Assembly: GCA_038866525.1 (NCBI GenBank)
Contig: JAWBZG010000001.1
Coordinates: forward strand, 1,285-65,284
Direction of reading: 5' to 3'
DNA: 64,000 nt
DNA from: Candidatus Bathyarchaeia archaeon
GTDB taxonomy: Archaea; Thermoproteota; Bathyarchaeia; Bathyarchaeales; DTEX01
Shown: positions 1 to 64,000 of the stretch, one piece after another
Layout of the letters: each line of letters begins with the position of its first letter
Position numbering within the stretch: position 1 is the stretch's first letter
Position numbers and translations under genes: made by a program
Notes under the pieces: model-generated
What the model was told of the DNA's origin: nothing
Database searches by the model: none
The model's input: the letters and a program-made list of their open reading frames with translations, nothing else

Positions 1-180
1 CAACAATTATAGTAACTATTTCTTTGGCTAACTTTATCATTCGCTCAACTAGCCACCGAGGAGCCTTACCATCATGAAGCGGCAGCTCGGTAAAACCTGT
101 CCTCCTCAACTATATCACTAGATGACAATAATTTTATCTGAAGAATATATTTGCGGGGCAAACTTAAATAATTATTAGTT

Positions 181-648
181 TCATTTCCTTAGGAGTTTTC
201 CCTCCCGATCTATTTCACCGCGTTTAATTCTCGTCGTCGATATTGGGACATTATCCTCTGCGGGAACCATTTCTATAGCTATTATCTCTAACGGTTTAAG
301 ACCATTCTTCACCCTTATAGCGTTTATCTCTCTAGCTCTGGGCTCCGTCTCCCTACTAACCGCGATAGCCTCTATCTCAGCGCTCGTCGCGGCGGGTCCA
401 TATGGATCAGATAATGGAATTATTTTTGCCCGCTCAGAAACGCCCAGTTCCCTAAGGAATTTCATGATCTCTTCAGCTCTACTCTCGTAAGGCGCGATCT
501 CATGATTTTTGCGCAGTTTTTTAGCAAACTCGTCTGTACAGAGCCCTATCCAGACATTTTCGCCATATTTAAATGCTGTTGTAAGCAAGGCTTTATGCCC
601 TTTATGGAGTTCATCGAATGTTCCGCCCACCGCAACGACTTTAAACAT
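181..648 (-). CDS. coaD: Phosphopantetheine adenylyltransferase, archaeal type (cytidylyltransferase fold)
   Basis: N-terminus VVAVGGTFDELHKGHKALL carries the (T/H)xGH nucleotidyltransferase motif. C-terminal ISTTRIKRGEID and a length of 155 aa are typical of archaeal PPAT. It overlaps the upstream membrane gene by 8 nt, so the two look co-transcribed. Confidence 0.85.
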   Translation of the reverse strand: MFKVVAVGGTFDELHKGHKALLTTAFKYGENVWIGLCTDEFAKKLRKNHEIAPYESRAEEIMKFLRELGVSERAKIIPLSDPYGPAATSAEIEAIAVSRETEPRAREINAIRVKNGLKPLEIIAIEMVPAEDNVPISTTRIKRGEIDREGKLLRK

Positions 649-1465
649 TATTTCCTTTCCCCGCTTCCTTTTTCTCTGGCGCCTGTGCAGGAGCCTTTAT
701 AGGGTTTAGTGATGGGAATGCCTGGAAGCAAACCCTTAGTATTGGTGGTCCAAGGACTATGAGGAAAGGTATTTCAGTCGCAAATGTCCACACTAACCAT
801 ATTAATGCTGCATAAAATGGTAGCTGAAAACCTCCTCCGACCGCCGGCGGCAAAATAAATATTTGACTATAAGCCCAAACAACGAAGCCTATTATTATGC
901 TCCCAACACCTAAACCAGTTATCGATGCTATGCCATAGCTTCTCCACTGAGGCCACAGATAACCTATAGCTATCATTAATATATAACTCGCTGCCAGAAG
1001 CCCCACAAACAGTATTGTGGCGTTAAGCGAGACGTAGATCAGGAGAATATATCCTAAGACTGGAAGAGCGGCTAGGAAGACTATGCTTGTTATGATTAAA
1101 GCTTTAGCCCAATCTACGCTCCTTCTAGAAATACATCCTATCAAGTAAAAGCCGATGAAGTTTGATGTAACCCCGGCTGAAAGGCTGAGTAATGGGTCTC
1201 CATGTATCGCCATATCGCTTAAAAATATTCCTATAGCTGCACCTAAACCACCAACAAACGGTCCAAAAAGAACAGCGAAAACGGCTGGTATGACGACAGA
1301 TGGCCAAAATCTAACTATCCCGACGCCCGGCGTAGTTATCGGCGCTAGGGAATAAATCATGTAGCCGACAGCCCCATAAAGGACGCCGCACACGGCACTT
1401 GCGACAACATTAATCGCCTTCATGGCGATCCGATCTCTCAGCATTTTGCGATGATGATATTCCAT
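641..1465 (-). CDS. Polytopic membrane protein, ECF-transporter S-component-like (possible vitamin/pantothenate uptake)
   Basis: Multiple hydrophobic helices. The N-terminal pattern (AINVVASAVCGVLYGAVG ... FWPSVVIPAVFAVLFGPFVGGLGAAIG) resembles ECF S-component/QueT-like carriers. The 3' end overlaps coaD. Confidence 0.5.
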   Translation of the reverse strand: MEYHHRKMLRDRIAMKAINVVASAVCGVLYGAVGYMIYSLAPITTPGVGIVRFWPSVVIPAVFAVLFGPFVGGLGAAIGIFLSDMAIHGDPLLSLSAGVTSNFIGFYLIGCISRRSVDWAKALIITSIVFLAALPVLGYILLIYVSLNATILFVGLLAASYILMIAIGYLWPQWRSYGIASITGLGVGSIIIGFVVWAYSQIFILPPAVGGGFQLPFYAALIWLVWTFATEIPFLIVLGPPILRVCFQAFPSLNPIKAPAQAPEKKEAGKGNNV

Positions 1466-1611
1466 TTATAGAGATAAGATTTTTGTATGAAGTGTTTAAA
1501 CATGTTCTAACCTAACAATCGGTCTAAACAGGGTTTAGAGGGGAGATCAGCCCAAAAGTTTTTATCTTTGGATTTTTAAGCAGGCAGATAGACTGCGTTC
1601 GAGGCTGAGCT

Positions 1612-2448
1612 ATGATAGTGGGTTTGGATGTAGGCGCTAGCTTCGCTAAAGCAATTCTCGTGGACGAGAACCTGAAGATTGTTGAGAAGCAGGTTTTGCC
1701 AGTGGAAGACCTGAAGACGGCAGCTTTAAGGACTCTGATATCTTTCATTGAGAGGATTAGCGGAGAACTTAAAAACAGTATAGAAGTTGTGGCGGCTTCA
1801 GGCGGCGGCTCGAGGTTTATTGGAGGGGAAGCCTATGGTTTGCCGGTTAAGCGGATAGATGAGATATCGGCTATAGGGTTGGGGGGTTTGCTGCTGGCTG
1901 GTAAAAGTGAGGGTTTAGTTGTCAGCGCTGGAACTGGGACAGCGATCGTTGCCGCGTATAATGGTGGAAGAATTGTCAAGCATATTGGTGGGACTGGTGT
2001 TGGCGGGGGTACAATAATAGGTCTTTCACGGAGGCTTCTAGGTTTATCTAGGTTTAAAGACCTGGAAAATATGGCTTTAAAAGGTGATGCCAGAAAAGTG
2101 GATTTAACTGTTAGCGATATAGTCGGTGGGCCAATAGGCATAGTTCCAGCCGATGCGACCGCCTCAAACTTAGGGAAATTGACATGTGAGTCTAGAGCCG
2201 AGGATATAGCTGCAGGAATTTTCAACATGGTTTCGCAGACAATCGGGGTTTTAGCGGCCATGGCTGCTAAAGCATGCAATCTAGAGGGTAGCATTATCCT
2301 CGTGGGTATGCTTCCGAAAAGCAAAATGATATCTGAGATAGTATGTGAAACCATTAGAATGTTTGGCGCGGAGGCAATCGTGCCCGACAACTGTGAGTAT
2401 GCGGGCGCGCTGGGAGCCGCTGCAATCGTCCAGCAATTGTCTAAATAA
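1612..2448 (+). CDS. coaW: Type II pantothenate kinase-like ASKHA ATPase
   Basis: Motifs VGLDVGASFAKA (phosphate 1), SAGTGTAIV, IGGTGVGGGTIIGL, VDLTVSDIVGG and ASNLGK follow the order recalled for the type II PanK/fumble family, with C-terminal EYAGALGAA. Transcribed divergently from the transporter-coaD pair. Confidence 0.6.
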   Translation: MIVGLDVGASFAKAILVDENLKIVEKQVLPVEDLKTAALRTLISFIERISGELKNSIEVVAASGGGSRFIGGEAYGLPVKRIDEISAIGLGGLLLAGKSEGLVVSAGTGTAIVAAYNGGRIVKHIGGTGVGGGTIIGLSRRLLGLSRFKDLENMALKGDARKVDLTVSDIVGGPIGIVPADATASNLGKLTCESRAEDIAAGIFNMVSQTIGVLAAMAAKACNLEGSIILVGMLPKSKMISEIVCETIRMFGAEAIVPDNCEYAGALGAAAIVQQLSK

Positions 2449-2483
2449 CCTTCGCTTCACCGGAGGGAAAGCTAGGAGTAAAG

Positions 2484-2490
2484 TTTAAAA
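2484..2490 (+). promoter_or_regulatory. Candidate TATA box for rpoH
   Basis: TTTAAAA preceded by a purine-rich stretch (aaag), about 55 nt upstream of the TTG start. GGAGG sits at 2531-2535, 9 nt before the start. Confidence 0.3.
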
Positions 2491-2544
2491 GTTCAGTTTA
2501 CACTGAATACTTCAATGCTTGATTAGAAATGGAGGATTCACCTT

Positions 2545-3087
2545 TTGTCCATTAACACGCTGCTTGAAAGGAAGACGCAGGTGCTTATTGAGCTAAGGAA
2601 CTATAAGGTTCTGGAGAAAGAGGAGACTAAAGATGGCGTGCTAACTATAGTTGAAGACGTTGAGGGGAAGAAGATACTCATCTGGACAACTTCAATAGCG
2701 GACGCCATTGGCGTTAAACATATTAATCAGATGACGAAATACATGAGCTCGAAAAATATTGAAAGCGGGATAATAGTTAGCGAAAAATACACACAGTCAG
2801 CTAAATCCTTAGCTCGAAAAAACAATATTGAGTTGATCCCGCAGGATTTCCCGTCATTTAACATATTCAAGCATTATCTAGTTCCAAAACATGAGGTTCT
2901 TTCACCAGAGGAGAGAAAGGCTGTCCTTGAGAAATATCGTGTTGAACCATATAAGCTGCCGCGTATAAAAACATCAGATCCAATTATAAGAGTTATTGGG
3001 GCTAAGCCCGGCGATATAGTGAAGATAACTAGGCGTAGCCCAACGGCCGGTGAAAGCGTCTATTACCGCTATGTAGTTGAAGGTTAA
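2545..3087 (+). CDS. rpoH: DNA-directed RNA polymerase subunit Rpo5/H with an N-terminal Rpb5-like extension
   Basis: The C-terminal roughly 70 aa ([69 protein letters not shown]) is the canonical RpoH/Rpb5 C-domain. The ORF is 180 aa, against about 80 aa for usual archaeal RpoH. Confidence 0.85.
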
Positions 3088-3192
3088 ATTACAGGTTTTA
3101 AAATTCTCTGAAAGGCCTTTTTTCTTCCTCTACCCAGCCCCTGCACTTTTACACGTCGAAGGTCATTTACCTAGTTAAAAAATAAGGGGAGG

Positions 3193-3600
3193 CTAAGGAT
3201 GTTGAGGGGGTCTAAAGAAGTATCTGGGCCATTGAGGCCATGTTGATGGTATATCTACATTGAAGTCGACTTCTAAGATCATGCCTAACTTTATGTCCTC
3301 AGGTTTTACTCCCTGAATTATCCCAGGCAGTCGAACCCCTTCCTCAAGCTCGATTATCCCGAATACATATGGAGCCAGATGCTGAAATCTCTCTGGAGCG
3401 ACATGAATAACCGTGTATGTGATAAGCTTGCCTTTGCCTTTCAGCTGGATCCAACTTAAGTTGGTTGAGAGGCAGTTTGGGCATAATGGTCTGGGCGGAA
3501 CAAGGATTTTTCCGCATTTATTGCATTTAACGCCCATAATCTTTCTCTCACCTATAAATTTGTAGAACTGCTCAACTGTGAATGGCGCGTCTTTACTCAT
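3193..3600 (-). CDS. DUF35 OB-fold/zinc-ribbon protein (thiolase/HMG-CoA synthase scaffold family)
   Basis: Zinc ribbon CNKCGKILVPPRPLCPNC followed by an OB-fold segment. It sits 4 nt downstream of the thiolase, which is the typical archaeal pairing. Confidence 0.8.
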   Translation of the reverse strand: MSKDAPFTVEQFYKFIGERKIMGVKCNKCGKILVPPRPLCPNCLSTNLSWIQLKGKGKLITYTVIHVAPERFQHLAPYVFGIIELEEGVRLPGIIQGVKPEDIKLGMILEVDFNVDIPSTWPQWPRYFFRPPQHP

Positions 3601-3604
3601 AGTT

Positions 3605-4867
3605 TCACCCCCTACGATAAATGTGAACTATACAGGTTGCCCCGCTTCCGCCTAGATTATGAGTTAAACCGATCTCGCAGCCATTCACCTGCCTCTTATC
3701 CGCTTGACCCGTCAGCTGCAAATAGATTTCGTATAGTTGGGCTACACCGGTAGCGCCGACGGGGTGACCCTTAGCCTTAAGTCCACCACTAGTGTTAACA
3801 GGCAGGGCACCGTCCAGCGTTGGCGCCCCATCCTCAATAAACTTTCCGCCCTCTCCAGGCTTACAGAAGCCTAGATCCTCATAGGCCATTATTTCAGCTA
3901 TTGTGAAGCAGTCATGGACCTCCGCGACATCGATGTCCTTTGGGCTTAAACCAGCCATATCGTAAGCTTCCTTAGCAGCTATTTTAGTGGATTTAAGGCT
4001 TGTTAAATCATCCCTCTCATACAGCCCTATAGCGTCCGTTCCATGCCCTGAGCCAATTATATAAACCGGTGTATCCGTGTATTTCCTAGCGACCTCCACA
4101 CTCGTCAAAATGGCGCAGCTAGCCCCATCTGAAATCAGGGAGCAGTCGAAGATCTTTAGTGGCTTGGCGATAACCCTTGAGCCTAAAACCTGCTCAACGG
4201 TTACCTCTCTCTGCATGTGAGCTTTAGGGTTTAATGCGCCATTATGGTGGTTTTTGACGGCGACGAGCGCCATTTGCTCCTCAGTCGTCCCATATTTATG
4301 CATGTGAGCAGTCGCCATAAGCGCGAAAAGCCCTGGGAAAGTTGCTCCATTCCACTGTTCAAATGGAAAATCTGAAGCCATCGCTAAATACTCCGTTGCC
4401 TCGGCAGTCGTCCTATTCGTCATCTTCTCAAAGCCGCCCACAATCACGACATCATATAGGCCGGAAAGTATTGCGAATAGCCCATGTCTTATCGCTGCGC
4501 CGGATGAAGCGCAGGCAACCTCAACCCTGGACGCTGGAACAGGCAGTATACCCGCCCAATCAGACATTATTGGGGCTAGGTGGCATTGATGCTCGAAGGA
4601 TTCGTTCATACTGCCCACTATAAGACCCTTAACATCCTTTTTTGGGTCAAGGTTTGGGCACCTTTCAAAAGCCTCCAGGACGGCTTCCGCAAACAGCTCT
4701 CTGCTGGAGAAACCATCCCTCTTACCGAATTTGGATAAGCCAGCTGAAACGACGGCGGCTAAAGGTTTACCCTTCAATTCACCCACACCCCAAGCTAGAA
4801 ATGGGGCAAAGTAAATGTTTAATGCTCTAGAAATATATATTGTTAGCGTAAATCTGCTCTTCAGCAC
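3605..4867 (-). CDS. Acetyl-CoA acetyltransferase (archaeal thiolase)
   Basis: Active-site region VEVACASSGAAI, plus C-terminal GHPVGATG and NLGGSGATC. The real start is probably the in-frame GTG at 4786, giving (M)GELKGKPLAAVVSAGLSKFGKR, because the first roughly 27 codons look non-native. Confidence 0.85.
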   Translation of the reverse strand: MLKSRFTLTIYISRALNIYFAPFLAWGVGELKGKPLAAVVSAGLSKFGKRDGFSSRELFAEAVLEAFERCPNLDPKKDVKGLIVGSMNESFEHQCHLAPIMSDWAGILPVPASRVEVACASSGAAIRHGLFAILSGLYDVVIVGGFEKMTNRTTAEATEYLAMASDFPFEQWNGATFPGLFALMATAHMHKYGTTEEQMALVAVKNHHNGALNPKAHMQREVTVEQVLGSRVIAKPLKIFDCSLISDGASCAILTSVEVARKYTDTPVYIIGSGHGTDAIGLYERDDLTSLKSTKIAAKEAYDMAGLSPKDIDVAEVHDCFTIAEIMAYEDLGFCKPGEGGKFIEDGAPTLDGALPVNTSGGLKAKGHPVGATGVAQLYEIYLQLTGQADKRQVNGCEIGLTHNLGGSGATCIVHIYRRG

Positions 4868-4895
4868 GCTGAGAATTTTGAAGTGAGGAGGACTG

Positions 4896-5456
4896 TTAGC
4901 GCCGCCTTCCGGCGCTTAATTTATTCTCCCTGAGCGCGTTTATGATCTCCTCAGATCTCCTTATGCCTAGCTGCGTTATCCTATATTCTCCTTCAGAAAC
5001 CTTTTCTACTAATCCGCCTTCAATAAGCTTTGGGATATCATTGCTAATGGTTTTCTTCGCTTTCCCAGTCGACTTTGACAGATCATTTATGGATAACGTG
5101 TCTTTCCGAAGCTTACCGATCTTATTGCCAATATATGCGCCTAGCAAAGCTAGGCAGATTGCGTTTTTAGCGGATAAATTAATCGCCGGGTTTACTATGG
5201 GAATTTCGTCAGTTATCTCCAGAATACCAACAACACTATTTATTATGCCCGCTAGGTTAGGTGTGTAGATTATTTTCTGAGCTGCCCCGATGGCTGGACA
5301 TATCTGCGATAAAAACCTCAATATGGATTCGAAGACTTGACCTGCTTCCCCCTCAAAATCCGCCTTTACTTCACCGTACTCTAAATGAACCTTAACTAGA
5401 TTCCTCTCACCCAACCCTATTCTTTTCCTCCAACCTAATCTTTGGCAATATCTCAT
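4896..5456 (-). CDS. Winged-helix protein, paralogue family member A2 (unknown function)
   Basis: C-terminal wHTH (LSINDLSKSTGKAKKTISNDIPKLIEGGLVEKVSEGEYRITQLG). The N-terminal segment VKVHLEYGEVKADFEGEAGQVFESILRFLSQ parallels the neighbouring gene. A likely TTG start at 5414 overlaps the upstream stop. Confidence 0.5.
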   Translation of the reverse strand: MRYCQRLGWRKRIGLGERNLVKVHLEYGEVKADFEGEAGQVFESILRFLSQICPAIGAAQKIIYTPNLAGIINSVVGILEITDEIPIVNPAINLSAKNAICLALLGAYIGNKIGKLRKDTLSINDLSKSTGKAKKTISNDIPKLIEGGLVEKVSEGEYRITQLGIRRSEEIINALRENKLSAGRRR

Positions 5457-5931
5457 CTAAAAAGTATTTTATTCCTAGAGTCGTCACCCTATACTCTCCG
5501 CGCCCAACCCTTTCCACCAACCCCATATCCGTTAGCTCGCTCAAGCGAGCCGCAACAGTGCCGCTTTTACCGCCAGTCAAAGCCATTATCTCAGATGTTG
5601 AAAGAGAGTCTTTCTCTAATCGGCTGGTTTTATAGCCAATATAAGCCTTAATAAGATTAAGCATAATTATATTTCTGTCTCCGCCTAGCTTTTCACGCGG
5701 GATAACCACCACTGGTCCCTCAGGTGTAAACGCTATTAAGTTTTTTACGCTTGCCAGAAGGCTCTCTAAATCTACTGTTAGAGTCAGCTGGGATGCAAGG
5801 TCATATGTCGGCAAAACCTTACTCATAAAGTTGAAGAGAGCCCTCATAACGTCATCTGGTTTTCCAGAGAACTTTACCTCAACATCCCTATACTTTATGG
5901 TTAGCTCCAAATTCTCATTTTCACCGCCCAT
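5407..5931 (-). CDS. Winged-helix protein, paralogue family member A1 (unknown function)
   Basis: N-terminal LELTIKYRDVEVKFSGKPDDVMRALFNFMSKVLP, a middle segment IIMLNLIKAYIGYK, and a wHTH (LSTSEIMALTGGKSGTVAARLSELTDMGLVERVGRGEYRVTTLG). Confidence 0.5.
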   Translation of the reverse strand: MGGENENLELTIKYRDVEVKFSGKPDDVMRALFNFMSKVLPTYDLASQLTLTVDLESLLASVKNLIAFTPEGPVVVIPREKLGGDRNIIMLNLIKAYIGYKTSRLEKDSLSTSEIMALTGGKSGTVAARLSELTDMGLVERVGRGEYRVTTLGIKYFLDEILPKIRLEEKNRVG

Positions 5932-6069
5932 GGTGATTCACGAACCCTTCAAAAATGCCTGATGTATCATTATTACTTTTTCTCCCTTCTTATTAAAAGA
6001 TTTTGTCGGTGGACAAAAATATATTGCTGAATCATAACTAACTTTATTTGGTCGATAGCTATTTAGGGG

Positions 6070-6816
6070 ATGGGAGCGTTGTCTAAGGTTCTTCCCAGAC
6101 GCTTGAGCTTCTCGAAAATATGCGATATCCTGGTAGCTTACTTAAATGCTGGGGCGGATAAGGAATATGTTGGCGTGAGCGAAGTAGCGGATAAGTCGAG
6201 CGTAACGCTGCATAATATTAGCCGTAACAATAGCTTCCTTAAGAGCTGGGGCTTCATAGAGGAGAGTGAAAAGGAGCAGGGCAAATATAGGCTGACTCGC
6301 GAGGCTGCGGAGTTTGCTTACGCTTACCGCATAGATCCCGACAGCGATTTAACCAAACAGCTGCTAAGAAGCATTCTATCTAAGGATGATTTTCTCCCAA
6401 AGTTTGTGGAGCGTATAAAAAACGAGAATATGAGTAGAGATGATGTGCTTGTGGAGCTGCCAAGGGTTATCGGCGACTTAAGGGCTGATAAAGTTGGTCT
6501 TAACGCTTTTCTCGACTTAATCGCCTACGCCTTTCAAATAGACTGGCTGTATACGCCTATAAAACCATCTCAGCCGAAAAAAGTTGCCGCGCCCGGAGAA
6601 GTCAAGATCGCCAGGCAGATTGCAAAGAAGGCTAGGGGGAAAATCTCAACACCTATCGGGATTGCTGCTGAACCCAGAGCGAACATATCGATAAATTTAA
6701 CCATAACCCCGGAAATAACGCCCAACATGTTAAAAGAGTACATTAAAGCTATGCTCAAAGCATATGACGAGTATTTCCAAGAGAAAACTGAAAATGAACC
6801 TAACGATTTTTCCTGA
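6070..6816 (+). CDS. Winged-helix domain protein (unknown function)
   Basis: N-terminal wHTH-like region (VGVSEVADKSSVTLHNISRNNSFLKSWGFIEESEKEQGKYRLT), then a helical region and a basic low-complexity tail. Confidence 0.45.
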   Translation: MGALSKVLPRRLSFSKICDILVAYLNAGADKEYVGVSEVADKSSVTLHNISRNNSFLKSWGFIEESEKEQGKYRLTREAAEFAYAYRIDPDSDLTKQLLRSILSKDDFLPKFVERIKNENMSRDDVLVELPRVIGDLRADKVGLNAFLDLIAYAFQIDWLYTPIKPSQPKKVAAPGEVKIARQIAKKARGKISTPIGIAAEPRANISINLTITPEITPNMLKEYIKAMLKAYDEYFQEKTENEPNDFS

Positions 6817-7288
6817 TCTTAGGAAGGACTTCCTCCTCGATCCAGCGCTCACCTTTTGGGCTTAAAGCCCATTCAGGCCTTCCCGGAGATGGTTTAAATA
6901 CTAAGCCACGCTTAGCCATCTCATTTATCCTGGAGGAAACCTGTAGATTTATTCCGGAGCGCTCTAAGAGACATCTAATGTTCGAAGGCTTATTACACCT
7001 GTTTTCTGAAAAGTATAAAATTAAAGCGATGGCTTCATACTGCGTGATCGCTTTAATATCATCTAGGACTAAAATTGGTCCATCCTCCGTGATCTTAACT
7101 ACATCGTTAAAATTTTTACCCCTATTCCGTGAGAACATAACTGAAACCATATGCTCAACTTCATTAACGAAATCCTCGGGGAGGGATCTCATAATTTCAA
7201 TTAACTCGTTGGCAGTAGAACCTTCAATCACTATCTTACCGAAAGATGTATTGATTTCAGCCCGAACCTTCCCCAATAAATAACCCAC
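6800..7288 (-). CDS. Winged-helix protein, paralogue family member A3 (unknown function)
   Basis: Same layout as A1 and A2: FGKIVIEGSTANELIEIMRSLPEDF, then DGPILVL, EAIALILYFSENR, and a wHTH (SNIRCLLERSGINLQVSSRINEMAKRGLVFK) ending EEEVLPKIRK, compare DEILPKIR in A1. Confidence 0.5.
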   Translation of the reverse strand: MGYLLGKVRAEINTSFGKIVIEGSTANELIEIMRSLPEDFVNEVEHMVSVMFSRNRGKNFNDVVKITEDGPILVLDDIKAITQYEAIALILYFSENRCNKPSNIRCLLERSGINLQVSSRINEMAKRGLVFKPSPGRPEWALSPKGERWIEEEVLPKIRKNR

Positions 7289-7355
7289 TTCCTTAAATTC
7301 ACTTTACTGTTTAAGGCTACATTTTAATCTGTCCCCGCAACCATAAAAACTTTAA

Positions 7356-9269
7356 TTATTCCTTGATTCTTTCAAGCTCCTCTAATATTTTCTCCCTAAG
7401 CATTCTGTTAACTGCTTCTGGTTTAACTCTGCCTCTTAAATCCCTCATTATAATGCCCATTAAAGCGCCAAGCGCCCCCATCCCCCTCTCCGCCACCAAA
7501 TTCCTGTTCTTCTCAAGATATTCCCCTACCAGTCTTTTGAGATCATCTTCCGAGATCATTGTTAATCCAAGTTCCCTTATAGCGTCAACTGGCGTAGCGC
7601 CCTCATGCTTCGCCAGCCACCTCACTATATCTGGAATGGATTCCTTCGAAGTCTTCTCGGAGCCCACTAGCTTAAACATTTCGATTATCTGATCATCCGA
7701 TATAACGTCGAGATTCACTCCCTCCCGCCTCAAAGCTTTAAATGTTTCCGTTAATGTCGCAGCTACAACGGTGGGCGCGACACCGGTTTCTTTAACTATT
7801 GTCTCAAAAAGGTCAATGTAGTCCGAGTCAGAGAGCTGCCTAGCCAACTTCTCATTTATCCTATAGCTGTCCATCAACCTCTTAACAGTTTCTTCCGGGG
7901 GCTCTGGCAGGGACCTCCTCAACCTCTCCAAATAATCTTCGGTGATCTTCACAGGGGGCACGTCTGTTTCCGGATACATTCTCGCGGCTCCGGGTCTAGG
8001 CCTCATATATCTCGTTGTTCCATCAGGATTAGCTGCACGCGTCTCCTCCGGTACACCTCTCAATGCCTCGCGGGCTCTCTCCAGAACAGCTTTAAGAGCG
8101 TCCGTAGCGTTCTCAATCTTATCTGCAACTAGAACAACAGCGTCCTCCTCGGAGGCGCCTACCCGCCGCCTTAACTCACGTATCTCCTCGTCTGAAACAC
8201 CATAGGACCGCAACTCGTCAGTGTGGAGTATACCTCCCACCCTGCCCCAAAACTTTGCCCTATCAGAGAGCTCGCCGCCGAACCTTAAGCCCGGTATAAG
8301 CTCAAAGCTAAGTAAACCTGAAAACTTGGGTAATTTAACAGCAAACACCTTTGCTCCTTGGCTTATAGCTCTTTGCAGCACCCTGCACTCGGTGCTCTTA
8401 AAGACTTCGGTTACTTCGAAGAATTCCTCCCTCAAATCCTCGTCCTTAAGCCCCCGCCTCCTTAATTCATCGCGGATTTTTAGGAGGTTCAGTTGACGCT
8501 GCACTTCATACTCAATAACCTTGGAGATTAATTCGAGCTCCTGAACGCCCTTTATCTCAACTAGGGCTCCTCCCTCAATGGATATATTTAGATCCTGTCT
8601 TATCGTTCCAATGCCGCGTTTAACCCTCCTCGTAGCCCTCAATATCCTGCCTATCGCAAGCGCAACCCTCTCAGCCTCCTCTGGCGTGCTTATAACTGGA
8701 CCAGTTGTAACCTCAACGAGGGGTATGCCCAACCTATCAATCCTGTATCGCACCAGAAGACCCTCTTCACCCATCTTCCTTGCAGCGTCTTCTTCGAGAC
8801 TTACGTGCTGTATTGGTATTATCTTGTTATCGACCTTTATCGAGCCATTTAATGCGACAACGCATGTCCTCTGGAAGCCCGTTGTATTTGATCCATCTAT
8901 GACGATTTTACGCATAACATAAATCTCATCTACAGGCTTAGCGTTCATCATTAGCGCGATTATTAAGGCTATTTCCAGAGCTTCGCGATTAAGCTCATGA
9001 GGCGGCTCCTCATCCATCTCAACGAGGCAAGATGTTCTACTATCAGCCTCATAAATTATCTTCACACCCTTCTGGAACTCGAAATAGGCTGCCGGATCTA
9101 TTTGACCGAGCTCGCTTTGAGTTGGCCTTAGCCTTCGAATGAACAGTATCTCGGGTTCTCCCTTAAATAGCTGAGGGGGACACTTACAGAATAGCTTCTC
9201 ACGCGTTGCGAGCTGCTGATGGCATTCTAAACCAACTTTAAGCCCCAGCTCTTCATAATCTATATTCAC
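7356..9269 (-). CDS. gatE: Glutamyl-tRNA(Gln) amidotransferase subunit E
   Basis: 637 aa. The N-terminal GLKVGLECHQQL, the overall GatB/E-like core with an inserted domain, and a YqeY-like tail are unmistakably GatE. Confidence 0.95.
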   Translation of the reverse strand: MNIDYEELGLKVGLECHQQLATREKLFCKCPPQLFKGEPEILFIRRLRPTQSELGQIDPAAYFEFQKGVKIIYEADSRTSCLVEMDEEPPHELNREALEIALIIALMMNAKPVDEIYVMRKIVIDGSNTTGFQRTCVVALNGSIKVDNKIIPIQHVSLEEDAARKMGEEGLLVRYRIDRLGIPLVEVTTGPVISTPEEAERVALAIGRILRATRRVKRGIGTIRQDLNISIEGGALVEIKGVQELELISKVIEYEVQRQLNLLKIRDELRRRGLKDEDLREEFFEVTEVFKSTECRVLQRAISQGAKVFAVKLPKFSGLLSFELIPGLRFGGELSDRAKFWGRVGGILHTDELRSYGVSDEEIRELRRRVGASEEDAVVLVADKIENATDALKAVLERAREALRGVPEETRAANPDGTTRYMRPRPGAARMYPETDVPPVKITEDYLERLRRSLPEPPEETVKRLMDSYRINEKLARQLSDSDYIDLFETIVKETGVAPTVVAATLTETFKALRREGVNLDVISDDQIIEMFKLVGSEKTSKESIPDIVRWLAKHEGATPVDAIRELGLTMISEDDLKRLVGEYLEKNRNLVAERGMGALGALMGIIMRDLRGRVKPEAVNRMLREKILEELERIKE

Positions 9270-9304
9270 TTCCTAAACCACTCCTTTAAGGCTTAATCAC
9301 AATT

Positions 9305-10645
9305 CTAAATTTTTGGGATTTCTACGGGCTCAACTGTTCTCTCAGAAAATTCGTTTGCGATATTTGTCAACATAAGCCTTTTTACTTCCTCTAGGTCTTT
9401 TGTCTGTGCTAAGCACCACATCATTTTAACTAAGGCGGTTTCAGCAAGCATATCTGCCAGCGGGATTACCCCCATAGCTAGGAGATCTCTACCATTAGAG
9501 TAGACGTTCATGTTCACCCGCCCCCATATGCACTGTGAAGTCATAGCGACAACAACTCCACTCTCAATGGCTCTCTTAATCGCCGGAAAACATTCTCTGC
9601 GGACATGCCCTAATCCCGTCCCCTCAAAAATTATCCCCCTATAGCCTTCTGAAACATGCCAATCAATAATCTTGGGGTCCATGCCTGGATAAAATTTTAT
9701 TAGCGCAACCCTCTCATCAAAGTTTGGCTTCAATATAAGGCTGCGGCCGGGGTCTCTGGGCAGATAATTCTCCACAAGCATGTAAATGTTATTAGCGATA
9801 ACTTTAGCCAGAGGCTTAGCATTTACCGTCTTAAAGGCATCTCTACGGCTGGTGTGACACTTTCTTACTTTTGTCCCTCTATGTAAAACTATAGCTTCAT
9901 CTGACGGTGTCTCATGCATGGCGACAGCCACCTCGGCGAATGGCGCTCTTGAGGCGGCTGAAACCGCACCTATGAGATTGAGGGCTGCGTCGGAGCTGGG
10001 TCTATCCTCAGACCTTTGAGCACCAACCAATATGACCGGGACCGGAAGATTCTGTAGAGCGAAGCTTAGAGCCGCAGCCGAATAACCCATCGTATCAGTC
10101 CCATGGGTTATCACGACGCCTTGAACACCTTTAGCTATATATTTGGCGACAGCTTCAGCCATAGCTGACCAATGCTTCGGAGTTAGATCCTCACTAAAGG
10201 TGCTGAAGAGTATTTCTGCGTCAATGACAGCTATTTCCGACAGTTCTGGAACAATACTGTAAAGATCGCTTGCTGATATAACTGGTCTAACCGCACCAGT
10301 CCTATAATCAACGCGGCTAGCTATCGTTCCACCAGTGCTTAAAATCGCGACTCTCGGCAGACCTATTTTCTGCTCGGGTGGCGGTGGAGGGATAAACGCT
10401 GGCTTTGCTTCTGAAGAGATTTTTTCTATTTTAGTTTCCGGTGTAACTTCAACTCCAATATTGTAGCCAGACTTAATCTTTATCACGATATGTCGGTCAT
10501 CACTGTACTCTGATCTGGGTATCAAAATACCTTCAAAGATATCGCTCCCCCTAACTATGCGTATCAAATCCCCGATCTCGACACCAGATTCTAGTAGAAT
10601 CTTTAGAGCTAGTCCTTTATATCCTATAAGCCTCTCACCCATCAT
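9305..10645 (-). CDS. gatD: Glutamyl-tRNA(Gln) amidotransferase subunit D
   Basis: Asparaginase-type motifs ILSTGGTIAS and ITHGTDTM, with the N-terminal GatD-specific domain. Located directly upstream of gatE. Confidence 0.95.
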   Translation of the reverse strand: MMGERLIGYKGLALKILLESGVEIGDLIRIVRGSDIFEGILIPRSEYSDDRHIVIKIKSGYNIGVEVTPETKIEKISSEAKPAFIPPPPPEQKIGLPRVAILSTGGTIASRVDYRTGAVRPVISASDLYSIVPELSEIAVIDAEILFSTFSEDLTPKHWSAMAEAVAKYIAKGVQGVVITHGTDTMGYSAAALSFALQNLPVPVILVGAQRSEDRPSSDAALNLIGAVSAASRAPFAEVAVAMHETPSDEAIVLHRGTKVRKCHTSRRDAFKTVNAKPLAKVIANNIYMLVENYLPRDPGRSLILKPNFDERVALIKFYPGMDPKIIDWHVSEGYRGIIFEGTGLGHVRRECFPAIKRAIESGVVVAMTSQCIWGRVNMNVYSNGRDLLAMGVIPLADMLAETALVKMMWCLAQTKDLEEVKRLMLTNIANEFSERTVEPVEIPKI

Positions 10646-10751
10646 CTGTTACCTCAAGTTAAGCGTGAAACACAGCTAAAAAAGTAGTTAGTGGAAGGAT
10701 TAAAAGACCGCGCTTAACTCAGAGTATTCTGCTTTATCTATTTCTAAAGCT

Positions 10752-11012
10752 CTAAAGTATTTTGTAGACTCTGTCGCCTTCCCTAACCCTCTGGTTGACT
10801 TTAAGCCCTATACTCTGCCCACCATATGCAACATTCACATTTTTATGCTCTATTTGCATTGATTCAACAGTTTGCTCAAAATTTGTCGTCGTACCCCTTA
10901 TGAGAATTCTATCGCCAACAGATAAAGTATCGGTTAAATTAACTACGGCAACACCTATCTTGGTAAAGTAGTGAGTCACTTTACCAACTTCTTTTAACTC
11001 TGGTTCAGACAT
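10752..11012 (-). CDS. Small beta-barrel protein, EF-Tu domain 2-like
   Basis: 86 aa with VGKVTHYFTKIGVAVVNL...GDRILIRG...GGQSIGLKV...EGDRVYKI, the pattern of stand-alone translation-factor-like barrel proteins. Confidence 0.5.
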   Translation of the reverse strand: MSEPELKEVGKVTHYFTKIGVAVVNLTDTLSVGDRILIRGTTTNFEQTVESMQIEHKNVNVAYGGQSIGLKVNQRVREGDRVYKIL

Positions 11013-11153
11013 GTTTTCACCCGCTGATAAAAATAAGTAGATTAATATCCTTAAATGATTTGCGATGTCTTTATTTTACGTCCCAATATTTTTGTCAGCA
11101 TACCATAAATAAGAGCTGAGGATTTTAGAGAACGTATCATTTTGAAATGTTTG

Positions 11154-11570
11154 TTATGAAATCTCCTCAAGATCCTTTAAGCTTAGCCCAAGCTCCTTCG
11201 CCCTCTTAATAAGCTCCTCTAGCTCCGTCTTTAACTTCTTTTTCTCTTCCTCTTTCGATACGAATATTGTGAGGGTTTCTAAAGGTCTTATCTCCATAAT
11301 TTCTATCGTCGCCGAAAGCGGCTTAAACTCCCCCTTCGGTCCGGTCTCATAGTTTATTGTGAGCCTTGCCGGCTTATCCGTGGCGTTACGCTTATTTATT
11401 TCCTCGACAAGCTTAGCGGCTAAATCAACCCAAACCTTTTTATTCTCCTCCCTTACTTCGGCTGGAACCCCTGTGTAAAATGTGGAGTAAAACCATCTCT
11501 TAGCCCTGAATAATGCGCTTTTGCATGTAGGTGTTATCCTGAACCTTTGAACAGGCATATTTGCCCCCAA
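11154..11570 (-). CDS. Hypothetical protein with a C-terminal charged coiled-coil
   Basis: The ORF looks coding, with a KEEEKKKLKTELEELIKRAKELG tail. No family recognised. Confidence 0.4.
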   Translation of the reverse strand: MGANMPVQRFRITPTCKSALFRAKRWFYSTFYTGVPAEVREENKKVWVDLAAKLVEEINKRNATDKPARLTINYETGPKGEFKPLSATIEIMEIRPLETLTIFVSKEEEKKKLKTELEELIKRAKELGLSLKDLEEIS

Positions 11571-11777
11571 ATAATATATGTATTAAGGTGAGCATATAAA
11601 TATATCGAGCATAATATATTAAACACGCAGCAACGATCTTTATTGATATTCTCCTAGATCCACAGCATATTATCCACGTAAATGCTCCGATAATGTATAA
11701 TTTAAAATATCGCCCCATATTAGAAGCGATTAAGTCGAAAGAAACCTGCATGAGAATAGCGCTGGAAAGGGTCGCAT

Positions 11778-11990
11778 ATGGGTCAGAAACTTAAAATGAT
11801 GTTTGCAATAATAATAGTTGGGTTTACGGGCTTCATTTTAGGTGTGGCGGCTAATCTAGTTTATGCTTACGTTCTCCCAGCGTTGACCGAGATCTTTCCA
11901 CAGATCTTTACGTCAGAATGGGTTGTTTGGGGCTTAGCTGGAGCATTTTTGGCGATTGCATGCTGCCTTATCTATGCATGCCTGCCATGA
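11778..11990 (+). CDS. Small two-helix membrane protein
   Basis: 70 aa with two clear hydrophobic helices. It directly precedes the next ORF. Confidence 0.35.
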   Translation: MGQKLKMMFAIIIVGFTGFILGVAANLVYAYVLPALTEIFPQIFTSEWVVWGLAGAFLAIACCLIYACLP

Positions 11991-12008
11991 AAAGGCTTTA
12001 AAGCCACA

Positions 12009-12695
12009 TTGGTGGTGCATTGGTTGGTCGGCTCTCCACTAGAATATAAGGCTTCTGAATGGATAGATTCCTCGGGGAAAACGATTTCACGATGCCTTGT
12101 ATACGACCAGGTATTTGTGAGAGTTATTGTCGAGAACCCATTGAGAATGCGGTCTACAATAGGTTTAATTAAGGTGGCGATATTCAAGAGCAGTAGACTT
12201 CTCCCCGATGCTAGCGTGAAGTGGTCTAAGCATGTTGTGACGCTCCCTCCTCTCTCAAGCGAAAGGATAATTGTGCCATTTAAACCATTATACGAAGCCG
12301 AATACTACTATAAGATTTATGTGGAGGATAGAGAAGTATACGCGCAGCCAAAAGGCTCGCCTCCGAGGCTCTACGCATATAGAAGAGAGAGCCGTATAAT
12401 TATCGATAAAATATCAGGGTTCTCGCGAAACCCAGGTTTCTCTGTAGCTGGCAAGCTCGTTGATGCTCTTACTGGTGAAGGTGTAGGGAGGGCCAGAATA
12501 GAAGTATATGATTCTAGAGTCTTTAGAAATGATAAGATGCTCGCCTACGGGATCACGGATGAATCCGGCTCATTCACAATAGGAGGGTTAAGACCATTCA
12601 AAGTCGGGAGCCGATTTAAAATCTATTTGAGGTTTAGGGGAGATGATGTTTACAAACCATCTTTCAGTGATCAATTCACAGTTAGCCTGGCTTAA
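12009..12695 (+). CDS. Hypothetical protein with a carboxypeptidase-regulatory-like (prealbumin-fold) C-terminal domain
   Basis: C-terminal VAGKLVDALTGEGVGRARIEVYD...GITDESGSFTIGGL is the CarboxypepD_reg-type pattern. The N-terminal half is beta-rich. The start codon is uncertain (TTG/GTG). Confidence 0.45.
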   Translation: MVVHWLVGSPLEYKASEWIDSSGKTISRCLVYDQVFVRVIVENPLRMRSTIGLIKVAIFKSSRLLPDASVKWSKHVVTLPPLSSERIIVPFKPLYEAEYYYKIYVEDREVYAQPKGSPPRLYAYRRESRIIIDKISGFSRNPGFSVAGKLVDALTGEGVGRARIEVYDSRVFRNDKMLAYGITDESGSFTIGGLRPFKVGSRFKIYLRFRGDDVYKPSFSDQFTVSLA

Positions 12696-12827
12696 CACTG
12701 ATTTCTTCAGCCAAATATCTCTATAATCGCTTCACTTTAGTGAGGGAAGCAGAAATTTTTATTAGAGGAAAAGATAAAAGTATGTTTTCTCAAGATTTCT
12801 ATCAATAATTATGATATTTGCGGGCTT

Positions 12828-13901
12828 GTGATAGTTATGCGGGGAAAATTAACGCTCATAATAGTGACTGCTACCCTTTTCATTGTCTTATGGTACTATT
12901 TGCTTGGCGGATCGAAAATCCTCGCTTTCTTGGTGAGCGAGCATTATGCGGCGAGGTTTATTTCAGCCCTAGCCTTATTCACTGGGCTTACAATAGGCTA
13001 CTTACTCATTTCGCTGCTAATAAAGTCGGCGATGTTGAGGGCTGGCGCTAAAGAAGGCGAAGTAGTTATGATCAATAACGTTATTAAAGCGTGCCTGGTT
13101 CTAGCTGGAATACTATCCGTTTTAAGTGATTGGTTTTCGCTTGGAGCTCTCGGCTCAGTCTTCGCGGCTTTCGGAGGAATGTTTCTGGGATGGTCGCTGC
13201 AGGCGCCTATAACTGGAATAGCCGGCTGGCTCCTGATTTCGATTATTAGACCCTTCAGCGTTGGCGATAGGGTTCAACTGCCATCCTATGGTCTAGTTGG
13301 CGACGTTGTCGCTGTCACCCCACTGTATACAATATTAAATCAGGTAGGTGGGTCGGTTGGAAGCGAAGAGCCAGTGAACAGAACAATTTTAATACCGAAC
13401 GCTATGCTCTTCGGCACATTGATCATCAATTATACGCCTAAAGAGCAGGAAAAACTCATTGAGATGTTTCGGGAGAGGTTCAGTAAAGGCGAATCTGAAT
13501 CTGGTCCAGCTTACATACTGGACGAATTTGTCTTGAGGATCACGTTTGACTCCGACTGGGATGAAGCCGAGAGAATATTGCTAAATGCGGCGAAAGAGGT
13601 TACTGCGGACATTATAAAGGCAACTGGTCAGGAGCCATATATCCGCGCAGATGTCTCCGACTGGTATGGGGTATTCATGAGACTTAGATTCATGACTATT
13701 GCGACAGAGAGACCACGGATAATGTATGAATTAACAAAAAGAATAATTAAGGCAATACAGGAGAGCGATAAAGTGGACATAGCGATACCATACGTATATT
13801 CTATGAAGCGCCCCTTCCCGATTCAAGCAGTGAAAGATCCTATTGGACTCATTGGCATAAAAAAGTTAAACCCGGAAGATAACGCTACAACAAAGGATTA
13901 A
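12828..13901 (+). CDS. mscS: Mechanosensitive ion channel, MscS family
   Basis: N-terminal TM helices, then the MscS core GWSLQAPITGIAGWLLISIIRPFSVGDRVQL...GDVVAVTPLYTIL. Confidence 0.8.
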   Translation: MIVMRGKLTLIIVTATLFIVLWYYLLGGSKILAFLVSEHYAARFISALALFTGLTIGYLLISLLIKSAMLRAGAKEGEVVMINNVIKACLVLAGILSVLSDWFSLGALGSVFAAFGGMFLGWSLQAPITGIAGWLLISIIRPFSVGDRVQLPSYGLVGDVVAVTPLYTILNQVGGSVGSEEPVNRTILIPNAMLFGTLIINYTPKEQEKLIEMFRERFSKGESESGPAYILDEFVLRITFDSDWDEAERILLNAAKEVTADIIKATGQEPYIRADVSDWYGVFMRLRFMTIATERPRIMYELTKRIIKAIQESDKVDIAIPYVYSMKRPFPIQAVKDPIGLIGIKKLNPEDNATTKD

Positions 13902-13937
13902 AGAAGCGATGTGAAAGTAAGCGATAAGGAAGCACCT

Positions 13938-14954
13938 TTAATACAGATCTAAAGGTGCGCCCTTTTCCAGCAAATTATTTAATGCCACTAAAGTGTCTGC
14001 AGCCAGTATAATATCTCTTATCCTTACACGTTCATTTCTCGTGTGGCAGAGGTGTAATTCACCCGGCCCGAAAATGGCTACATCGCAACCAGCGTGCTCA
14101 TGTAGGTTGACTGCATCGGTCCAAGATGGCATATTGGAGAATCTAGCCGTATAACCGACAATGTTTATTGCGTCCCTTAATATTTCAGGCACCTTAGAGC
14201 CTATAAAACCATTATAAGCCTCTTTAACAATAATTTCGAGGTTTTCGGAGCGTAAAATTCCCCTAATTTTCGCTAAAATTTCTTCAACCTCAATCTCTGG
14301 TTTAAAGATTAGTTCAACCCTTGCTTCACATTCCTCGGGGATCGCGAAGTCCTCTGGGCTGCCACCGCTTATATACTGTACTGAGATAATTGCCTCATCA
14401 ATACCCATAAGATTCGATACCGCCTTAATGCATTCTTCTATGGCGTTCCTACCCATATGTGGTGTTGCACCGTGAGCTGCAATCCCCCTAGCTTTAACAG
14501 TGATCTCTAACCCACCATATTGTATATTCGCTATCGCCATATCGGTTGGCTCCATAACGACCGCCATTTTAGGCTTATATTTCCTACAGAAATCCATTGA
14601 GCCTCTACCGTCACCCTCCTCATCGCAAAAGAAAGCAACGCCGAAATTGAGCTCCTTAAAACCAATCCTCTTTAAGGCTAGGAGAATAGCCGCTATGCTC
14701 GCCTTAGCGTCGCAAACACCTGTCCCATAAGCGTATTCGCCGTCAAATGTGAATTGGGACAGAAGTCTAAACGTATCCATATGGGTCGCAATAATGAACT
14801 CCTTTTCGGGTAAAACTAAGACGTTAGAGCAATCAATAAGGGCTTCATAGCCTAAGGACTCTAGATAACTTAGGATGAAAGATGCCATCTCCCCCTCTCT
14901 TCCAGAGTAAGACTCTATTTTAGCCAATCTTTCGAGGAGAGAGATAGCATCCAT
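13938..14954 (-). CDS. M20 family metallopeptidase (ArgE/DapE/LysK-type deacylase)
   Basis: Motifs ATHMDT, GTGVCDAKASIAA, CDEEGDG and AHGATPHMGRNA. The longest ORF extends to 15038 but would overlap the divergent GNAT gene, so Met29 (MDAISLLERL) at 14954 is the more plausible start. Confidence 0.75.
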   Translation of the reverse strand: MDAISLLERLAKIESYSGREGEMASFILSYLESLGYEALIDCSNVLVLPEKEFIIATHMDTFRLLSQFTFDGEYAYGTGVCDAKASIAAILLALKRIGFKELNFGVAFFCDEEGDGRGSMDFCRKYKPKMAVVMEPTDMAIANIQYGGLEITVKARGIAAHGATPHMGRNAIEECIKAVSNLMGIDEAIISVQYISGGSPEDFAIPEECEARVELIFKPEIEVEEILAKIRGILRSENLEIIVKEAYNGFIGSKVPEILRDAINIVGYTARFSNMPSWTDAVNLHEHAGCDVAIFGPGELHLCHTRNERVRIRDIILAADTLVALNNLLEKGAPLDLY

Positions 14955-14991
14955 CGAGAGATTTTTAAGCGCAGACGATAAAAAAGTTATT

Positions 14992-15447
14992 GTGAAAATT
15001 AGGGCTGTGAAGCCTAGTGACATCAACTCTTTTGTCAAGCTATATGTGGAATCTTATAGAGGGCTTGAAGAATACGCGTACACTAATAGGGGAGATGTAA
15101 AAGACTATTTCAAGTGGCTGTTTAGAAGGGATCCCGAAGGTTTCCTCATGGTTGAGCTGAATGAGCCTATCGCCTTCATAGCGTGTGACACAAACTGGTT
15201 TAGCCACTTTGAGGGCGAGATTTTAGGTGAAATCCATGAGCTCTTCGTTCATCCATGCTATAGGGGAAGGGGAATAGGAAGCCTACTAATTGAGGAAGCA
15301 GTTAACTATGCGAGGAGAAAGGGACGGAAGATGATGGGTCTATGGGTTGGAGCAAAAAATATTCCTGCAAAAGAGTTCTACGTGAAGAGAGGCTTCATTG
15401 AAACCTTAACCCTTGGAAAATGGACGAGGATGATAAAAAGAATCTGA
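14992..15447 (+). CDS. GNAT family N-acetyltransferase
   Basis: Acetyl-CoA binding motif VHPCYRGRGIGSLLIEEAVNYARRKG. GTG start. Confidence 0.75.
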   Translation: MKIRAVKPSDINSFVKLYVESYRGLEEYAYTNRGDVKDYFKWLFRRDPEGFLMVELNEPIAFIACDTNWFSHFEGEILGEIHELFVHPCYRGRGIGSLLIEEAVNYARRKGRKMMGLWVGAKNIPAKEFYVKRGFIETLTLGKWTRMIKRI

Positions 15448-15600
15448 AACTGACATTCCAGTTTTATTCTACATCGCCTTTAAACTTGCCTACATATAAT
15501 CGACATTGATGCGTTACTAGACCTGAAGGAAAAAGGTAAGGATCTGGAGAAAATGGTCTTTGAGATACTCTAGGGTTAGAGAAAGCGGGATAAGGCTTCT

Positions 15601-16458
15601 TTAAACCGAGTTGGGCTTCATTCCTCTATTCTTTTCACCGAAGAGGAACGATATTAAGTCGTCATATCTCGTATAGTCCGGTATTATGATGTCCGCGCCA
15701 GCGCCGATAAGTCTCTCCCTCTTTCTCAGGTTTAAACCATGTCTATTAACCTCGTCCGATGCAACTCCAAGCGCTATCGCATCCCTACTTTTCGCGCTCC
15801 TAATCTCAACGGGGCCATCCCCCACAACTAGCAGCTCATCTCCGCTCAACTTATTCTCATCTAGAATTCTCTGTATTATCTTTTCTTTCGCATGCTCTTC
15901 AGTATGATCAAGCGCCCCATATATTCCACCCTTAAAGTACTGCATTATATTTAGGGCTGAAGCTTCTCTTAAAACATATTCATGATCCGTCCCGCTAGCC
16001 AAATACATGATTACGCCACGCCTATGGAGTCCCTCCAGAAAGTCTCTCGCCCCCATAATCATCATTTCATCAGGCTTTATTTCCCCGCTAATTAATGCCT
16101 TAATTCTGTCTCCAATATAGGAGAGCATCCTCTCGTTATATATCCGCTTATATTCAAATGGACTTTTAGGCTCCCTACTTATGCCGTATCGGCGCACTGC
16201 CTCAGCAAGCCACTCCATCTGCTTTATAGTCAACATGCCAGTAGAGTAGTCGATGTATGCTCGAACCTCTGCCTCTATCTCCGGGGTTGGAGGTCTACTA
16301 TCACAGATCATCTCAATCATCATCGAAGCCATAACATTTTCCCACCCCTGCCTAATAATGGATATTGTTCCATCAAAATCTATCAACGCATACTTAATTT
16401 TACCGAGCCGCAGCTCAACTGTAGGATTAACTATCTCCATCCATAAGCTCACGGCCAC
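15601..16458 (-). CDS. HAD superfamily hydrolase (probable sugar-phosphate phosphatase)
   Basis: Motif I LIDFDGTIS and motif IV VVGDGPVEIRSAK. Overlaps the upstream kinase gene by 10 nt. Confidence 0.7.
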   Translation of the reverse strand: MAVSLWMEIVNPTVELRLGKIKYALIDFDGTISIIRQGWENVMASMMIEMICDSRPPTPEIEAEVRAYIDYSTGMLTIKQMEWLAEAVRRYGISREPKSPFEYKRIYNERMLSYIGDRIKALISGEIKPDEMMIMGARDFLEGLHRRGVIMYLASGTDHEYVLREASALNIMQYFKGGIYGALDHTEEHAKEKIIQRILDENKLSGDELLVVGDGPVEIRSAKSRDAIALGVASDEVNRHGLNLRKRERLIGAGADIIIPDYTRYDDLISFLFGEKNRGMKPNSV

Positions 16459-17495
16459 TCATCACCCTTAGATATTTCATCAAATTTATCAAGAATCTCT
16501 TTCGGGGAGGCTGTTCCAGTAATATTCAATTTCTTGAGAATAACGCTGGCAGCTATGTTGGCTATGATTCCAGCTTCAAGCGGACTTGCCCCGGCGGCTA
16601 AACTTGCTCCAATAGCCGATATAAAGGTATCACCGGCCCCTACTGGGTCAATGGGAGGTTTCGTTGGGGCTGCGGGCAAGTGACTATGCCCTTCTTCATC
16701 TATTAGGAGAGCTCCTTTCTCGCCTAAAGTTATGTAGACTGGGCGGTTCGCTCTCTTGAAAAGTTCCCTTCCCATAATTACCAGCTCGTCTATCTCAACC
16801 TCTGAGGGTTCTCTAAACGGATACAAAGCCTTTACAGCCTCAATCTTATTAGGTTTCAAAACCATGTTCTTAAAGAGCCCTATCCTCTCCCTAGAATTCA
16901 CAACAAAAACTTTTTCAGGATTTTCACCCGCAAGATCTATGAGAGACTGCCTTACATAATCGCTTATTACCCCATTTTTACTCATCTGATCCTCCACGAT
17001 TACTGCGTTAACCACGCTAATTAAGTCTTCAATATTATCTATGAGATGCTCCTCAAGATCGCTTGAGATTGGTTTAAGGTTTATGAAGTCGAGCCTAGAA
17101 TCCTCCTGCTGAGAGTCGAAACCGCATAGGATTGGCTTAATGTAAGATGGTGTAACCCTATCGGGCGATTGGATCATGTACTCGGTTCTCACACCTATGT
17201 CTTTCAGCCGCTCAACTAATATCTGACCGCGCCAATCTTCTCCAATAACTGTAACCGCGTAAACGTTCCTTACACCTAGATCCCTCAGATTCCACGATAT
17301 ATTTCCAGAAGCTCCTGGAGAATATATCTCCCTAACTATTGGACGCGTGTAGCGGGGTGTTTCGCGGGAAAGCTCCGACATGGTCATATCAGCATACCAG
17401 TAGACGTCGAGGGCAAAGTCCCCGACGACAATGGCGCTTAGATCCTTGAAGGATTCAAGTATCTCTACAAGTCTAGAGCGCTTAAGCCTACCCAT
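16449..17495 (-). CDS. PfkB-family sugar(-phosphate) kinase, HldE/RfaE domain-I-like
   Basis: N-terminal VVGDFALDVYWYAD...RETP resembles the RfaE kinase pattern GDxMLDxYW...SPEAP. The C-terminal PfkB signature DPVGAGDTFISA is present. Met17 (MGRLKRS) at 17495 avoids overlap with the upstream gene. Confidence 0.8.
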   Translation of the reverse strand: MGRLKRSRLVEILESFKDLSAIVVGDFALDVYWYADMTMSELSRETPRYTRPIVREIYSPGASGNISWNLRDLGVRNVYAVTVIGEDWRGQILVERLKDIGVRTEYMIQSPDRVTPSYIKPILCGFDSQQEDSRLDFINLKPISSDLEEHLIDNIEDLISVVNAVIVEDQMSKNGVISDYVRQSLIDLAGENPEKVFVVNSRERIGLFKNMVLKPNKIEAVKALYPFREPSEVEIDELVIMGRELFKRANRPVYITLGEKGALLIDEEGHSHLPAAPTKPPIDPVGAGDTFISAIGASLAAGASPLEAGIIANIAASVILKKLNITGTASPKEILDKFDEISKGDEWP

Positions 17496-19161
17496 CCCGG
17501 ATTCTCCTGATGAGAGAAACCTCAAGCATCTCGCAGAGGGCATGATAAATAATTGAATGCATCTCCTGCACGCGGCTTGTTTCTGATGCAGGAACCTTTA
17601 TCGCTATATCAGCTACCTCAGAAAGTCTGCCGCCGCTTTCACCGGTCAACGCTATAACAGTTAATCCTAGGGCTTTAGCTGTCACCGCGGCGTAGAAGAC
17701 GTTTTCAGCGTTTCCGCTAGTGCTTATGCCGAGTAAAACATCCCCATGTCTCGCAAGAACATATAGTTCCTGAGCGAAAGCCATGTTCCTTGTCGGATTA
17801 TCGTTCTCAACAGCGCTCGTAAGCGAGTGGTTTGCACCCAAAACTATTGCACGTAGTCCCTCCTCCAAGCTGTCAGCTATAAGCCCGCCCAACGGCAAAT
17901 CATTAAACATCTTCCTTCTATGAGGAGGGATCGGCCTCTTCATTTTAAACGATTTTAAGAGCTCAGCCGATATATGCAAGGCGTCCGCGAAGCTTCCACC
18001 GTTACCGCAGATGAAGAGTGAGCCACCGGTCTCAAAGCATCTGTTTAAGGCTCTATAGGCTTTAATTAAATCCCCCAGTAAATGCCTTAGATGCGGATTT
18101 TCCTCCATAAATCTTTTGGCTATATCCTCCACTTCAGGATAGTTTTGAGCGATTTCCTTCAAGTGTAATTCCGGCGAATGTACTAGTGATGCTTTGCTTG
18201 GCAGGTTAAATGTTTCCCCACCAATTTTACTTAAAATCAAGTGGTAAAGATTTGGAATGGTCACGACGTGATCTCCTGTCACATGGAAACCAACACCCCC
18301 AGTCGATGTAGGTCTCTGAACTATATTTTTTAATGGGCGATAATAGTAGTCTGGGTCATCCTTACTCCTCCGGCGCACATAATCATCTATCGGCTTAAGG
18401 TCAAAATTCGCCGCCGTAAAATTTGTAACCCTAAATCCCAGATTTCTAGCGATCGATATCGCTTTGAGAAAGACTTCCGGCCCTATAACAGCTGAGCCGA
18501 AGTTTAAGAAGACGCCGTCTTCCAGCTGAGTTACTGTCTCCACGAAGGTTTTGAAGTCTCTTCCGCTCGCCTCACCTAGAACAGCGAAGTTGCATTTGGG
18601 GTGCTGATGGATAATGTCCGTCCCCAAAGCTATGTGAACCGTAAATGGTATCCTAAGTTTATAGGCATGGTATAGAACACTGTACTCCTTAAACTTAAAT
18701 TCCTCATTTTCAGCAATCATTTTCCCAAGCGATTCCCCATATCCTAGACCCTCATGAACGCCACGCTGCACCGCTAAATTTATCAGGCGACCGGTCTCCT
18801 CAGCCATCCCAAAAGTTCCATCCTCAATACTTGTCGCAACATCCTCGCTCGTCTCACCTATTAACGCTATCTCAAAATCATGTATTGTCACGGCGCCATT
18901 AGAGGCTATGTGGGTTATAACACCTCTCCTCATAAGATCTATTATGATTAGGGATAAACCCGACTTAATAACGTGAGCGCCCATCATCCATATTACGTGG
19001 GCGCCATTTCTGCGCGCTCTAACTATGCTCTCCGCAATTTTATCCAAGTCTAGGTTTCTGAAGGGTTTGGGAGGAGACATTGGATCTATCATGTCTTTAA
19101 GCGTGACCAGATTCTTCCTTTGGAGCAACGGATAAGTTTTAATCTTAGTGAAATCCAGCAT
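17488..19161 (-). CDS. Fusion protein: N-terminal deoxyhypusine-synthase-like domain plus C-terminal SIS (GmhA-like sugar-phosphate isomerase) domain
   Basis: C-terminal motifs FICGNGGSFADALHISAEL, GDVLLGISTSGNAENV, ALTGESGG and RVQEMHSIIYH match phosphoheptose-isomerase-type SIS. The N-terminal roughly 350 aa (GAHVIKSGLSLIIIDLMRRGVITHIASNGAVTIHDFE ... LRIPFTVHIALGTD ... FGSAVIGPE) follows the DHS family layout. Confidence 0.75.
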   Translation of the reverse strand: MLDFTKIKTYPLLQRKNLVTLKDMIDPMSPPKPFRNLDLDKIAESIVRARRNGAHVIWMMGAHVIKSGLSLIIIDLMRRGVITHIASNGAVTIHDFEIALIGETSEDVATSIEDGTFGMAEETGRLINLAVQRGVHEGLGYGESLGKMIAENEEFKFKEYSVLYHAYKLRIPFTVHIALGTDIIHQHPKCNFAVLGEASGRDFKTFVETVTQLEDGVFLNFGSAVIGPEVFLKAISIARNLGFRVTNFTAANFDLKPIDDYVRRRSKDDPDYYYRPLKNIVQRPTSTGGVGFHVTGDHVVTIPNLYHLILSKIGGETFNLPSKASLVHSPELHLKEIAQNYPEVEDIAKRFMEENPHLRHLLGDLIKAYRALNRCFETGGSLFICGNGGSFADALHISAELLKSFKMKRPIPPHRRKMFNDLPLGGLIADSLEEGLRAIVLGANHSLTSAVENDNPTRNMAFAQELYVLARHGDVLLGISTSGNAENVFYAAVTAKALGLTVIALTGESGGRLSEVADIAIKVPASETSRVQEMHSIIYHALCEMLEVSLIRRIRDG

Positions 19162-19300
19162 TTATTAAGCCTCCTTCCCAGCGTCACAATATTTTTAGTT
19201 TTTCTTAGGCAAATATTTATTGTTTTGCAGCGGGGGCAATCTTAGGGAGCTATTCATAAGTTTCCGTAAAAAGATAATTGGGAGATTTATTTGAGATATC

Positions 19301-19750
19301 TTGGTGGGAGGGAAAGTGGAGCCAACTAAGAGAAGTTATCGTTTAAAAATTGAGGGTAGTTCCAGCTTTAAGGAGATGGTGCGGCGGGCTCTTAAACTTG
19401 TTAAGGCTGCTGGCTACTATAACTTCCTGAAAACATATATTCGCTGTATAAAGGAGATTGACGGTTTTACGCAGCTAAGGGTTTCCGAGGCAACGATATG
19501 GGCGAATAAATACACTGTCGAGAACCCTGTTGACGCCGCCAGCAGGTTTATACAAGAAGCATACTATATGAAGATGCAGGTTGAGATGGAGCATTTGGAG
19601 TCTTATCATGAGGGCATGCTTGAACTTAAGTCGTTTGAGAAGCGCATAGAGTTCCTTAAGAAATTGAGGGAAAGGAGTCGAAAACCGGAAATTAAGAGCG
19701 CCTGCGATAAACTATTGAAAATGTGGGATGAGAGCCTACTAGTATATTGA
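19301..19750 (+). CDS. Hypothetical protein
   Basis: 149 aa helical ORF with a TTG start. No family recognised. Confidence 0.4.
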   Translation: MVGGKVEPTKRSYRLKIEGSSSFKEMVRRALKLVKAAGYYNFLKTYIRCIKEIDGFTQLRVSEATIWANKYTVENPVDAASRFIQEAYYMKMQVEMEHLESYHEGMLELKSFEKRIEFLKKLRERSRKPEIKSACDKLLKMWDESLLVY

Positions 19751-20037
19751 AGATTAAATAAATCTTTATCCCTCATTTTCCAATCCAAAATCTCTAGGAA
19801 TCTAATTTTGGATAGAAGGAGGAGCCATAGTGCGGAAAGACCACTTCTCAGGAAGCCTCAAACTATTTTTATGTGGGAATCGTTCTCTAGGGGATAAAAT
19901 ATTTCTTGAGTTCATGCTGATAGACATGTTTTATGTCCAAAAATGCTTCGGCAGTTCGAAGCGAGTCGATTTATGCTCCGTTCATGGATAGAAAAATGAT
20001 CTATTTAAAACAAAACGCTATCCGTAATTTCTAGGGT

Positions 20038-21162
20038 TTAATAGAGCAGATGGATGTTCCCTATATTCACCCTCCTAAGGTATTTTTTAGCCACATTATA
20101 GCACTCATAAGCTTGCCTCCTGCTGGTGGTTGGTAGGTCACTCATAATATACTGCGGATAGAACGCGAGCAAGGTATATGGGATGTCTGGATCTATGCTT
20201 GCAATAAACTTAGCTATCTCCTCAACCTCTAAGGAATCTACATACCCTGGGACGAGAAGGGTACTTGCAGTTAAAACTGGAACCTCCCGCCTCTCCCCAA
20301 AGTACTCTTCACCGATAATTTTGAAGTTTTCGAAGGTAGGCTTATTCGAGGTCCCGCATAAAGCCTTATAGAGGTTCTCGTTCCACGCCTTCAAATCATA
20401 CTTTACGATGCCGCCGCTTCTAAACGATAGCTCAGCTGCCTCTATAGCAAAACTTTTACTCATGTTTCCGTTTGTTTCCCAGCATATTCTCAATATGCGT
20501 TTCTCATCTTCAGCTTTTCTCAGCGCTATCTCGCTAGTTTTAAGCGCATGAGGCATTTGAACCGATGGGTCTCCGCCAAAAAAGCATATGCATGAAACCC
20601 TACGGTTAACTTTGTCAGCCAGCTCCTCGCAGCTTAAATAGGGACTTAGTTTTTGAGACAAGCTCCTATAGTGCCAATTTTGGCAGAAGAGACAGTCGAG
20701 ACTGCATGCGCCGTAGAAGACGGCGAGGTTCATATAACCGGTTTCAGCGGTTGGTTTGTAGGCGTACTTTGGGTAACCAGCTCCCGTGCAGCCGGGGCAG
20801 AACCACCATGCAACGCAGTTTGTTGGCAGCGGATCATAATACCATTCCAGAACGCCCTTCTCCGGCGTTCCACCTAAACGTACAAGAGCGCCGTCAGCAT
20901 TATATGAGAGACCGCAAAATCCCTTTTCTCCAGGAGGGATAATGCATTCATTCCCGCATATACCGCACTTGACACCCTTAATGTTTTTTGGCACATTTGA
21001 TGGTAAATTAAACGATCTACGTGAAGCTTCACGCACTCTACTAACAGCGTTGAGAGATTCTTCCGGCCGCTCCCTTATGCACTTTAAACATACACCGAGA
21101 TTACCGGAGATTAAGGGTGAGCTGGAGCCACATACTGAGCATTTTCCCACGCCTTCCACCAA
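20038..21162 (-). CDS. Radical SAM enzyme, PflA/AmmeMemoRadiSam-like, with N-terminal Cys clusters
   Basis: CxxxCxxC motif in GACSLDCLFCQNW. N-terminal CSVCG...CLKC and CGICGNECIIPPGEKGFCGL. Confidence 0.8.
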   Translation of the reverse strand: MVEGVGKCSVCGSSSPLISGNLGVCLKCIRERPEESLNAVSRVREASRRSFNLPSNVPKNIKGVKCGICGNECIIPPGEKGFCGLSYNADGALVRLGGTPEKGVLEWYYDPLPTNCVAWWFCPGCTGAGYPKYAYKPTAETGYMNLAVFYGACSLDCLFCQNWHYRSLSQKLSPYLSCEELADKVNRRVSCICFFGGDPSVQMPHALKTSEIALRKAEDEKRILRICWETNGNMSKSFAIEAAELSFRSGGIVKYDLKAWNENLYKALCGTSNKPTFENFKIIGEEYFGERREVPVLTASTLLVPGYVDSLEVEEIAKFIASIDPDIPYTLLAFYPQYIMSDLPTTSRRQAYECYNVAKKYLRRVNIGNIHLLY

Positions 21163-21267
21163 AATTATAAAGTGTTTATGGATGCCTATATCTTAATCCC
21201 TCTAAAACGCTGGGCTAGCATAATTCTCATAAAATGTAAGATAAGAAAAATGGGGGAGTGAAGAGGA

Positions 21268-22431
21268 TCATGATATCGAGAGCTTCTCATTTATCTCCTT
21301 CTGGTACTCTTCAACAATCAAATCCTCGACATCTTTAACCCTAACAGGCTTATTCAACTTAGCCGACTCATAGAAGCCTAAAGGTATAGCCATGTCTTTG
21401 TACGCTTCAACAGCGTCGACTTCAGGTCTCCTCTTATTGATCACCGAGTCGTAGAAATCATATAGTTCGATGGCGAACGTGTCGGTTATCCCCCTCGGAA
21501 ATAGTTTCTCCAGAGTTTCTTTGGGAAGATTTCTTCGCATCTCCTCTATAAGCGTATCCATGGGTCTAGTTTCAATCTTACCATATTCTGTTTCTAGGTG
21601 AATGCCATCGTCCGAAAGAGAACCCTTTGAACCACATATAGTATGCATATAGACTCTTTTAGCTGGAGTTGCCCTTGTCCAGATCCACTGGGAGAAAACG
21701 TTCCCCTCATACCTTATTATTGCGATCGTCATGTCGTCAACGGTCACCTTCACGCCTTCCTTAACTGGGTCAAATGTATGGCACATAGCGAAAACCTCTA
21801 CAGCTTCCCTGTTTAGCTGATATCTGTCTAGATCTGCCCAATGTACACCACCATCAAAGACCCAGCTTCCACCGGCAGAAAACTTGTCCTCCCTCCAGCC
21901 CCATGGTTTGGGACCCCAGCTCATAGCGGACCATAAAACAATACGTGGCTCCCCAATTAGCCCCTCTCTTACAGCCCACCAAAAAGCCCTCTCCTTCGGC
22001 GCCCTCCTATAATTCTCGGCGACAGCCAGCACCCTATTATGCTTCGATGCCTTACCAATAATATATTTCGCAGCCCTCATAGTTATCGCTAACGGCTTCT
22101 CAATAATCACATGCAGCCCCCTCTCCAAACATTGGGATGCCACTATGTGATGTAAGTTATGCGGCAAACATATGTCGACTGCGTCGAGGCTCTCATCTTT
22201 TAGCATCCTCTCTATATCCGTGTAAACTCTTGGTTTTGAATCCTGAAAATAGTAGATTAAATTGGCTTTCTCCTCAGCGTTTTTCTCAACGACATCGCAG
22301 ACCGCTTTCACATTGAAGACTTTTAGCCCCAGCGTGCTTAAAATACGGAACCCTGCAACATGGGCGTTAGATATCCCGCCACATCCGATTAAAGCAATAT
22401 TTATTTTATCCATGGGTTTAAAATTAACCAT
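21268..22431 (-). CDS. Gfo/Idh/MocA family oxidoreductase
   Basis: N-terminal Rossmann motif INIALIGCGGISNAH and EKPLA in IIEKPLAITM. Confidence 0.8.
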   Translation of the reverse strand: MVNFKPMDKINIALIGCGGISNAHVAGFRILSTLGLKVFNVKAVCDVVEKNAEEKANLIYYFQDSKPRVYTDIERMLKDESLDAVDICLPHNLHHIVASQCLERGLHVIIEKPLAITMRAAKYIIGKASKHNRVLAVAENYRRAPKERAFWWAVREGLIGEPRIVLWSAMSWGPKPWGWREDKFSAGGSWVFDGGVHWADLDRYQLNREAVEVFAMCHTFDPVKEGVKVTVDDMTIAIIRYEGNVFSQWIWTRATPAKRVYMHTICGSKGSLSDDGIHLETEYGKIETRPMDTLIEEMRRNLPKETLEKLFPRGITDTFAIELYDFYDSVINKRRPEVDAVEAYKDMAIPLGFYESAKLNKPVRVKDVEDLIVEEYQKEINEKLSIS

Positions 22432-22557
22432 TAAGTCGATTTAAGAGTTACGGATGAAAGAATTCCATGGAAGGAAAACATTGGTTGATGAGGGGTTTTG
22501 AAAAAGTAAAGATTTAAATTTTCAGCCATAATCTTGATAGAAGGTGGGTGTGCTTCT

Positions 22558-22788
22558 ATGGGTAAGTTGGAAGATGAAATTTTGAACCTGCTGAAGAGAT
22601 CCGAGCCCTTAACCCTAATGGAGATATCTGAAAGATTAAATAAGACACCTAAAGCTGTGTTTAGATCTCTGCGCAAACTCTTTGAGAAAGGTATAGTTGG
22701 CTGCGACATAAAAACGAAAAGATACTACTTAGAGAAAGACTATGAAGCGCAGGAAGAGGAAGAAGCTGTTGATATAGATAACATTTAG
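22558..22788 (+). CDS. Small winged-helix transcriptional regulator
   Basis: MGKLEDEILNLLKRSEPLTLMEISERLNKTPKAVFRSLRKLFEKGIV with an acidic tail. The ATG at 22558 is preferred over the longer TTG ORF starting at 22534. Confidence 0.5.
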   Translation: MGKLEDEILNLLKRSEPLTLMEISERLNKTPKAVFRSLRKLFEKGIVGCDIKTKRYYLEKDYEAQEEEEAVDIDNI

Positions 22789-22831
22789 TTCACAAAGACA
22801 TTTATACCGTTTCAACAGTAAATATTTTCTG

Positions 22832-23815
22832 TTGAAAAATGGAGGGTTTAATTTGAAGATAGGAATCTTCACAATACTATTTAACGAGCTGAGCCTGGAA
22901 AAAGTCTTAGAGTACGTTTCGAAGCTCGGCTATGAGGCTGTAGAGATAGCTGCCTGGAAAGGAAGTAATCACATAGATATAGAGAAGATTCTTAGTGGGG
23001 GCGCAACCGAATATAAAAGAACCGTGGAGAAATATGGTCTAATAATCTCAGCGTTAAGCAATCATCTTGAGGGGCAGCTTGTTTTAGGGCCTCACGATGA
23101 ATCAACAGATGAATGGTTTAAGGGCTCTCCGGAGGAGAAGGTTAAGTATGGTATGGAGCGGATGAAGAAAACAGCTGAAGCCGCGGCGGCACTAGATGTA
23201 CCGGTGGTAAACGGTTTCATCGGAGCCCCAAACTGGGGCGCATGGTATATCTTTCCACCAGCATATGAGAAGATTTTTGAGAGGGGTTTTGAGGTCTTCG
23301 CTGAGCGTTGGGGTGAAATCCTAGATCACTTCGCAGCTCATGGCGTAAAGTTTGCGCATGAGGTCCACCCGCAGGAGCAGGCATATAATATTGAAACGGC
23401 TGAACGCGCAATTAAAGCCATAAATGGTAAGAAAGAGTTCGGCTTTAACTTCGACCCAAGCCATCTAGTTTGGCAAGGTATCGATCCAGTAATATTCATC
23501 AAAAAATTTGGCGATAGGATTTATCATGCGCATGCAAAGGATGCCGAGCTCGTCAAAGAGAACCTTCCAATATCCGGTTGCATACCCACCGGTCCGTGGC
23601 GTAGACCGGATAGAGGTTTTAGGTTCCGGGTTGTCGGCTGGGGCGACATAAACTGGAAGAGGATACTGACCGCCTTTGTAGAAGTTGGATATGATTATGT
23701 GTTAAGCTATGAGCATGAGGATCCGGTTATGAGCCGAGAAGACGGCTGCGAGAAATGCATAGCTTTCTTAAAGCCTCTAATTATTAAAGCTCCGTTGGAG
23801 AAGGTTTGGTGGTGA
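22832..23815 (+). CDS. Sugar phosphate isomerase/epimerase (xylose isomerase-like TIM barrel)
   Basis: Family pattern with LGYEAVEI, HEVHPQE, NFDPSHL and HAKD. Confidence 0.8.
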   Translation: MKNGGFNLKIGIFTILFNELSLEKVLEYVSKLGYEAVEIAAWKGSNHIDIEKILSGGATEYKRTVEKYGLIISALSNHLEGQLVLGPHDESTDEWFKGSPEEKVKYGMERMKKTAEAAAALDVPVVNGFIGAPNWGAWYIFPPAYEKIFERGFEVFAERWGEILDHFAAHGVKFAHEVHPQEQAYNIETAERAIKAINGKKEFGFNFDPSHLVWQGIDPVIFIKKFGDRIYHAHAKDAELVKENLPISGCIPTGPWRRPDRGFRFRVVGWGDINWKRILTAFVEVGYDYVLSYEHEDPVMSREDGCEKCIAFLKPLIIKAPLEKVWW

Positions 23816-23822
23816 GGGTCGA

Positions 23823-25025
23823 ATGGCGGAGGAGAAGGAAGTAGGTTTCGTAAGAATGGGTAAGGTTGTAGGTGAATTAAAGGAGATCAAAGAGATCGGC
23901 GTTGGCTTACTTGGCTACGCATTTATGGGTAAAGCCCATGCAAACGCGTATATAAAGATGCCAATATTCTTCTATCCTCCACCAGCGAAACCAAGGTTGG
24001 TGGCTATATTCGGTAGAACTGAGAGGGCGGTCGCTGAGGCTGCTAGAAGATACGGTTTCGAGAAATACTATACTGATTGGAGAGCGCTAATTAAAGATGA
24101 AAATGTTGAGCTAGTCGATAATGGATTACCGAACAACATGCATGCTCCTCCAATCATAGAAGCCGCTGAGAGCGGGAAACATGTCCTCTGCGAGAAGCCT
24201 CTGGCAACAACTGTGAAAGAGGCGGAAGAAATGTATAAGGCGGCTGAGAAAGCCGGAGTTAAACATATGACAGCATTCAACTACCGTTTTGTTCCAGCAA
24301 TAAGGCTAGCTAAAAAACTTATTGAAGAGGGCTATATTGGAAAGATTCTGCAGTTTAGAGCAGTCTACCTACAGGAGTGGATTATGGATCCCAACTTCCC
24401 GCTAGTTTGGAGGCTTCGCAAAGATATAGCTGGGGCGGGAGCTTTAGGAGACTTGGGTTCACATATAATAGATTTGGCCAGGTTCCTTGTCGGCGAAATA
24501 TCCTCAGTCTGCGGTATGACGGAAACATTCATTAAGGAGCGCCCACTGCCAGAAGACCCTTCAAAGAAGGGGCAAGTTGATGTCGACGATGTCTTCATCT
24601 CGCTCGTTAGATTTAAGAGTGGAGCAATAGGCAGCCTAGAGGCCTCAAGGTTCTGCGCTGGTAGGAAAAACTACCAGAGGATAGAGATCCACGGTACAGA
24701 GGGCACGATATGCTTCAACCTCGAGAGGCTAAATGAGCTGGAAATTTACTCGAGGAAAGACCCCGCGGACAGAATGGGCTTCAGGAATATCCTAGTTACG
24801 GAGACGGTGCATCCATACATCGAATACTGGTGGCCTCATGGTCACATAATTGGGTGGGAGCACACTTTCGTCCATGAAATCTATCATTTCATAGATTGCA
24901 TAGTTAATGATAAGCCGGTTGCACCTCTAGGCGCAACCTTCTATGACGGACTAAAGTGTCAAGAGATTATGGAGGCGATATTAGAGTCGGCGGAGAAGGG
25001 CAGATGGATGAATGTCCCCGAATAA
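23823..25025 (+). CDS. Gfo/Idh/MocA family oxidoreductase
   Basis: GVGLLGYAFMGKAHANAY and HVLCEKPLA, with the C-terminal dimerisation domain. Confidence 0.85.
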   Translation: MAEEKEVGFVRMGKVVGELKEIKEIGVGLLGYAFMGKAHANAYIKMPIFFYPPPAKPRLVAIFGRTERAVAEAARRYGFEKYYTDWRALIKDENVELVDNGLPNNMHAPPIIEAAESGKHVLCEKPLATTVKEAEEMYKAAEKAGVKHMTAFNYRFVPAIRLAKKLIEEGYIGKILQFRAVYLQEWIMDPNFPLVWRLRKDIAGAGALGDLGSHIIDLARFLVGEISSVCGMTETFIKERPLPEDPSKKGQVDVDDVFISLVRFKSGAIGSLEASRFCAGRKNYQRIEIHGTEGTICFNLERLNELEIYSRKDPADRMGFRNILVTETVHPYIEYWWPHGHIIGWEHTFVHEIYHFIDCIVNDKPVAPLGATFYDGLKCQEIMEAILESAEKGRWMNVPE

Positions 25026-25036
25026 TTTGCTCCTAA

Positions 25037-28000
25037 GTGGGTGAAAAGCCGCCTATGGGTGGTGATTCAGGCATATTTGAAGAGGTCATTAAAAGTCTAA
25101 AGGAAAGACATGAAAGTTTAATTAAATACAGAAGTCAACTCTCCTGGAAATTTTATCAGGGCGAAGCCCCAGAAGCCTACGATCCTAACTTTGATGACTC
25201 ACAATGGCAGCAGATTAACCTGCCAACAATATTTGATGCGCGGAGAGGCGGAGGGTGGTTTAGATGCAAAGTATCTGTTCCAAAAGAAGTTGAGGGAATA
25301 GAGGTTTCAGGATCCACTGTAAAACTTTATTCTTCAGCGATACTCAATAAAAGCGAACTATTCATTAATGGAGAACGTGTTTTAAGCGCAGACTACTGGT
25401 TAGAGCTCAGACCAAGAATAATTCTGGACGAGAAAGTAGAGCCTGGAAGAACATACGTTATAGCGGTACACGTATTTCCAAAACATGAACCGGTTGAAGT
25501 GCCGCAGTTTTACGTAACTTACAGCAATGTTGAGAAGGTTGCATTTGAGATAGAATCTTTCATTGAGGAAATAAGGTTCGCAAGAACCTTAAATAGAGAT
25601 TTAACGGAAAAAATTTTGGAAGATTTTGACCTCAGTGCCATTAAAGGAAGCTTCCGACGCCTGTTAGATGAGATCGATAGGATTAGAATGAAGCTTTCAC
25701 CTCTTTCTACCGAAGCTAAAAAGTTTAAGGTTCACCTGGTAGCTCACGCCCATATAGACATGAACTGGCTTTGGCCCTGGGAGGACACCGTTAACACTAT
25801 TAAGAGCACTTTTTCCACAATGGTGGACTTAATGGATAAGTACAGCGACTTTCATTTCTCCCAGAGCCAGGCGATAACCTATAAGGTTGTTGAGGAGAAT
25901 TTCCCAGACCTATTTGAGAGGATAAGGCGGCATGTTAATAGAGGGAACTGGGATATAACCGCATCTATGTGGGTTGAAGCAGATTTAAACATGGCTGGTA
26001 CAGAGGCGCTGCTAAGACAATTTCTATACGCAAAACATTATATCCGCGATAAATTCGGCGTGGAGCCGGAAGTCTGCTGGGAGCCGGATACATTCGGACA
26101 CATATGGACTCTACCACAAATACTTAGGAAATTCGGTGTAAAATACTATTATTTTATGCGTTGCAGTAAAGGTCACCCTGTATTCTGGTGGGAGGGGCCT
26201 GATGGCTCAAGGGTCTTAGCCTTCACAAGCGTCTACATTAATTTTGTGGCGCCAAGAAATATTGTGGATCTAGCCCTAGACCTTTATGAGCGTTATGGTC
26301 TTAAAACCAGCATGTTTGTTTACGGAGCGGGAGATCACGGTGGTGGAGCTACAATAGATGATATTGAGAACGCGTATGAGATGCGGAAAAAGCCCACTCT
26401 GCCGGATATAGTTTTCAGTTCGACGCATGAATTCTTTAATGAATTGAGGAGGGAGATTGAGGAGCGAGATTTATTCATACCAGTTATTAGCGATGAGCTG
26501 CAGTTTACCTTTGATGGATGCTATACTACGCATGGAGACATAAAGAAGTACAATAGGCTATGCGAATCTATGCTAATCGACTCTGAGAAAATGCATGTTA
26601 TAACGGGATCCAGCGGCGGAAACTCCTTTAAAAAGTTATGGTTAAATGTTCTCTTCAATCAATTTCACGATATTCTCGATGGTAGCGGGAGCTCTGAAGC
26701 ATACGTGTATCCGAGGGAGCTCTACCGTGAGACGGTTGAGGCTGCTAAAGACCTCATAAATGCAGCTGTGGATAGATTTTCTAGAAAGATAAAGTTTTCG
26801 AGGGACGGTATACCTATAATCGTCTTCAACACTCTCTCTTGGGATAGAGTGGATGTCGTGAGAGTGAAGGTTCCAAGGCATCTACTTCCGAAGAATGCTG
26901 TTGCGATATCCTATGATGGTAAGGAAAGGCGGCCAATTCAAATTCATGAAGACGAAATATTGTTCTTGGCTTGCGCGCCCTCAATGGGCTATAAAGTCTA
27001 CTATATAGTTGAGGGCGATCGCTCCGATGAAACCATCTTATCAGCTCACCACAACCTATTGGAGAACTACTACTTTAAGATTGAGGTAAACAATGTTTCA
27101 GGAACGATAAGAACCTTATATGATAAGGTAAATGAGAGGTTTGTACTTAAGGAAGAACGGTATCCCCACACTAAACCCGTATTCAGCAATTTAATGCAGG
27201 TCTTATATGAGATGCCGCATCCAATGTCCGCGTGGATAATTGGACCAATATCTCGTGTAGAGAACCTTGTGGAGGGAGCTAAAATGGAGATTGTGGAAGA
27301 AGGTCCCGTGAGAGCTACGATTAAGATTTCTTGGAAGCATAGGAGCTCTGCGATCACCCAATATATAAGCCTCTATGATGGCTTACCTCGAATAGATTTC
27401 CGCATGTTAATCGACTGGCAGGAGGTAGCAGATGATAAAACTGATGCCCCAATGCTAAAAGTTTCCTACACACCTATACTTAACAGATCTAGAGCTACGT
27501 TTGAGATACCTTTCGGATACATTGAAAGAGTCCCGGATGGGACAGAATACCCTGCATTGAGGTGGGTTGATTTATCCGATGGCGAATATGGCTTAAGCAT
27601 CATAAGCACATGCAAACATGGGTTCGATGTGAAAGGTAATACCGTTAGAATGACTCTTGTTAGAACCAGCTATAGTCCCGATCCTAAACCCGATCAAGGA
27701 GTTCATGAAGTAACGTATGCTCTCTATCCGCATAAAGGCGATTGGAGAAGGGCGCTAACATTTAGAGTAGGGTGGGAATTGAACCATCCGCTGATAGCGT
27801 ACGTTGTTCTAAATCGAGGGGGAAACGGCAGCGTAGGTGAAGAAATGAGCCTCATTAATATTAAGCCAAGCAACATAGTTGTTTCCTGCTTTAAGGAGGC
27901 TGAGAAAGAAAGTGGATTAATACTTAGGTTTTACGACGCCTCCGGTGAAGGCGGTTCGGCGGAAATACAATTTAACTTTGATGTGAAGGAGGTTTACGAA

Positions 28001-28108
28001 GCAGACTTAATGGAGGAACCACTAAGACCTTTAGAAATTCTTGACAATAAAATTAAGTTGGAGATCAGACCATTTGAGATAAAGACCCTACTGATTAAAC
28101 AGTCTTGA
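25037..28108 (+). CDS. Alpha-mannosidase, glycoside hydrolase family 38
   Basis: HAHIDMNWLW metal/active-site motif, DTFGH, and a size of 1023 aa. No signal peptide is evident. Confidence 0.9.
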   Translation: MGEKPPMGGDSGIFEEVIKSLKERHESLIKYRSQLSWKFYQGEAPEAYDPNFDDSQWQQINLPTIFDARRGGGWFRCKVSVPKEVEGIEVSGSTVKLYSSAILNKSELFINGERVLSADYWLELRPRIILDEKVEPGRTYVIAVHVFPKHEPVEVPQFYVTYSNVEKVAFEIESFIEEIRFARTLNRDLTEKILEDFDLSAIKGSFRRLLDEIDRIRMKLSPLSTEAKKFKVHLVAHAHIDMNWLWPWEDTVNTIKSTFSTMVDLMDKYSDFHFSQSQAITYKVVEENFPDLFERIRRHVNRGNWDITASMWVEADLNMAGTEALLRQFLYAKHYIRDKFGVEPEVCWEPDTFGHIWTLPQILRKFGVKYYYFMRCSKGHPVFWWEGPDGSRVLAFTSVYINFVAPRNIVDLALDLYERYGLKTSMFVYGAGDHGGGATIDDIENAYEMRKKPTLPDIVFSSTHEFFNELRREIEERDLFIPVISDELQFTFDGCYTTHGDIKKYNRLCESMLIDSEKMHVITGSSGGNSFKKLWLNVLFNQFHDILDGSGSSEAYVYPRELYRETVEAAKDLINAAVDRFSRKIKFSRDGIPIIVFNTLSWDRVDVVRVKVPRHLLPKNAVAISYDGKERRPIQIHEDEILFLACAPSMGYKVYYIVEGDRSDETILSAHHNLLENYYFKIEVNNVSGTIRTLYDKVNERFVLKEERYPHTKPVFSNLMQVLYEMPHPMSAWIIGPISRVENLVEGAKMEIVEEGPVRATIKISWKHRSSAITQYISLYDGLPRIDFRMLIDWQEVADDKTDAPMLKVSYTPILNRSRATFEIPFGYIERVPDGTEYPALRWVDLSDGEYGLSIISTCKHGFDVKGNTVRMTLVRTSYSPDPKPDQGVHEVTYALYPHKGDWRRALTFRVGWELNHPLIAYVVLNRGGNGSVGEEMSLINIKPSNIVVSCFKEAEKESGLILRFYDASGEGGSAEIQFNFDVKEVYEADLMEEPLRPLEILDNKIKLEIRPFEIKTLLIKQS

Positions 28109-28121
28109 GAACTACAGTGCC

Positions 28122-28814
28122 TTATTTTATATCCTTAAGTATGTCAGGTTTATCGCTTGCTATTCCATCAACCCCTTTTTCAGCATACTCTTTAGCTTCT
28201 TCTGAAGTATTTATTGTCCATACGACTATTTTCAAGCCGTTCTCATGGGCTCTTTTAATGAAGGATGAATGGACAAACTTATACATTGGAAACAAGTATT
28301 GTGCCTTCAGCGATAATGCCGCTTTTATTGGATCCTTATGCTTCACATAAATTAAACCAGTTTTAACGCTACTGCTTAACTCCCTAACTCTTCTAAGAGC
28401 TTCCTCATGAAATGAGATTATTATCACGTTATCTTCTAAACCTTTCCTCCTAACAATCTCTAGAACCTTATCCTCAATCCCGGTCTCCTTCAACTCTATA
28501 AGTATCTTCACTTTTCTGTCGAGGAAGTCTAGGGCTTCTTCTAAGGTTGGTATTTTTTCACCTTTCTCCGTAGACAGCTCCTTGATTTCCTTAAGTGTTA
28601 ATTCGCTAACAAGCCCTTTACCATTCGTTGTTCTGTCGACCTCAGCGTCATGTATAACCACTAACTCATTATCTTTAGTTCTTCTCACATCGAACTCAAC
28701 GGCGTTCACGCCTAGCTCTAAGGCTCTTTTAAAGCTGCGTATAGTGTTTTCAGGCTCATATGCTTTGGCGCCTCTATGACCAATTTTCAGCTCAAGCATG
28801 CAACCTTCCTCCAT
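28122..28814 (-). CDS. Glycerophosphodiester phosphodiesterase
   Basis: IGHRGAKAYEPENTIRSF...AVEFDVRRTKDNELVVIHD is the GDPD signature. Confidence 0.85.
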   Translation of the reverse strand: MEEGCMLELKIGHRGAKAYEPENTIRSFKRALELGVNAVEFDVRRTKDNELVVIHDAEVDRTTNGKGLVSELTLKEIKELSTEKGEKIPTLEEALDFLDRKVKILIELKETGIEDKVLEIVRRKGLEDNVIIISFHEEALRRVRELSSSVKTGLIYVKHKDPIKAALSLKAQYLFPMYKFVHSSFIKRAHENGLKIVVWTINTSEEAKEYAEKGVDGIASDKPDILKDIK

Positions 28815-29131
28815 TACTCCTTTTCTTCAACCACTATTTTACATTTTGTTACAAGCGCCGCTATAACACCCAAAGCCGCAACCCAAGGAGCCAATAAAGC
28901 GCCCACCAAGCCGACCGTTACGGGCATCTCAAGGAGGGTTTCATCCCTCTCATTTTTAACTATTATCCTAGTGACATTTCCCTTATGGATTATCTCCTTA
29001 ATCCTTCTTATTAAATCGTCTGATGAAACCTCGTAGACTGTTCTTTTCACCTCTTTTTGCTGCGTCCCACAATATGGGCAGTAGTTTGCATCTTCAGATA
29101 TCTCTTTACCACACTTTACACAATAAACCAT
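28814..29131 (-). CDS. Zinc-ribbon plus DUF4342-like protein
   Basis: N-terminal CVKCGKEISEDANYCPYCG, then EIIHKGNVTRIIVKNE and a hydrophobic C-terminal segment. Confidence 0.5.
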   Translation of the reverse strand: MVYCVKCGKEISEDANYCPYCGTQQKEVKRTVYEVSSDDLIRRIKEIIHKGNVTRIIVKNERDETLLEMPVTVGLVGALLAPWVAALGVIAALVTKCKIVVEEKE

Positions 29132-29197
29132 TTTGGATCACCTAAGCATCAAATGCTCAAAAAATATTTAAAGGATACAAAGCCTATATATCGTCTT

Positions 29198-29698
29198 CTA
29201 TTCTAGAACTTTCATGAATTTTATCCCATCATTTCCAGCGCCGTAATAGTTTCTTAAAATACCGACAATCATGTATTTGTGCTTAAGGTAAAGGTTTATG
29301 GCGGCAACATTATCTTTCCGCGCTTCTAAGTAACATGCTTTAGCCCCGCGCTTCCTTAAATTTTCCTCCATTGATTCCAGTAGGCATGATCCTACGCCTC
29401 TCCGCCTATATTCGGGTTCAACGTTTATGGAGTATATGTGTCCAACACGTTCTCCCCTAAAAATCTCTATGGAAGCAACTATGAAGCCGATAACCTTATT
29501 CTCCAGGACAGCGACCAACGTCATAAACTCTGGATCCTTAATAAATCGCTCCATGAAATGGAACGGAAAGGCGTCTTCGTGGAAGCATTTAACCTCTATC
29601 TCATATAACCTTTTTAAATCCGATCTTTCAGCTCTCCTTATTGTGAGGCGGTTGAGCACGTCATAAATATACGTGAACCGCAATATAAATGCGCTCAA
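29198..29698 (-). CDS. GNAT N-acetyltransferase, RimI-like
   Basis: VEPEYRRRGVGSCLLESMEENLRKRGA and AAINLYLKHKY. Confidence 0.75.
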   Translation of the reverse strand: MSAFILRFTYIYDVLNRLTIRRAERSDLKRLYEIEVKCFHEDAFPFHFMERFIKDPEFMTLVAVLENKVIGFIVASIEIFRGERVGHIYSINVEPEYRRRGVGSCLLESMEENLRKRGAKACYLEARKDNVAAINLYLKHKYMIVGILRNYYGAGNDGIKFMKVLE

Positions 29699-29731
29699 AT
29701 TTTAGGGGGTGATAAAACGAGGGGCATATAC

Positions 29732-30124
29732 GTGTTAGTTCTCTTAGTTAGCAAGGAGATAAGTGTAAGGGTTGGTTCTCTCGGCACGCTAACCTTCAGT
29801 AGCGGGCTCTATGCGTACGTGGGGTCGGCTCAAAGCGACTTGGAAAGGAGAGTGGCTAGGCATTTTAGTAGGGAGAAGCGGGTGTTTTGGCATATAGATT
29901 ACTTGCTTAAGAATGAACATGTGTATATTCAAAACGTGTTTTTTAAGGTGGCGCCAAAAACCGAAGAATGCCTACTGGCGAAAGCAATGAGCAGATTATA
30001 TGAGCCGATAAAAGATTTCGGTTCTTCGGACTGTGATTGCCCAAGCCATCTGTTTAAAGTGGATGGGTGCAAAGAATTTGACGGCTTTTTAAGAAAAATG
30101 GGGCTAAAAATCTTAAAATTGTAG
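29732..30124 (+). CDS. DUF123 / GIY-YIG (Uri) superfamily protein
   Basis: GLYAYVGSAQSDLERRVARHFSREKRVFWHIDYLL matches the DUF123 pattern. Confidence 0.65.
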   Translation: MLVLLVSKEISVRVGSLGTLTFSSGLYAYVGSAQSDLERRVARHFSREKRVFWHIDYLLKNEHVYIQNVFFKVAPKTEECLLAKAMSRLYEPIKDFGSSDCDCPSHLFKVDGCKEFDGFLRKMGLKILKL

Positions 30125-30156
30125 GGGCTCATCAAAACGCTTTAGAGGGCGTATAT

Positions 30157-30441
30157 ATGAAAGTTGAGGTCCGGATGCTGGGGATGCTGAAAAAAATTAG
30201 TGGAAGAGACAGGGTCTCTCTTGATTTGGATGAAGGGTTAAGGCTTAGGGAAGTTATTGAAAGAATCCTTGAGGAGATAAACTCCTTAAAAGACGTATTG
30301 TTGGATCCAGAGTTAAGGGATCCGCGCCCCAACATAATTGTGCTTGTTAATGGCAAGGACATAAGTGTGCTAGATGGTTTAGATACGCAAATTAAGGATG
30401 GAGACGATATAGTGTTTATTCCCATCATACATGGTGGTTGA
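30157..30441 (+). CDS. Ubiquitin-like small modifier / sulfur carrier (MoaD/ThiS beta-grasp) ending in Gly-Gly
   Basis: 94 aa, with ...LVNGKDISVLDGLDTQIKDGDDIVFIPIIHGG followed directly by the stop codon. Confidence 0.75.
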   Translation: MKVEVRMLGMLKKISGRDRVSLDLDEGLRLREVIERILEEINSLKDVLLDPELRDPRPNIIVLVNGKDISVLDGLDTQIKDGDDIVFIPIIHGG

Positions 30442-30525
30442 GGCGCAGTTCTCCTCTTTTAGATAGAACTTTTATAAGGGAAGAGGAAGAATTACCTAAA
30501 TTTTGATGTTAGATTCATCATAGAG

Positions 30526-31623
30526 GTGTTAAATTTGATAGGTTTCTCAAGTTTGGCTTCTCTCCCACGTTTAAGGAATTATAGAAGTCGCAGAATCTCA
30601 AGCTACGATAGGACTGGAGGAAATATGGATGCTTGGCTGATTAAAGGAGGTGAGAGAAAGGTTATAGCTGAAATTGAGGGGCCGGCGTGCATTAAGCATA
30701 TCTGGATGACGCTTGGGATACCGCAGGAAGATTATCTGCGCAGGATAGTCTTAAGGTTTTACTGGGACGGATGCTCTGAGCCGAGCGTTGAGTGCCCCAT
30801 AGGAGACTTCTTCGGTATGGGTCATGGTATGCGGAAGAACTTCATCTCTCTGCCGCTTCAAATGAGTCCGCAGGATGGAAAAGGGTTTAACTCCTGGTGG
30901 CCTATGCCGTTCAAGAGTAGAGCAATTATAGAGGTTGAAAACCAGGGCGAAAAAGAATATTGGCATTACTTCCATGTCGACTACGAGCTTTACGATTCCA
31001 TTAAGGCGGTCGAGGACTTAGCTTATTTCCATGTCCAATGGAGGCGTGAAGCTGATACTGAGGGGTGGGCTTATAAGGAAAGGTTTAGCAGAGAGACTAT
31101 GATGAGGGATCCTAGATGGTACAATAAAGATGGCAAGCATAATTATGTTATCCTCGAGGCTGAGGGAAACGGCATATATTGTGGCGCGCACCTAGACATA
31201 GATTGTTTCGTTCGGAACCCAGACGACTGGTATGGTGAGGGAGATGACATGGTCTTCATAGATGGCGAAGAATGGCCTCCATCAATCCATGGAACTGGAA
31301 CAGAAGACTGGTTTAACTGCGCCTATTGCCCACAGCAAGAGTATAATGCCCCCTATCACGGCGTGATCCTATATAATGGGACTAAGGAGTGGCCTTGGAA
31401 GAGAAAACAGACTGTTTACCGCTACTATATTGAAGACCCTATTAGATTTTATAAGAGCATAAGGGTAACGATTGAGCATGGGCACGCAAACACATTAACC
31501 CTAGATATTTCGAGCACAGCCTACTACTACTTATCGGAGCCTAAAAGAGGAGGGCCTCCACTACCGCCAGTCAAGGATAGACTGCCTAGACCTGATGAAG
31601 AAATATATGTTCCAGAAAAATAG
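30526..31623 (+). CDS. DUF2961 (GH172-like) glycoside hydrolase family protein
   Basis: SSYDRTGGNMD, IKHIWMT, WWPMPF and GTGTEDWFN are the DUF2961 hallmarks as I recall them. Confidence 0.7.
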   Translation: MLNLIGFSSLASLPRLRNYRSRRISSYDRTGGNMDAWLIKGGERKVIAEIEGPACIKHIWMTLGIPQEDYLRRIVLRFYWDGCSEPSVECPIGDFFGMGHGMRKNFISLPLQMSPQDGKGFNSWWPMPFKSRAIIEVENQGEKEYWHYFHVDYELYDSIKAVEDLAYFHVQWRREADTEGWAYKERFSRETMMRDPRWYNKDGKHNYVILEAEGNGIYCGAHLDIDCFVRNPDDWYGEGDDMVFIDGEEWPPSIHGTGTEDWFNCAYCPQQEYNAPYHGVILYNGTKEWPWKRKQTVYRYYIEDPIRFYKSIRVTIEHGHANTLTLDISSTAYYYLSEPKRGGPPLPPVKDRLPRPDEEIYVPEK

Positions 31624-31677
31624 GAGAAAAATGGGGAGCAATATATTATCGCCAGTTCTCTCCATTTTCCTTTTAAG

Positions 31678-32193
31678 CTACCATGGTAGTCTACCATATT
31701 TTTTAACATAGTTTACTAGACCGCCGTTAATCAGGATCTCTAGTAAGGCTGGCGGAATAGGTTTAACCCAATAGGTTTCATTCCGCGTCAGGTTCTTCAC
31801 GTACCCCTCAGCAAGGTTCACGCACAAGATGTCTCCATCCGCTATCTTGTATGCTTCCTTACATTCGAGCGCTGGCAGCCCTATGTTTATCGCGTTCCTA
31901 TAAAATATTCGGGCGAATGATTCAGCTATAATCGCACCTATGCCTATATGCTTTAAAACTAATGGGGCTTGCTCACGGCTTGAACCGCATCCAAAATTTT
32001 TCCCAGCCACGATAATATCTCCTCTTTTAACCTTTTCCGCGAAACCGGGTATTAAAGCCTCCATAGCATGTTTCGATAGCTCGTCTATGTTAGTTATACT
32101 TAACTTGTATTTTCCAGCAATAATTAAATCCGTGTTTATATTATCGCCAAACTTCCAGGCCCGACCACCGACACTAACATTCAATATGATCAC
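31678..32193 (-). CDS. leuD: 3-isopropylmalate/homoaconitate dehydratase small subunit
   Basis: GDNINTDLIIAGKY and GKNFGCGSSREQAP. Confidence 0.85.
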   Translation of the reverse strand: MIILNVSVGGRAWKFGDNINTDLIIAGKYKLSITNIDELSKHAMEALIPGFAEKVKRGDIIVAGKNFGCGSSREQAPLVLKHIGIGAIIAESFARIFYRNAINIGLPALECKEAYKIADGDILCVNLAEGYVKNLTRNETYWVKPIPPALLEILINGGLVNYVKKYGRLPW

Positions 32194-32196
32194 CCC

Positions 32197-33456
32197 TCAA
32201 CGCTTTAATAAAACCCTTGGATCAGTTATCTTCCCCTCCAAAGCCGTCACCGCCGCTGTTGCCGGCGAAGCCAAATATATCTCCGCTTCAGCGCTGCCCA
32301 TCCTCCCTTTAAAGTTTCTGTTAGAGGTCGATAGACATACCTCCCCTTTAGCAAGTATTCCCTGATGGGCGCCTGCGCATGGTCCGCATCCAGGGTTGCA
32401 AACTATACAGCCTGCTTTAACGAAGATTTCTATTAACCCCTCTTTTAAGGCTTGCAAATATATGCTTCTTGACGCGGGCGTAATTATCATGCGAACATTC
32501 TCGTTAATCTTTCTTCCCTTAAGTATTTCAGCGGCCACCCTTAAATCCTCTATGCGTCCATTTGTACATGAGCCGAGAAATACTTGGTCAACCTCTTTCC
32601 CTTCAACCTCCTTAACAGGCTTCACGTTATCTACCGCATGTGGGCACGCGATCATAGGTTCAAGGTCTGAAACGTTAAGGCTAATCTTACCAGCATATTC
32701 AGCATCCTCATCGCTTTTTAAAACCGCGTAATCTTCAATCCCCAAGCCGCGTAGAAAATCTAATGTTTTGTTGTCAGGCTCCACTATGCCGGTTTTGGCG
32801 CCCATTTCAACAGCCATATTACAGAGCGTTAAACGACCATCTATACTCATCTCTCTAATGGTTGTTCCATGATATTCCACGGCTTTATATGTTGCTCCAT
32901 CAGCCCCAACAATCCCAATTATACTCAAAACAACATCTTTCGGCAGAACCATTTGTGGTAGAGAACCGTTCACCTCAATCTTTAAAGTTTCTGGAACCCT
33001 AAACCATAGTTTTCCAGACATGAATACTGCCGCCATCTCCGTTGAACCTATCCCTGTTGCGAAGGCTCCTAAAGCGCCATAGGTGCATGTATGGGAGTCC
33101 GCGCCGACGATAAGCGACCCCGGATAAACAAGCCCAGATTCAACCATAATTTGATGGCATACTCCAGATCCAGCATCATAGAGGGCGGCTCCATACTCAC
33201 GTGCAAATTCCCGCATAACTTTGTGGACCCTTGAGAAATTTTCATTGGAGCTGGGGGCAACATGATCTATGATTAAAGCGACCTTCGATGGATCCCAAAG
33301 GTTTTTACCGCCCATTTCTTTGAAGGCTTCAATTGTTAGAAGTGCGGTTCCATCATGAGCCATAGCTGCGTTAACATTCGCTATCACGATATCGCCAGCG
33401 CAAACGTCCCTTTTAGATGCCAAGCTAAATATTTTTTCTGAGATTGTTTTTCCCAT
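32197..33456 (-). CDS. leuC: 3-isopropylmalate/homoaconitate dehydratase large subunit
   Basis: Aconitase-family motifs IDHVAPS, GADSHTCTYGALGAFATG, GSCTNGR and CGPCAG. Confidence 0.9.
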   Translation of the reverse strand: MGKTISEKIFSLASKRDVCAGDIVIANVNAAMAHDGTALLTIEAFKEMGGKNLWDPSKVALIIDHVAPSSNENFSRVHKVMREFAREYGAALYDAGSGVCHQIMVESGLVYPGSLIVGADSHTCTYGALGAFATGIGSTEMAAVFMSGKLWFRVPETLKIEVNGSLPQMVLPKDVVLSIIGIVGADGATYKAVEYHGTTIREMSIDGRLTLCNMAVEMGAKTGIVEPDNKTLDFLRGLGIEDYAVLKSDEDAEYAGKISLNVSDLEPMIACPHAVDNVKPVKEVEGKEVDQVFLGSCTNGRIEDLRVAAEILKGRKINENVRMIITPASRSIYLQALKEGLIEIFVKAGCIVCNPGCGPCAGAHQGILAKGEVCLSTSNRNFKGRMGSAEAEIYLASPATAAVTALEGKITDPRVLLKR

Positions 33457-33631
33457 GCTAAATCAACCTAAGCCTAAAAATTTAGAAGTCTAGCTAATAA
33501 GAATTATCGTTCCGTAAGCTGAATGAGAAGCGTTGATGCTTTTGTATACAATCAATATCTTAAGGGGCATGTATCCGCCTAAAGCAATTCTTTAGAAAAT
33601 TCGATCTTAATGGGAAAAATAAAAATGGATT

Positions 33632-34684
33632 TTACCTTTTCTCCGATACTCTCTCTTTAAAGAACGTTTTCTCAACGGCTTCAGCAAGCCCCTTCATATA
33701 TCCAAGGGCGAGAACCTTCCCTACCATGTAGTATCCAGGATGGCCGCTGAGAAGACATTCAAGCAATAAGTCAGCTATAGTTTTCGGTGCGTGATCAGGT
33801 CTCATAGGTCCCTCAAATCCAACCTCATAGTAGGCTTTCATAGCTTCAAACATGTCAACTCTACCGGATGGGTCATCGTGGAAGATTTCTTGAAAGCCGC
33901 CGGGCTCATGCACTGAACCTATAACATTTCTGAAGTGGGCAAAGAATATTTTCTTCTTTCTGCCAAAATACCTTATAGCTGCGGGGGCGTCAACTCCCAT
34001 CTCCGCAAAACATCCCTGGCAGAAACATATGCCGACATTATCACTAGGAACAATATTAAGCAGCTTATCGAAGGCTTCAACGCTTCTGAGTATGCGCGGA
34101 AAACCCTGAATCGGGGAGATCGGTGGGTCATCTGGATGAAAAGTTATTACGACCCCTGTCTCCTCAGCCGTTGGAACAACATTCTTGAGGAAGTATTCAA
34201 GGTTTCTCCATAGATCCTCTTCCTTATATGAACCGAACCGAATGGTTGGCGGAATATCTTTCACGAGCTCATAGTCGAAGGCTGTCGAGGTTGCCCCACC
34301 TCTAGTCGGCTTATCAACCTCAGTCCTCCAAATCATATTTGGAACCGGAGGCATGTGCTGCGGCTTTATGACCTTTATACCCGCCTTACCCAAATTCTCT
34401 AAAGATTTACAGAAGTTTTCGAGCTGTTCCTCTTTTCCTGGCAGATTATATATTATCTTTTCTATTGGAGGGGCATCTTCAAGAACTTCTAGCTTTAAGC
34501 CGTAGCTTTCAACACGCCTTTTAATCTGAATGATGTCTCCATACTCCCAGATCTCTGAGTTTCTTGGCGTTGGAGGTCCGTGACCTATAACGTCCGTGCA
34601 ACCCAATTGTCTCATTAAAATCAGATTCTTTGTGTCATATATGTCGCCGAAGGGGAGAATAACAGCTAACCGCATTTTAACCAT
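33632..34684 (-). CDS. uxuA: Mannonate dehydratase
   Basis: FHPDDPP, FAHFRNV, MRPDH and HPGY...GLAEA line up with the UxuA family. Confidence 0.85.
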   Translation of the reverse strand: MVKMRLAVILPFGDIYDTKNLILMRQLGCTDVIGHGPPTPRNSEIWEYGDIIQIKRRVESYGLKLEVLEDAPPIEKIIYNLPGKEEQLENFCKSLENLGKAGIKVIKPQHMPPVPNMIWRTEVDKPTRGGATSTAFDYELVKDIPPTIRFGSYKEEDLWRNLEYFLKNVVPTAEETGVVITFHPDDPPISPIQGFPRILRSVEAFDKLLNIVPSDNVGICFCQGCFAEMGVDAPAAIRYFGRKKKIFFAHFRNVIGSVHEPGGFQEIFHDDPSGRVDMFEAMKAYYEVGFEGPMRPDHAPKTIADLLLECLLSGHPGYYMVGKVLALGYMKGLAEAVEKTFFKERVSEKR

Positions 34685-34767
34685 AGCATCAACTACCTCA
34701 TTTTCACACTTCTTTCCAGCAATTAATAGGAGTTACATTCGGCTTTAAAGGTTAAGGATGCGGAAGG

Positions 34768-35499
34768 CTACTTCTTCTTTTTTCTGCCAGCTCTCTTAGC
34801 AGCTATTAGACCAACTTTTCTTCCGGGAGGCGCATTACGGGAAACCGTTGTTGGTTTTCTGGCTCCTCTTCTACCGCTCCCAAAGGGATGTAAAGCGGCT
34901 ATCATCGCTCTACCACGCACCCTTGGATACTTATGCCCCTTCGCCCTCATTAAATGGAATTTTTTACCTGCCTTCACGAACGGTTTTTCTACGCGACCGG
35001 ACGCTGCTACAACGCCTATTGTTGCTAAACATAAATCGTTAATATAACGTGTTTTACCCGATGGAAGAGATACGAGTGTTCCTTCGGGCGTATGCGATAT
35101 CACTGTAGCATATGCTCCGGAGGAGCGCACAAGTTTCCCCCCGTCGCCGGGCAACATTTCTATATTGCATATAGTTGTGCCTTCAGGGATAACTCCAACC
35201 GGAAGAATGTTGCCAACGTTTACCGACGCTTTCCCGCCAACCTCTATTATTTGCCCCTCATGGACTCCCTCAGGGGCCACAGTATAATACCTTTCCCCAG
35301 TTTCAAGCTCTATATAGGCTAATGGAGCCCCTCTGCCTGGATCATGAACTAACTCCAGTATCTGCCCCTTTAGGACAGTATCCAATATATTGATTTTCAT
35401 CAGATTCGGATATTTTGCCGGAGCAACACGTTTATGTGTCGAGGCTCTAAATGTTGGGGAGCCTCTTCCTCTTCTTTGAACCAGTATTCTCTTACCCAT
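34768..35499 (-). CDS. rpl2: 50S ribosomal protein L2
   Basis: MGKRILVQRRGRGS... and a basic C-terminal tail. The ATG at 35499, preceded by GGAGGGG, is preferred over the GTG at 35514. Confidence 0.95.
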   Translation of the reverse strand: MGKRILVQRRGRGSPTFRASTHKRVAPAKYPNLMKINILDTVLKGQILELVHDPGRGAPLAYIELETGERYYTVAPEGVHEGQIIEVGGKASVNVGNILPVGVIPEGTTICNIEMLPGDGGKLVRSSGAYATVISHTPEGTLVSLPSGKTRYINDLCLATIGVVAASGRVEKPFVKAGKKFHLMRAKGHKYPRVRGRAMIAALHPFGSGRRGARKPTTVSRNAPPGRKVGLIAAKRAGRKKKK

Positions 35500-35513
35500 T
35501 AAATTCCCCTCCA

Positions 35514-35774
35514 CTAGAATATGCCCAACTTAACCGCTAAATCTGTTGCGCTGTACTCCTCAGATAGCTTCACGTAAGCTTTTTTTGTGCCCTCCCTAGT
35601 TATCAATGTATTAACGCTGCTAACCTTAACCTGATATAATTCTTCAACAGCTCTCTTTATATCGCTTTTAGTCGCCGCCCGATTAACTATGAAAACCATC
35701 TTGTTCTCTCTCTCAATTAAGCGGCTTGTGACCTCGGTTATAAGCGGATAGATGATGACATCATGAGGATCCAC
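35514..35774 (-). CDS. rpl23: 50S ribosomal protein L23
   Basis: [39 protein letters not shown], positioned between L4 and L2. Confidence 0.9.
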
Positions 35775-35793
35775 TCTTAATCCACCTCCTTAA

Positions 35794-36561
35794 CTAAGGC
35801 GGTTTTTCAAGCTCCTCAATGCTAGATTTAGTCCAAATTGTCAGCCTTCCCGGATGAGCTCCCGGAGCTAATAGCTCTGGGTTCAGATACTTCACGTTAA
35901 CAACGTCCACACCCGGAATGTTTCTAGCAGCCCTAAGTATGCCATCATCTTTAGACACGACTATTAATGGTCCAACAGCCATTTTTTTCCTCCTTCCACG
36001 CATCTTACCCTTGCCACTTCTAACCTTTACGCTTTCCACAACCCTTTCAATATCCGGCCAAACCCCAAGTTTCATTAAGACGCTTCTCAGATCTTTCGCT
36101 CTCTTAATGCTCTCGAGATCGTCCACTACAACCAACGGTATCTCTGGAACGCTGTCAATAACGTGCCCTCTCGCTTTAACTATGTCTTTTTGCGCTGATG
36201 CGGCTATGGCTGAAAATAACGCTAATTTCCTCTCCTTCTTGGGAATCTTCTTATAAATCTTCTTCTCAACGACTGGTGGGTGAGCCAAACGTCCTCCGAC
36301 GGTTCCTGGGGCAAACGCCGCTCTGCCAGTATCTAAGCGTGGAACCCTTGAAAGACCGTGTCCAACACCCCACGATTCAGCAGTCGTCCTCTTTCCAGCG
36401 TAAGGATCCCTGCCCTTAGGTTGGAGCCTATGGGATTGAATAGCTACGACTGCGCGTTTTATAACATCTGGTCTAAAAGGTGTTCTGAAAACATCAGGTA
36501 AGCGGATCTTGCCAGCCTCCTTTCCTTCCAAGTCAAAAACCCGAACGAAGAGCTTCGTCAT
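35794..36561 (-). CDS. rpl4: 50S ribosomal protein L4
   Basis: [26 protein letters not shown], positioned between L3 and L23. Confidence 0.9.
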
Positions 36562-36575
36562 ATCATACGCCCACC

Positions 36576-37583
36576 TTAAACTCCCTGCTGAGATTCAAGC
36601 GATATAAAGAGGATTTGCGGTGGGGATCCGCTTGCTTTCTTCGGTGGACGTGCAGGATATCTGAGCCTCACTAGCCTTTTAGCTGGTCCAGGAACGCTTC
36701 CGCTAAGCACTATGTATGGACCTTTAACTGGACCATAATGTAAGAAGCCGCCTTTAGGAGTGATTTCTTTTCCATCTTTACCAATCCTTATTATACGTTT
36801 ATTATATTCAGTTCTCTGATGGAATCCCATTTGCCCGGCCCTTGGAACAGTGTATATAACTCTTTTCATTCCCCATGGACCTAGCGTTCCAACTCCCCGC
36901 TCCGTCTTACGGCTTTTGTGCTGGAGCGTTCTCACACCCCATCTCTTTACCGGACCTTGAAAACCTTTACCTTTAGTTATGGCTACAACATCCACAAATT
37001 GTCCTTCCTTGAAAACCTCTTCCACAGATACTATTTTACCCAAGATTTTCTTCACGTAGTCAAATTGTTCTTTTATTGACCCCCCGCCCACTTTTATCTC
37101 CATTAAATCCGGCTTCTTTTTCGGAACATTCGCTAACCTTGGCTGTGTAGCAGCCAGAACCCTGAACTCCACAATCCTATCAAGAGATCTCTCCATTTTC
37201 TCAATGTTTTCCTTAGTATCAACTTTTGGCGGAGTTATTATTCTGCTAAAGTCTTTAGGCAGCGGGTTAGCCCAAACCTCAGTTAACGATTTAAGCCCAT
37301 TTTCATCCTCCACATAGGCGCGTATTGCAGCTATATATATTGGGGGCGCATCAATGATGGTGACTGGTTGAACAACTTCTTTACCGAAATTCGGTGAGCC
37401 GGGCTCATCATCAATGATCACTGCATAGGTCATGCCAGCCTTATAGCCAGCAAACCCCAATAGAACAGGGCCTTCTTTAACTTCAGGCCAATACCTTATT
37501 CTACCAACTATATGGGATGCTCTAGCTCTGGGTAAGTAGGCTAACGATCCCCTTTTTGGAGCGCTAATTTTCCTATGACCCAC
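36576..37583 (-). CDS. rpl3: 50S ribosomal protein L3
   Basis: (M)[18 protein letters not shown]...[15 protein letters not shown] start. First gene of the block. Confidence 0.95.
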
Positions 37584-37604
37584 AGACCTATTCTCCCATA
37601 CGCT

Positions 37605-37616
37605 CTTCTTTTAAGC
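37605..37616 (-). promoter_or_regulatory. Candidate BRE/TATA element for the L3-L4-L23-L2 operon
   Basis: The minus strand reads GCTTAAAAGAAG. The TATA-like TTAAAAG ends about 24 nt upstream of the GTG start, a spacing that fits a leaderless or very short-leader transcript. Confidence 0.3.
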
Positions 37617-37701
37617 TAGTCTTTTCATCAAAATAAGAGAAATAAGTTATAAATCTTTCTCCGCCAATGGACTTAAATCTGATGGAGAGGATTAAGATAA
37701 T

Positions 37702-38727
37702 ATGAATCAGTTCTCAATGTACGAGGGGTTATGGCTCAAAGGGTCGCTGCATTGTCACAGTAATCTTTCAGACGGGCTGCTCCACCCAGACGACGTTGCC
37801 AAATTTTATGAGGAAAGAGGATACGCGCTTCTGTCTATAACAGACCATGAAAAACTATCTGGCGTGAAGTCTTTTAAAGGCATTTACAGTTTTGGTGTTG
37901 AAGTTTCTAGGGGGAGAGGCAAGCTTAGCGAACCATATCATATAGTGATTTTGGGAGTAAATGATCCAGCGATATTGAATTTAAGCGACTTGCAAAGCTT
38001 AATAGACTATGTCAATGAGTCTGGTGGATTAGCATTTATAGCGCACCCATACTGGTCGAACTTAGTATACGAAGATTTGACTCAATTAAGTGGTTACATT
38101 GGTATAGAGATCTACAACACCGGATGCGATGTTGAAGTGGCTAAAGGATATAGCCTAACATATTGGGATAATCTTCTTTCATCGGGGAGAAAAGTTTTGG
38201 GTTTAGCGGTAGATGACTCACATAGATATTTTGTGCCGCCCATAGATGCTGACGGCGGATACATTTGGGTTAATGTTGATGATGTGTGTTTGGAGGAAAC
38301 GCTGGAATCTATTAGGGCAGGCAGATTCTATGCGAGCATGGGTCCAAAAATAATCTACCTTCATCATGCGCAAAATTTCCTCCGAATACTCTCGACACCG
38401 ATCGTTAGACTCAATCTGGTGGCGCCTAATGGTAAGGGATTCTCCATATCAATTGCTACAATACTTAAGATATTAAGTTGTTGGAATGACCCGAATAAAA
38501 GGAGAATATGTGAGGATATCATTGAAGGCATCGACAACATAGATGAGGGGTCTCGCCGAACAATCCATATAGAAACCACTAAATATGGGAGCTTCATGGT
38601 TGAATACGATCATGAAGGGATCATTAGATTCGAAGTTAAAAGGGATTTTAATTATCCTTATTTCAGGGTGGAAATAGTCGATGGGAAAAACCGGTATGCT
38701 TGGACAAACCCCATCAGCAATCCTTAA
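37702..38727 (+). CDS. PHP-domain metal-dependent phosphoesterase
   Basis: GSLHCHSNLSDG...LLSITDHE and AHPYW, with a C-terminal domain of unknown function. Confidence 0.7.
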   Translation: MNQFSMYEGLWLKGSLHCHSNLSDGLLHPDDVAKFYEERGYALLSITDHEKLSGVKSFKGIYSFGVEVSRGRGKLSEPYHIVILGVNDPAILNLSDLQSLIDYVNESGGLAFIAHPYWSNLVYEDLTQLSGYIGIEIYNTGCDVEVAKGYSLTYWDNLLSSGRKVLGLAVDDSHRYFVPPIDADGGYIWVNVDDVCLEETLESIRAGRFYASMGPKIIYLHHAQNFLRILSTPIVRLNLVAPNGKGFSISIATILKILSCWNDPNKRRICEDIIEGIDNIDEGSRRTIHIETTKYGSFMVEYDHEGIIRFEVKRDFNYPYFRVEIVDGKNRYAWTNPISNP

Positions 38728-38787
38728 AAATAACGCTTAAAAGCACTAACTTCCTGAAAAATATATTTATCTTGAAATGGTGATCCT

Positions 38788-39651
38788 ATGAGTTTACCTG
38801 TGGATCTGCTGAAAGAAAGGATTAGAGACTTTCTTGAAGAAGACATAGGGTTAGGTGATATAACCACCGAGCTTGTAGTGCCGCCTGAAATAAGGGTGCG
38901 GGCGCAGATAGTTGTGAAGGAGGCTGCCGTCATAGCTGGGCTGCAGGAGCTGAAAACCATCTTCGATATGATTGGCGCGAAGGTTAAGTTTCTAGTAAAT
39001 GAGGGCGATGAAGTTTCGCCAAACACCGTCATCGCCATAATCGAGGGGGAAGGAAGGGCGCTGCTTTCCGTTGAGAGAACCGCCTTAAACATATTTTCTC
39101 GCATGAGTGGAGTTGCTACAGAGACAAGAAAACTAGTTAAGAAGGTAAAGGAGGCGGGACTTAACGTACGCGTGGCTGCGACGAGAAAAACTGCCCCCGG
39201 GCTTCGATATTTTGATAAGCGAGCTGTCATTATTGGTGGTGGGGATCCACATAGACTTAAACTCGACGATCAAATTTTAATCAAAGATAATCACATAATT
39301 ATCGCTGGCAGTCTAGAGGAGGCGCTGAAGAGGGCGCGTTCATTAGGGAGCTTCTCAAAGAAGATAGAGGTTGAAGTGAAGAGTGCGGAGCAAGCTGTGC
39401 TGGCAGCTAAGCTCGGAGCTGAAATAATAATGCTGGATAACATGTCTGTTGAGGAAGCGCGTAAAGTTATTGAATCCTTAAAGGAGATTGGTCTCCGAAA
39501 TAAAATTTTAATTGAGATATCAGGTGGAATAAACGGGGAAAACATACTGGAATACGCTAAGCTTGAGCCAGACATAATCTCGGTTGGAACAATTACTCAT
39601 TCAGTTAAGTCCATCGACGTCAGCTTAGACGTGATCGAAGTCATTAAATAA
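38788..39651 (+). CDS. nadC: Nicotinate-nucleotide pyrophosphorylase (quinolinate phosphoribosyltransferase)
   Basis: ERTALNIFSRMSGVAT, TRKTAPGLR, IKDNHI, MLDNM and ISGGIN. Confidence 0.9.
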   Translation: MSLPVDLLKERIRDFLEEDIGLGDITTELVVPPEIRVRAQIVVKEAAVIAGLQELKTIFDMIGAKVKFLVNEGDEVSPNTVIAIIEGEGRALLSVERTALNIFSRMSGVATETRKLVKKVKEAGLNVRVAATRKTAPGLRYFDKRAVIIGGGDPHRLKLDDQILIKDNHIIIAGSLEEALKRARSLGSFSKKIEVEVKSAEQAVLAAKLGAEIIMLDNMSVEEARKVIESLKEIGLRNKILIEISGGINGENILEYAKLEPDIISVGTITHSVKSIDVSLDVIEVIK

Positions 39652-39690
39652 CGGATTTTCCGTTTCCATTCGGTTTAAAGTAAATTTTAA

Positions 39691-40902
39691 TTATTGATTT
39701 CGCCTTTTAATAGCTTTCTTAACGGCTTCAATTACGATGGATGAGGGCGCGTCAGTTTTTATTCCTTTACTGTGGAAATGTGTGCGGGAAGCTCTAAAGC
39801 CCGTATCCTTAATATTATTGATGACTTTCCTTATTGGGGGGGTTGGAGCCTTAATTTTCTCACATATCTTATCGGTAACATAATATGTTATAGGCGCATC
39901 AGTCTCCTCTTTAATTAGCGAGATCAACTTTATAACTTCATCATCTATATGCTTAACAGACTTCATGTTCTCTTCAATAACTGTAAAAAATTCCTTGTCA
40001 ACTATCTCCCTAAGCCACAAAGGCCCTGCAACCCTTAGAGGTGAACCGCACTCTGGGCATCTTGAGCTACTATTTAAGGAAAGTATGCCCTGCACAGCTT
40101 CCCTGTGAAAACATTTGAAGCAGTGGAGCAGATAGCCCATACTGTCTAGAGATCTGTCAGCCTTTTTGGCACCGTATTCAATTAGTGCATAAAGTCTCAC
40201 GCAGTGTTTTGCAACGTGACTAAATAGTATCTTTACGCCAATATCGTGTTTAGCAGCTATATTAGCCAGACAGCCAGCTAAAAGCCTTACAGCGATCTCT
40301 TGGGCGTATTCTGTTTTCAGGGATGAGCCACCATATTTTCTTAGGGCGACCTTTGGGTAAACTCCGCAGAGTGAAGCTAGGTCTGTCGCCGTTAAAGCCA
40401 GCAGTCCACCATCCCTCAGCGCCCTAACAGCCGAATCGATGTATGGAGCTGGGGAGCCGAAGGGGTCTATATCTATGAAGTCAAATCTCTGAGCTGGAGC
40501 TGCATGTCTAGATAAAAATAAGCACGCATCTTCATTCGAGACAAAAACTTTTTCGTTGAGATTATTTAATTGAACATTGTACTTAGCTAGCTCGTAAGCT
40601 CTTTCATTTATATCATTAATGTAAACCGTATTCACTCCTTTAACCTCTTTTGCGAAGCGTATCCCTCTAACACCACAGCCTGCCAGCGGCTCGGAAACTT
40701 TCAGATCCCTATTCACATAACTCTGATATGATTGGAGAACTAGAACAGCAACATCTCTACAGGGCTTCATGAGAGGATTGTAAAAGACAGGGGCTCTAGA
40801 GGGAGCGTAATCCCAAGGTCCCCTCTTAAATGCGCTAAGATTGGGAATAACTATGTTGGCCATACCCTCGCTGATAAAATCGACTGGAAAACTAAAGCTC
40901 AA
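39691..40902 (-). CDS. trm1: tRNA (guanine26-N2)-dimethyltransferase
   Basis: FYNPLMKPCRDV, LAGCGVRGIRFA, DIDPFGSPAPYIDSA and the Cys4 insert CFKC...CPECG. Confidence 0.9.
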   Translation of the reverse strand: MSFSFPVDFISEGMANIVIPNLSAFKRGPWDYAPSRAPVFYNPLMKPCRDVAVLVLQSYQSYVNRDLKVSEPLAGCGVRGIRFAKEVKGVNTVYINDINERAYELAKYNVQLNNLNEKVFVSNEDACLFLSRHAAPAQRFDFIDIDPFGSPAPYIDSAVRALRDGGLLALTATDLASLCGVYPKVALRKYGGSSLKTEYAQEIAVRLLAGCLANIAAKHDIGVKILFSHVAKHCVRLYALIEYGAKKADRSLDSMGYLLHCFKCFHREAVQGILSLNSSSRCPECGSPLRVAGPLWLREIVDKEFFTVIEENMKSVKHIDDEVIKLISLIKEETDAPITYYVTDKICEKIKAPTPPIRKVINNIKDTGFRASRTHFHSKGIKTDAPSSIVIEAVKKAIKRRNQ

Positions 40903-41034
40903 AGCCTTTTCCCTCAGCGCCCCCTCTTAATAACAAAAGATTTAATAGGGATCCAAAAATATTTCTGAATGATAGGAACTATTTGCAATATGCAATCGAA
41001 ATTAACCGGCATCAAATGATGGTGATAAAGGCGC

Positions 41035-42018
41035 TTGAAGTTTAAAGAATTGGGTTGGAATGGCTTCCTGCTTCAGATTCCTGAAGAGATGCGTCTTACG
41101 GCTGAGAGCGGAAACATAAATTCAGGGTATTTTAAGCTTGAGATGGAAAATCTACTATTAGAAGTCAAGTGGGAGCAATTTAACCCTAAAAAACCCAAAT
41201 CCCTGGCTGAAATATCCGCCTCATTTATCGAGAACGTAAGGAAAACTATTGAGAAAACCGCGAAAAAGAGGGTTGACATAAAAGCTAGAGTCGCGGAAAA
41301 CATTTTTATTTCCTCTCACAATGCACGTTCTATGATTCTTGAAACTGGATCCGGTCTGAGGGAACCAACTTATCTTTGGGTTTGCGAAAAAAGTAACCGG
41401 GTAATAATAGCTCACTTCGTATTCTCGCCGCTAATGGAGGAAAGTGAAGAAGTAGTTGAACGTATACTCGGCTCATTTAAATGCCATACGGAAGAAGACT
41501 TGGTAACATGGTCAGCATTAAATATTCGTTTTAATATTCCCCCGAGCTTTCTGCTCTCTGAAAGAAGAATCGCTGTTGGAAGAACTTATTTAACTTTTAG
41601 GGATCAAAAGTTCTCCACGTTTGCCGAGACCGGCAGAAGTTTCTCAATAGAATATTTTTCTATGGCGAACGTGGTTTTTGAAGATACGTATAAGGATATT
41701 GACGCTTGGTTCCAGAAGAAATACTGGAAGGACTTAAAGAAGAGCCATAAAAATATCGCTTTCCAATCCAGTGAGGGTAGAAAGATTATGCGGCATAACG
41801 CCATATATAGACATGGTATCAGCAGATCCGGTTTATTTACCAGGAGAACCACGATATGTAAAAATTTAACATGGTATTGCTCAAAGTCAAATCGAATATA
41901 CTCAATAACATATATGTCATATATTAGTAGACCGTTTTTCCTCAAGAGAAAATTGAGCGAAGAGGAGGAAGAAAAAATCTTCCAAAACCTATTATTATCA
42001 TTTAAATGCCACTTTTAA
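41035..42018 (+). CDS. Hypothetical protein built from two homologous halves
   Basis: Internal repeat: LWVCEKSNRVIIAHFVFSP..EESEEVVERILGSFKCH versus TWYCSKSNRIYSITYMSYI..SEEEEEKIFQNLLLSFKCH. No family recognised. TTG start. Confidence 0.45.
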   Translation: MKFKELGWNGFLLQIPEEMRLTAESGNINSGYFKLEMENLLLEVKWEQFNPKKPKSLAEISASFIENVRKTIEKTAKKRVDIKARVAENIFISSHNARSMILETGSGLREPTYLWVCEKSNRVIIAHFVFSPLMEESEEVVERILGSFKCHTEEDLVTWSALNIRFNIPPSFLLSERRIAVGRTYLTFRDQKFSTFAETGRSFSIEYFSMANVVFEDTYKDIDAWFQKKYWKDLKKSHKNIAFQSSEGRKIMRHNAIYRHGISRSGLFTRRTTICKNLTWYCSKSNRIYSITYMSYISRPFFLKRKLSEEEEEKIFQNLLLSFKCHF

Positions 42019-42623
42019 TTTCCGCTGAGATTTAAGAGTTCATCGCACCTAACCTTTATACATTCATAGACTTTCTCTCTGAGATCTTCGCCGGAGAGAT
42101 TAGATTTTCTGATATGCTCTAATCTCTTGGCGAGCTCTATATCCCCCAGAAATGAGACCCATTTCTCAAAATCTCCCCGGAATAGGTGAAACTCTAGAGA
42201 TCTCAGGTCTATTACCCTAATCTTATCACGTAGATTAATCAAACTATCTGAATATACGTTTAGCGGTTTATCTTCCCCAACATAAAAATGAAAAGCGAAT
42301 TCAAGGGGGACCTTGCTTAGAATTTTTCTGGCTAAATTTCCATTGATTCTAGGAAAACCTAAAAACTCTTTACCTAAATCTGTTAACGCATAGAGTCCGC
42401 CACCAAGCGCCACTATATAACCCTTCTTCTTCAGGTTAAGGAGATGCATGTTAACGGAACGCGCTCCCAGATTAACTCCTTTAGATATCTCCTTCAGATG
42501 AGATGGTCTATTAAATTGCCATAAAATCTTTAAAATCTCAAGTTTAACATCATTCATTTCTCCACTTCCCTCCTTCAACCTACTTAGCTCAACATCAATT
42601 ATTATTACAGCGTTTAATACCAT
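42015..42623 (-). CDS. Winged-helix regulator with a C-terminal domain shared with the GH57 enzyme
   Basis: wHTH (LEILKILWQFNRPSHLKEISKGVNLGARSVNMHLLNLKKKGYI). The C-terminal VPLEFAFHFY...SLEFHLFRGDFEKWVSFLGDIELAKRL...EDLREKV is also found at the C-terminus of the 48849..50483 product. The start may be the internal MNDVKLE at 42557. Confidence 0.55.
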   Translation of the reverse strand: MVLNAVIIIDVELSRLKEGSGEMNDVKLEILKILWQFNRPSHLKEISKGVNLGARSVNMHLLNLKKKGYIVALGGGLYALTDLGKEFLGFPRINGNLARKILSKVPLEFAFHFYVGEDKPLNVYSDSLINLRDKIRVIDLRSLEFHLFRGDFEKWVSFLGDIELAKRLEHIRKSNLSGEDLREKVYECIKVRCDELLNLSGN

Positions 42624-42654
42624 AAATTTTAAACTCTAGCTTTTATAAGAGTTA

Positions 42655-43719
42655 TTGGGTATTGCAATGGCAAACGAGTTGAGAAAAGACTATATTTTGG
42701 ATAGATGGGTTGTCGTAGCTTCACATAGAAGAAGGAGACCTACAGACTTTATGGGGAGCTGGAGGGAGGAGAAAAAAGCAGCGGTTTGCCCCTTCTGCCC
42801 GGGAAATGAGCATTTAACTCCGCCAGCATCACTAATATATTTTATGGAAGACTGTGAGCTGAAAAAAGACTATGATAGAAATGGGGATCGGCGTAAGAAT
42901 TGGATCGTTAGATGCATACCTAATCTTTACCCAGCGTTTTCACCACAAGTCTCAAAAGCCACTTCAAATCTTCAAACTAACTCTATTCTTGTCTCCAAGG
43001 AAGCTCTTGGTCACCATGAGGTTTTAATTGAGTCGCCGAATCACGATGAGCATCCAAGTGTAGCCAGAATAGCGCAATTAACTCATGTGATAAACGCGCT
43101 GAAAGACAGGGTCTTATTCTTCATGTCGAGGGAATATGTGAAGTACGTGTCGATTTTTAGGAATCATGGGGCTAACGCTGGCGCATCGCTATCGCATGCT
43201 CACAGTCAAATAATAGCTACACCTATTCTACCGAAAATAATAGAGGAGGAGAACATTGAAAGCAAAAAATATTATGCGAAGAATAAACATTGTGTCTTCT
43301 GCCGAATAATAGAGATGGAGACTAAAAGCGAGCGCTTCATATGGGGAAATAACGGATTTATAGTTTTCGCGCCATGGGCTTCGATAAATCCGTTCGAGTT
43401 TTGGATATTTCCTAAGAGACATCAGTCATCAATACTAGAGCTCACAGAAGATGAAACCCGAGATCTTGCCGAGGCGCTTAGGGTTAGCCTTGGAGGCTTA
43501 AGGGTTTTGTTAGGCGATCCCCCTTACAACCTTGGCTTTCATATGATCCCGGAAAAACACTACCATTGGCATATTGAAGTTTATCCCAAACTAGCCATTT
43601 GGGCTGGATTTGAAAAGAGCACCGGCATGTACATAAATACTGTGCCTCCGGAGGAAGCTGCCAGAGATTTGAGTGTAGTCTTTGAGATGGAAAAGAAAGC
43701 CTTATCAAGGACAGTGTAG
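42655..43719 (+). CDS. galT: GalT-family HIT nucleotidyltransferase (galactose-1-phosphate uridylyltransferase / ADP-glucose phosphorylase type)
   Basis: Zinc motif CPFCPGNE and the active-site motif SLSHAHSQI (HxHxQ). Confidence 0.8.
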   Translation: MGIAMANELRKDYILDRWVVVASHRRRRPTDFMGSWREEKKAAVCPFCPGNEHLTPPASLIYFMEDCELKKDYDRNGDRRKNWIVRCIPNLYPAFSPQVSKATSNLQTNSILVSKEALGHHEVLIESPNHDEHPSVARIAQLTHVINALKDRVLFFMSREYVKYVSIFRNHGANAGASLSHAHSQIIATPILPKIIEEENIESKKYYAKNKHCVFCRIIEMETKSERFIWGNNGFIVFAPWASINPFEFWIFPKRHQSSILELTEDETRDLAEALRVSLGGLRVLLGDPPYNLGFHMIPEKHYHWHIEVYPKLAIWAGFEKSTGMYINTVPPEEAARDLSVVFEMEKKALSRTV

Positions 43720-43800
43720 TTTGATTTTTCCAGCTAAATTTAAGTGATCCAGCATTATTATTTGGTGTTAAGCGATATTTTATGCTTGAGGTGAAATAAA

Positions 43801-45243
43801 TTGTTCAATGCAAATTTAAGGCTCCCAGATCTACCTAAAGGACCATTTGAGCCAACGTGGGATTCCTTGAAGAAATATAAGGTTCCAAGATGGTACTTGG
43901 ATGCAAAATTTGGCATATTCATTCACTGGGGAGTCTACTCTGTACCAGCTTTCCAGAACGAGTGGTATCCAAGAAACATGTATATTAAGGGTCATCCAGC
44001 TTATCACCATCATTTAGAGGCGTACGGTCCACATGACAAATTTGGATACAAAGATTTTATACCAATGTTCACAGCTGAGAATTGGGATCCTGAAGAATGG
44101 GCTAAGCTATTTCGGGAGGCTGGTGCCAGATACGTTGTTTTAGTCGCCGAGCATCACGATGGTTTCGCCCTCTACGATTGCAGTTACAGTAGATGGAACT
44201 CTGTCAAGATGGGTCCTAAACGCGATATAGTTGGCGAGCTGGCAAAAGCCGTCCGTGAGGAAGGGTTAGCTTTCGGGGTTTCATATCACAGGGCTGAGCA
44301 CTGGTGGTTCTTTGAGGGAGGCATGCATTTTAACTCTGATGTTAGAGACCCAAGATACTATGATTTTTATGGTCCTGCAAAGCCGTCTAGCACACAGCCG
44401 GACGATGAGTTTTTATGCAACTGGCTTAAGAGAGCTTGTGAGCTGGTGGATAAATACAGGCCTCAGATATTCTGGTTCGACTGGTGGATTGAGCAGCCTG
44501 TTTTCGAACCATACCTTAGGTTCTTTGCGGCTTACTACTATAATCGTGCATACGAGTGGGGTATTGGCGTAGTTATAAACTATAAGCATAATGCCTTCCC
44601 AGAGGGCACTGCTGTACTTGATATTGAGCGCGGAAAATCCGAGGTTATGAGAGAGAACTTTTGGCAGACCGATACATCAATATGTAGGAAATCATGGGGC
44701 TATATTAGAGACCATGATTATAAGCCTGCAGGCTCAATAATACGTGACCTGGTAGATATTGTTAGCAAAAATGGCTGTTTACTGCTTAATGTAGCGCCAA
44801 AACCTGATGGAACAATACCGGAAGAGCAGCGGAAGATTCTTCTAAACATAGGGGAATGGCTTAAAATTAATGGCGAGGCAATATATGGTTCGAGAACATG
44901 GATAGTCTATGGTGAAGGGCCAACTAAGACTGTTGGAGGCGAATTTAAGGAGGAGGCTGGCGGACGGTTTACTGGCAGAGATATACGTTTCACATCTCAG
45001 GGCGATACACTTTACGCGATATTCCTTGACTGGCCGGGCAGCGAGGCTGAGATTAAATCGCTCAGCACATTGTTAACGCTGTACCCGGACGAAATTGGAA
45101 GCGTGGAGATGCTTGGCGTAGAGGAACAGTTACAATGGACTCGTAATGAGAATGGGTTAAGAGTTAAAATGCCTGAGAGGAAACCTTGTGAGCACGCATA
45201 CACCTTAAAAATAAATAGGTTGAGGGGGAAAAGAGGGGGCTAG
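43801..45243 (+). CDS. Alpha-L-fucosidase, glycoside hydrolase family 29
   Basis: WYLDAKFGIFIHWGVYSVPA...EWY, AEHHDGFALYD and LLLNVAPKPDGTIP. No signal peptide. Confidence 0.9.
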   Translation: MFNANLRLPDLPKGPFEPTWDSLKKYKVPRWYLDAKFGIFIHWGVYSVPAFQNEWYPRNMYIKGHPAYHHHLEAYGPHDKFGYKDFIPMFTAENWDPEEWAKLFREAGARYVVLVAEHHDGFALYDCSYSRWNSVKMGPKRDIVGELAKAVREEGLAFGVSYHRAEHWWFFEGGMHFNSDVRDPRYYDFYGPAKPSSTQPDDEFLCNWLKRACELVDKYRPQIFWFDWWIEQPVFEPYLRFFAAYYYNRAYEWGIGVVINYKHNAFPEGTAVLDIERGKSEVMRENFWQTDTSICRKSWGYIRDHDYKPAGSIIRDLVDIVSKNGCLLLNVAPKPDGTIPEEQRKILLNIGEWLKINGEAIYGSRTWIVYGEGPTKTVGGEFKEEAGGRFTGRDIRFTSQGDTLYAIFLDWPGSEAEIKSLSTLLTLYPDEIGSVEMLGVEEQLQWTRNENGLRVKMPERKPCEHAYTLKINRLRGKRGG

Positions 45244-45264
45244 GGGCTAGAAAGGCTTTTAGGG

Positions 45265-45522
45265 TTAGCTGTACATGCTTAAAACTTTTCTTATCCCGTC
45301 AATCGACACAAAGTATTTTCTTGCACCCATGACCTCCATAACCTCAATATATTTGCTCTCCATAAGCTTATTGAGGCTTTGTTCGGCTTTAGATTGATCC
45401 ATAGCTGTCCAACGCGCTATTTCTTCGATAGTTAATGCCCTACTTGGTTCCGTTGCACCAATATTATGTAGTATGCAGAGTAGATAAATTTCGTCCGGAA
45501 TTGAGGAGAATTTACTTGACAT
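45265..45522 (-). CDS. Small winged-helix protein
   Basis: 85 aa with LTIEEIARWTAMDQSKAEQSLNKLMESKYIEV. It lies 6 nt downstream of the glycosyltransferase gene. Confidence 0.4.
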   Translation of the reverse strand: MSSKFSSIPDEIYLLCILHNIGATEPSRALTIEEIARWTAMDQSKAEQSLNKLMESKYIEVMEVMGARKYFVSIDGIRKVLSMYS

Positions 45523-45528
45523 TAGAGG

Positions 45529-46695
45529 TCACCCCATGAGAGCCTTCTCATATGTTTCAACCGTCCTCCTCGCCACAGCATCCCAGCTATATATTTCATT
45601 AATCTTCCTTTTAGCGTTTTGCACAAGCCATGACGCATAGCCGGGGTCGGATAATATCTTATTAACTCCCCAAGCTATTGAGTCCGGGTTCTCTCTATAG
45701 GCTAAGAAGCCGGTCTTATCATGTTCGACTATCTCAGCTAAGCCACCAGTATTGCTGGCTACCACTGGCACTCCAGCAGCCATTCCCTCCAAGGCAACTA
45801 TGCCAAAGGGCTCGTAAATGGATGGAACAACGAGGACGTCTGAGCTTAGAGTTAATTCAATTAAGTCTTGGTCTGATAAGAACCCTAAAAACGTTATTTT
45901 GTGCTTGCATCCTGTCGAAGACGCTAGTCTCAGCAAATAGTCTTTCGACCATCCATCTCCAACTATAACTATTCTAGCCTCAGGATGCTGCCCAATTATT
46001 TTCGGCGCAGCCATTATCAGATACTCTACGCCCTTCTGTGGGACAAGTCTCCCGACAAAAAGAACTATTCTCTCAGATGGATCTATGCCGAAGCGCCTTT
46101 TAACTTCATCGCGGTTAATAGGAATATTATATTTTAATGTATCTATGGCGTTTGGAATAACATCAATCTTCTCGTCTGGAAGACGAAAATGCTCTTTGAT
46201 CTCATGCTTCATGGAGTTGCTCACAACTATAATTCTCTTTGACTCATATGTTAGCCACCATTCTATTCCATCGATTAAGTAAGAGTCCGGGTTGTGAAGC
46301 CCGCGTGATCTACCAACCTCAGTACTATGCATAGTTGAGACTAATGGCGCATTCAAATAATGCTTTGATGATATGCTGGCAGGGGCCACAAGCCAATCAT
46401 GAGCATGAATTATTTCAAATTTTTCATACCTACTTAACATGGCAACTTTTTTCTCCATAAAATGGTTGAAGAGGAGAACCCAGACAATAAAACTTGGATG
46501 CCCTAACTCTATAGCAGTCCTATGTATTTTTACACCCCCCTCCTCCTCATAATATGGTGCTCCAGGAAAATCTAGCGTAATTAAATGTACCGAATGCCCC
46601 ATTCTTGCAAGGGCTCTCGCCAAACCATGGCAGTGCCTAGATATCCCGCCAACTATTCTAGGGGGGTATTCCCAGCTAAGCATACATATGTTCAT
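45529..46695 (-). CDS. Glycosyltransferase (GT4 / glycogen-synthase-like)
   Basis: N-terminal MLSWEYPPRIVGGISRH and C-terminal YEPFGIVALEGMAAGVPVVASNTGGL. The Met at 46695 is preferred over the longest ORF, which extends to 46743. Confidence 0.85.
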   Translation of the reverse strand: MNICMLSWEYPPRIVGGISRHCHGLARALARMGHSVHLITLDFPGAPYYEEEGGVKIHRTAIELGHPSFIVWVLLFNHFMEKKVAMLSRYEKFEIIHAHDWLVAPASISSKHYLNAPLVSTMHSTEVGRSRGLHNPDSYLIDGIEWWLTYESKRIIVVSNSMKHEIKEHFRLPDEKIDVIPNAIDTLKYNIPINRDEVKRRFGIDPSERIVLFVGRLVPQKGVEYLIMAAPKIIGQHPEARIVIVGDGWSKDYLLRLASSTGCKHKITFLGFLSDQDLIELTLSSDVLVVPSIYEPFGIVALEGMAAGVPVVASNTGGLAEIVEHDKTGFLAYRENPDSIAWGVNKILSDPGYASWLVQNAKRKINEIYSWDAVARRTVETYEKALMG

Positions 46696-46882
46696 TTTTA
46701 TCAACCAATATGTTAAGGTCGTGATAGCTAAACGATCCCACAATTATTAATTTTTCTACCAAACGAATTTGGCATTATTGATAGCTGTTTACAACTGAAA
46801 TTTCTAAATAGTTCTTGGAATTAACCTGCATGAAGCTCAGGCAATGTCCATAATATATCGCTCAAATTTAACCAATACTTCT

Positions 46883-48130
46883 TCACGGAACTACTTCCCT
46901 ATATATTCTGATGGTATTTTCTGCGACTGTTTTCCACGTAAACATTTCTAGAACCCTCTTTCTGGCATTTATGCCGCACTTCTTCCTTAATTCATCATCC
47001 TCTAAGAGAATCACTACAAATTTAGCTATATCGCTTGGATCGTATGGATTGATATGGAAACCGCATTGATTCGGACCAGATGGAATAACTTGCTCCCTTA
47101 AGCCGCTTACACCTCTAGCGCCGACAACTACGGGCTTACCCATACTCATCGCCTCGGTGCACACTATGCCGAACGGCTCATATTTGGAGGGAAAGACGCA
47201 TACGTCGGCAGCTGCATAAAACTTTATCCTCATATCTTCCGGCAGAAACTCATATTTCAAGATTACCTTATCTTGTAAGTTGAGCCTAGCAACTTCCTCC
47301 TTCAAAAGCTCCTCCTGCTCCCCTACGCCAACTATAACTAGCTTAGCTTTAGGCACCCTGCTCAAAATTTCCGGCATAGCGAGTATTAGAGTATCCGCGC
47401 CTTTAACCCAAGTTAGTCTGCCTATAAATAGTATCATGAATTCATCTTCAGCTATGCCAAGACTACTCCTTATGGAGAGCCTTTCTTCTAAGGGAACATT
47501 CTCAGGCGCGTATTTTTCGGCATCTATTCCATTATAAACTACTCGAATCTTCTTCTCATCGTAGCCTAAGGTTACTAGGTGGTCCCTCATAGCATAACTT
47601 ACAGTTATAATTCTCTCAGCGGAGTCAGCTGCGATGCGCTCTAAGCGCTTAATAGTATCTGAGCCGTCACCCGTCCGCCCCTGCTCCGTGCTGTGTACAT
47701 GAAAAATAAGGGGTTTATTTAATCCTCTGCTAGCCAAAATCCCCCCTATTGAGCCTAACCAGTCGTGTGAGACGATCAAATCAACTTTTCTCCTCTCCAT
47801 TCTAACCAAATCGTTCACTAGCTTACTTGCCGAAAGTATATTATATAGGAAGATGTCGCCGAAGAATTTTTTGCCGCTTTCCGTCCAACGCTGTATTTCC
47901 TCAGGTATAAACATGGGTAGCAGCAGGCTAATATTCATGTTCTCAACTATTGGGCGATGCACTTCAACACCGCTGTATATGTCTCTCGTGGGAGCATCCT
48001 TAGTATGCATTGCGAAAACAGTCACATCATGCCCCATTTTAACGAGCTCTCTCGTCAAGTATTCGGCGTATGTTCCAAGCCCACCAACGATGTATGGTGG
48101 AAACTCGTAAACGAAGAAGACTATCTCCAT
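46883..48130 (-). CDS. Glycosyltransferase (GT4 / glycogen-synthase-like)
   Basis: MEIVFFVYEFPPYIVGGLGTY and YEPFGIVCTEAMSMGKPVV. Confidence 0.85.
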   Translation of the reverse strand: MEIVFFVYEFPPYIVGGLGTYAEYLTRELVKMGHDVTVFAMHTKDAPTRDIYSGVEVHRPIVENMNISLLLPMFIPEEIQRWTESGKKFFGDIFLYNILSASKLVNDLVRMERRKVDLIVSHDWLGSIGGILASRGLNKPLIFHVHSTEQGRTGDGSDTIKRLERIAADSAERIITVSYAMRDHLVTLGYDEKKIRVVYNGIDAEKYAPENVPLEERLSIRSSLGIAEDEFMILFIGRLTWVKGADTLILAMPEILSRVPKAKLVIVGVGEQEELLKEEVARLNLQDKVILKYEFLPEDMRIKFYAAADVCVFPSKYEPFGIVCTEAMSMGKPVVVGARGVSGLREQVIPSGPNQCGFHINPYDPSDIAKFVVILLEDDELRKKCGINARKRVLEMFTWKTVAENTIRIYREVVP

Positions 48131-48205
48131 TCCGAGCTCTCCTAATTACAAAAAGAATTGCCCCACTAAATTTAATGTTTTCCTTAAAATCGGATAGAAA
48201 AGCTT

Positions 48206-48484
48206 ATGGCTTATTCTTTCCTTAAATATTTTAGGGGAATCTGCCGGTTGATAGCTTTCGTATTTATTAGGGTTGAAGTTGATCAAGTCTCCAAAGTTGC
48301 CTCCCAGATAATGAAGGTTGAGGGTGTTGAAGAAGTACATGAGGTTGCCGGGGATATCGATATAATAGTGAAGGTTTCCGCACGTAATATTGATGACTTA
48401 AGTAAGACAATATTTAAGATTAGGGAGATAAACGGGGTTCAGGGCACTGATACGAGAATCGTCTTAGCAAGCTATTCTAGGTGA
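48206..48484 (+). CDS. Stand-alone Lrp/AsnC ligand-binding (RAM) domain protein
   Basis: AFVFIRVEVDQVSKVASQIMKVEGVEEVHEVAGDIDIIVKV...INGVQGTDTRIVL. The true start may be the TTG at 48248. Confidence 0.6.
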   Translation: MAYSFLKYFRGICRLIAFVFIRVEVDQVSKVASQIMKVEGVEEVHEVAGDIDIIVKVSARNIDDLSKTIFKIREINGVQGTDTRIVLASYSR

Positions 48485-48485
48485 T

Positions 48486-48833
48486 GTGCCATTGGTTAAA
48501 AAGCCAATTATGGATCGCGTAAAGGAAATGCAATTGAGCGGTTTCTCCAGAGAAGACCTCGTTAAGACATTATACCTTGAAAAATACCCTATTTTTGAGA
48601 TAACGGAAACTTTGAAAATTTCTTCTAGCGAACTTAGAGAACTCAACGAGAAACTAAAACTATTCCTGTTAAGATGCCCTGTTGGTCATAAGCTTCCTGA
48701 AGATCCTGCCTTGCACGCTAATGATGCGCATTATTGTGTTGAATGCAAAAGATGGTTCGACGAAAAAACGCTGAGGGACGAGATATTTCTCGAGATTAAG
48801 CGACTTGAGGAGAGAGAAAGAAACATTAAGTAG
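48486..48833 (+). CDS. Hypothetical protein with a C-terminal CxxxH...CxxC zinc-binding-like motif
   Basis: 115 aa with CPVGH...CVECKRWF. GTG start one nt after the preceding stop. Confidence 0.4.
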   Translation: MPLVKKPIMDRVKEMQLSGFSREDLVKTLYLEKYPIFEITETLKISSSELRELNEKLKLFLLRCPVGHKLPEDPALHANDAHYCVECKRWFDEKTLRDEIFLEIKRLEERERNIK

Positions 48834-48848
48834 GCTATGAAAACTCGA

Positions 48849-50432
48849 CTATTGTTCAATTTGAGAAATGTTTTTCACATAGTTCTTCTTCAGCTCCCTT
48901 AATCTCTCCTCAAGTAGAGCTAGTAGTGTTTGCCGAAGATCCTCTTTATTCGCCCAGTCTTTTGGCAGATTACCTATCCTTGTAGCCAGCTCCACATCAC
49001 CTATAACGTTAGCAATCCATCTTTCGAAATCCCCTCGCTTCATGTGGAAATCTACTGATTCAATGCCCACTTTTTTGAGAGCTTCATAGAACTCTTGAAG
49101 GCTGCCAGCAGTTATACCCGTGGGGGAGGCAAACATATAGAAGAATTTAAACTCCCTGTCCGCCGGCACACGTTTTAACAGCTGTAAATGCTTGAATTCT
49201 GGTTTACAAATCTCAGCCTTGCATCTAGCTTCGAAATCGAGCAGCACGCCTATATAGGCTATGAAGGCTTCAATTGGGTTTCCGTAGGGGTTAAATGAGT
49301 CGTGAACTATGCCGGATTCGCCGCCCCCGGTATACATGTAGTAGAAGTGATCGCTTATCTGGAGGTAGCGCCATATCTTCAGTAAATCTCTGTTATTTAA
49401 TCCCTTAACTAGTAGGCCGATTTCATTGAGCAGATTAAATGATATGCGCTGTTGCGGGTTACTTAACCAAGCGCTAGTGTCACGTTCAGCATCAGCCCAT
49501 GAAACAGTCCTCTCTACTGGGACATCTATAACGCCACATGGAGCATATTTTTTGATGACTTCAGAGGGGGTTGCCCAACGTAGATTCTCCCACTTGCAAA
49601 CTTCTATTGGAAGCCATCTTAAGAATTCAAGTATGCCGCTCTCAGCCCAATAATGCTCGCCAAAAGTTTCATAGTCCAAAAATAAAACTAAGACTTGACC
49701 AGGCGTATGCGCCAGCCAAGACGCATATTTATCTGCGGTAAGAGGCCACTGATCCCACTGGGTTGAAGCGAAGCGAAAACCTATGTCATCTGAAAGCTTA
49801 TAGTGGCGCAGCAAGACTTTGATGGGCGAGTTCTTAGCCCTGTAAATGAAGTTCGGCGACCTCCAGCCGAGTATTCTGTCAGCGCCCTCCGTTACAATAG
49901 CCTTAAACCCGAGGCTCCCAACTTTCTCCGCAATCTCGTTATTATATATGCATTCAGTGTTCTCAAAGGTTTCCGGCATATAGCCAAAGAGCTCTTTTAT
50001 TGTCTCGCGGTGCATCTCAATCTGCTCTAAGAATTCTGAGCGATCAATAGGGTTTAGGCTGGAGAGAGAATGATAATATGTCTGACAAAGAAGTTCGACG
50101 CATCCCGTTTTAACCATCTGCTTAAAAATGTCGAGAAGATCAGGACTCCACATCTCACATTGTTCGAGGAAAACACCGGATAAACTAAATGAAACCTTAA
50201 ATTTGTTTCGATCCATTTTAAACCTATCTATTTGCTCCAATATTATTTTGCTCGCTGGAAGATAACACTTTTCACAAACTCTCAGGAAGATATCTCTGTT
50301 AACTTTCTCATCAAAATATATCTTGTAAAGATCTTTTATGTCAATATTACCTCTGGCTAAAATCTCCATCTTAAAATTTCGATTCAATCTTAAAGGTTGA
50401 TGAACTTCGAATATGAGACATATATCGACCAT
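48849..50432 (-). CDS. Glycoside hydrolase family 57 alpha-glucan enzyme with a C-terminal accessory domain
   Basis: ICLIFEVHQPLRLN and LDYETFGEHYW are GH57 hallmarks. The C-terminal roughly 110 aa repeats the domain of the 42015..42623 regulator. The Met at 50432 is preferred; the longest ORF extends to 50483. Confidence 0.85.
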   Translation of the reverse strand: MVDICLIFEVHQPLRLNRNFKMEILARGNIDIKDLYKIYFDEKVNRDIFLRVCEKCYLPASKIILEQIDRFKMDRNKFKVSFSLSGVFLEQCEMWSPDLLDIFKQMVKTGCVELLCQTYYHSLSSLNPIDRSEFLEQIEMHRETIKELFGYMPETFENTECIYNNEIAEKVGSLGFKAIVTEGADRILGWRSPNFIYRAKNSPIKVLLRHYKLSDDIGFRFASTQWDQWPLTADKYASWLAHTPGQVLVLFLDYETFGEHYWAESGILEFLRWLPIEVCKWENLRWATPSEVIKKYAPCGVIDVPVERTVSWADAERDTSAWLSNPQQRISFNLLNEIGLLVKGLNNRDLLKIWRYLQISDHFYYMYTGGGESGIVHDSFNPYGNPIEAFIAYIGVLLDFEARCKAEICKPEFKHLQLLKRVPADREFKFFYMFASPTGITAGSLQEFYEALKKVGIESVDFHMKRGDFERWIANVIGDVELATRIGNLPKDWANKEDLRQTLLALLEERLRELKKNYVKNISQIEQ

Positions 50433-50560
50433 TCTTACCACGCAAGGTCTGCTGATTGCAATTCGTAGCTTATCATCTTTCAAAGGGCTAAATATTTATT
50501 TTACCTGTAGAAGTCTTTAGATGCGCTTAAAGCGATGGGCAATTTTATGGGGGGCGATTT

Positions 50561-51658
50561 ATGAGGTGTGAGGCTGGAAGTGAGACCCTTTCGGACAATG
50601 AGATTGAGCTTTATTCACGGCAGATAGCATTATCGGAGATAGGTTACGAGGGGCAGCTTAAGCTTAAAAAGTCGAGCGTTTGTATTGCTGGATTAGGTGG
50701 CTTAGGTTCCCCTGCAGCCCTGCAGTTAGCGGCGATGGGTGTTGGACGCATACGTCTAGTCGACCAAGATTTCGTTGAGCTCTCTAATCTACATAGGCAG
50801 CTCCTCTACGGCGCAAAATATGTTGGTTACCCTAAAGTTGAGGTTGCCGCTAAGAGACTTAGGGAGCTCAACCCTAACATAGAGGTTGAGCCACTGCCAG
50901 CATCAATTAACGCTGATAATGCGGAGAGAATAGTCAGCGGTATGGATGTTATCGTTGACGGTCTTGACCATATGACTCCGAGATACGCGATAAATAGGGC
51001 ATGCCAGAAGCTCCGCGTTCCATATGTTTTCGCAGCAGCTATAATGACGTTTGGCAATGTCTCAACGATAATACCGGGTGAAACACCATGCCTAGAGTGC
51101 TTTCAGGGTAACATTAATGATGAGATTCTGCCGACATGCGCCACTGTAGGCGTTCACACATCTTTGCTTAGTGTTATTGCTGGCATAGAGACCTCGGAGG
51201 CTATTCGAATAATTCTTGGTAAAAAGCCTCGCTTAGCTGGCAAACTATTGCACTGTGATATCGGAGACTTAACATTTGAGGAAATAGATGTTGCGAAAGC
51301 TGAGGGGTGCCCAGTATGCGGCTCTAAGCCATCCGGTCCACCAATGCCCTTGGTAAGAAAGCTGGTTACTGAAGCCCACAGCAGATTTGGGAGAAAGGTC
51401 TTTAGGATAACTCCCAAAGAGGAGCTCGACATCGATCTGGATAGATTAACCTCTATTATTGAGCGCAGTGGATTAAAAGTTAAGGTCAAAGCTAACATGG
51501 GGGTAACGTTTGAGAATGAGTTTGGCGGCATAACAAGCGTATTGAAGAGTGGCATAGCGATAATTGAGGGGGCTGAGAACGGAGCTGAGGCTTACAGTTC
51601 ATTCTTGAGGTTAATGGTTGATGGTTTAGGCATACCGTCGTCAAGGATCGAGTTCTAG
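50561..51658 (+). CDS. E1-like ubiquitin-like-protein activating enzyme (ThiF/MoeB/UbaA family) with a C-terminal extension
   Basis: YSRQI, GLGGLGSPAALQLAAMGVGRIRLVDQDFVELSNLHRQ, zinc motifs CLEC and CPVC, and the active-site region PTCATVGV. About 110 aa follow the second CxxC. Confidence 0.85.
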   Translation: MRCEAGSETLSDNEIELYSRQIALSEIGYEGQLKLKKSSVCIAGLGGLGSPAALQLAAMGVGRIRLVDQDFVELSNLHRQLLYGAKYVGYPKVEVAAKRLRELNPNIEVEPLPASINADNAERIVSGMDVIVDGLDHMTPRYAINRACQKLRVPYVFAAAIMTFGNVSTIIPGETPCLECFQGNINDEILPTCATVGVHTSLLSVIAGIETSEAIRIILGKKPRLAGKLLHCDIGDLTFEEIDVAKAEGCPVCGSKPSGPPMPLVRKLVTEAHSRFGRKVFRITPKEELDIDLDRLTSIIERSGLKVKVKANMGVTFENEFGGITSVLKSGIAIIEGAENGAEAYSSFLRLMVDGLGIPSSRIEF

Positions 51659-51676
51659 GAGGAAAAGAGCGGAAAT

Positions 51677-52081
51677 ATGATCGTTAAATTAGACAGAAGA
51701 AATTTTGAATATTTCCTTAGGGAAGCTGAGGGGAAGCATCCAATTGAGGCATGTGGAGTCATCTTCGGCTCTATAAACGGGGAGAAGGCACATATAGAAA
51801 AAATCGTGCCGCTTAGGAACATGCTTGAATCCGAAACAATGTTCCAAATCGACCCTGAAGAGTTTCTTAAGGTATTAATGGAACATGAGGGAAAGGGTTT
51901 ACAGCATATAGGATTCTTCCATTCACACCCGAGAGGCGTAAACCCATCCTTAACAGATATTAAGTACATGAGCTTATGGCCTGAAAGCATATGGATAATA
52001 GTTTCGCAGCTAGAGCTTAAGATTGCAGCTTACCGCATCACCGACGGGCGCCTTGAGGAGGTTGACGTTATCGTAGAGTAG
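51677..52081 (+). CDS. JAMM/MPN+ metalloprotease
   Basis: EACGVIFG and FFHSHPRGVNPSLTD. Located 18 nt downstream of the E1-like gene. Confidence 0.8.
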   Translation: MIVKLDRRNFEYFLREAEGKHPIEACGVIFGSINGEKAHIEKIVPLRNMLESETMFQIDPEEFLKVLMEHEGKGLQHIGFFHSHPRGVNPSLTDIKYMSLWPESIWIIVSQLELKIAAYRITDGRLEEVDVIVE

Positions 52082-52196
52082 GCGCTTTACCTACCCACTT
52101 TTTCATCTAATATATATTCATCCTGAATGCTTAAGAGATTCGTTTGGGAAAGAGATAAAAGTCTAACCCGTTATAGTAAGGGTATTGTTGGGCATT

Positions 52197-53333
52197 ATGG
52201 GAAAACTTGTTGTCGTTAAGGTTGGAACAAGTAGCGTAACTAAGGGTGATGGAAGTTTAGACCTTGACGCGATGAGAATGCTCACAGATCAGATAGCTGA
52301 AGCCATTAGAAGGGGCTATCAGATAATTCTCGTGACCTCCGGGGCTATAGGTTCTGGAATCGCTGAGCTTGGAATAAAGCCTAATCCAAACGATATAGTT
52401 TTTAAGCAGGCTTGCGCTGCGGTTGGTCAAGCGATTCTAATGGAGCATTACCGCCAGCTCTTCAGGCGCCATGGACTGAAAGTAGCGCAGGTCCTCTTGA
52501 CTAAGGAGGATTTGGCAAATAGGGTTTCATACGTGCATACATGCAATGTTCTTGATAAGCTGCTTAGCTTAGGAGTTGTCCCCATAATAAACGAGAACGA
52601 TGTCACATCGGTTGATGAGATAATGCCGGTCATGAAGGGCTATAAAGTTAACTTCAGCGACAATGATATACTCTCGGTTCTGATAGCTAACGCTGTCCAA
52701 GCCGATATCATCGTCATATTATCTAACGTTGATGGACTCTATGATGGGAACCCCTCAAGGAAGAGGGATGTGCGGATAATACCGGTGGTTGAGAGGATAA
52801 CTCCGGAGCTTAAGGAGACTGCTGAAGGTAAGAGCGCTCTTGGTAGAGGCGGGATGAAGACTAAGCTTGAGGCTGCTGAAATAGCGATGAAGAGCGGCAT
52901 ACCGCTGGTGATAGCGAACAGTAGAAGGAAGAATGTGCTGATAGATATATTGGAAGGGAAGCAGGTTGGAACATACTTTAAGCCACTAGGTGAGAAAATG
53001 CCAAGCATAAAAAGGTGGATAGCTTACGGCGCAGGGGCAAGGGGGCAGATCAAGGTTAATGAGGGAGCTAAACAAGCTATACTTAGAGGCGCAAGCCTAC
53101 TGGCTGTCGGAATAGAGGAGGTCTCAGGGCAATTTAAAATAGGCGACGTTGTCAGCATAGTTGGTCCAGACGAAAAAGAGTTCGCGCGTGGCATAACAAA
53201 TTATTCTAGCGATGAAATAAACCTGATTAAAGGCTTAAAAACCTCGCAGATAAAAAGGGTTTTAGGTTACATTAGGCGTAAAGAGATTATTGTTAGGAAA
53301 CTCATGTATGTGTTTGATGAGGTGAATAGCTAA
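52197..53333 (+). CDS. proB: Glutamate 5-kinase (with PUA domain)
   Basis: MGKLVVVKVGTSS, TSGAIGSG, NENDV and the C-terminal PUA segment. The ATG at 52197 is preferred over the TTG at 52185. Confidence 0.9.
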   Translation: MGKLVVVKVGTSSVTKGDGSLDLDAMRMLTDQIAEAIRRGYQIILVTSGAIGSGIAELGIKPNPNDIVFKQACAAVGQAILMEHYRQLFRRHGLKVAQVLLTKEDLANRVSYVHTCNVLDKLLSLGVVPIINENDVTSVDEIMPVMKGYKVNFSDNDILSVLIANAVQADIIVILSNVDGLYDGNPSRKRDVRIIPVVERITPELKETAEGKSALGRGGMKTKLEAAEIAMKSGIPLVIANSRRKNVLIDILEGKQVGTYFKPLGEKMPSIKRWIAYGAGARGQIKVNEGAKQAILRGASLLAVGIEEVSGQFKIGDVVSIVGPDEKEFARGITNYSSDEINLIKGLKTSQIKRVLGYIRRKEIIVRKLMYVFDEVNS

Positions 53334-53334
53334 A

Positions 53335-54597
53335 ATGAGCGAAAAAATTGAGGATCTGATTTTAAATATATGCAAGAAGGCCAAGGAAGCATCATATATT
53401 CTTGCCAGGCTACCAACGGATGTGAAAAATAGAGCCTTATATAATATGGCTGACGCCCTAGAGAATCATGCCGATGAAATTCTCGAAGCCAATAAAATTG
53501 ATGTCGAAGCGTCTAAGGCTAAAGGTGTTAAAGAATCGTTACTTGACAGGTTAATCTTGAATAAGTCGAGGATTTCGAAGATGGCGCAGTGCTTAAGGGA
53601 GGTCGCCGATCTTCCGGATCCGGTTGGTGAAATAGTTAAAACCTGGGTTAGACCAAACGGGTTGATAATTGGTCAAATAAGGGTTCCGTTGGGCGTTGTC
53701 GCCGTGATCTATGAGTCGCGTCCCGACGTCACTTCGGATGCGGCTGGCATATGTCTGAAATCTGGCAACGCCGTCATATTGAGGGGTGGGTCTGACGCCA
53801 TAAATTCTAACATCGCTATTGGGAAGGTTTTAAGCGAGGCTGCTGTGAAATCCGGAATACCTGAGGGCGCTATAGAGGTTGTTCCAACAACGGATAGAAG
53901 GGCAGCCTTAGAGCTTATGAAGATGAGAGATTACGTTGACGCGCTTATACCGAGGGGTGGAGCCGACCTTATTAAAGCAGTCGTAGAGAACGCTAAGGTT
54001 CCAGTCATAGAGACTGGAACGGGCAACTGTCACATATATGTTGAAAGCGACGCGGATCAGGATATGGCTATAAAGATAGTGATAAATGCTAAGTGCCAAA
54101 GACCTGGAACATGCAACGCTGCCGAAAAGCTGCTGGTTCATAAAGATATTGCGCCGACGTTTCTTCCAAGGGTTATAGATGCCTTAAGGGCTCACAGAGT
54201 TGAGGTTAGAGGATGTGAGGAGACTAGAAGGATTGTGCCAGATGTTAAGCCAGCAACAGAGGAAGACTGGTACACAGAGTACTTAGATTTGATAATCGGC
54301 GTGAAAGTCGTCAGCGGGATAGATGAGGCTATAGCGCATATAAACAAGTATGGAACTAAGCATTCGGACGCCATAATAACTTCGGACTTCAATAAGGCGC
54401 TATATTTCATTAAAAACGTTGATTCAGCAGCCGTTTACTGGAATGCTTCAACACGATTCACTGATGGAAACCAGTATGGGCTTGGGGCTGAGATAGGCAT
54501 AAGTACTCAGAAGCTGCATGCCCGTGGACCGATGAGCGTGCAGCATTTAACAACAATTAAGTATTTTGTTCTTGGACGCGGACACGTAAGAGAGTGA
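53335..54597 (+). CDS. proA: Gamma-glutamyl phosphate reductase
   Basis: VIYESRPDVT, ILRGGS, NAKCQRPGTCNAAEKLLVH and GAEIGIST. The start lies 1 nt after the proB stop. Confidence 0.9.
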   Translation: MSEKIEDLILNICKKAKEASYILARLPTDVKNRALYNMADALENHADEILEANKIDVEASKAKGVKESLLDRLILNKSRISKMAQCLREVADLPDPVGEIVKTWVRPNGLIIGQIRVPLGVVAVIYESRPDVTSDAAGICLKSGNAVILRGGSDAINSNIAIGKVLSEAAVKSGIPEGAIEVVPTTDRRAALELMKMRDYVDALIPRGGADLIKAVVENAKVPVIETGTGNCHIYVESDADQDMAIKIVINAKCQRPGTCNAAEKLLVHKDIAPTFLPRVIDALRAHRVEVRGCEETRRIVPDVKPATEEDWYTEYLDLIIGVKVVSGIDEAIAHINKYGTKHSDAIITSDFNKALYFIKNVDSAAVYWNASTRFTDGNQYGLGAEIGISTQKLHARGPMSVQHLTTIKYFVLGRGHVRE

Positions 54598-54628
54598 ATC
54601 GGGGCTAGCAGCATAAATCTATTGGACT

Positions 54629-55675
54629 TCAACGTTTAATGTCCCTATATATCTGGGAGCAGCAGGTCTGGAGGAACCTTATCTCTAAACCTAGGGATTC
54701 TGCCCTCTCAATCGCTTCGACGCTTGGAAAAGCTATGGCATTAATACCAGACTCAACAGCTAAAACATCAGTTATGGATCTATGAGCACCCTTAGGTCTA
54801 GCGCACCCAAGTACTATTGGCACATTAGGCATTAGGAAACGCGCCCTTAAAATGATCTCTATAACCGCTTCTGGCGGCGGTGGACTAACGGACTCCATCC
54901 TTGTGCCTCTGATCGGGAAGAATACTATGATGATTAAGGCTGACGGTTCATATTTTGAGACCATCTCTATGGCTTTAAGCTCCCCCCTAACTTCACCATA
55001 GTGTAATCCGACGAGAACATGCGGAGTGAATGGTACTCCGGACCGCTTTAAAGCCTCAAGGGCTTCAGCGTACTTATCAAGCGATACATTGAGGTGATAT
55101 ACTTCTCTAACAGTCTCCTCAGAGCCCACTATGTCAATTGATACTGCGTCTACGCCAGCTTCCTTAAGCCTTTGGGCGGTCTCGAAGCTTATCAGTCCAG
55201 TATGCATTACGATTGTTAATCCCAGTCTCCTCTTAACCTCGGATATTGCGCCTATAAACCTCTCTACTGGTACGGAGCCGTCCGGTAAGCAACCTCCACT
55301 TATTAGGCAGCCGATAGCACCATTCCTCTTAAGATCAGAGCAAACCTCAATCAGCCTGCTAGGTGTTGTGGCTGGTATCATAGTTCTAAGGATTTTTCCA
55401 CCGCAATGATCGCAGTTTAGGGAGCAGAACGAGCCTGTAATGGATATTGACGGGAAAACCGTTAGAGAAGACCTAAAATACCTATTATTGTAGTATGTGA
55501 ACCCCGGCACATAAAAATATATTCTTTTCCCAAAAATCCGCCAGCTAGCCTCCCTCGCTTCATAAAGCGAAAACCTCTTCCGAAAATCACTCAACTCTTC
55601 CCCGGGGAATGATTTGTTTAACGATGATTCCGGTCCGCTCATATTAAAGTCATCCCTAAGGCATGAAGTGAACAT
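54629..55675 (-). CDS. Radical SAM protein, biotin-synthase-related (candidate archaeal lipoyl synthase component)
   Basis: FPSISITGSFCSLNCDHCGG (CxxxCxxC) and GCLISGG, with a TIM-barrel-like periodicity. Confidence 0.7.
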   Translation of the reverse strand: MFTSCLRDDFNMSGPESSLNKSFPGEELSDFRKRFSLYEAREASWRIFGKRIYFYVPGFTYYNNRYFRSSLTVFPSISITGSFCSLNCDHCGGKILRTMIPATTPSRLIEVCSDLKRNGAIGCLISGGCLPDGSVPVERFIGAISEVKRRLGLTIVMHTGLISFETAQRLKEAGVDAVSIDIVGSEETVREVYHLNVSLDKYAEALEALKRSGVPFTPHVLVGLHYGEVRGELKAIEMVSKYEPSALIIIVFFPIRGTRMESVSPPPPEAVIEIILRARFLMPNVPIVLGCARPKGAHRSITDVLAVESGINAIAFPSVEAIERAESLGLEIRFLQTCCSQIYRDIKR

Positions 55676-55716
55676 ATCCTTAAAAGAATTATATAAGGTC
55701 TATTGAAAAATTTTAA

Positions 55717-56256
55717 GTGGATGATGAGATAATGATTGAGAGCTACTGTGAGAAAGCCTACAACTTAGCGTTTAAATATGAGGCTGAGTTTGGAAGCTGC
55801 CCGCAAGCGGTCTTAAGGGCGATACGTGATACCTTTAATATTAAGGGGATGGAGCCGGTGATTAAATCGGCACATGCTTTAGCTGGAGGCTTAGGGTTGA
55901 GCGGTAATGGTACATGCGGCGCCCTCTCCGGCGGGGTTATGGCGCTCTGCTTCTTTTATGGGAGGAGCCTAGAGGATATGGGTAGAGGCAGGTTTCTGAA
56001 GTCTTATGTTAAAGCAAAGGAACTATACGATAGGTTTGTGAACAACTTTGGGAGCTGTATATGTAGAGATGTCCAAGCTAAAATATTTGGAAGATCATTT
56101 AATCTTTGGGACCCGGAAGATTATAAGAAGTTTGAGGAGATGGGTGGACATAGGGATAAATGCACAGATGTTTCCGGTAAAGTGGCTAAATGGGTTGCTG
56201 AAATATTGTTGTCGGATGAGAATGTGAAAAAGCAACTAGGTTTCCTTGACAAGTAG
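55717..56256 (+). CDS. C_GCAxxG_C_C family redox-active protein
   Basis: CPQAVLRAI and GTCGALSGGVMALC, plus additional Cys residues (CICRD, KCTD). Confidence 0.75.
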   Translation: MDDEIMIESYCEKAYNLAFKYEAEFGSCPQAVLRAIRDTFNIKGMEPVIKSAHALAGGLGLSGNGTCGALSGGVMALCFFYGRSLEDMGRGRFLKSYVKAKELYDRFVNNFGSCICRDVQAKIFGRSFNLWDPEDYKKFEEMGGHRDKCTDVSGKVAKWVAEILLSDENVKKQLGFLDK

Positions 56257-56267
56257 GGTAGGTTCGT

Positions 56268-57221
56268 CTATCCATTGGGTGTCGCAGAAATTAACGCAGC
56301 TATCATGAGCGGGAGTATTACTGTTGCATCCCCCTCAATAGTTACATGCTTCGCTGTCTCCTTAACTTTTCCCCATGAGATTGCTTCACGGACTCTTGCC
56401 CCAGAGAGACTGCCGTCCCATTCAACGGCTGTCGTTATATAGACCGCGTAGTCTAAACCACCTTTAAATTGGTTCCACCATATTACATGGTGCTTCGAAA
56501 TACCGCCGCCAACTATTAGGGCTCCGGTGCGTTTAGCGCTAAATATTAAATCGTTTATTTCCTGCTCATCTTTGAGGACATCTACTTTAAATTTATGGTC
56601 TTGTGAGAACAACCATATCTGGTAGCCGACAGCTCCATCAGTTATGCCTGGAATATAGACGGGTATATTGTTTTTGGCAGCCCAATAAAGCAACGAATCT
56701 TCATTGCAAAGTCTTAGACCTATCTCTCGGCTAAGCTCACGGGTTGAAATTTCCCTTACCCCTTCACTCCAGAGAGCTGTTAGGAGATTACGCATTTTTT
56801 CCTCTATGATTAACCCGTAGCTTTCATTCGGGATTAATATGTTCCCAAGGCGGTTTATGCCTCTCTTATGGAGCTTCTTATCGTCTAAATCGAATGATCC
56901 ACGATAATAGTTTTTCCAGCATCTAGCCAAGTCATGGTCCAGAGTACCGCATGTTGTCACGATGACATCTATCAAACGGCGTTTAACCATTTCCCTTATA
57001 ACTCCTCTGGTTCCAGTGGCCACTATACATGCTGGAAAAGAGAGAAATTTTACACATTCTTTATCAGCGATCATCCTCTTAAGAATATCTACACCCCTAG
57101 CGATCTTCCCGGCGGTAAACCCCCACGCCTCACCCATCTGCTCAACGAGCTCACTAACGCTCATACCCTCACGGAGACTATAATCTTTAACTATTCCAAG
57201 CCTACTAATCATGGCGTCCAC
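56268..57221 (-). CDS. dys: Deoxyhypusine synthase
   Basis: FPACIVATGTRGVIREMVKRRLIDVIVTTCGTLDHD, PGITDGAVG, GGGISKHH and EAISWGK. GTG at 57221, or alternatively ATG at 57212. Confidence 0.9.
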   Translation of the reverse strand: MDAMISRLGIVKDYSLREGMSVSELVEQMGEAWGFTAGKIARGVDILKRMIADKECVKFLSFPACIVATGTRGVIREMVKRRLIDVIVTTCGTLDHDLARCWKNYYRGSFDLDDKKLHKRGINRLGNILIPNESYGLIIEEKMRNLLTALWSEGVREISTRELSREIGLRLCNEDSLLYWAAKNNIPVYIPGITDGAVGYQIWLFSQDHKFKVDVLKDEQEINDLIFSAKRTGALIVGGGISKHHVIWWNQFKGGLDYAVYITTAVEWDGSLSGARVREAISWGKVKETAKHVTIEGDATVILPLMIAALISATPNG

Positions 57222-57270
57222 TCCACAAAGGATAAGTGAAGCCCATAAAATATATCATTTTACATACTCT

Positions 57271-57441
57271 AAGGGTTCTGAGTTAAGTAATAGTATTTTA
57301 TCGTCTCTACTTAACCCTTCCCCCTCGATTATTTCGTTGGGGGCTCTTTGGGGGAACCCTTCTCCCCGCATCTGAAGGTTTAATATCCTGCCCAGATAGG
57401 AAGCTATGCTTCCTGAACAGAGCAGGACAGACAGGGCAGGG
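57271..57441. ncRNA. Candidate structured RNA (series of GC-rich hairpins); identity and strand unknown
   Basis: Five stems in series. (1) AAGGG/TTAAGTA at 57271-57289 pairs with TACTTAACCCTT at 57308-57319. (2) CCCCC 57320-24 pairs with GGGGG 57339-43. (3) GGGGA 57351-55 pairs with TCCCC 57363-67. (4) CCTGCCC 57387-93 pairs with GGGCAGG 57434-40. (5) Stem 4 encloses AGGAAGC-TAT-GCTTCCT at 57398-57414. Confidence 0.3.
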
Positions 57442-57544
57442 CATCATTGAGAACAAAGTAATCAACCTCCATTTAAACCTATCTGCCCCGAAACTGCTGA
57501 CTACAGCGCACTTAAATGTTTGAGCCATCTTTAGGGTTAAACTG

Positions 57545-58447
57545 CTACTTCTCTTCTAAGCCTTTAAGGAAGTTTAATACACATTGTGGGAAGTCTCTTC
57601 CATAGCCGCCCTCTAGAACTGCAAAAACCCTCCTATTCAATTTCGCTATCATACGCCCTATAATCATATATGAGTTTGTGCTCAATCCTAAACCGCAAAT
57701 TGGATCAAACATATGCGTATCAAATCCAGCCGAGACAGCTATTAGCTCCGGATTAAACTCCTCTATCTCATGCAGGGCGGCGCTTAAAACCCTGATGTAC
57801 TCTCCGTCGCCGACAGGATGCGGGAAAGGATAGTTGAGGCAATTCTCTACGGATTTATCTCCGGTTCCGGGGTAAACACTACCATACCTATGGAGGGAGA
57901 CGAAAAGAACCCGCCAATCCCTAAAGAATATCTCTTGAGTGCCGTTACCGTGATGACAATCTACATCTAATATAGCTATTCTTTTAACCTTCCCCATGTT
58001 CAGAGCCTTCCTGCACGCAATAGCAATATTATTAAAGTAACAGAACCCTAAAGTTGGGGCGCCCAAGGCTCTTCCATTAATGCCAGCATGATGGCCGGGC
58101 GGCCTCATAAGTGAGAAGGCTGCTTCACCATTTAGGGAAATCTCCATGCTCTTTATTGCAGCGCCAGCAGCAAGCCTAGCGTACTCGTATATTCCGGGAA
58201 GATTTGGTGTGTCAGGGTCGTAAAATTCTCCGCTCTTAATCCTATTAACGTGCTCTTCACTATGAACCATTAAAAGGTCATCTTCAGAGCAAGGTTCAGC
58301 CTCAACGAACTTAAATCCCTCTTTCCTGAGCAGCATGTATGCGCTAAGAACTCTATCCGGGGACTCAGGGTGCCCAGGTTCAAAGTACTCTAAACATCTC
58401 TCTGAGAAAACTACGTACAATTTGCAGATTCCACCTCCAGTAAACAT
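57545..58447 (-). CDS. Histone deacetylase-family amidohydrolase (AcuC / acetylpolyamine deacetylase type)
   Basis: RPPGHHA, DVDCHHGNGTQ, GFDTH and EGGY. Confidence 0.85.
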   Translation of the reverse strand: MFTGGGICKLYVVFSERCLEYFEPGHPESPDRVLSAYMLLRKEGFKFVEAEPCSEDDLLMVHSEEHVNRIKSGEFYDPDTPNLPGIYEYARLAAGAAIKSMEISLNGEAAFSLMRPPGHHAGINGRALGAPTLGFCYFNNIAIACRKALNMGKVKRIAILDVDCHHGNGTQEIFFRDWRVLFVSLHRYGSVYPGTGDKSVENCLNYPFPHPVGDGEYIRVLSAALHEIEEFNPELIAVSAGFDTHMFDPICGLGLSTNSYMIIGRMIAKLNRRVFAVLEGGYGRDFPQCVLNFLKGLEEK

Positions 58448-58619
58448 TCTTAAGTATCGCCTTCACTGGGGCTCCTCATATTCCCATCAAATCCCGCAAA
58501 ACCGTAATATATTATCTATCTATAAACATAGAGTGCTGAAAGCAATATTTAATGGTTTAGAAAGCGATTTCCGGAAGTCATCCATGCAATGGAATATTCG
58601 GCGATGTAGACCCTGCAGG

Positions 58620-59033
58620 AACGCCCATTTGTTGGGTTTTCTATCGTGGGTTAAAGAACATTATCCGCCATTTATCCACGTTAGCCGCTCAGTAAGGGAG
58701 AGGATGCGGTATGGTAGGGAGATGAATAGAAGGCTCCACAGCATACCATTCAGAAAAATTCAGTTTTACACCTCCTATAAGTCGATGGAGCTGGGCTTTA
58801 AGCCGGAAACCGTTAAAGCGGAAAACACCTCCAGGGCATGCCCGATATGTGGCGAGCTGAATAAGCCGAATGGGCATATCTTCAAATGTAGAAAGTGCGG
58901 CTTCCAAGCAGATAGACACTTTATCGCTGCATGGAACATAGCCATGAAACATCCAATGTGGGGTGCTTTACCGTTGCCCCCGAAAGCCACCGATGAATTT
59001 AAAGAGGTGGAACGGATAGTTATAAAAAGCTAA
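58620..59033 (+). pseudogene. tnpB: Truncated, degenerate TnpB (IS200/IS605-family OrfB) C-terminal remnant
   Basis: REMNRRLHSIPFRKIQFYTSYKSMELGFKPETVKAENTSRACPICGELNKPNGHIFKCRKCGFQADRHFIAAWNIA matches the TnpB RuvC-II/zinc-finger/RuvC-III tail, but the N-terminal two thirds are missing. The expected acidic residues appear substituted: IHVSRS where xxxEDL is usual, and DRHF where DRDxN is usual. Confidence 0.5.
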
Positions 59034-59089
59034 CTATCCGACAACGGTAAAGAATATATCGCATAAACGTAAAATTTGATGGCGAAATT

Positions 59090-60100
59090 ATGAATGTGTC
59101 AAGAGATATGGAGAGAGTTAGGGTTTCAATAGGGTCAGCGATAATTTTAGGTTTAGCTAAGGGTGTTGTTAGCGCCGAACCCACAACAGCGTACCTACTC
59201 ACATATAGGGAGGGGCGATGCTCAGCCAACTGCGCCTTCTGCCCGCAGGCTAGGGATAGCACATCAAGAGCAGATATGCTGTCGAGGGTCATATGGCCGG
59301 ATTTCAGGGTTAACGATGTTGTGGATGGCATTAGAAGAGCTGTGGAAAATGGTAAGATAAAGCGGGTCTGTATTCAAGCACTCAATTACGCTGGCGTTCA
59401 AAGCGACCTAAAAAAGTTGGTCTCCAGGATAAGGTCCGCCTGCAAGGTTCCAATATCTATCTCATGCCAGCCGCTCACCTTAGAAGACATGATTATGCTA
59501 CTTGACGCTGGCGTTGAGAGAATAAGCATATCGCTAGATGCCGTCACAGAAGAGATCTTCTCCAGGATTAAGGGGGAGATAGCTGGCGGCCCATACGGCT
59601 GGAAAACTCATCTTAATGCTCTTAAGGATGCCGTCAGGGTTTTTGGAAGGGGCAGGGTTACGACACACCTAATAGCTGGCTTAGGTGAAAGTGAAGAGGA
59701 ATTTATTTCTATGATGCAGAGGTGCGTTGATGAGGGGATTTTCCCAGCCCTCTTCGCATTCACACCTATACAGGGCACGAGGATGGCTAATCATCCAAGA
59801 CCTCCAATAACATATTATCGCAAACTTCAGATAGCACATTACTTAATAACACGCGGTATAAGACGCTACGAAGACATGAGTTTCGCGGACGGGAAACTTG
59901 TCAGCTTCGGTTTGCCCAACGAAGATTTGAGGGAGATAATTTTAACTGGTGAGCCTTTTAAAACCAGCGGATGCCCAGGCTGCAATAGGCCCTATTACAA
60001 TGAGGACCCTAGGGGACCGATATATAATTACCCAAGAAACCTGGATGCTAAAGATTTAGCGTCTGTGCTGAGGGAGATTGATTTAGCGCTCAGCCAGTAA
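59090..60100 (+). CDS. Radical SAM protein, biotin-synthase-related (candidate archaeal lipoyl synthase component)
   Basis: REGRCSANCAFCPQ (CxxxCxxC), RADMLSRVIWP, and a C-terminal CPGCNRPYYN. Confidence 0.7.
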   Translation: MNVSRDMERVRVSIGSAIILGLAKGVVSAEPTTAYLLTYREGRCSANCAFCPQARDSTSRADMLSRVIWPDFRVNDVVDGIRRAVENGKIKRVCIQALNYAGVQSDLKKLVSRIRSACKVPISISCQPLTLEDMIMLLDAGVERISISLDAVTEEIFSRIKGEIAGGPYGWKTHLNALKDAVRVFGRGRVTTHLIAGLGESEEEFISMMQRCVDEGIFPALFAFTPIQGTRMANHPRPPITYYRKLQIAHYLITRGIRRYEDMSFADGKLVSFGLPNEDLREIILTGEPFKTSGCPGCNRPYYNEDPRGPIYNYPRNLDAKDLASVLREIDLALSQ

Positions 60101-60160
60101 ATGTTTATTCTAACTGGGATAAAGGTTTATTTCTAGATCTCCAAAATTAGATTTCCGTGG

Positions 60161-60736
60161 TTGTTGGAAATGAGCCCGATAATTAAGAGCGAAGAAGGAG
60201 AGAGGGAGGCGCTCATAGAGGCTGCGAGGCTCATGCAGGTTGCCGCTAGAACCGCTCCAAAGACCAAGGGGGTCGATGACATTTTAACGTTGATAGTTTA
60301 TGGTTCTGAGAAGAATGCGATAGCGGAGAAGATGAGGGAGATGGCGAGTGAGATGGGTATAAGCCTATTTGAGCGCGATTCCATATGTGTAGAGAACTCT
60401 GAAGCAGTCCTCCTCATAGGCGTCAGAGGGAATAATGCTATTGGCTTAAATTGCGGCGCATGCGGCAGCAGAGACTGCAAGGAGTTCGAGGAGAAAGAGA
60501 AGAGAATGGGTCGTGTCTTTTTAGGCCCAACATGCATATTTAAGGCGTTAGACTTAGGCATAGCCCTCGGCTCAGCTGTCAAAATCGCCAGTCTCCTTAA
60601 CGTTGATAACAGGATAATGTATCATGTGGGCGCGGCTGCCATGAGGATGAATCTAATGCCGGAAGCAACGATAATTCTAGGAATACCGTTATCGTCTAGG
60701 GGTAAGAACATATATTTTGACAGAAGATGGCCCTGA
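60161..60736 (+). CDS. DUF2148-type ferredoxin-domain protein
   Basis: AARTAPKTKGVDD and LNCGACGSRDCKEF fit the DUF2148/COG4739 pattern. Confidence 0.6.
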   Translation: MLEMSPIIKSEEGEREALIEAARLMQVAARTAPKTKGVDDILTLIVYGSEKNAIAEKMREMASEMGISLFERDSICVENSEAVLLIGVRGNNAIGLNCGACGSRDCKEFEEKEKRMGRVFLGPTCIFKALDLGIALGSAVKIASLLNVDNRIMYHVGAAAMRMNLMPEATIILGIPLSSRGKNIYFDRRWP

Positions 60737-60900
60737 AACGCGTCCCCAAAAAATCTATAACCTCGCTAAGGCTTAACAATCTAATTTTTTATCTTTTATA
60801 AGACTGAATCTATACTTGGCTATGAAACAGAGCCATAGCTCCGAAAAGCCAACCTTTTAGGAAGACACCTCACTTTCTAGTTGGCGTTATCCGCTGAAGA

Positions 60901-61197
60901 GCCCATAAGTCCACAGTTTTGGATGGAAAGAGTATCCAAGCTTTTGGCGAAAATTGCTTCGCCAAAAGCCCTTACATTCTAATGGATGAAAAAGATGCCT
61001 TTCCCCCAGCCTAATTATGCGGATTGAAAGGTTTAAGTTCTGAAGCCAAATATAAGCGTGGCGTGAGCGACCCGGCACCGGAATTCTACTTCCAAGCCCA
61101 TTTAGATCCCTTCAAGAACATAGACGCAACTTTATCCGTTAAAGGATGGCTAACGGAAAGCATCATCAAACACTGAGGTTAAAGTAGACTTATGGGC
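60901..61197. other. About 297-bp noncoding element bounded by a 14-nt imperfect inverted repeat (structured RNA or MITE-like relic)
   Basis: GCCCATAAGTCCAC at 60901-60914 versus GTAGACTTATGGGC at 61184-61197 (13 of 14 complementary). Internal hairpins at 60940-60969, CCTTTC/GAAAGG (about 61007-61040) and CCGTTA/TAACGG (61135-61155). Confidence 0.3.
60940..60969. repeat. Perfect 12-bp inverted repeat (hairpin)
   Basis: GCTTTTGGCGAA (60940-60951), a 6-nt loop, then TTCGCCAAAAGC (60958-60969). Confidence 0.9.
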
Positions 61198-61304
61198 GGC
61201 ATATGGAGAGTTAAAGACCCCTTCTCCTGTTATATAAATGATGGTTCGTTAGGTGTGGATAATAGAGATCGTGATGATAAATGGATACAAAAGCATCTAC
61301 ATAT

Positions 61305-63740
61305 TTATCTCCTCTTGCTTAGCATACGCTCAAGGTGTGGACGTAGCCTCTCATTTTCCTGAAGTATCCTCTCGCGGCCAATCTCTTTTAATTTAGCCGC
61401 CATCTCCCGTATTATTTGAGCAAACTTTACTCCCTCAGCCGCAGACACGTATTCAACCCTGAACCTGTCAGGCGTTAGTCCTAGTTTTTCTAGGGCTTTG
61501 GCTAAAGCATCCATTCTAACCTTCATCTTTAAGTTTCCGTCGATATAGTGACAGTCGTATGGGTGGCAAGCGCCTATGAGAACCATCCCAGCGCCTTTCC
61601 TAAAGGCGTGGAGTACGAAGTCTCTGTCAACGCGTCCAGAGCACATAACCCTAACAATCCTAATGTTTGGAGGATATTCGAAGCGGCTTGTTCCAGCGAG
61701 ATCCGCGCCAGCGTAAGCGCACCAGTTACAGCAAATTCCAAGGATCTTGTCTTCAGGATTGACCTCTAGGGCAGCGTCTATCTGCGCATATATTTGCGCG
61801 TCTGTGAAGTGCATCTGCGTTATTGCGTCCGCCGGGCATTCAGCGACGCATGTCCCGCACCCATGGCACATGGCCGGCGTAACCTCGGCCGGCTTCCCCG
61901 GCTCAGCTTTTATAGCGCCGTAGGGGCACTTCATCGCGCATATACCGCACTTAACCTTAGTATTCCTGCATTTCTCCGGATCAATAACCGATACTATTGG
62001 ATCGATTGTGACCGATGGCTTAGATAATATTGTCGCAGCCCTAGCAGCAGCCCCGCATCCCTGAGCAACACTATATGGGATATCTTTCGGCCCTTGACAT
62101 GCGCCAGCTAAGAATATTCCGTCAACAGGCGTGTCTAGGGGTTTAAGCTTTGGATGGCTTTCTAAGAAGAATCCGTCTGCCCCCCTTGATATGTTTAAGA
62201 GGCGTGCGATCTCATCTGAACCTTTGCTTGGTATTGCTGCTGTTGCGAGAACGACCATCTCCGCCTCTAGCTCTATTGGTTCTCCGAGCAATGTGTCTTC
62301 AGCGTATATTATAAGGTTCTTTGTTTTCGGGTCCTCCACTATTCTCGAAACTCTTCCCCTAATGAAGTTTACACCCATCTCCCTAGCCCTTTGATAGAAC
62401 TCCTCGTATCCTTTAAAGTGGCTGCGCATATCCATATAGAACACGTATACTTCCACATCGTCCCCGTAATGCTCCTTAAGTTGAATAGTATGTTTAAGCG
62501 TATACATGCAGCAGAAGTTTGAGCAGTATGGATATTTATTAACATCCCTTGAGCCAACGCATTGTATAAATGCGACAACCTTTGGTCTCTTACCGTCAGA
62601 TGTTCTAATGACATGCCCGCCCGTCGGCCCAGCTGCCAATATTAATCTTTCAAATTCTAAGCTAGTTATGACGTTAGCGTACTTGCCGTAACCATATAGA
62701 TTGCCCTCTTCCGGCAGATAAATATCATATCCAGTTGCAACAATTATGGCGCCAACTTTAAGCTCAATCTCCTCAGGCTTCTGATCAAAATTTATCGCTT
62801 GGCGTGGGCCACAAGCATCAACACATTTGTAGCATTCGATACAATAGTCCCTGTTTATCCTGTAAACAAGCGGAACAGCTTGCGGAAATGGGACAGATAT
62901 GGCCTTCCTAACGCCCAAGTTCATGTCCCAATCATTCGGATACTCTATTGGGCATACCGCTGAACATTCACCGCAGCCAGTACATTTGTCCTCTAAAACG
63001 TATCGCGGGTTCTTTCTAATAACGACCCTGAAATTGCCTATGTAGCCCTCAACTTTCACCAGATCAGCGAAAGAAATTATTTCAATATTCGGGTGGCGGG
63101 CAACATCAACCATCTTTGGCCCCTCAATACAGATGGAGCAGTCTAGCGTTGGAAAAGTCTTGTCTAGTTGAGCCATATGTCCGCCTATACTCTCTTTCTT
63201 CTCAAGTAAGTAGACTTTGAAGCCCATCTCAGCTAAGTCTAGGGCTGCATTTATGCCAGCTATTCCTCCGCCTATCACTAGGGCTGTTGGTGTCACAGGA
63301 ACTTTTATAGGTTCTAAGGGTTGTAGGAGCCTTGCTTTTGCAACAGCCATCTTAATTAATTCCTTAGCTTTCTCAGTAGCCTCCTTAGGATGGCTCGGAT
63401 GAGCCCATGAGCAATGCTCCCTAATATTCGCCATCTCTAAGAGGTAGGAGTTTAAGCCAGCCTCAGCAACGCATCTGCGGAATGTGAACTCATGCATTCT
63501 TGGCGAGCATGCTGCAACGACGACACGATTAAGGTTGTGCTCCTTTATCGCCTTCCTAATCTCCTCTTGACCCGGATCTGAACACGTATATCTGTTATCT
63601 ACGGCGAAGACAACATTTGGTAGCGTGCGCGCGTATTCAACAACATCTTTAACATCGACTACGCCAGCTATGTTTAATCCACAGTGGCAGACAAAAACTC
63701 CTATCCTTACATCTCCGGGTTTAGATTGTTCAGCACTCAT
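61305..63740 (-). CDS. hdrA: Heterodisulfide reductase subunit A fused to an MvhD-like domain
   Basis: N-terminal IGVFVCHCGLNIAG, FAD motif VIGGGIAGINAALD, several CxxCxxCxxxCP clusters, and a C-terminal MvhD signature ILGICCNWCAYAGADLAG...VRVMCSGRV. Confidence 0.9.
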   Translation of the reverse strand: MSAEQSKPGDVRIGVFVCHCGLNIAGVVDVKDVVEYARTLPNVVFAVDNRYTCSDPGQEEIRKAIKEHNLNRVVVAACSPRMHEFTFRRCVAEAGLNSYLLEMANIREHCSWAHPSHPKEATEKAKELIKMAVAKARLLQPLEPIKVPVTPTALVIGGGIAGINAALDLAEMGFKVYLLEKKESIGGHMAQLDKTFPTLDCSICIEGPKMVDVARHPNIEIISFADLVKVEGYIGNFRVVIRKNPRYVLEDKCTGCGECSAVCPIEYPNDWDMNLGVRKAISVPFPQAVPLVYRINRDYCIECYKCVDACGPRQAINFDQKPEEIELKVGAIIVATGYDIYLPEEGNLYGYGKYANVITSLEFERLILAAGPTGGHVIRTSDGKRPKVVAFIQCVGSRDVNKYPYCSNFCCMYTLKHTIQLKEHYGDDVEVYVFYMDMRSHFKGYEEFYQRAREMGVNFIRGRVSRIVEDPKTKNLIIYAEDTLLGEPIELEAEMVVLATAAIPSKGSDEIARLLNISRGADGFFLESHPKLKPLDTPVDGIFLAGACQGPKDIPYSVAQGCGAAARAATILSKPSVTIDPIVSVIDPEKCRNTKVKCGICAMKCPYGAIKAEPGKPAEVTPAMCHGCGTCVAECPADAITQMHFTDAQIYAQIDAALEVNPEDKILGICCNWCAYAGADLAGTSRFEYPPNIRIVRVMCSGRVDRDFVLHAFRKGAGMVLIGACHPYDCHYIDGNLKMKVRMDALAKALEKLGLTPDRFRVEYVSAAEGVKFAQIIREMAAKLKEIGRERILQENERLRPHLERMLSKRR

Positions 63741-64000
63741 CTTTTAGCACGTCCCCCCACTTTTAGTCTCCTAACAGAGTCATAAGTTCTAGATACTGAT
63801 TTACTGCGTAACTCTTTAACCATGTCTTCAGTCGAGGTTAACCTTTCTAAGGCTTTATTCCATGCACCGGATTTAACCGGCGCATGGTGAATAGATATTC
63901 TCCTAACCTCTATGGCGCCCTCAACAGGGCAAGCGTTTCTACATGCACCACAATAAACGCAAAATAGATCGTTGACGGCAACTTTTCCACTATCGGTAAG
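63737..64000 (-). CDS. 4Fe-4S ferredoxin-domain protein, 3' part only (gene continues beyond the window)
   Basis: My manual translation of the minus strand gives ...LFCVYCGACRNACPVEGAIEV...RLKVGGRAKR stop. Its TGA overlaps the hdrA ATG (ATGA). This ORF is not in the supplied track because it is open at the window edge. Confidence 0.6.
   Translation of the reverse strand, partial: LTDSGKVAVNDLFCVYCGACRNACPVEGAIEVRRISIHHAPVKSGAWNKALERLTSTEDMVKELRSKSVSRTYDSVRRLKVGGRAKR

Follow-up and report, generated by a model that had tools for sequence, protein, structure and literature searches.

A putative heptose-phosphate module in a Bathyarchaeia genome, with a GSU2086-family domain fused to a GmhA-type isomerase

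A coupled three-gene locus in the genome of a Candidatus Bathyarchaeia archaeon may form one heptose-phosphate module, in which three genes would supply four activities. The reading preferred here, held with moderate confidence, is that the locus is a variant of the GmhA/HldE-kinase/GmhB pathway, that the N-terminal domain of its first protein is an extra enzyme, perhaps a heptose-7-phosphate epimerase, and that the module, as encoded in the 64-kb stretch of DNA analyzed (the window), probably serves salvage or utilization. The three open reading frames (ORFs) lie on the minus strand and are translationally coupled, in keeping with the overlapping or abutting arrangement described in the initial annotation, and the motifs quoted there (CGNGGSFADALH, ISTSGNAENV, RVQEMH, and VVGDFALDVYW) are all present in the translations. 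The first ORF (17488 to 19161) encodes a 557-amino-acid (aa) fusion of the N-terminal domain and a GmhA-type SIS isomerase. Its stop overlaps the probable ATG of a PfkB kinase by 8 nt, and the kinase stop overlaps the start of a HAD-superfamily hydrolase (15601 to 16458; 285 aa) by 10 nt. The kinase spans 16449 to 17543 as its longest ORF (364 aa), and its true start is probably the ATG at 17495 (M17), which gives 348 aa, because homologues are 335 to 355 aa long, AGGAG lies upstream of this ATG, and the overlap with the upstream stop is short. The intergenic region upstream of the fusion (19162 to 19300) contains AT-rich TATA-like boxes and, by direct sequence reading, a GGAGG ribosome-binding site 7 to 11 nt ahead of the fusion ATG. 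This region is the probable operon promoter; a sigma-70 scan of it was uninformative, the host being an archaeon.

The N-terminal domain (aa 1 to ~310; 18232 to 19161) belongs to NCBIfam NF052581, the GSU2086 family, which it matched over residues 2 to 307 with 420.5 bits (cutoff, 250). The family is large, with 2335 clusters when grouped at 50% identity and representatives in at least 588 species, and it carries no function assignment. The linker that follows (aa ~311 to 360; 18082 to 18231) has poorly conserved alignment columns and no domain match, and pLDDT is low where the model ends. Foldseek searches with the AF2 model of the domain (pLDDT, 86.8; pTM, 0.89) retrieved AgrE/ArgZ, PDB entry 3c2q, and deoxyhypusine synthase (DHS) structures, with E values of 2e-9 to 1e-5 (6e-8 to 1e-5 for DHS), a TM score of about 0.5, and 12 to 18% identity. 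The DHS layout proposed for this part of the protein is thus borne out at the level of the fold and fails at the level of sequence, where PF01916 scored 16.9 bits, under its 27-bit cutoff. The domain resembles DHS in the first two nucleotide-binding loop motifs but has no counterpart of the catalytic motifs with Lys and His (GGGxxKHH and SWGK, the latter with the catalytic Lys). A bona fide DHS is indeed encoded separately at 56268 to 57221 (375 bits to PF01916 and 323 bits to PDB entry 8put). The suggestion that the N-terminal domain is a diverged paralogue of this enzyme did not stand, since an hhalign comparison of the two was nonsignificant (probability, 0.65%) and the domain has its own large family, which is abundant in bacteria and tied to heptose genes rather than to eIF5A; recent DHS paralogy was rejected on these grounds.

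The best structural and profile match of the domain is to LOR/SDH-type ornithine cyclodeaminases (the ArgZ/AgrE C-terminal domain; TIGR00300; PDB entries 6juy, 6lrg, and 3c2q), to which it is somewhat nearer by profile comparison than to DHS. The family profile matched ArgZ/AgrE with E values of 4e-7 to 3e-6 (ArgZ, 3.6e-7) and DHS with E values of 0.003 to 0.02. The ArgZ match spans G-x-x-V-I-x-x-G...H-D-x-E, and the shared motif, G-x-x-V-I-x-x-G ... N-(G)-A-x-x-x-H-D-x-E-x-A-x-x-G, follows the first two beta-strands of a Rossmann-like fold that binds a dinucleotide and serves transient oxidation. However, only about 65 residues align (27 to 33 bits), TIGR00300 scored 23.6 bits (cutoff, 410.8), the domain lacks an amino acid metabolism context, and its substrate is presumably a sugar phosphate and not ornithine. 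The fold and the two aligned loop motifs suggest cofactor binding, and the domain is probably a nicotinamide-cofactor-dependent enzyme; its predicted fold is that of enzymes, such as DHS and ArgZ/AgrE, with a nicotinamide dinucleotide prosthetic group that run oxidize-rearrange-reduce cycles. A nickel-pincer adenine dinucleotide (NPAD) in place of NAD, as has recently been reported for TIGR00300-type ornithine cyclodeaminases, is highly improbable, because the family is much more widespread among genomes than would be expected of Lar-dependent enzymes, and a motif scan, itself a weak test, found no LarB, LarC, or LarE in the window and 80 loci. The idea draws on the LOR/SDH-type enzymes being the nearest sequence-detectable relatives, on the current NCBIfam name of TIGR00300 ("nickel-pincer nucleotide-dependent"), on several invariant His residues in the domain, and on PMC13524815, where Desguin 2025 is the reference given for an ornithine cyclodeaminase that depends on NPAD. 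The ArgZ/AgrE homologue was, however, crystallized with NAD+, the title of 6lrg describing an AgrE ternary complex with ornithine and NAD+.

The other domains bear out the proposed relationship of the trio to the GmhA-HldE-GmhB logic. The C-terminal half of the fusion (aa ~361 to 557; 17488 to 18081, including the stop codon) is a GmhA-type SIS domain, as annotated, with 62 bits to SIS_2 and 136 bits to TIGR00441 (gmhA), and its top PDB matches are all GmhA (about 100 bits). The GNGGS, H-x-x-x-E, ISTSGN, and Q-E-x-H...H motifs of solved GmhA structures are conserved, the catalytic and metal residues are kept, and the domain carries an insertion of ~25 aa. The kinase matched PfkB with 89 bits; rfaE_dom_I was its best NCBIfam match (158.7 bits, under the cutoff of 345) and HldA (4e84) its top PDB match, which agrees with the HldE/RfaE-like assignment made earlier. 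Of the 57 columns that are invariant in HldE, 34 are kept in this kinase, the identity being about 28%. It contains no nucleotidyltransferase domain and is classed as a monofunctional member of the HldE-domain-I (RfaE-like) subfamily, putatively an HldE-type sugar-phosphate kinase. Its basic residues are kept, and some are even gained, in line with a substrate that carries a phosphate, as it does in biosynthesis. The third gene product matched the HAD profiles PF00702 (48 bits) and HAD_2 (37 bits) and would remove or move a phosphate. About 120 aa separate its motif I (DFDGT) from motif II, a distance compatible with a large cap insert. The protein had no GmhB/HAD-IIIA match at an E value of <0.1, except for a weak HAD-IIIC match, and no close solved structure was found. 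The description of a HAD phosphatase different from GmhB was accordingly retained.

The window differs from the canonical pathway in several respects. It has no adenylyltransferase domain or gene and no HldD, its HAD protein is capped and not of the GmhB/HAD-IIIA type, its isomerase bears an extra domain of ~310 aa, its context is sugar utilization and not lipopolysaccharide or glycan assembly, and both the SIS domain and the kinase score under the heptose equivalog cutoffs. The reported absence of a heptose nucleotidyltransferase holds throughout the 64-kb window, in which the sole CTP_transf_like ORF (181 to 648) encodes PPAT (NF001985, 184 bits; cutoff, 104). The subcutoff scores would also suit a hexose module, in which the SIS domain serves as a phosphomannose isomerase, with mannose-6-phosphate, mannose-1,6-bisphosphate, and mannose-1-phosphate left to the kinase and HAD protein. 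Mannose could be released by adjacent GH38 or mannosylglycerate-hydrolase-like enzymes, as GH38 and MGH1-like proteins are recurrent neighbors, and HldE has been assayed with beta-D-mannose-1-phosphate (PMC10948575), raising the possibility of manno-hexose analogues. Nevertheless, this explanation is improbable, since heptose enzymes are the best matches by wide margins (gmhA, 136 bits versus <40 bits for other SIS families; rfaE_dom_I, 159 bits versus 58 bits for ribokinase), mannose catabolism requires just a kinase and an isomerase, and the N-terminal domain is no less conserved in genuine ADP-heptose operons, whose substrate is a heptose.

Members of the GSU2086 family are embedded in such operons in Desulfuromonadota and other bacteria. 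In Geobacter, GSU2086 is flanked by hldE and gmhA, and Tn-seq gave comparable defects for the three genes; for GSU2086, polarity could account for the defect. The order is gmhA-N-domain-hldE-gmhB in G. metallireducens and gmhA-N-domain-hldE-GT9...gmhB in Desulfuromonas, and in two other Gram-negative loci the gene is part of the lipid A cluster, with lpxA on one side and hldE on the other. HldE and GmhB of the Geobacter and Desulfuromonas loci score above their NCBIfam cutoffs, with a third GmhB checked at 176.3 bits against a cutoff of 178, and the Desulfuromonas N-domain reaches 421.6 bits on NF052581, equal to that of the window. Among 80 metagenome loci, GmhA was the gene immediately upstream of the N-domain in 37, whereas an RfaE-II nucleotidyltransferase occurred somewhere in the locus in 24, an HldE kinase in 17, and GT9 in 8. 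Natural fusions (N-SIS, SIS-N, HAD-N, N-kinase, N-nucleotidyltransferase, nucleotidyltransferase-N, and a DUF89 phosphatase with an RfaE-II-like nucleotidyltransferase and the N-domain) cover SIS, PfkB kinase, HAD, and RfaE-II nucleotidyltransferase partners. The tie of the domain to heptose chemistry is thus upheld by standalone homologues between gmhA and hldE and by fusion to each of the four canonical enzymes. The sole canonical activity never seen adjoining or fused to the N-domain is HldD: within about 10 kb of the N-domain gene, no HldD-type SDR was found in any of the 80 metagenome loci or in about 170 loci overall, and HldD is often encoded elsewhere in the genome.

In the canonical pathway, the last step is catalyzed by the NAD+-dependent C-6'' epimerase HldD (PMC10948575). 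HldD belongs to the SDR family and acts on ADP-heptose by transient oxidation. The N-domain, with its unrelated DHS-like fold, would resemble HldD by functional analogy only, as a putative nicotinamide-cofactor enzyme, and its tight coupling to GmhA suggests heptose-7-phosphate as the substrate. The domain may therefore perform a redox-neutral, cofactor-mediated epimerization of the GmhA product, most likely at C6, from D,D- to L,D-heptose-7-phosphate, which would be the sugar-phosphate counterpart of HldD's job on ADP-heptose. Fusion to the first enzyme (SIS) and the last (nucleotidyltransferase) about equally often is unusual for a single step and would equally fit action on a nucleotide sugar or noncatalytic ADP-sugar binding. 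In addition, tandem duplicated N-domains exist, many standalone copies occur in unrelated "orphan" contexts, the DHS catalytic residues are not kept, and ADP-heptose resembles the ADP-ribose part of NAD, such that a noncatalytic nucleotide-sugar-binding subunit could scaffold or feedback-regulate pathway enzymes. Such a subunit, or a domain catalyzing anomerization, a different redox or elimination step with heptose phosphate, or an ADP-sugar reaction, is rather unlikely. Across 85 diverse members, about 40 positions show conservation of at least 90% (including H63, K66, H94, D95, E97, E106, E122, H176, D202, E229, K233, D254, R275, and R283), a pattern typical of an active site, identity of 43 to 59% is kept between archaea, Clostridia, and Desulfuromonadota, and the characterized relatives of the fold are all enzymes.

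The trio recurs as a unit. On the same strand within 3 genes, 77 related loci contain the kinase in 49 cases, the HAD gene in 41, and SIS in 36; the HAD gene adjoins the kinase in 31 of the 77 and is elsewhere fused to the kinase or the N-domain. The fusion itself, previously considered unusual, is not rare, with more than 120 clusters of full-length relatives (55 to 99% identity) among the matches listed from other genomes. The recurrent neighbors are glycosidases and other hydrolases, including GH38 alpha-mannosidases and MGH1-like hydrolases, ROK proteins, sugar importers, and GntR/ROK regulators, and 43 of the 59 trio-type loci of at least 12 kb contain a glycoside hydrolase, ROK, or sugar-transport gene. 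GH38 is directly upstream of the module in related Bathyarchaeia, the window has a GH38 gene at 25037 to 28108, and in Neobacillus ginsengisoli the module ends a GntR/ABC-importer/isomerase/mutarotase/ROK operon. Neighbors vary between lineages, and the glycosidase association could be loose.

A purely biosynthetic role is a lesser possibility. Sedoheptulose-7-phosphate would be converted to heptose-7-phosphate (SIS), modified by the N-domain, and turned into heptose-1,7-bisphosphate (kinase) and heptose-1-phosphate (HAD), with the nucleotidyltransferase and glycosyltransferases encoded elsewhere and a product destined for archaeal S-layer or N-glycan heptosylation. The gene order matches the canonical order of steps, the kinase keeps HldE-like sugar-phosphate-binding positions, and the N-domain matches NF052581 as well as do those of true ADP-heptose operons. 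A Woesearchaeota-type cluster is complete for biosynthesis (HldE - DUF89/nucleotidyltransferase/N-domain - transketolase - transaldolase - GT9 - AglB), and the window has two GT4 genes and a GalT-like HIT nucleotidyltransferase 25 to 30 kb from the trio. However, within 10 kb in 80 trio-type loci, a sample biased by selection for similarity to the window, a nucleotidyltransferase motif was found once and GT9, GmhB, NT, and HldD not at all, the HAD subfamily differs from GmhB, and the kinase and SIS domain fall well under the equivalog cutoffs, which the Geobacter enzymes attain or narrowly miss. Given the sugar-utilization neighborhoods, a nucleotide-heptose precursor is doubtful as the product of the trio.

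Salvage or utilization is most likely for the module of the window, and dedicated nucleotide-heptose biosynthesis is less likely, because this version lacks a nucleotidyltransferase, GmhB, and a heptosyltransferase and is accompanied by glycosidases, ROK proteins, and sugar importers. A manno-configured heptose (phosphate), set free or taken up through the action of neighboring genes, would be linked to sedoheptulose-7-phosphate. The pairing of a kinase with a HAD protein is atypical for catabolism and speaks against salvage, as does the fit of the kinase to a phosphorylated substrate. For the family as a whole, the best reading of its sequences and gene contexts is that GSU2086 proteins may be a conserved, previously unrecognized extra enzyme of heptose pathways in bacteria and archaea.

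All three minus-strand ORFs that the initial annotation had placed at 15601-19161 were recovered, and every motif quoted for them was found in the translations. The first gene (17488-19161, 557 aa) encodes a fusion of an N-terminal domain (N-domain) of about 310 aa with a C-terminal GmhA-type SIS domain, and it is followed by a PfkB kinase (16449-17543, 364 aa as the longest ORF) and a HAD protein (15601-16458, 285 aa). The TAG of the fusion gene overlaps by 8 nt an ATG that lies within the kinase ORF (M17, position 17495) and has AGGAG upstream; translation from M17 gives a protein of 348 aa, the usual length of homologues. A 10-nt overlap joins the kinase stop to the HAD start, and the three genes are tightly coupled. 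Upstream of the first gene lie a GGAGG and AT-rich boxes; a scan for sigma-70 promoters and terminators, with a bacterial consensus applied to an archaeal host, gave counts no higher than the shuffle expectation and was uninformative. The closest database protein to the fusion, with 99% identity, belongs to a Candidatus Bathyarchaeia MAG.

Residues 2 to 307 of the N-domain match positions 2 to 300 of the 301 in NCBIfam NF052581, the GSU2086 family, at 420.5 bits (cutoff, 250), which equals the score of the N-domain from a Desulfuromonas heptose operon (421.6 bits). Matches to deoxyhypusine synthase (DHS) and cyclodeaminase models all fell below their cutoffs, including Pfam ArgZ-like_C_2nd (26.9 bits) and DS (PF01916, 16.9 bits), with a cutoff of 27 each, TIGR00321 for DHS (17.4 bits; cutoff, 304), and TIGR00300 for the LOR/SDH-type ornithine cyclodeaminase (23.6 bits; cutoff, 410.8). 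Among the domain profiles proposed initially, SIS_2 and PfkB detected their domains and PF01916 did not. An AF2 model of the N-domain with 30 homologues as input was confident (pLDDT 86.8, pTM 0.89). Its best Foldseek matches in the PDB were the ornithine-cyclodeaminase domain of AgrE/ArgZ (AgrE, E 1.8e-9; the title of one AgrE entry describes a ternary complex that includes ornithine and NAD+), the LOR/SDH protein 3c2q (E 4e-8), and DHS of archaea, human, and trypanosome (8put, E 6e-8). All three groups had TM scores of about 0.5 and identities of 12 to 18%, with a probability of 1.00 for AgrE, 3c2q, and 8put, and the predicted fold is that of the DHS / LOR-SDH class.

The DHS-like layout originally assigned to the N-domain therefore stands at the level of the modeled fold, but not as recent descent from DHS. 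A profile of 85 family members matched ArgZ, AgrE, and 3c2q significantly (E 4e-7 to 3e-5) and DHS weakly (E 0.003 to 0.02). The match spans G-x-x-V-I-x-x-G ... A-x-x-H-D-x-E-x-A-x-x-G, after the first two beta-strands, and the loop motifs that follow beta-1 and beta-2 align with NAD-contacting segments, so that cofactor binding is predicted. The true DHS in the window (56268-57221) scores 375 bits on PF01916 and carries GGGISKHH and SWGK. The GGGxxKHH loop and the SWGK motif with its catalytic Lys have no counterpart in the N-domain, which has NFGSAVIGPE at the analogous beta-strand exit, an equivalence based on secondary structure and not on structural superposition. With an hhalign probability of 0.65% between the two proteins, which is nonsignificant, and with PF01916 and TIGR00321 below cutoff, the proposal that the N-domain is a diverged paralogue of this DHS was rejected. 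The N-domain is an old separate family that has closer relatives in the LOR/SDH cyclodeaminases than in DHS. Across the family, about 40 positions show at least 90% conservation, including H63, K66, H94, D95, E97, E106, E122, H176, D202, E229, K233, D254, R275, and R283, and this pattern argues for the N-domain being an enzyme. Searches of the PDB by single sequence and by family profile found no solved structure of the GSU2086 family.

The C-terminal part of the fusion (about 195 aa) scores 62 bits on SIS_2 and 136.4 bits on the gmhA model TIGR00441, below the equivalog cutoff of 209.45; the GmhA proteins of Geobacter and Desulfuromonas heptose operons, at 201 to 206 bits, also fall just under it. 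All strong PDB matches of this half are phosphoheptose isomerases. HMMER alignments to the solved GmhA structures 1tk9, 5by2, and 2xbl show conservation of GNGGS, H-x-x-x-E, ISTSGN, and Q-E-x-H...H, so that the His/Glu pair, the S-T-S-G phosphate loop, and the Gln/His residues of the putative active and metal sites are all kept. From the GmhA literature, we take these residues to be catalytic or zinc ligands. Relative to GmhA, the domain carries an insertion of about 25 aa.

The kinase is a PfkB protein whose best family is HldE domain I (TIGR02198 rfaE_dom_I, 158.7 bits), 100 bits ahead of ribokinase (58 bits) and below the cutoff of 345, with genuine HldE proteins at 381 to 403 bits; its best PDB match is the heptose-7-phosphate kinase HldA. 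At an identity of about 28%, 34 of the 57 columns invariant in five HldE kinase domains are at least 80% conserved across 45 kinases of such modules; six others hold a different conserved residue, and the basic, phosphate-type positions are kept. The kinase of the window (348 to 364 aa) contains PfkB as its sole domain, and the nucleotidyltransferase (NTase) domain, TIGR02199 rfaE_dom_II, is absent from it. The only CTP_transf_like ORF of the window (181-648) was considered as the missing heptose NTase and rejected as PPAT. The HAD protein has generic profile matches only (PF00702 and HAD_2; best in NCBIfam, PRK13222, E 3e-4), and its motifs I and II lie about 120 aa apart, which would fit a large cap insert. 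Neither GmhB (NF006506 / TIGR00213) nor HAD-IIIA matches it at E<0.1, whereas genuine GmhB proteins in N-domain operons score 176 to 202 bits, and no close solved structure was found for it in the PDB.

The GSU2086 family is large and widespread. A scan of 1.84 billion cluster representatives yielded 2335 family clusters at E<=1e-3 and 496 at E<=1e-30, most of them standalone proteins of 300 to 340 aa, and at least 588 GTDB species genomes encode a member. The lineages include Bathyarchaeia, Brockarchaeota, Nitrososphaerota, and Woesearchaeota in the Archaea and Chloroflexota, Planctomycetota, Actinomycetes, many Clostridia, Poribacteria, KSB1, Nitrospirae, Geobacter, Desulfuromonas, and Neobacillus in the Bacteria. 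Nearly all members are annotated as "hypothetical protein," "SIS domain-containing protein," or, wrongly, "deoxyhypusine synthase." Some standalone members, in Poribacteria and others (L081, L083/L084, L086, and L087), lie in contexts without heptose genes, where genes for a PIN toxin and for a CYTH-domain protein are repeatedly close by. Such contexts may reflect family functions outside heptose operons or a dispersal of the partner genes. In a record from an Aphanomyces euteiches assembly (P0127, CAK4815455.1, 723 aa), the GSU2086 domain is joined to the start of a GH38 domain, which could reflect bacterial contamination, a gene-model merge of neighbors, or horizontal transfer.

The SIS fusion, initially regarded as an unusual architecture, is not rare. 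In a set of 150 family representatives, the N-domain occurs fused to SIS in six (N-terminal in three and C-terminal in three), to a capped HAD in two, to a GmhB-like HAD in one, to an HldE-I-like kinase in one, to a cytidylyltransferase-like NTase in five (in both orders), and to a DUF89 phosphatase plus an NTase in two; at least three carry it in tandem with itself, and kinase-HAD fusions exist as well. The covalent partners of the N-domain thus cover isomerase, kinase, phosphatase, and nucleotidyltransferase, the four canonical activities. The fifth activity of the canonical pathway is that of the NAD+-dependent C-6'' epimerase HldD (PMC10948575), which was never seen as a fusion partner or local neighbor in the representatives and loci examined. 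The NTase fusions would also suit an N-domain that acts on a nucleotide sugar or has a binding or regulatory role, and either alternative would fit.

Family members are also embedded in canonical heptose operons. In a Geobacter sulfurreducens Tn-seq study, the adjacent genes hldE (GSU2085), GSU2086, and gmhA (GSU2087) had similarly negative fitness values of -3.1, -3.2, and -3.7, respectively, although the effect of GSU2086 may be polar. This study is the only mention of GSU2086 found, and literature searches linking DHS-like proteins, archaea, a Geobacter epimerase, or heptose catabolism or salvage to the family returned nothing relevant. The order is gmhA, N-domain, hldE (kinase plus NTase), and gmhB in Geobacter metallireducens (L088), with the N-domain start overlapping the gmhA stop, and gmhA, N-domain, hldE, a GT9 heptosyltransferase, and, further on, gmhB in Desulfuromonas (L089). 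The Desulfuromonas SDR beside gmhA was considered as HldD and rejected as TviC-like (315 bits versus 112 for HldD). In a deltaproteobacterial MAG (L082) and a relative (L090), the N-domain and HldE genes follow BamA, Skp, LpxD, FabZ, and LpxA and precede LpxB, MsbA, WaaA, and LpxK, and in L090 GmhB and GT9 also follow the lipid A cluster; in a KSB1 bacterium (L085), the N-domain lies close to GT9, MsbA, and LpxL. The HldE proteins of these loci exceed their NCBIfam cutoff, and the GmhB proteins exceed theirs or fall at most 2 bits short. A metagenome scan seeded with the Geobacter-type N-domain gave 80 loci, many on short contigs, in which GmhA lies directly upstream of the N-domain in 37, an RfaE-II-type NTase nearby in 24, an HldE kinase in 17, GT9 in 8, and GmhB in 6. 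With Escherichia coli HldD as the reference, an HldD-type SDR was found in the local neighborhood of none of the 80; other SDR types were detected, which indicates that the scan does find SDRs. The GSU2086 family is an integral and widely conserved part of heptose operons.

Other arrangements were also observed. In seven metagenome loci (L112, L113, L115, L121, L123, L126, and L129), a separate RfaE-II-type NTase follows a standalone N-domain and no HldE-type kinase was detected close by, which suggests another pathway arrangement, perhaps with a different kinase. A Woesearchaeota-type cluster (L091:327-11427, metagenome contig Ga0209343_10001525) encodes, in this order, HldE, a three-domain protein, a transketolase, a transketolase/transaldolase, GT9, and two STT3/AglB proteins. 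The three-domain protein (826 aa, 19 cluster members) combines a DUF89 phosphatase, an RfaE-II-like NTase, and the N-domain. The cluster has two NTase domains; the transketolase is split, and the transaldolase is fused. This cluster suggests that heptosylated N-glycans occur in DPANN archaea and that their sedoheptulose-7-phosphate comes from a dedicated supply.

On these grounds, the N-domain may catalyze a cofactor-dependent, redox-neutral epimerization of heptose-7-phosphate, probably at C6, a tentative proposal that we hold as possible rather than probable. It is made because the characterized members of the fold all use a bound nicotinamide dinucleotide in oxidize-rearrange-reduce cycles, because the N-domain has its tightest coupling to GmhA (which it adjoins, overlaps, or is fused with in either order), and because HldD is the one activity missing from its surroundings. 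Use of a nickel-pincer cofactor, as reported for related cyclodeaminases in the part of PMC13524815 that cites Desguin 2025, has a low probability; a motif scan, which is a weak test, detected none of LarB, LarC, and LarE close to the module.

The module of the window recurs across genomes. The trio-type loci analyzed were 80 genome loci selected for having the closest similarity to the N-domain of the window; the N-domain gene was callable in 77, and partners were counted on the same strand within three genes of it. A monofunctional kinase was present in 49 of the 77, a capped HAD in 41, and SIS in 36 (28 as a fusion), with kinase and HAD together in 31, all three in 20, and none in 10. The order is N-domain(+SIS), kinase, and HAD in Archaea and Chloroflexota and HAD, N-domain, and kinase in Clostridia. 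YhhN and Exo_endo_phos neighbors in Clostridia were dismissed as partners and judged to be synteny among related Acutalibacteraceae genomes. Trio-type N-domains cluster apart from the LPS and orphan types, and the archaeal ones group with those of Chloroflexota, which implies that the module has moved between the domains of life. Because they are 43 to 52% identical to the Geobacter type and the N-domain of the window scores the same on NF052581 as an operon member, the same chemistry is expected. What the locus encodes is a variant heptose-phosphate pathway that is conserved; the GmhA-HldE-GmhB logic first read into the trio holds in this form, with a HAD that is not of the GmhB type.

The trio-type loci differ in their neighbors. 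An NTase motif was found within 10 kb in 1 of the 80, with every HldE control detected, and homology searches over the same distance found NTase, GmhB (by phmmer with G. metallireducens GmhB), GT9, and HldD in none. Glycoside hydrolases recur in 24 loci, with GH38 in 8 and directly upstream of the module in two Bathyarchaeia MAG loci (L001/L003); other hydrolase neighbors are DUF5054, MGH1-like/GH63, rhamnosidase-like, and DUF4838 proteins. ROK proteins (17 loci), sugar transporters (18), and Gfo/Idh/MocA oxidoreductases (12) also recur, and 43 of the 59 loci of at least 12 kb contain one or more hydrolase, ROK, or transporter genes. In Neobacillus ginsengisoli (L092:1025-13916, JAUSTW010000005.1), the module, as SIS, a tandem-duplicated N-domain protein of 679 aa, PfkB, and HAD, closes an operon with a GntR regulator, an ABC sugar importer, an AraA/FucI-like isomerase, a RhaM mutarotase, and a ROK kinase. 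As this bacterium is cultured and the operon is clean, the substrate question is experimentally tractable there.

The surroundings in the window are of a similar kind. Within 9 kb of the module lie two Gfo/Idh/MocA oxidoreductases (21268-22431 on the minus strand, and 23823-25025), with genes for a small wHTH regulator of the ArsR/MarR type (22534-22788) and a xylose-isomerase-like TIM-barrel protein (22832-23815) between them, and a GH38 alpha-mannosidase of 1023 aa (25037-28108), and this cluster (21268-28108) looks like a glycoside oxidation/cleavage or mannoside-utilization unit. Between it and the module is a minus-strand radical-SAM protein (20038-21162, 374 aa) with an N-terminal Cys-rich region. 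A plus-strand ORF of 149 aa (19301-19750), divergent from the operon and without a Pfam match, may be a regulator or not a gene. The whole window is rich in glycan metabolism genes, including DUF2961 and UxuA-like mannonate dehydratase (30526-31623, 33632-34684), a GalT-like HIT nucleotidyltransferase (42655-43719), and a GH29 alpha-L-fucosidase, two GT4 glycosyltransferases, and a GH57 enzyme (within 42655-50483). GatE/GatD-like ORFs and ribosomal proteins L2, L4, and L3 (7356-10645, 34768-37583), identified by eye from N-terminal sequences, and an HdrA-like ORF (61305-63740), also by eye, look like housekeeping genes that confirm the archaeal host type.

Because the module is of the type that lacks NTase and GmhB and has hydrolase, importer, and regulator neighbors, a salvage or utilization role seems more likely for it than nucleotide-sugar synthesis, and we give that role about an even chance. 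The module would connect imported or released manno-heptose (phosphate) to sedoheptulose-7-phosphate, with no nucleotide sugar made; as speculation, the kinase and HAD may shift phosphate between O1 and O7, reversing the direction taken by HldE and GmhB. A biosynthetic module with its NTase encoded elsewhere is a rather doubtful alternative. The full combination is on the whole unlikely: a new class of nicotinamide- or nickel-pincer-cofactor enzymes would epimerize heptose-7-phosphate and so provide many bacteria and archaea with HldD-independent L,D-heptose, and the NTase-less fused module of the window would form the center of a heptose salvage or catabolic pathway, the first to be described. 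If it is true, anaerobic heterotrophs (Bathyarchaeia, Anaerolineae, gut Clostridia, and Neobacillus) feed heptose from LPS or glycans into sedoheptulose-7-phosphate.

The LPS inner core is built from ADP-heptose and its precursors, which are antibiotic-adjuvant targets and act as innate-immune agonists. To our knowledge, the heptose pathway is regarded as completely known, with GmhA, HldE, GmhB, and HldD. A fifth family that is conserved in position, found in thousands of genomes, repeatedly fused to the four canonical activities, and mostly annotated as hypothetical implies an unrecognized step or an alternative route to the L,D-epimer across much of the Bacteria and Archaea, and it takes the small DHS / LOR-SDH fold class beyond amine chemistry into sugar-phosphate chemistry. 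The NTase-less module points to microbial heptose recycling or catabolism, none of which was described in the literature searched and which would bear on how carbon from Gram-negative necromass turns over in sediments and guts. The GSU2086 family is a large, unstudied family exposed inside a pathway thought complete, and a heptose salvage route is possible.
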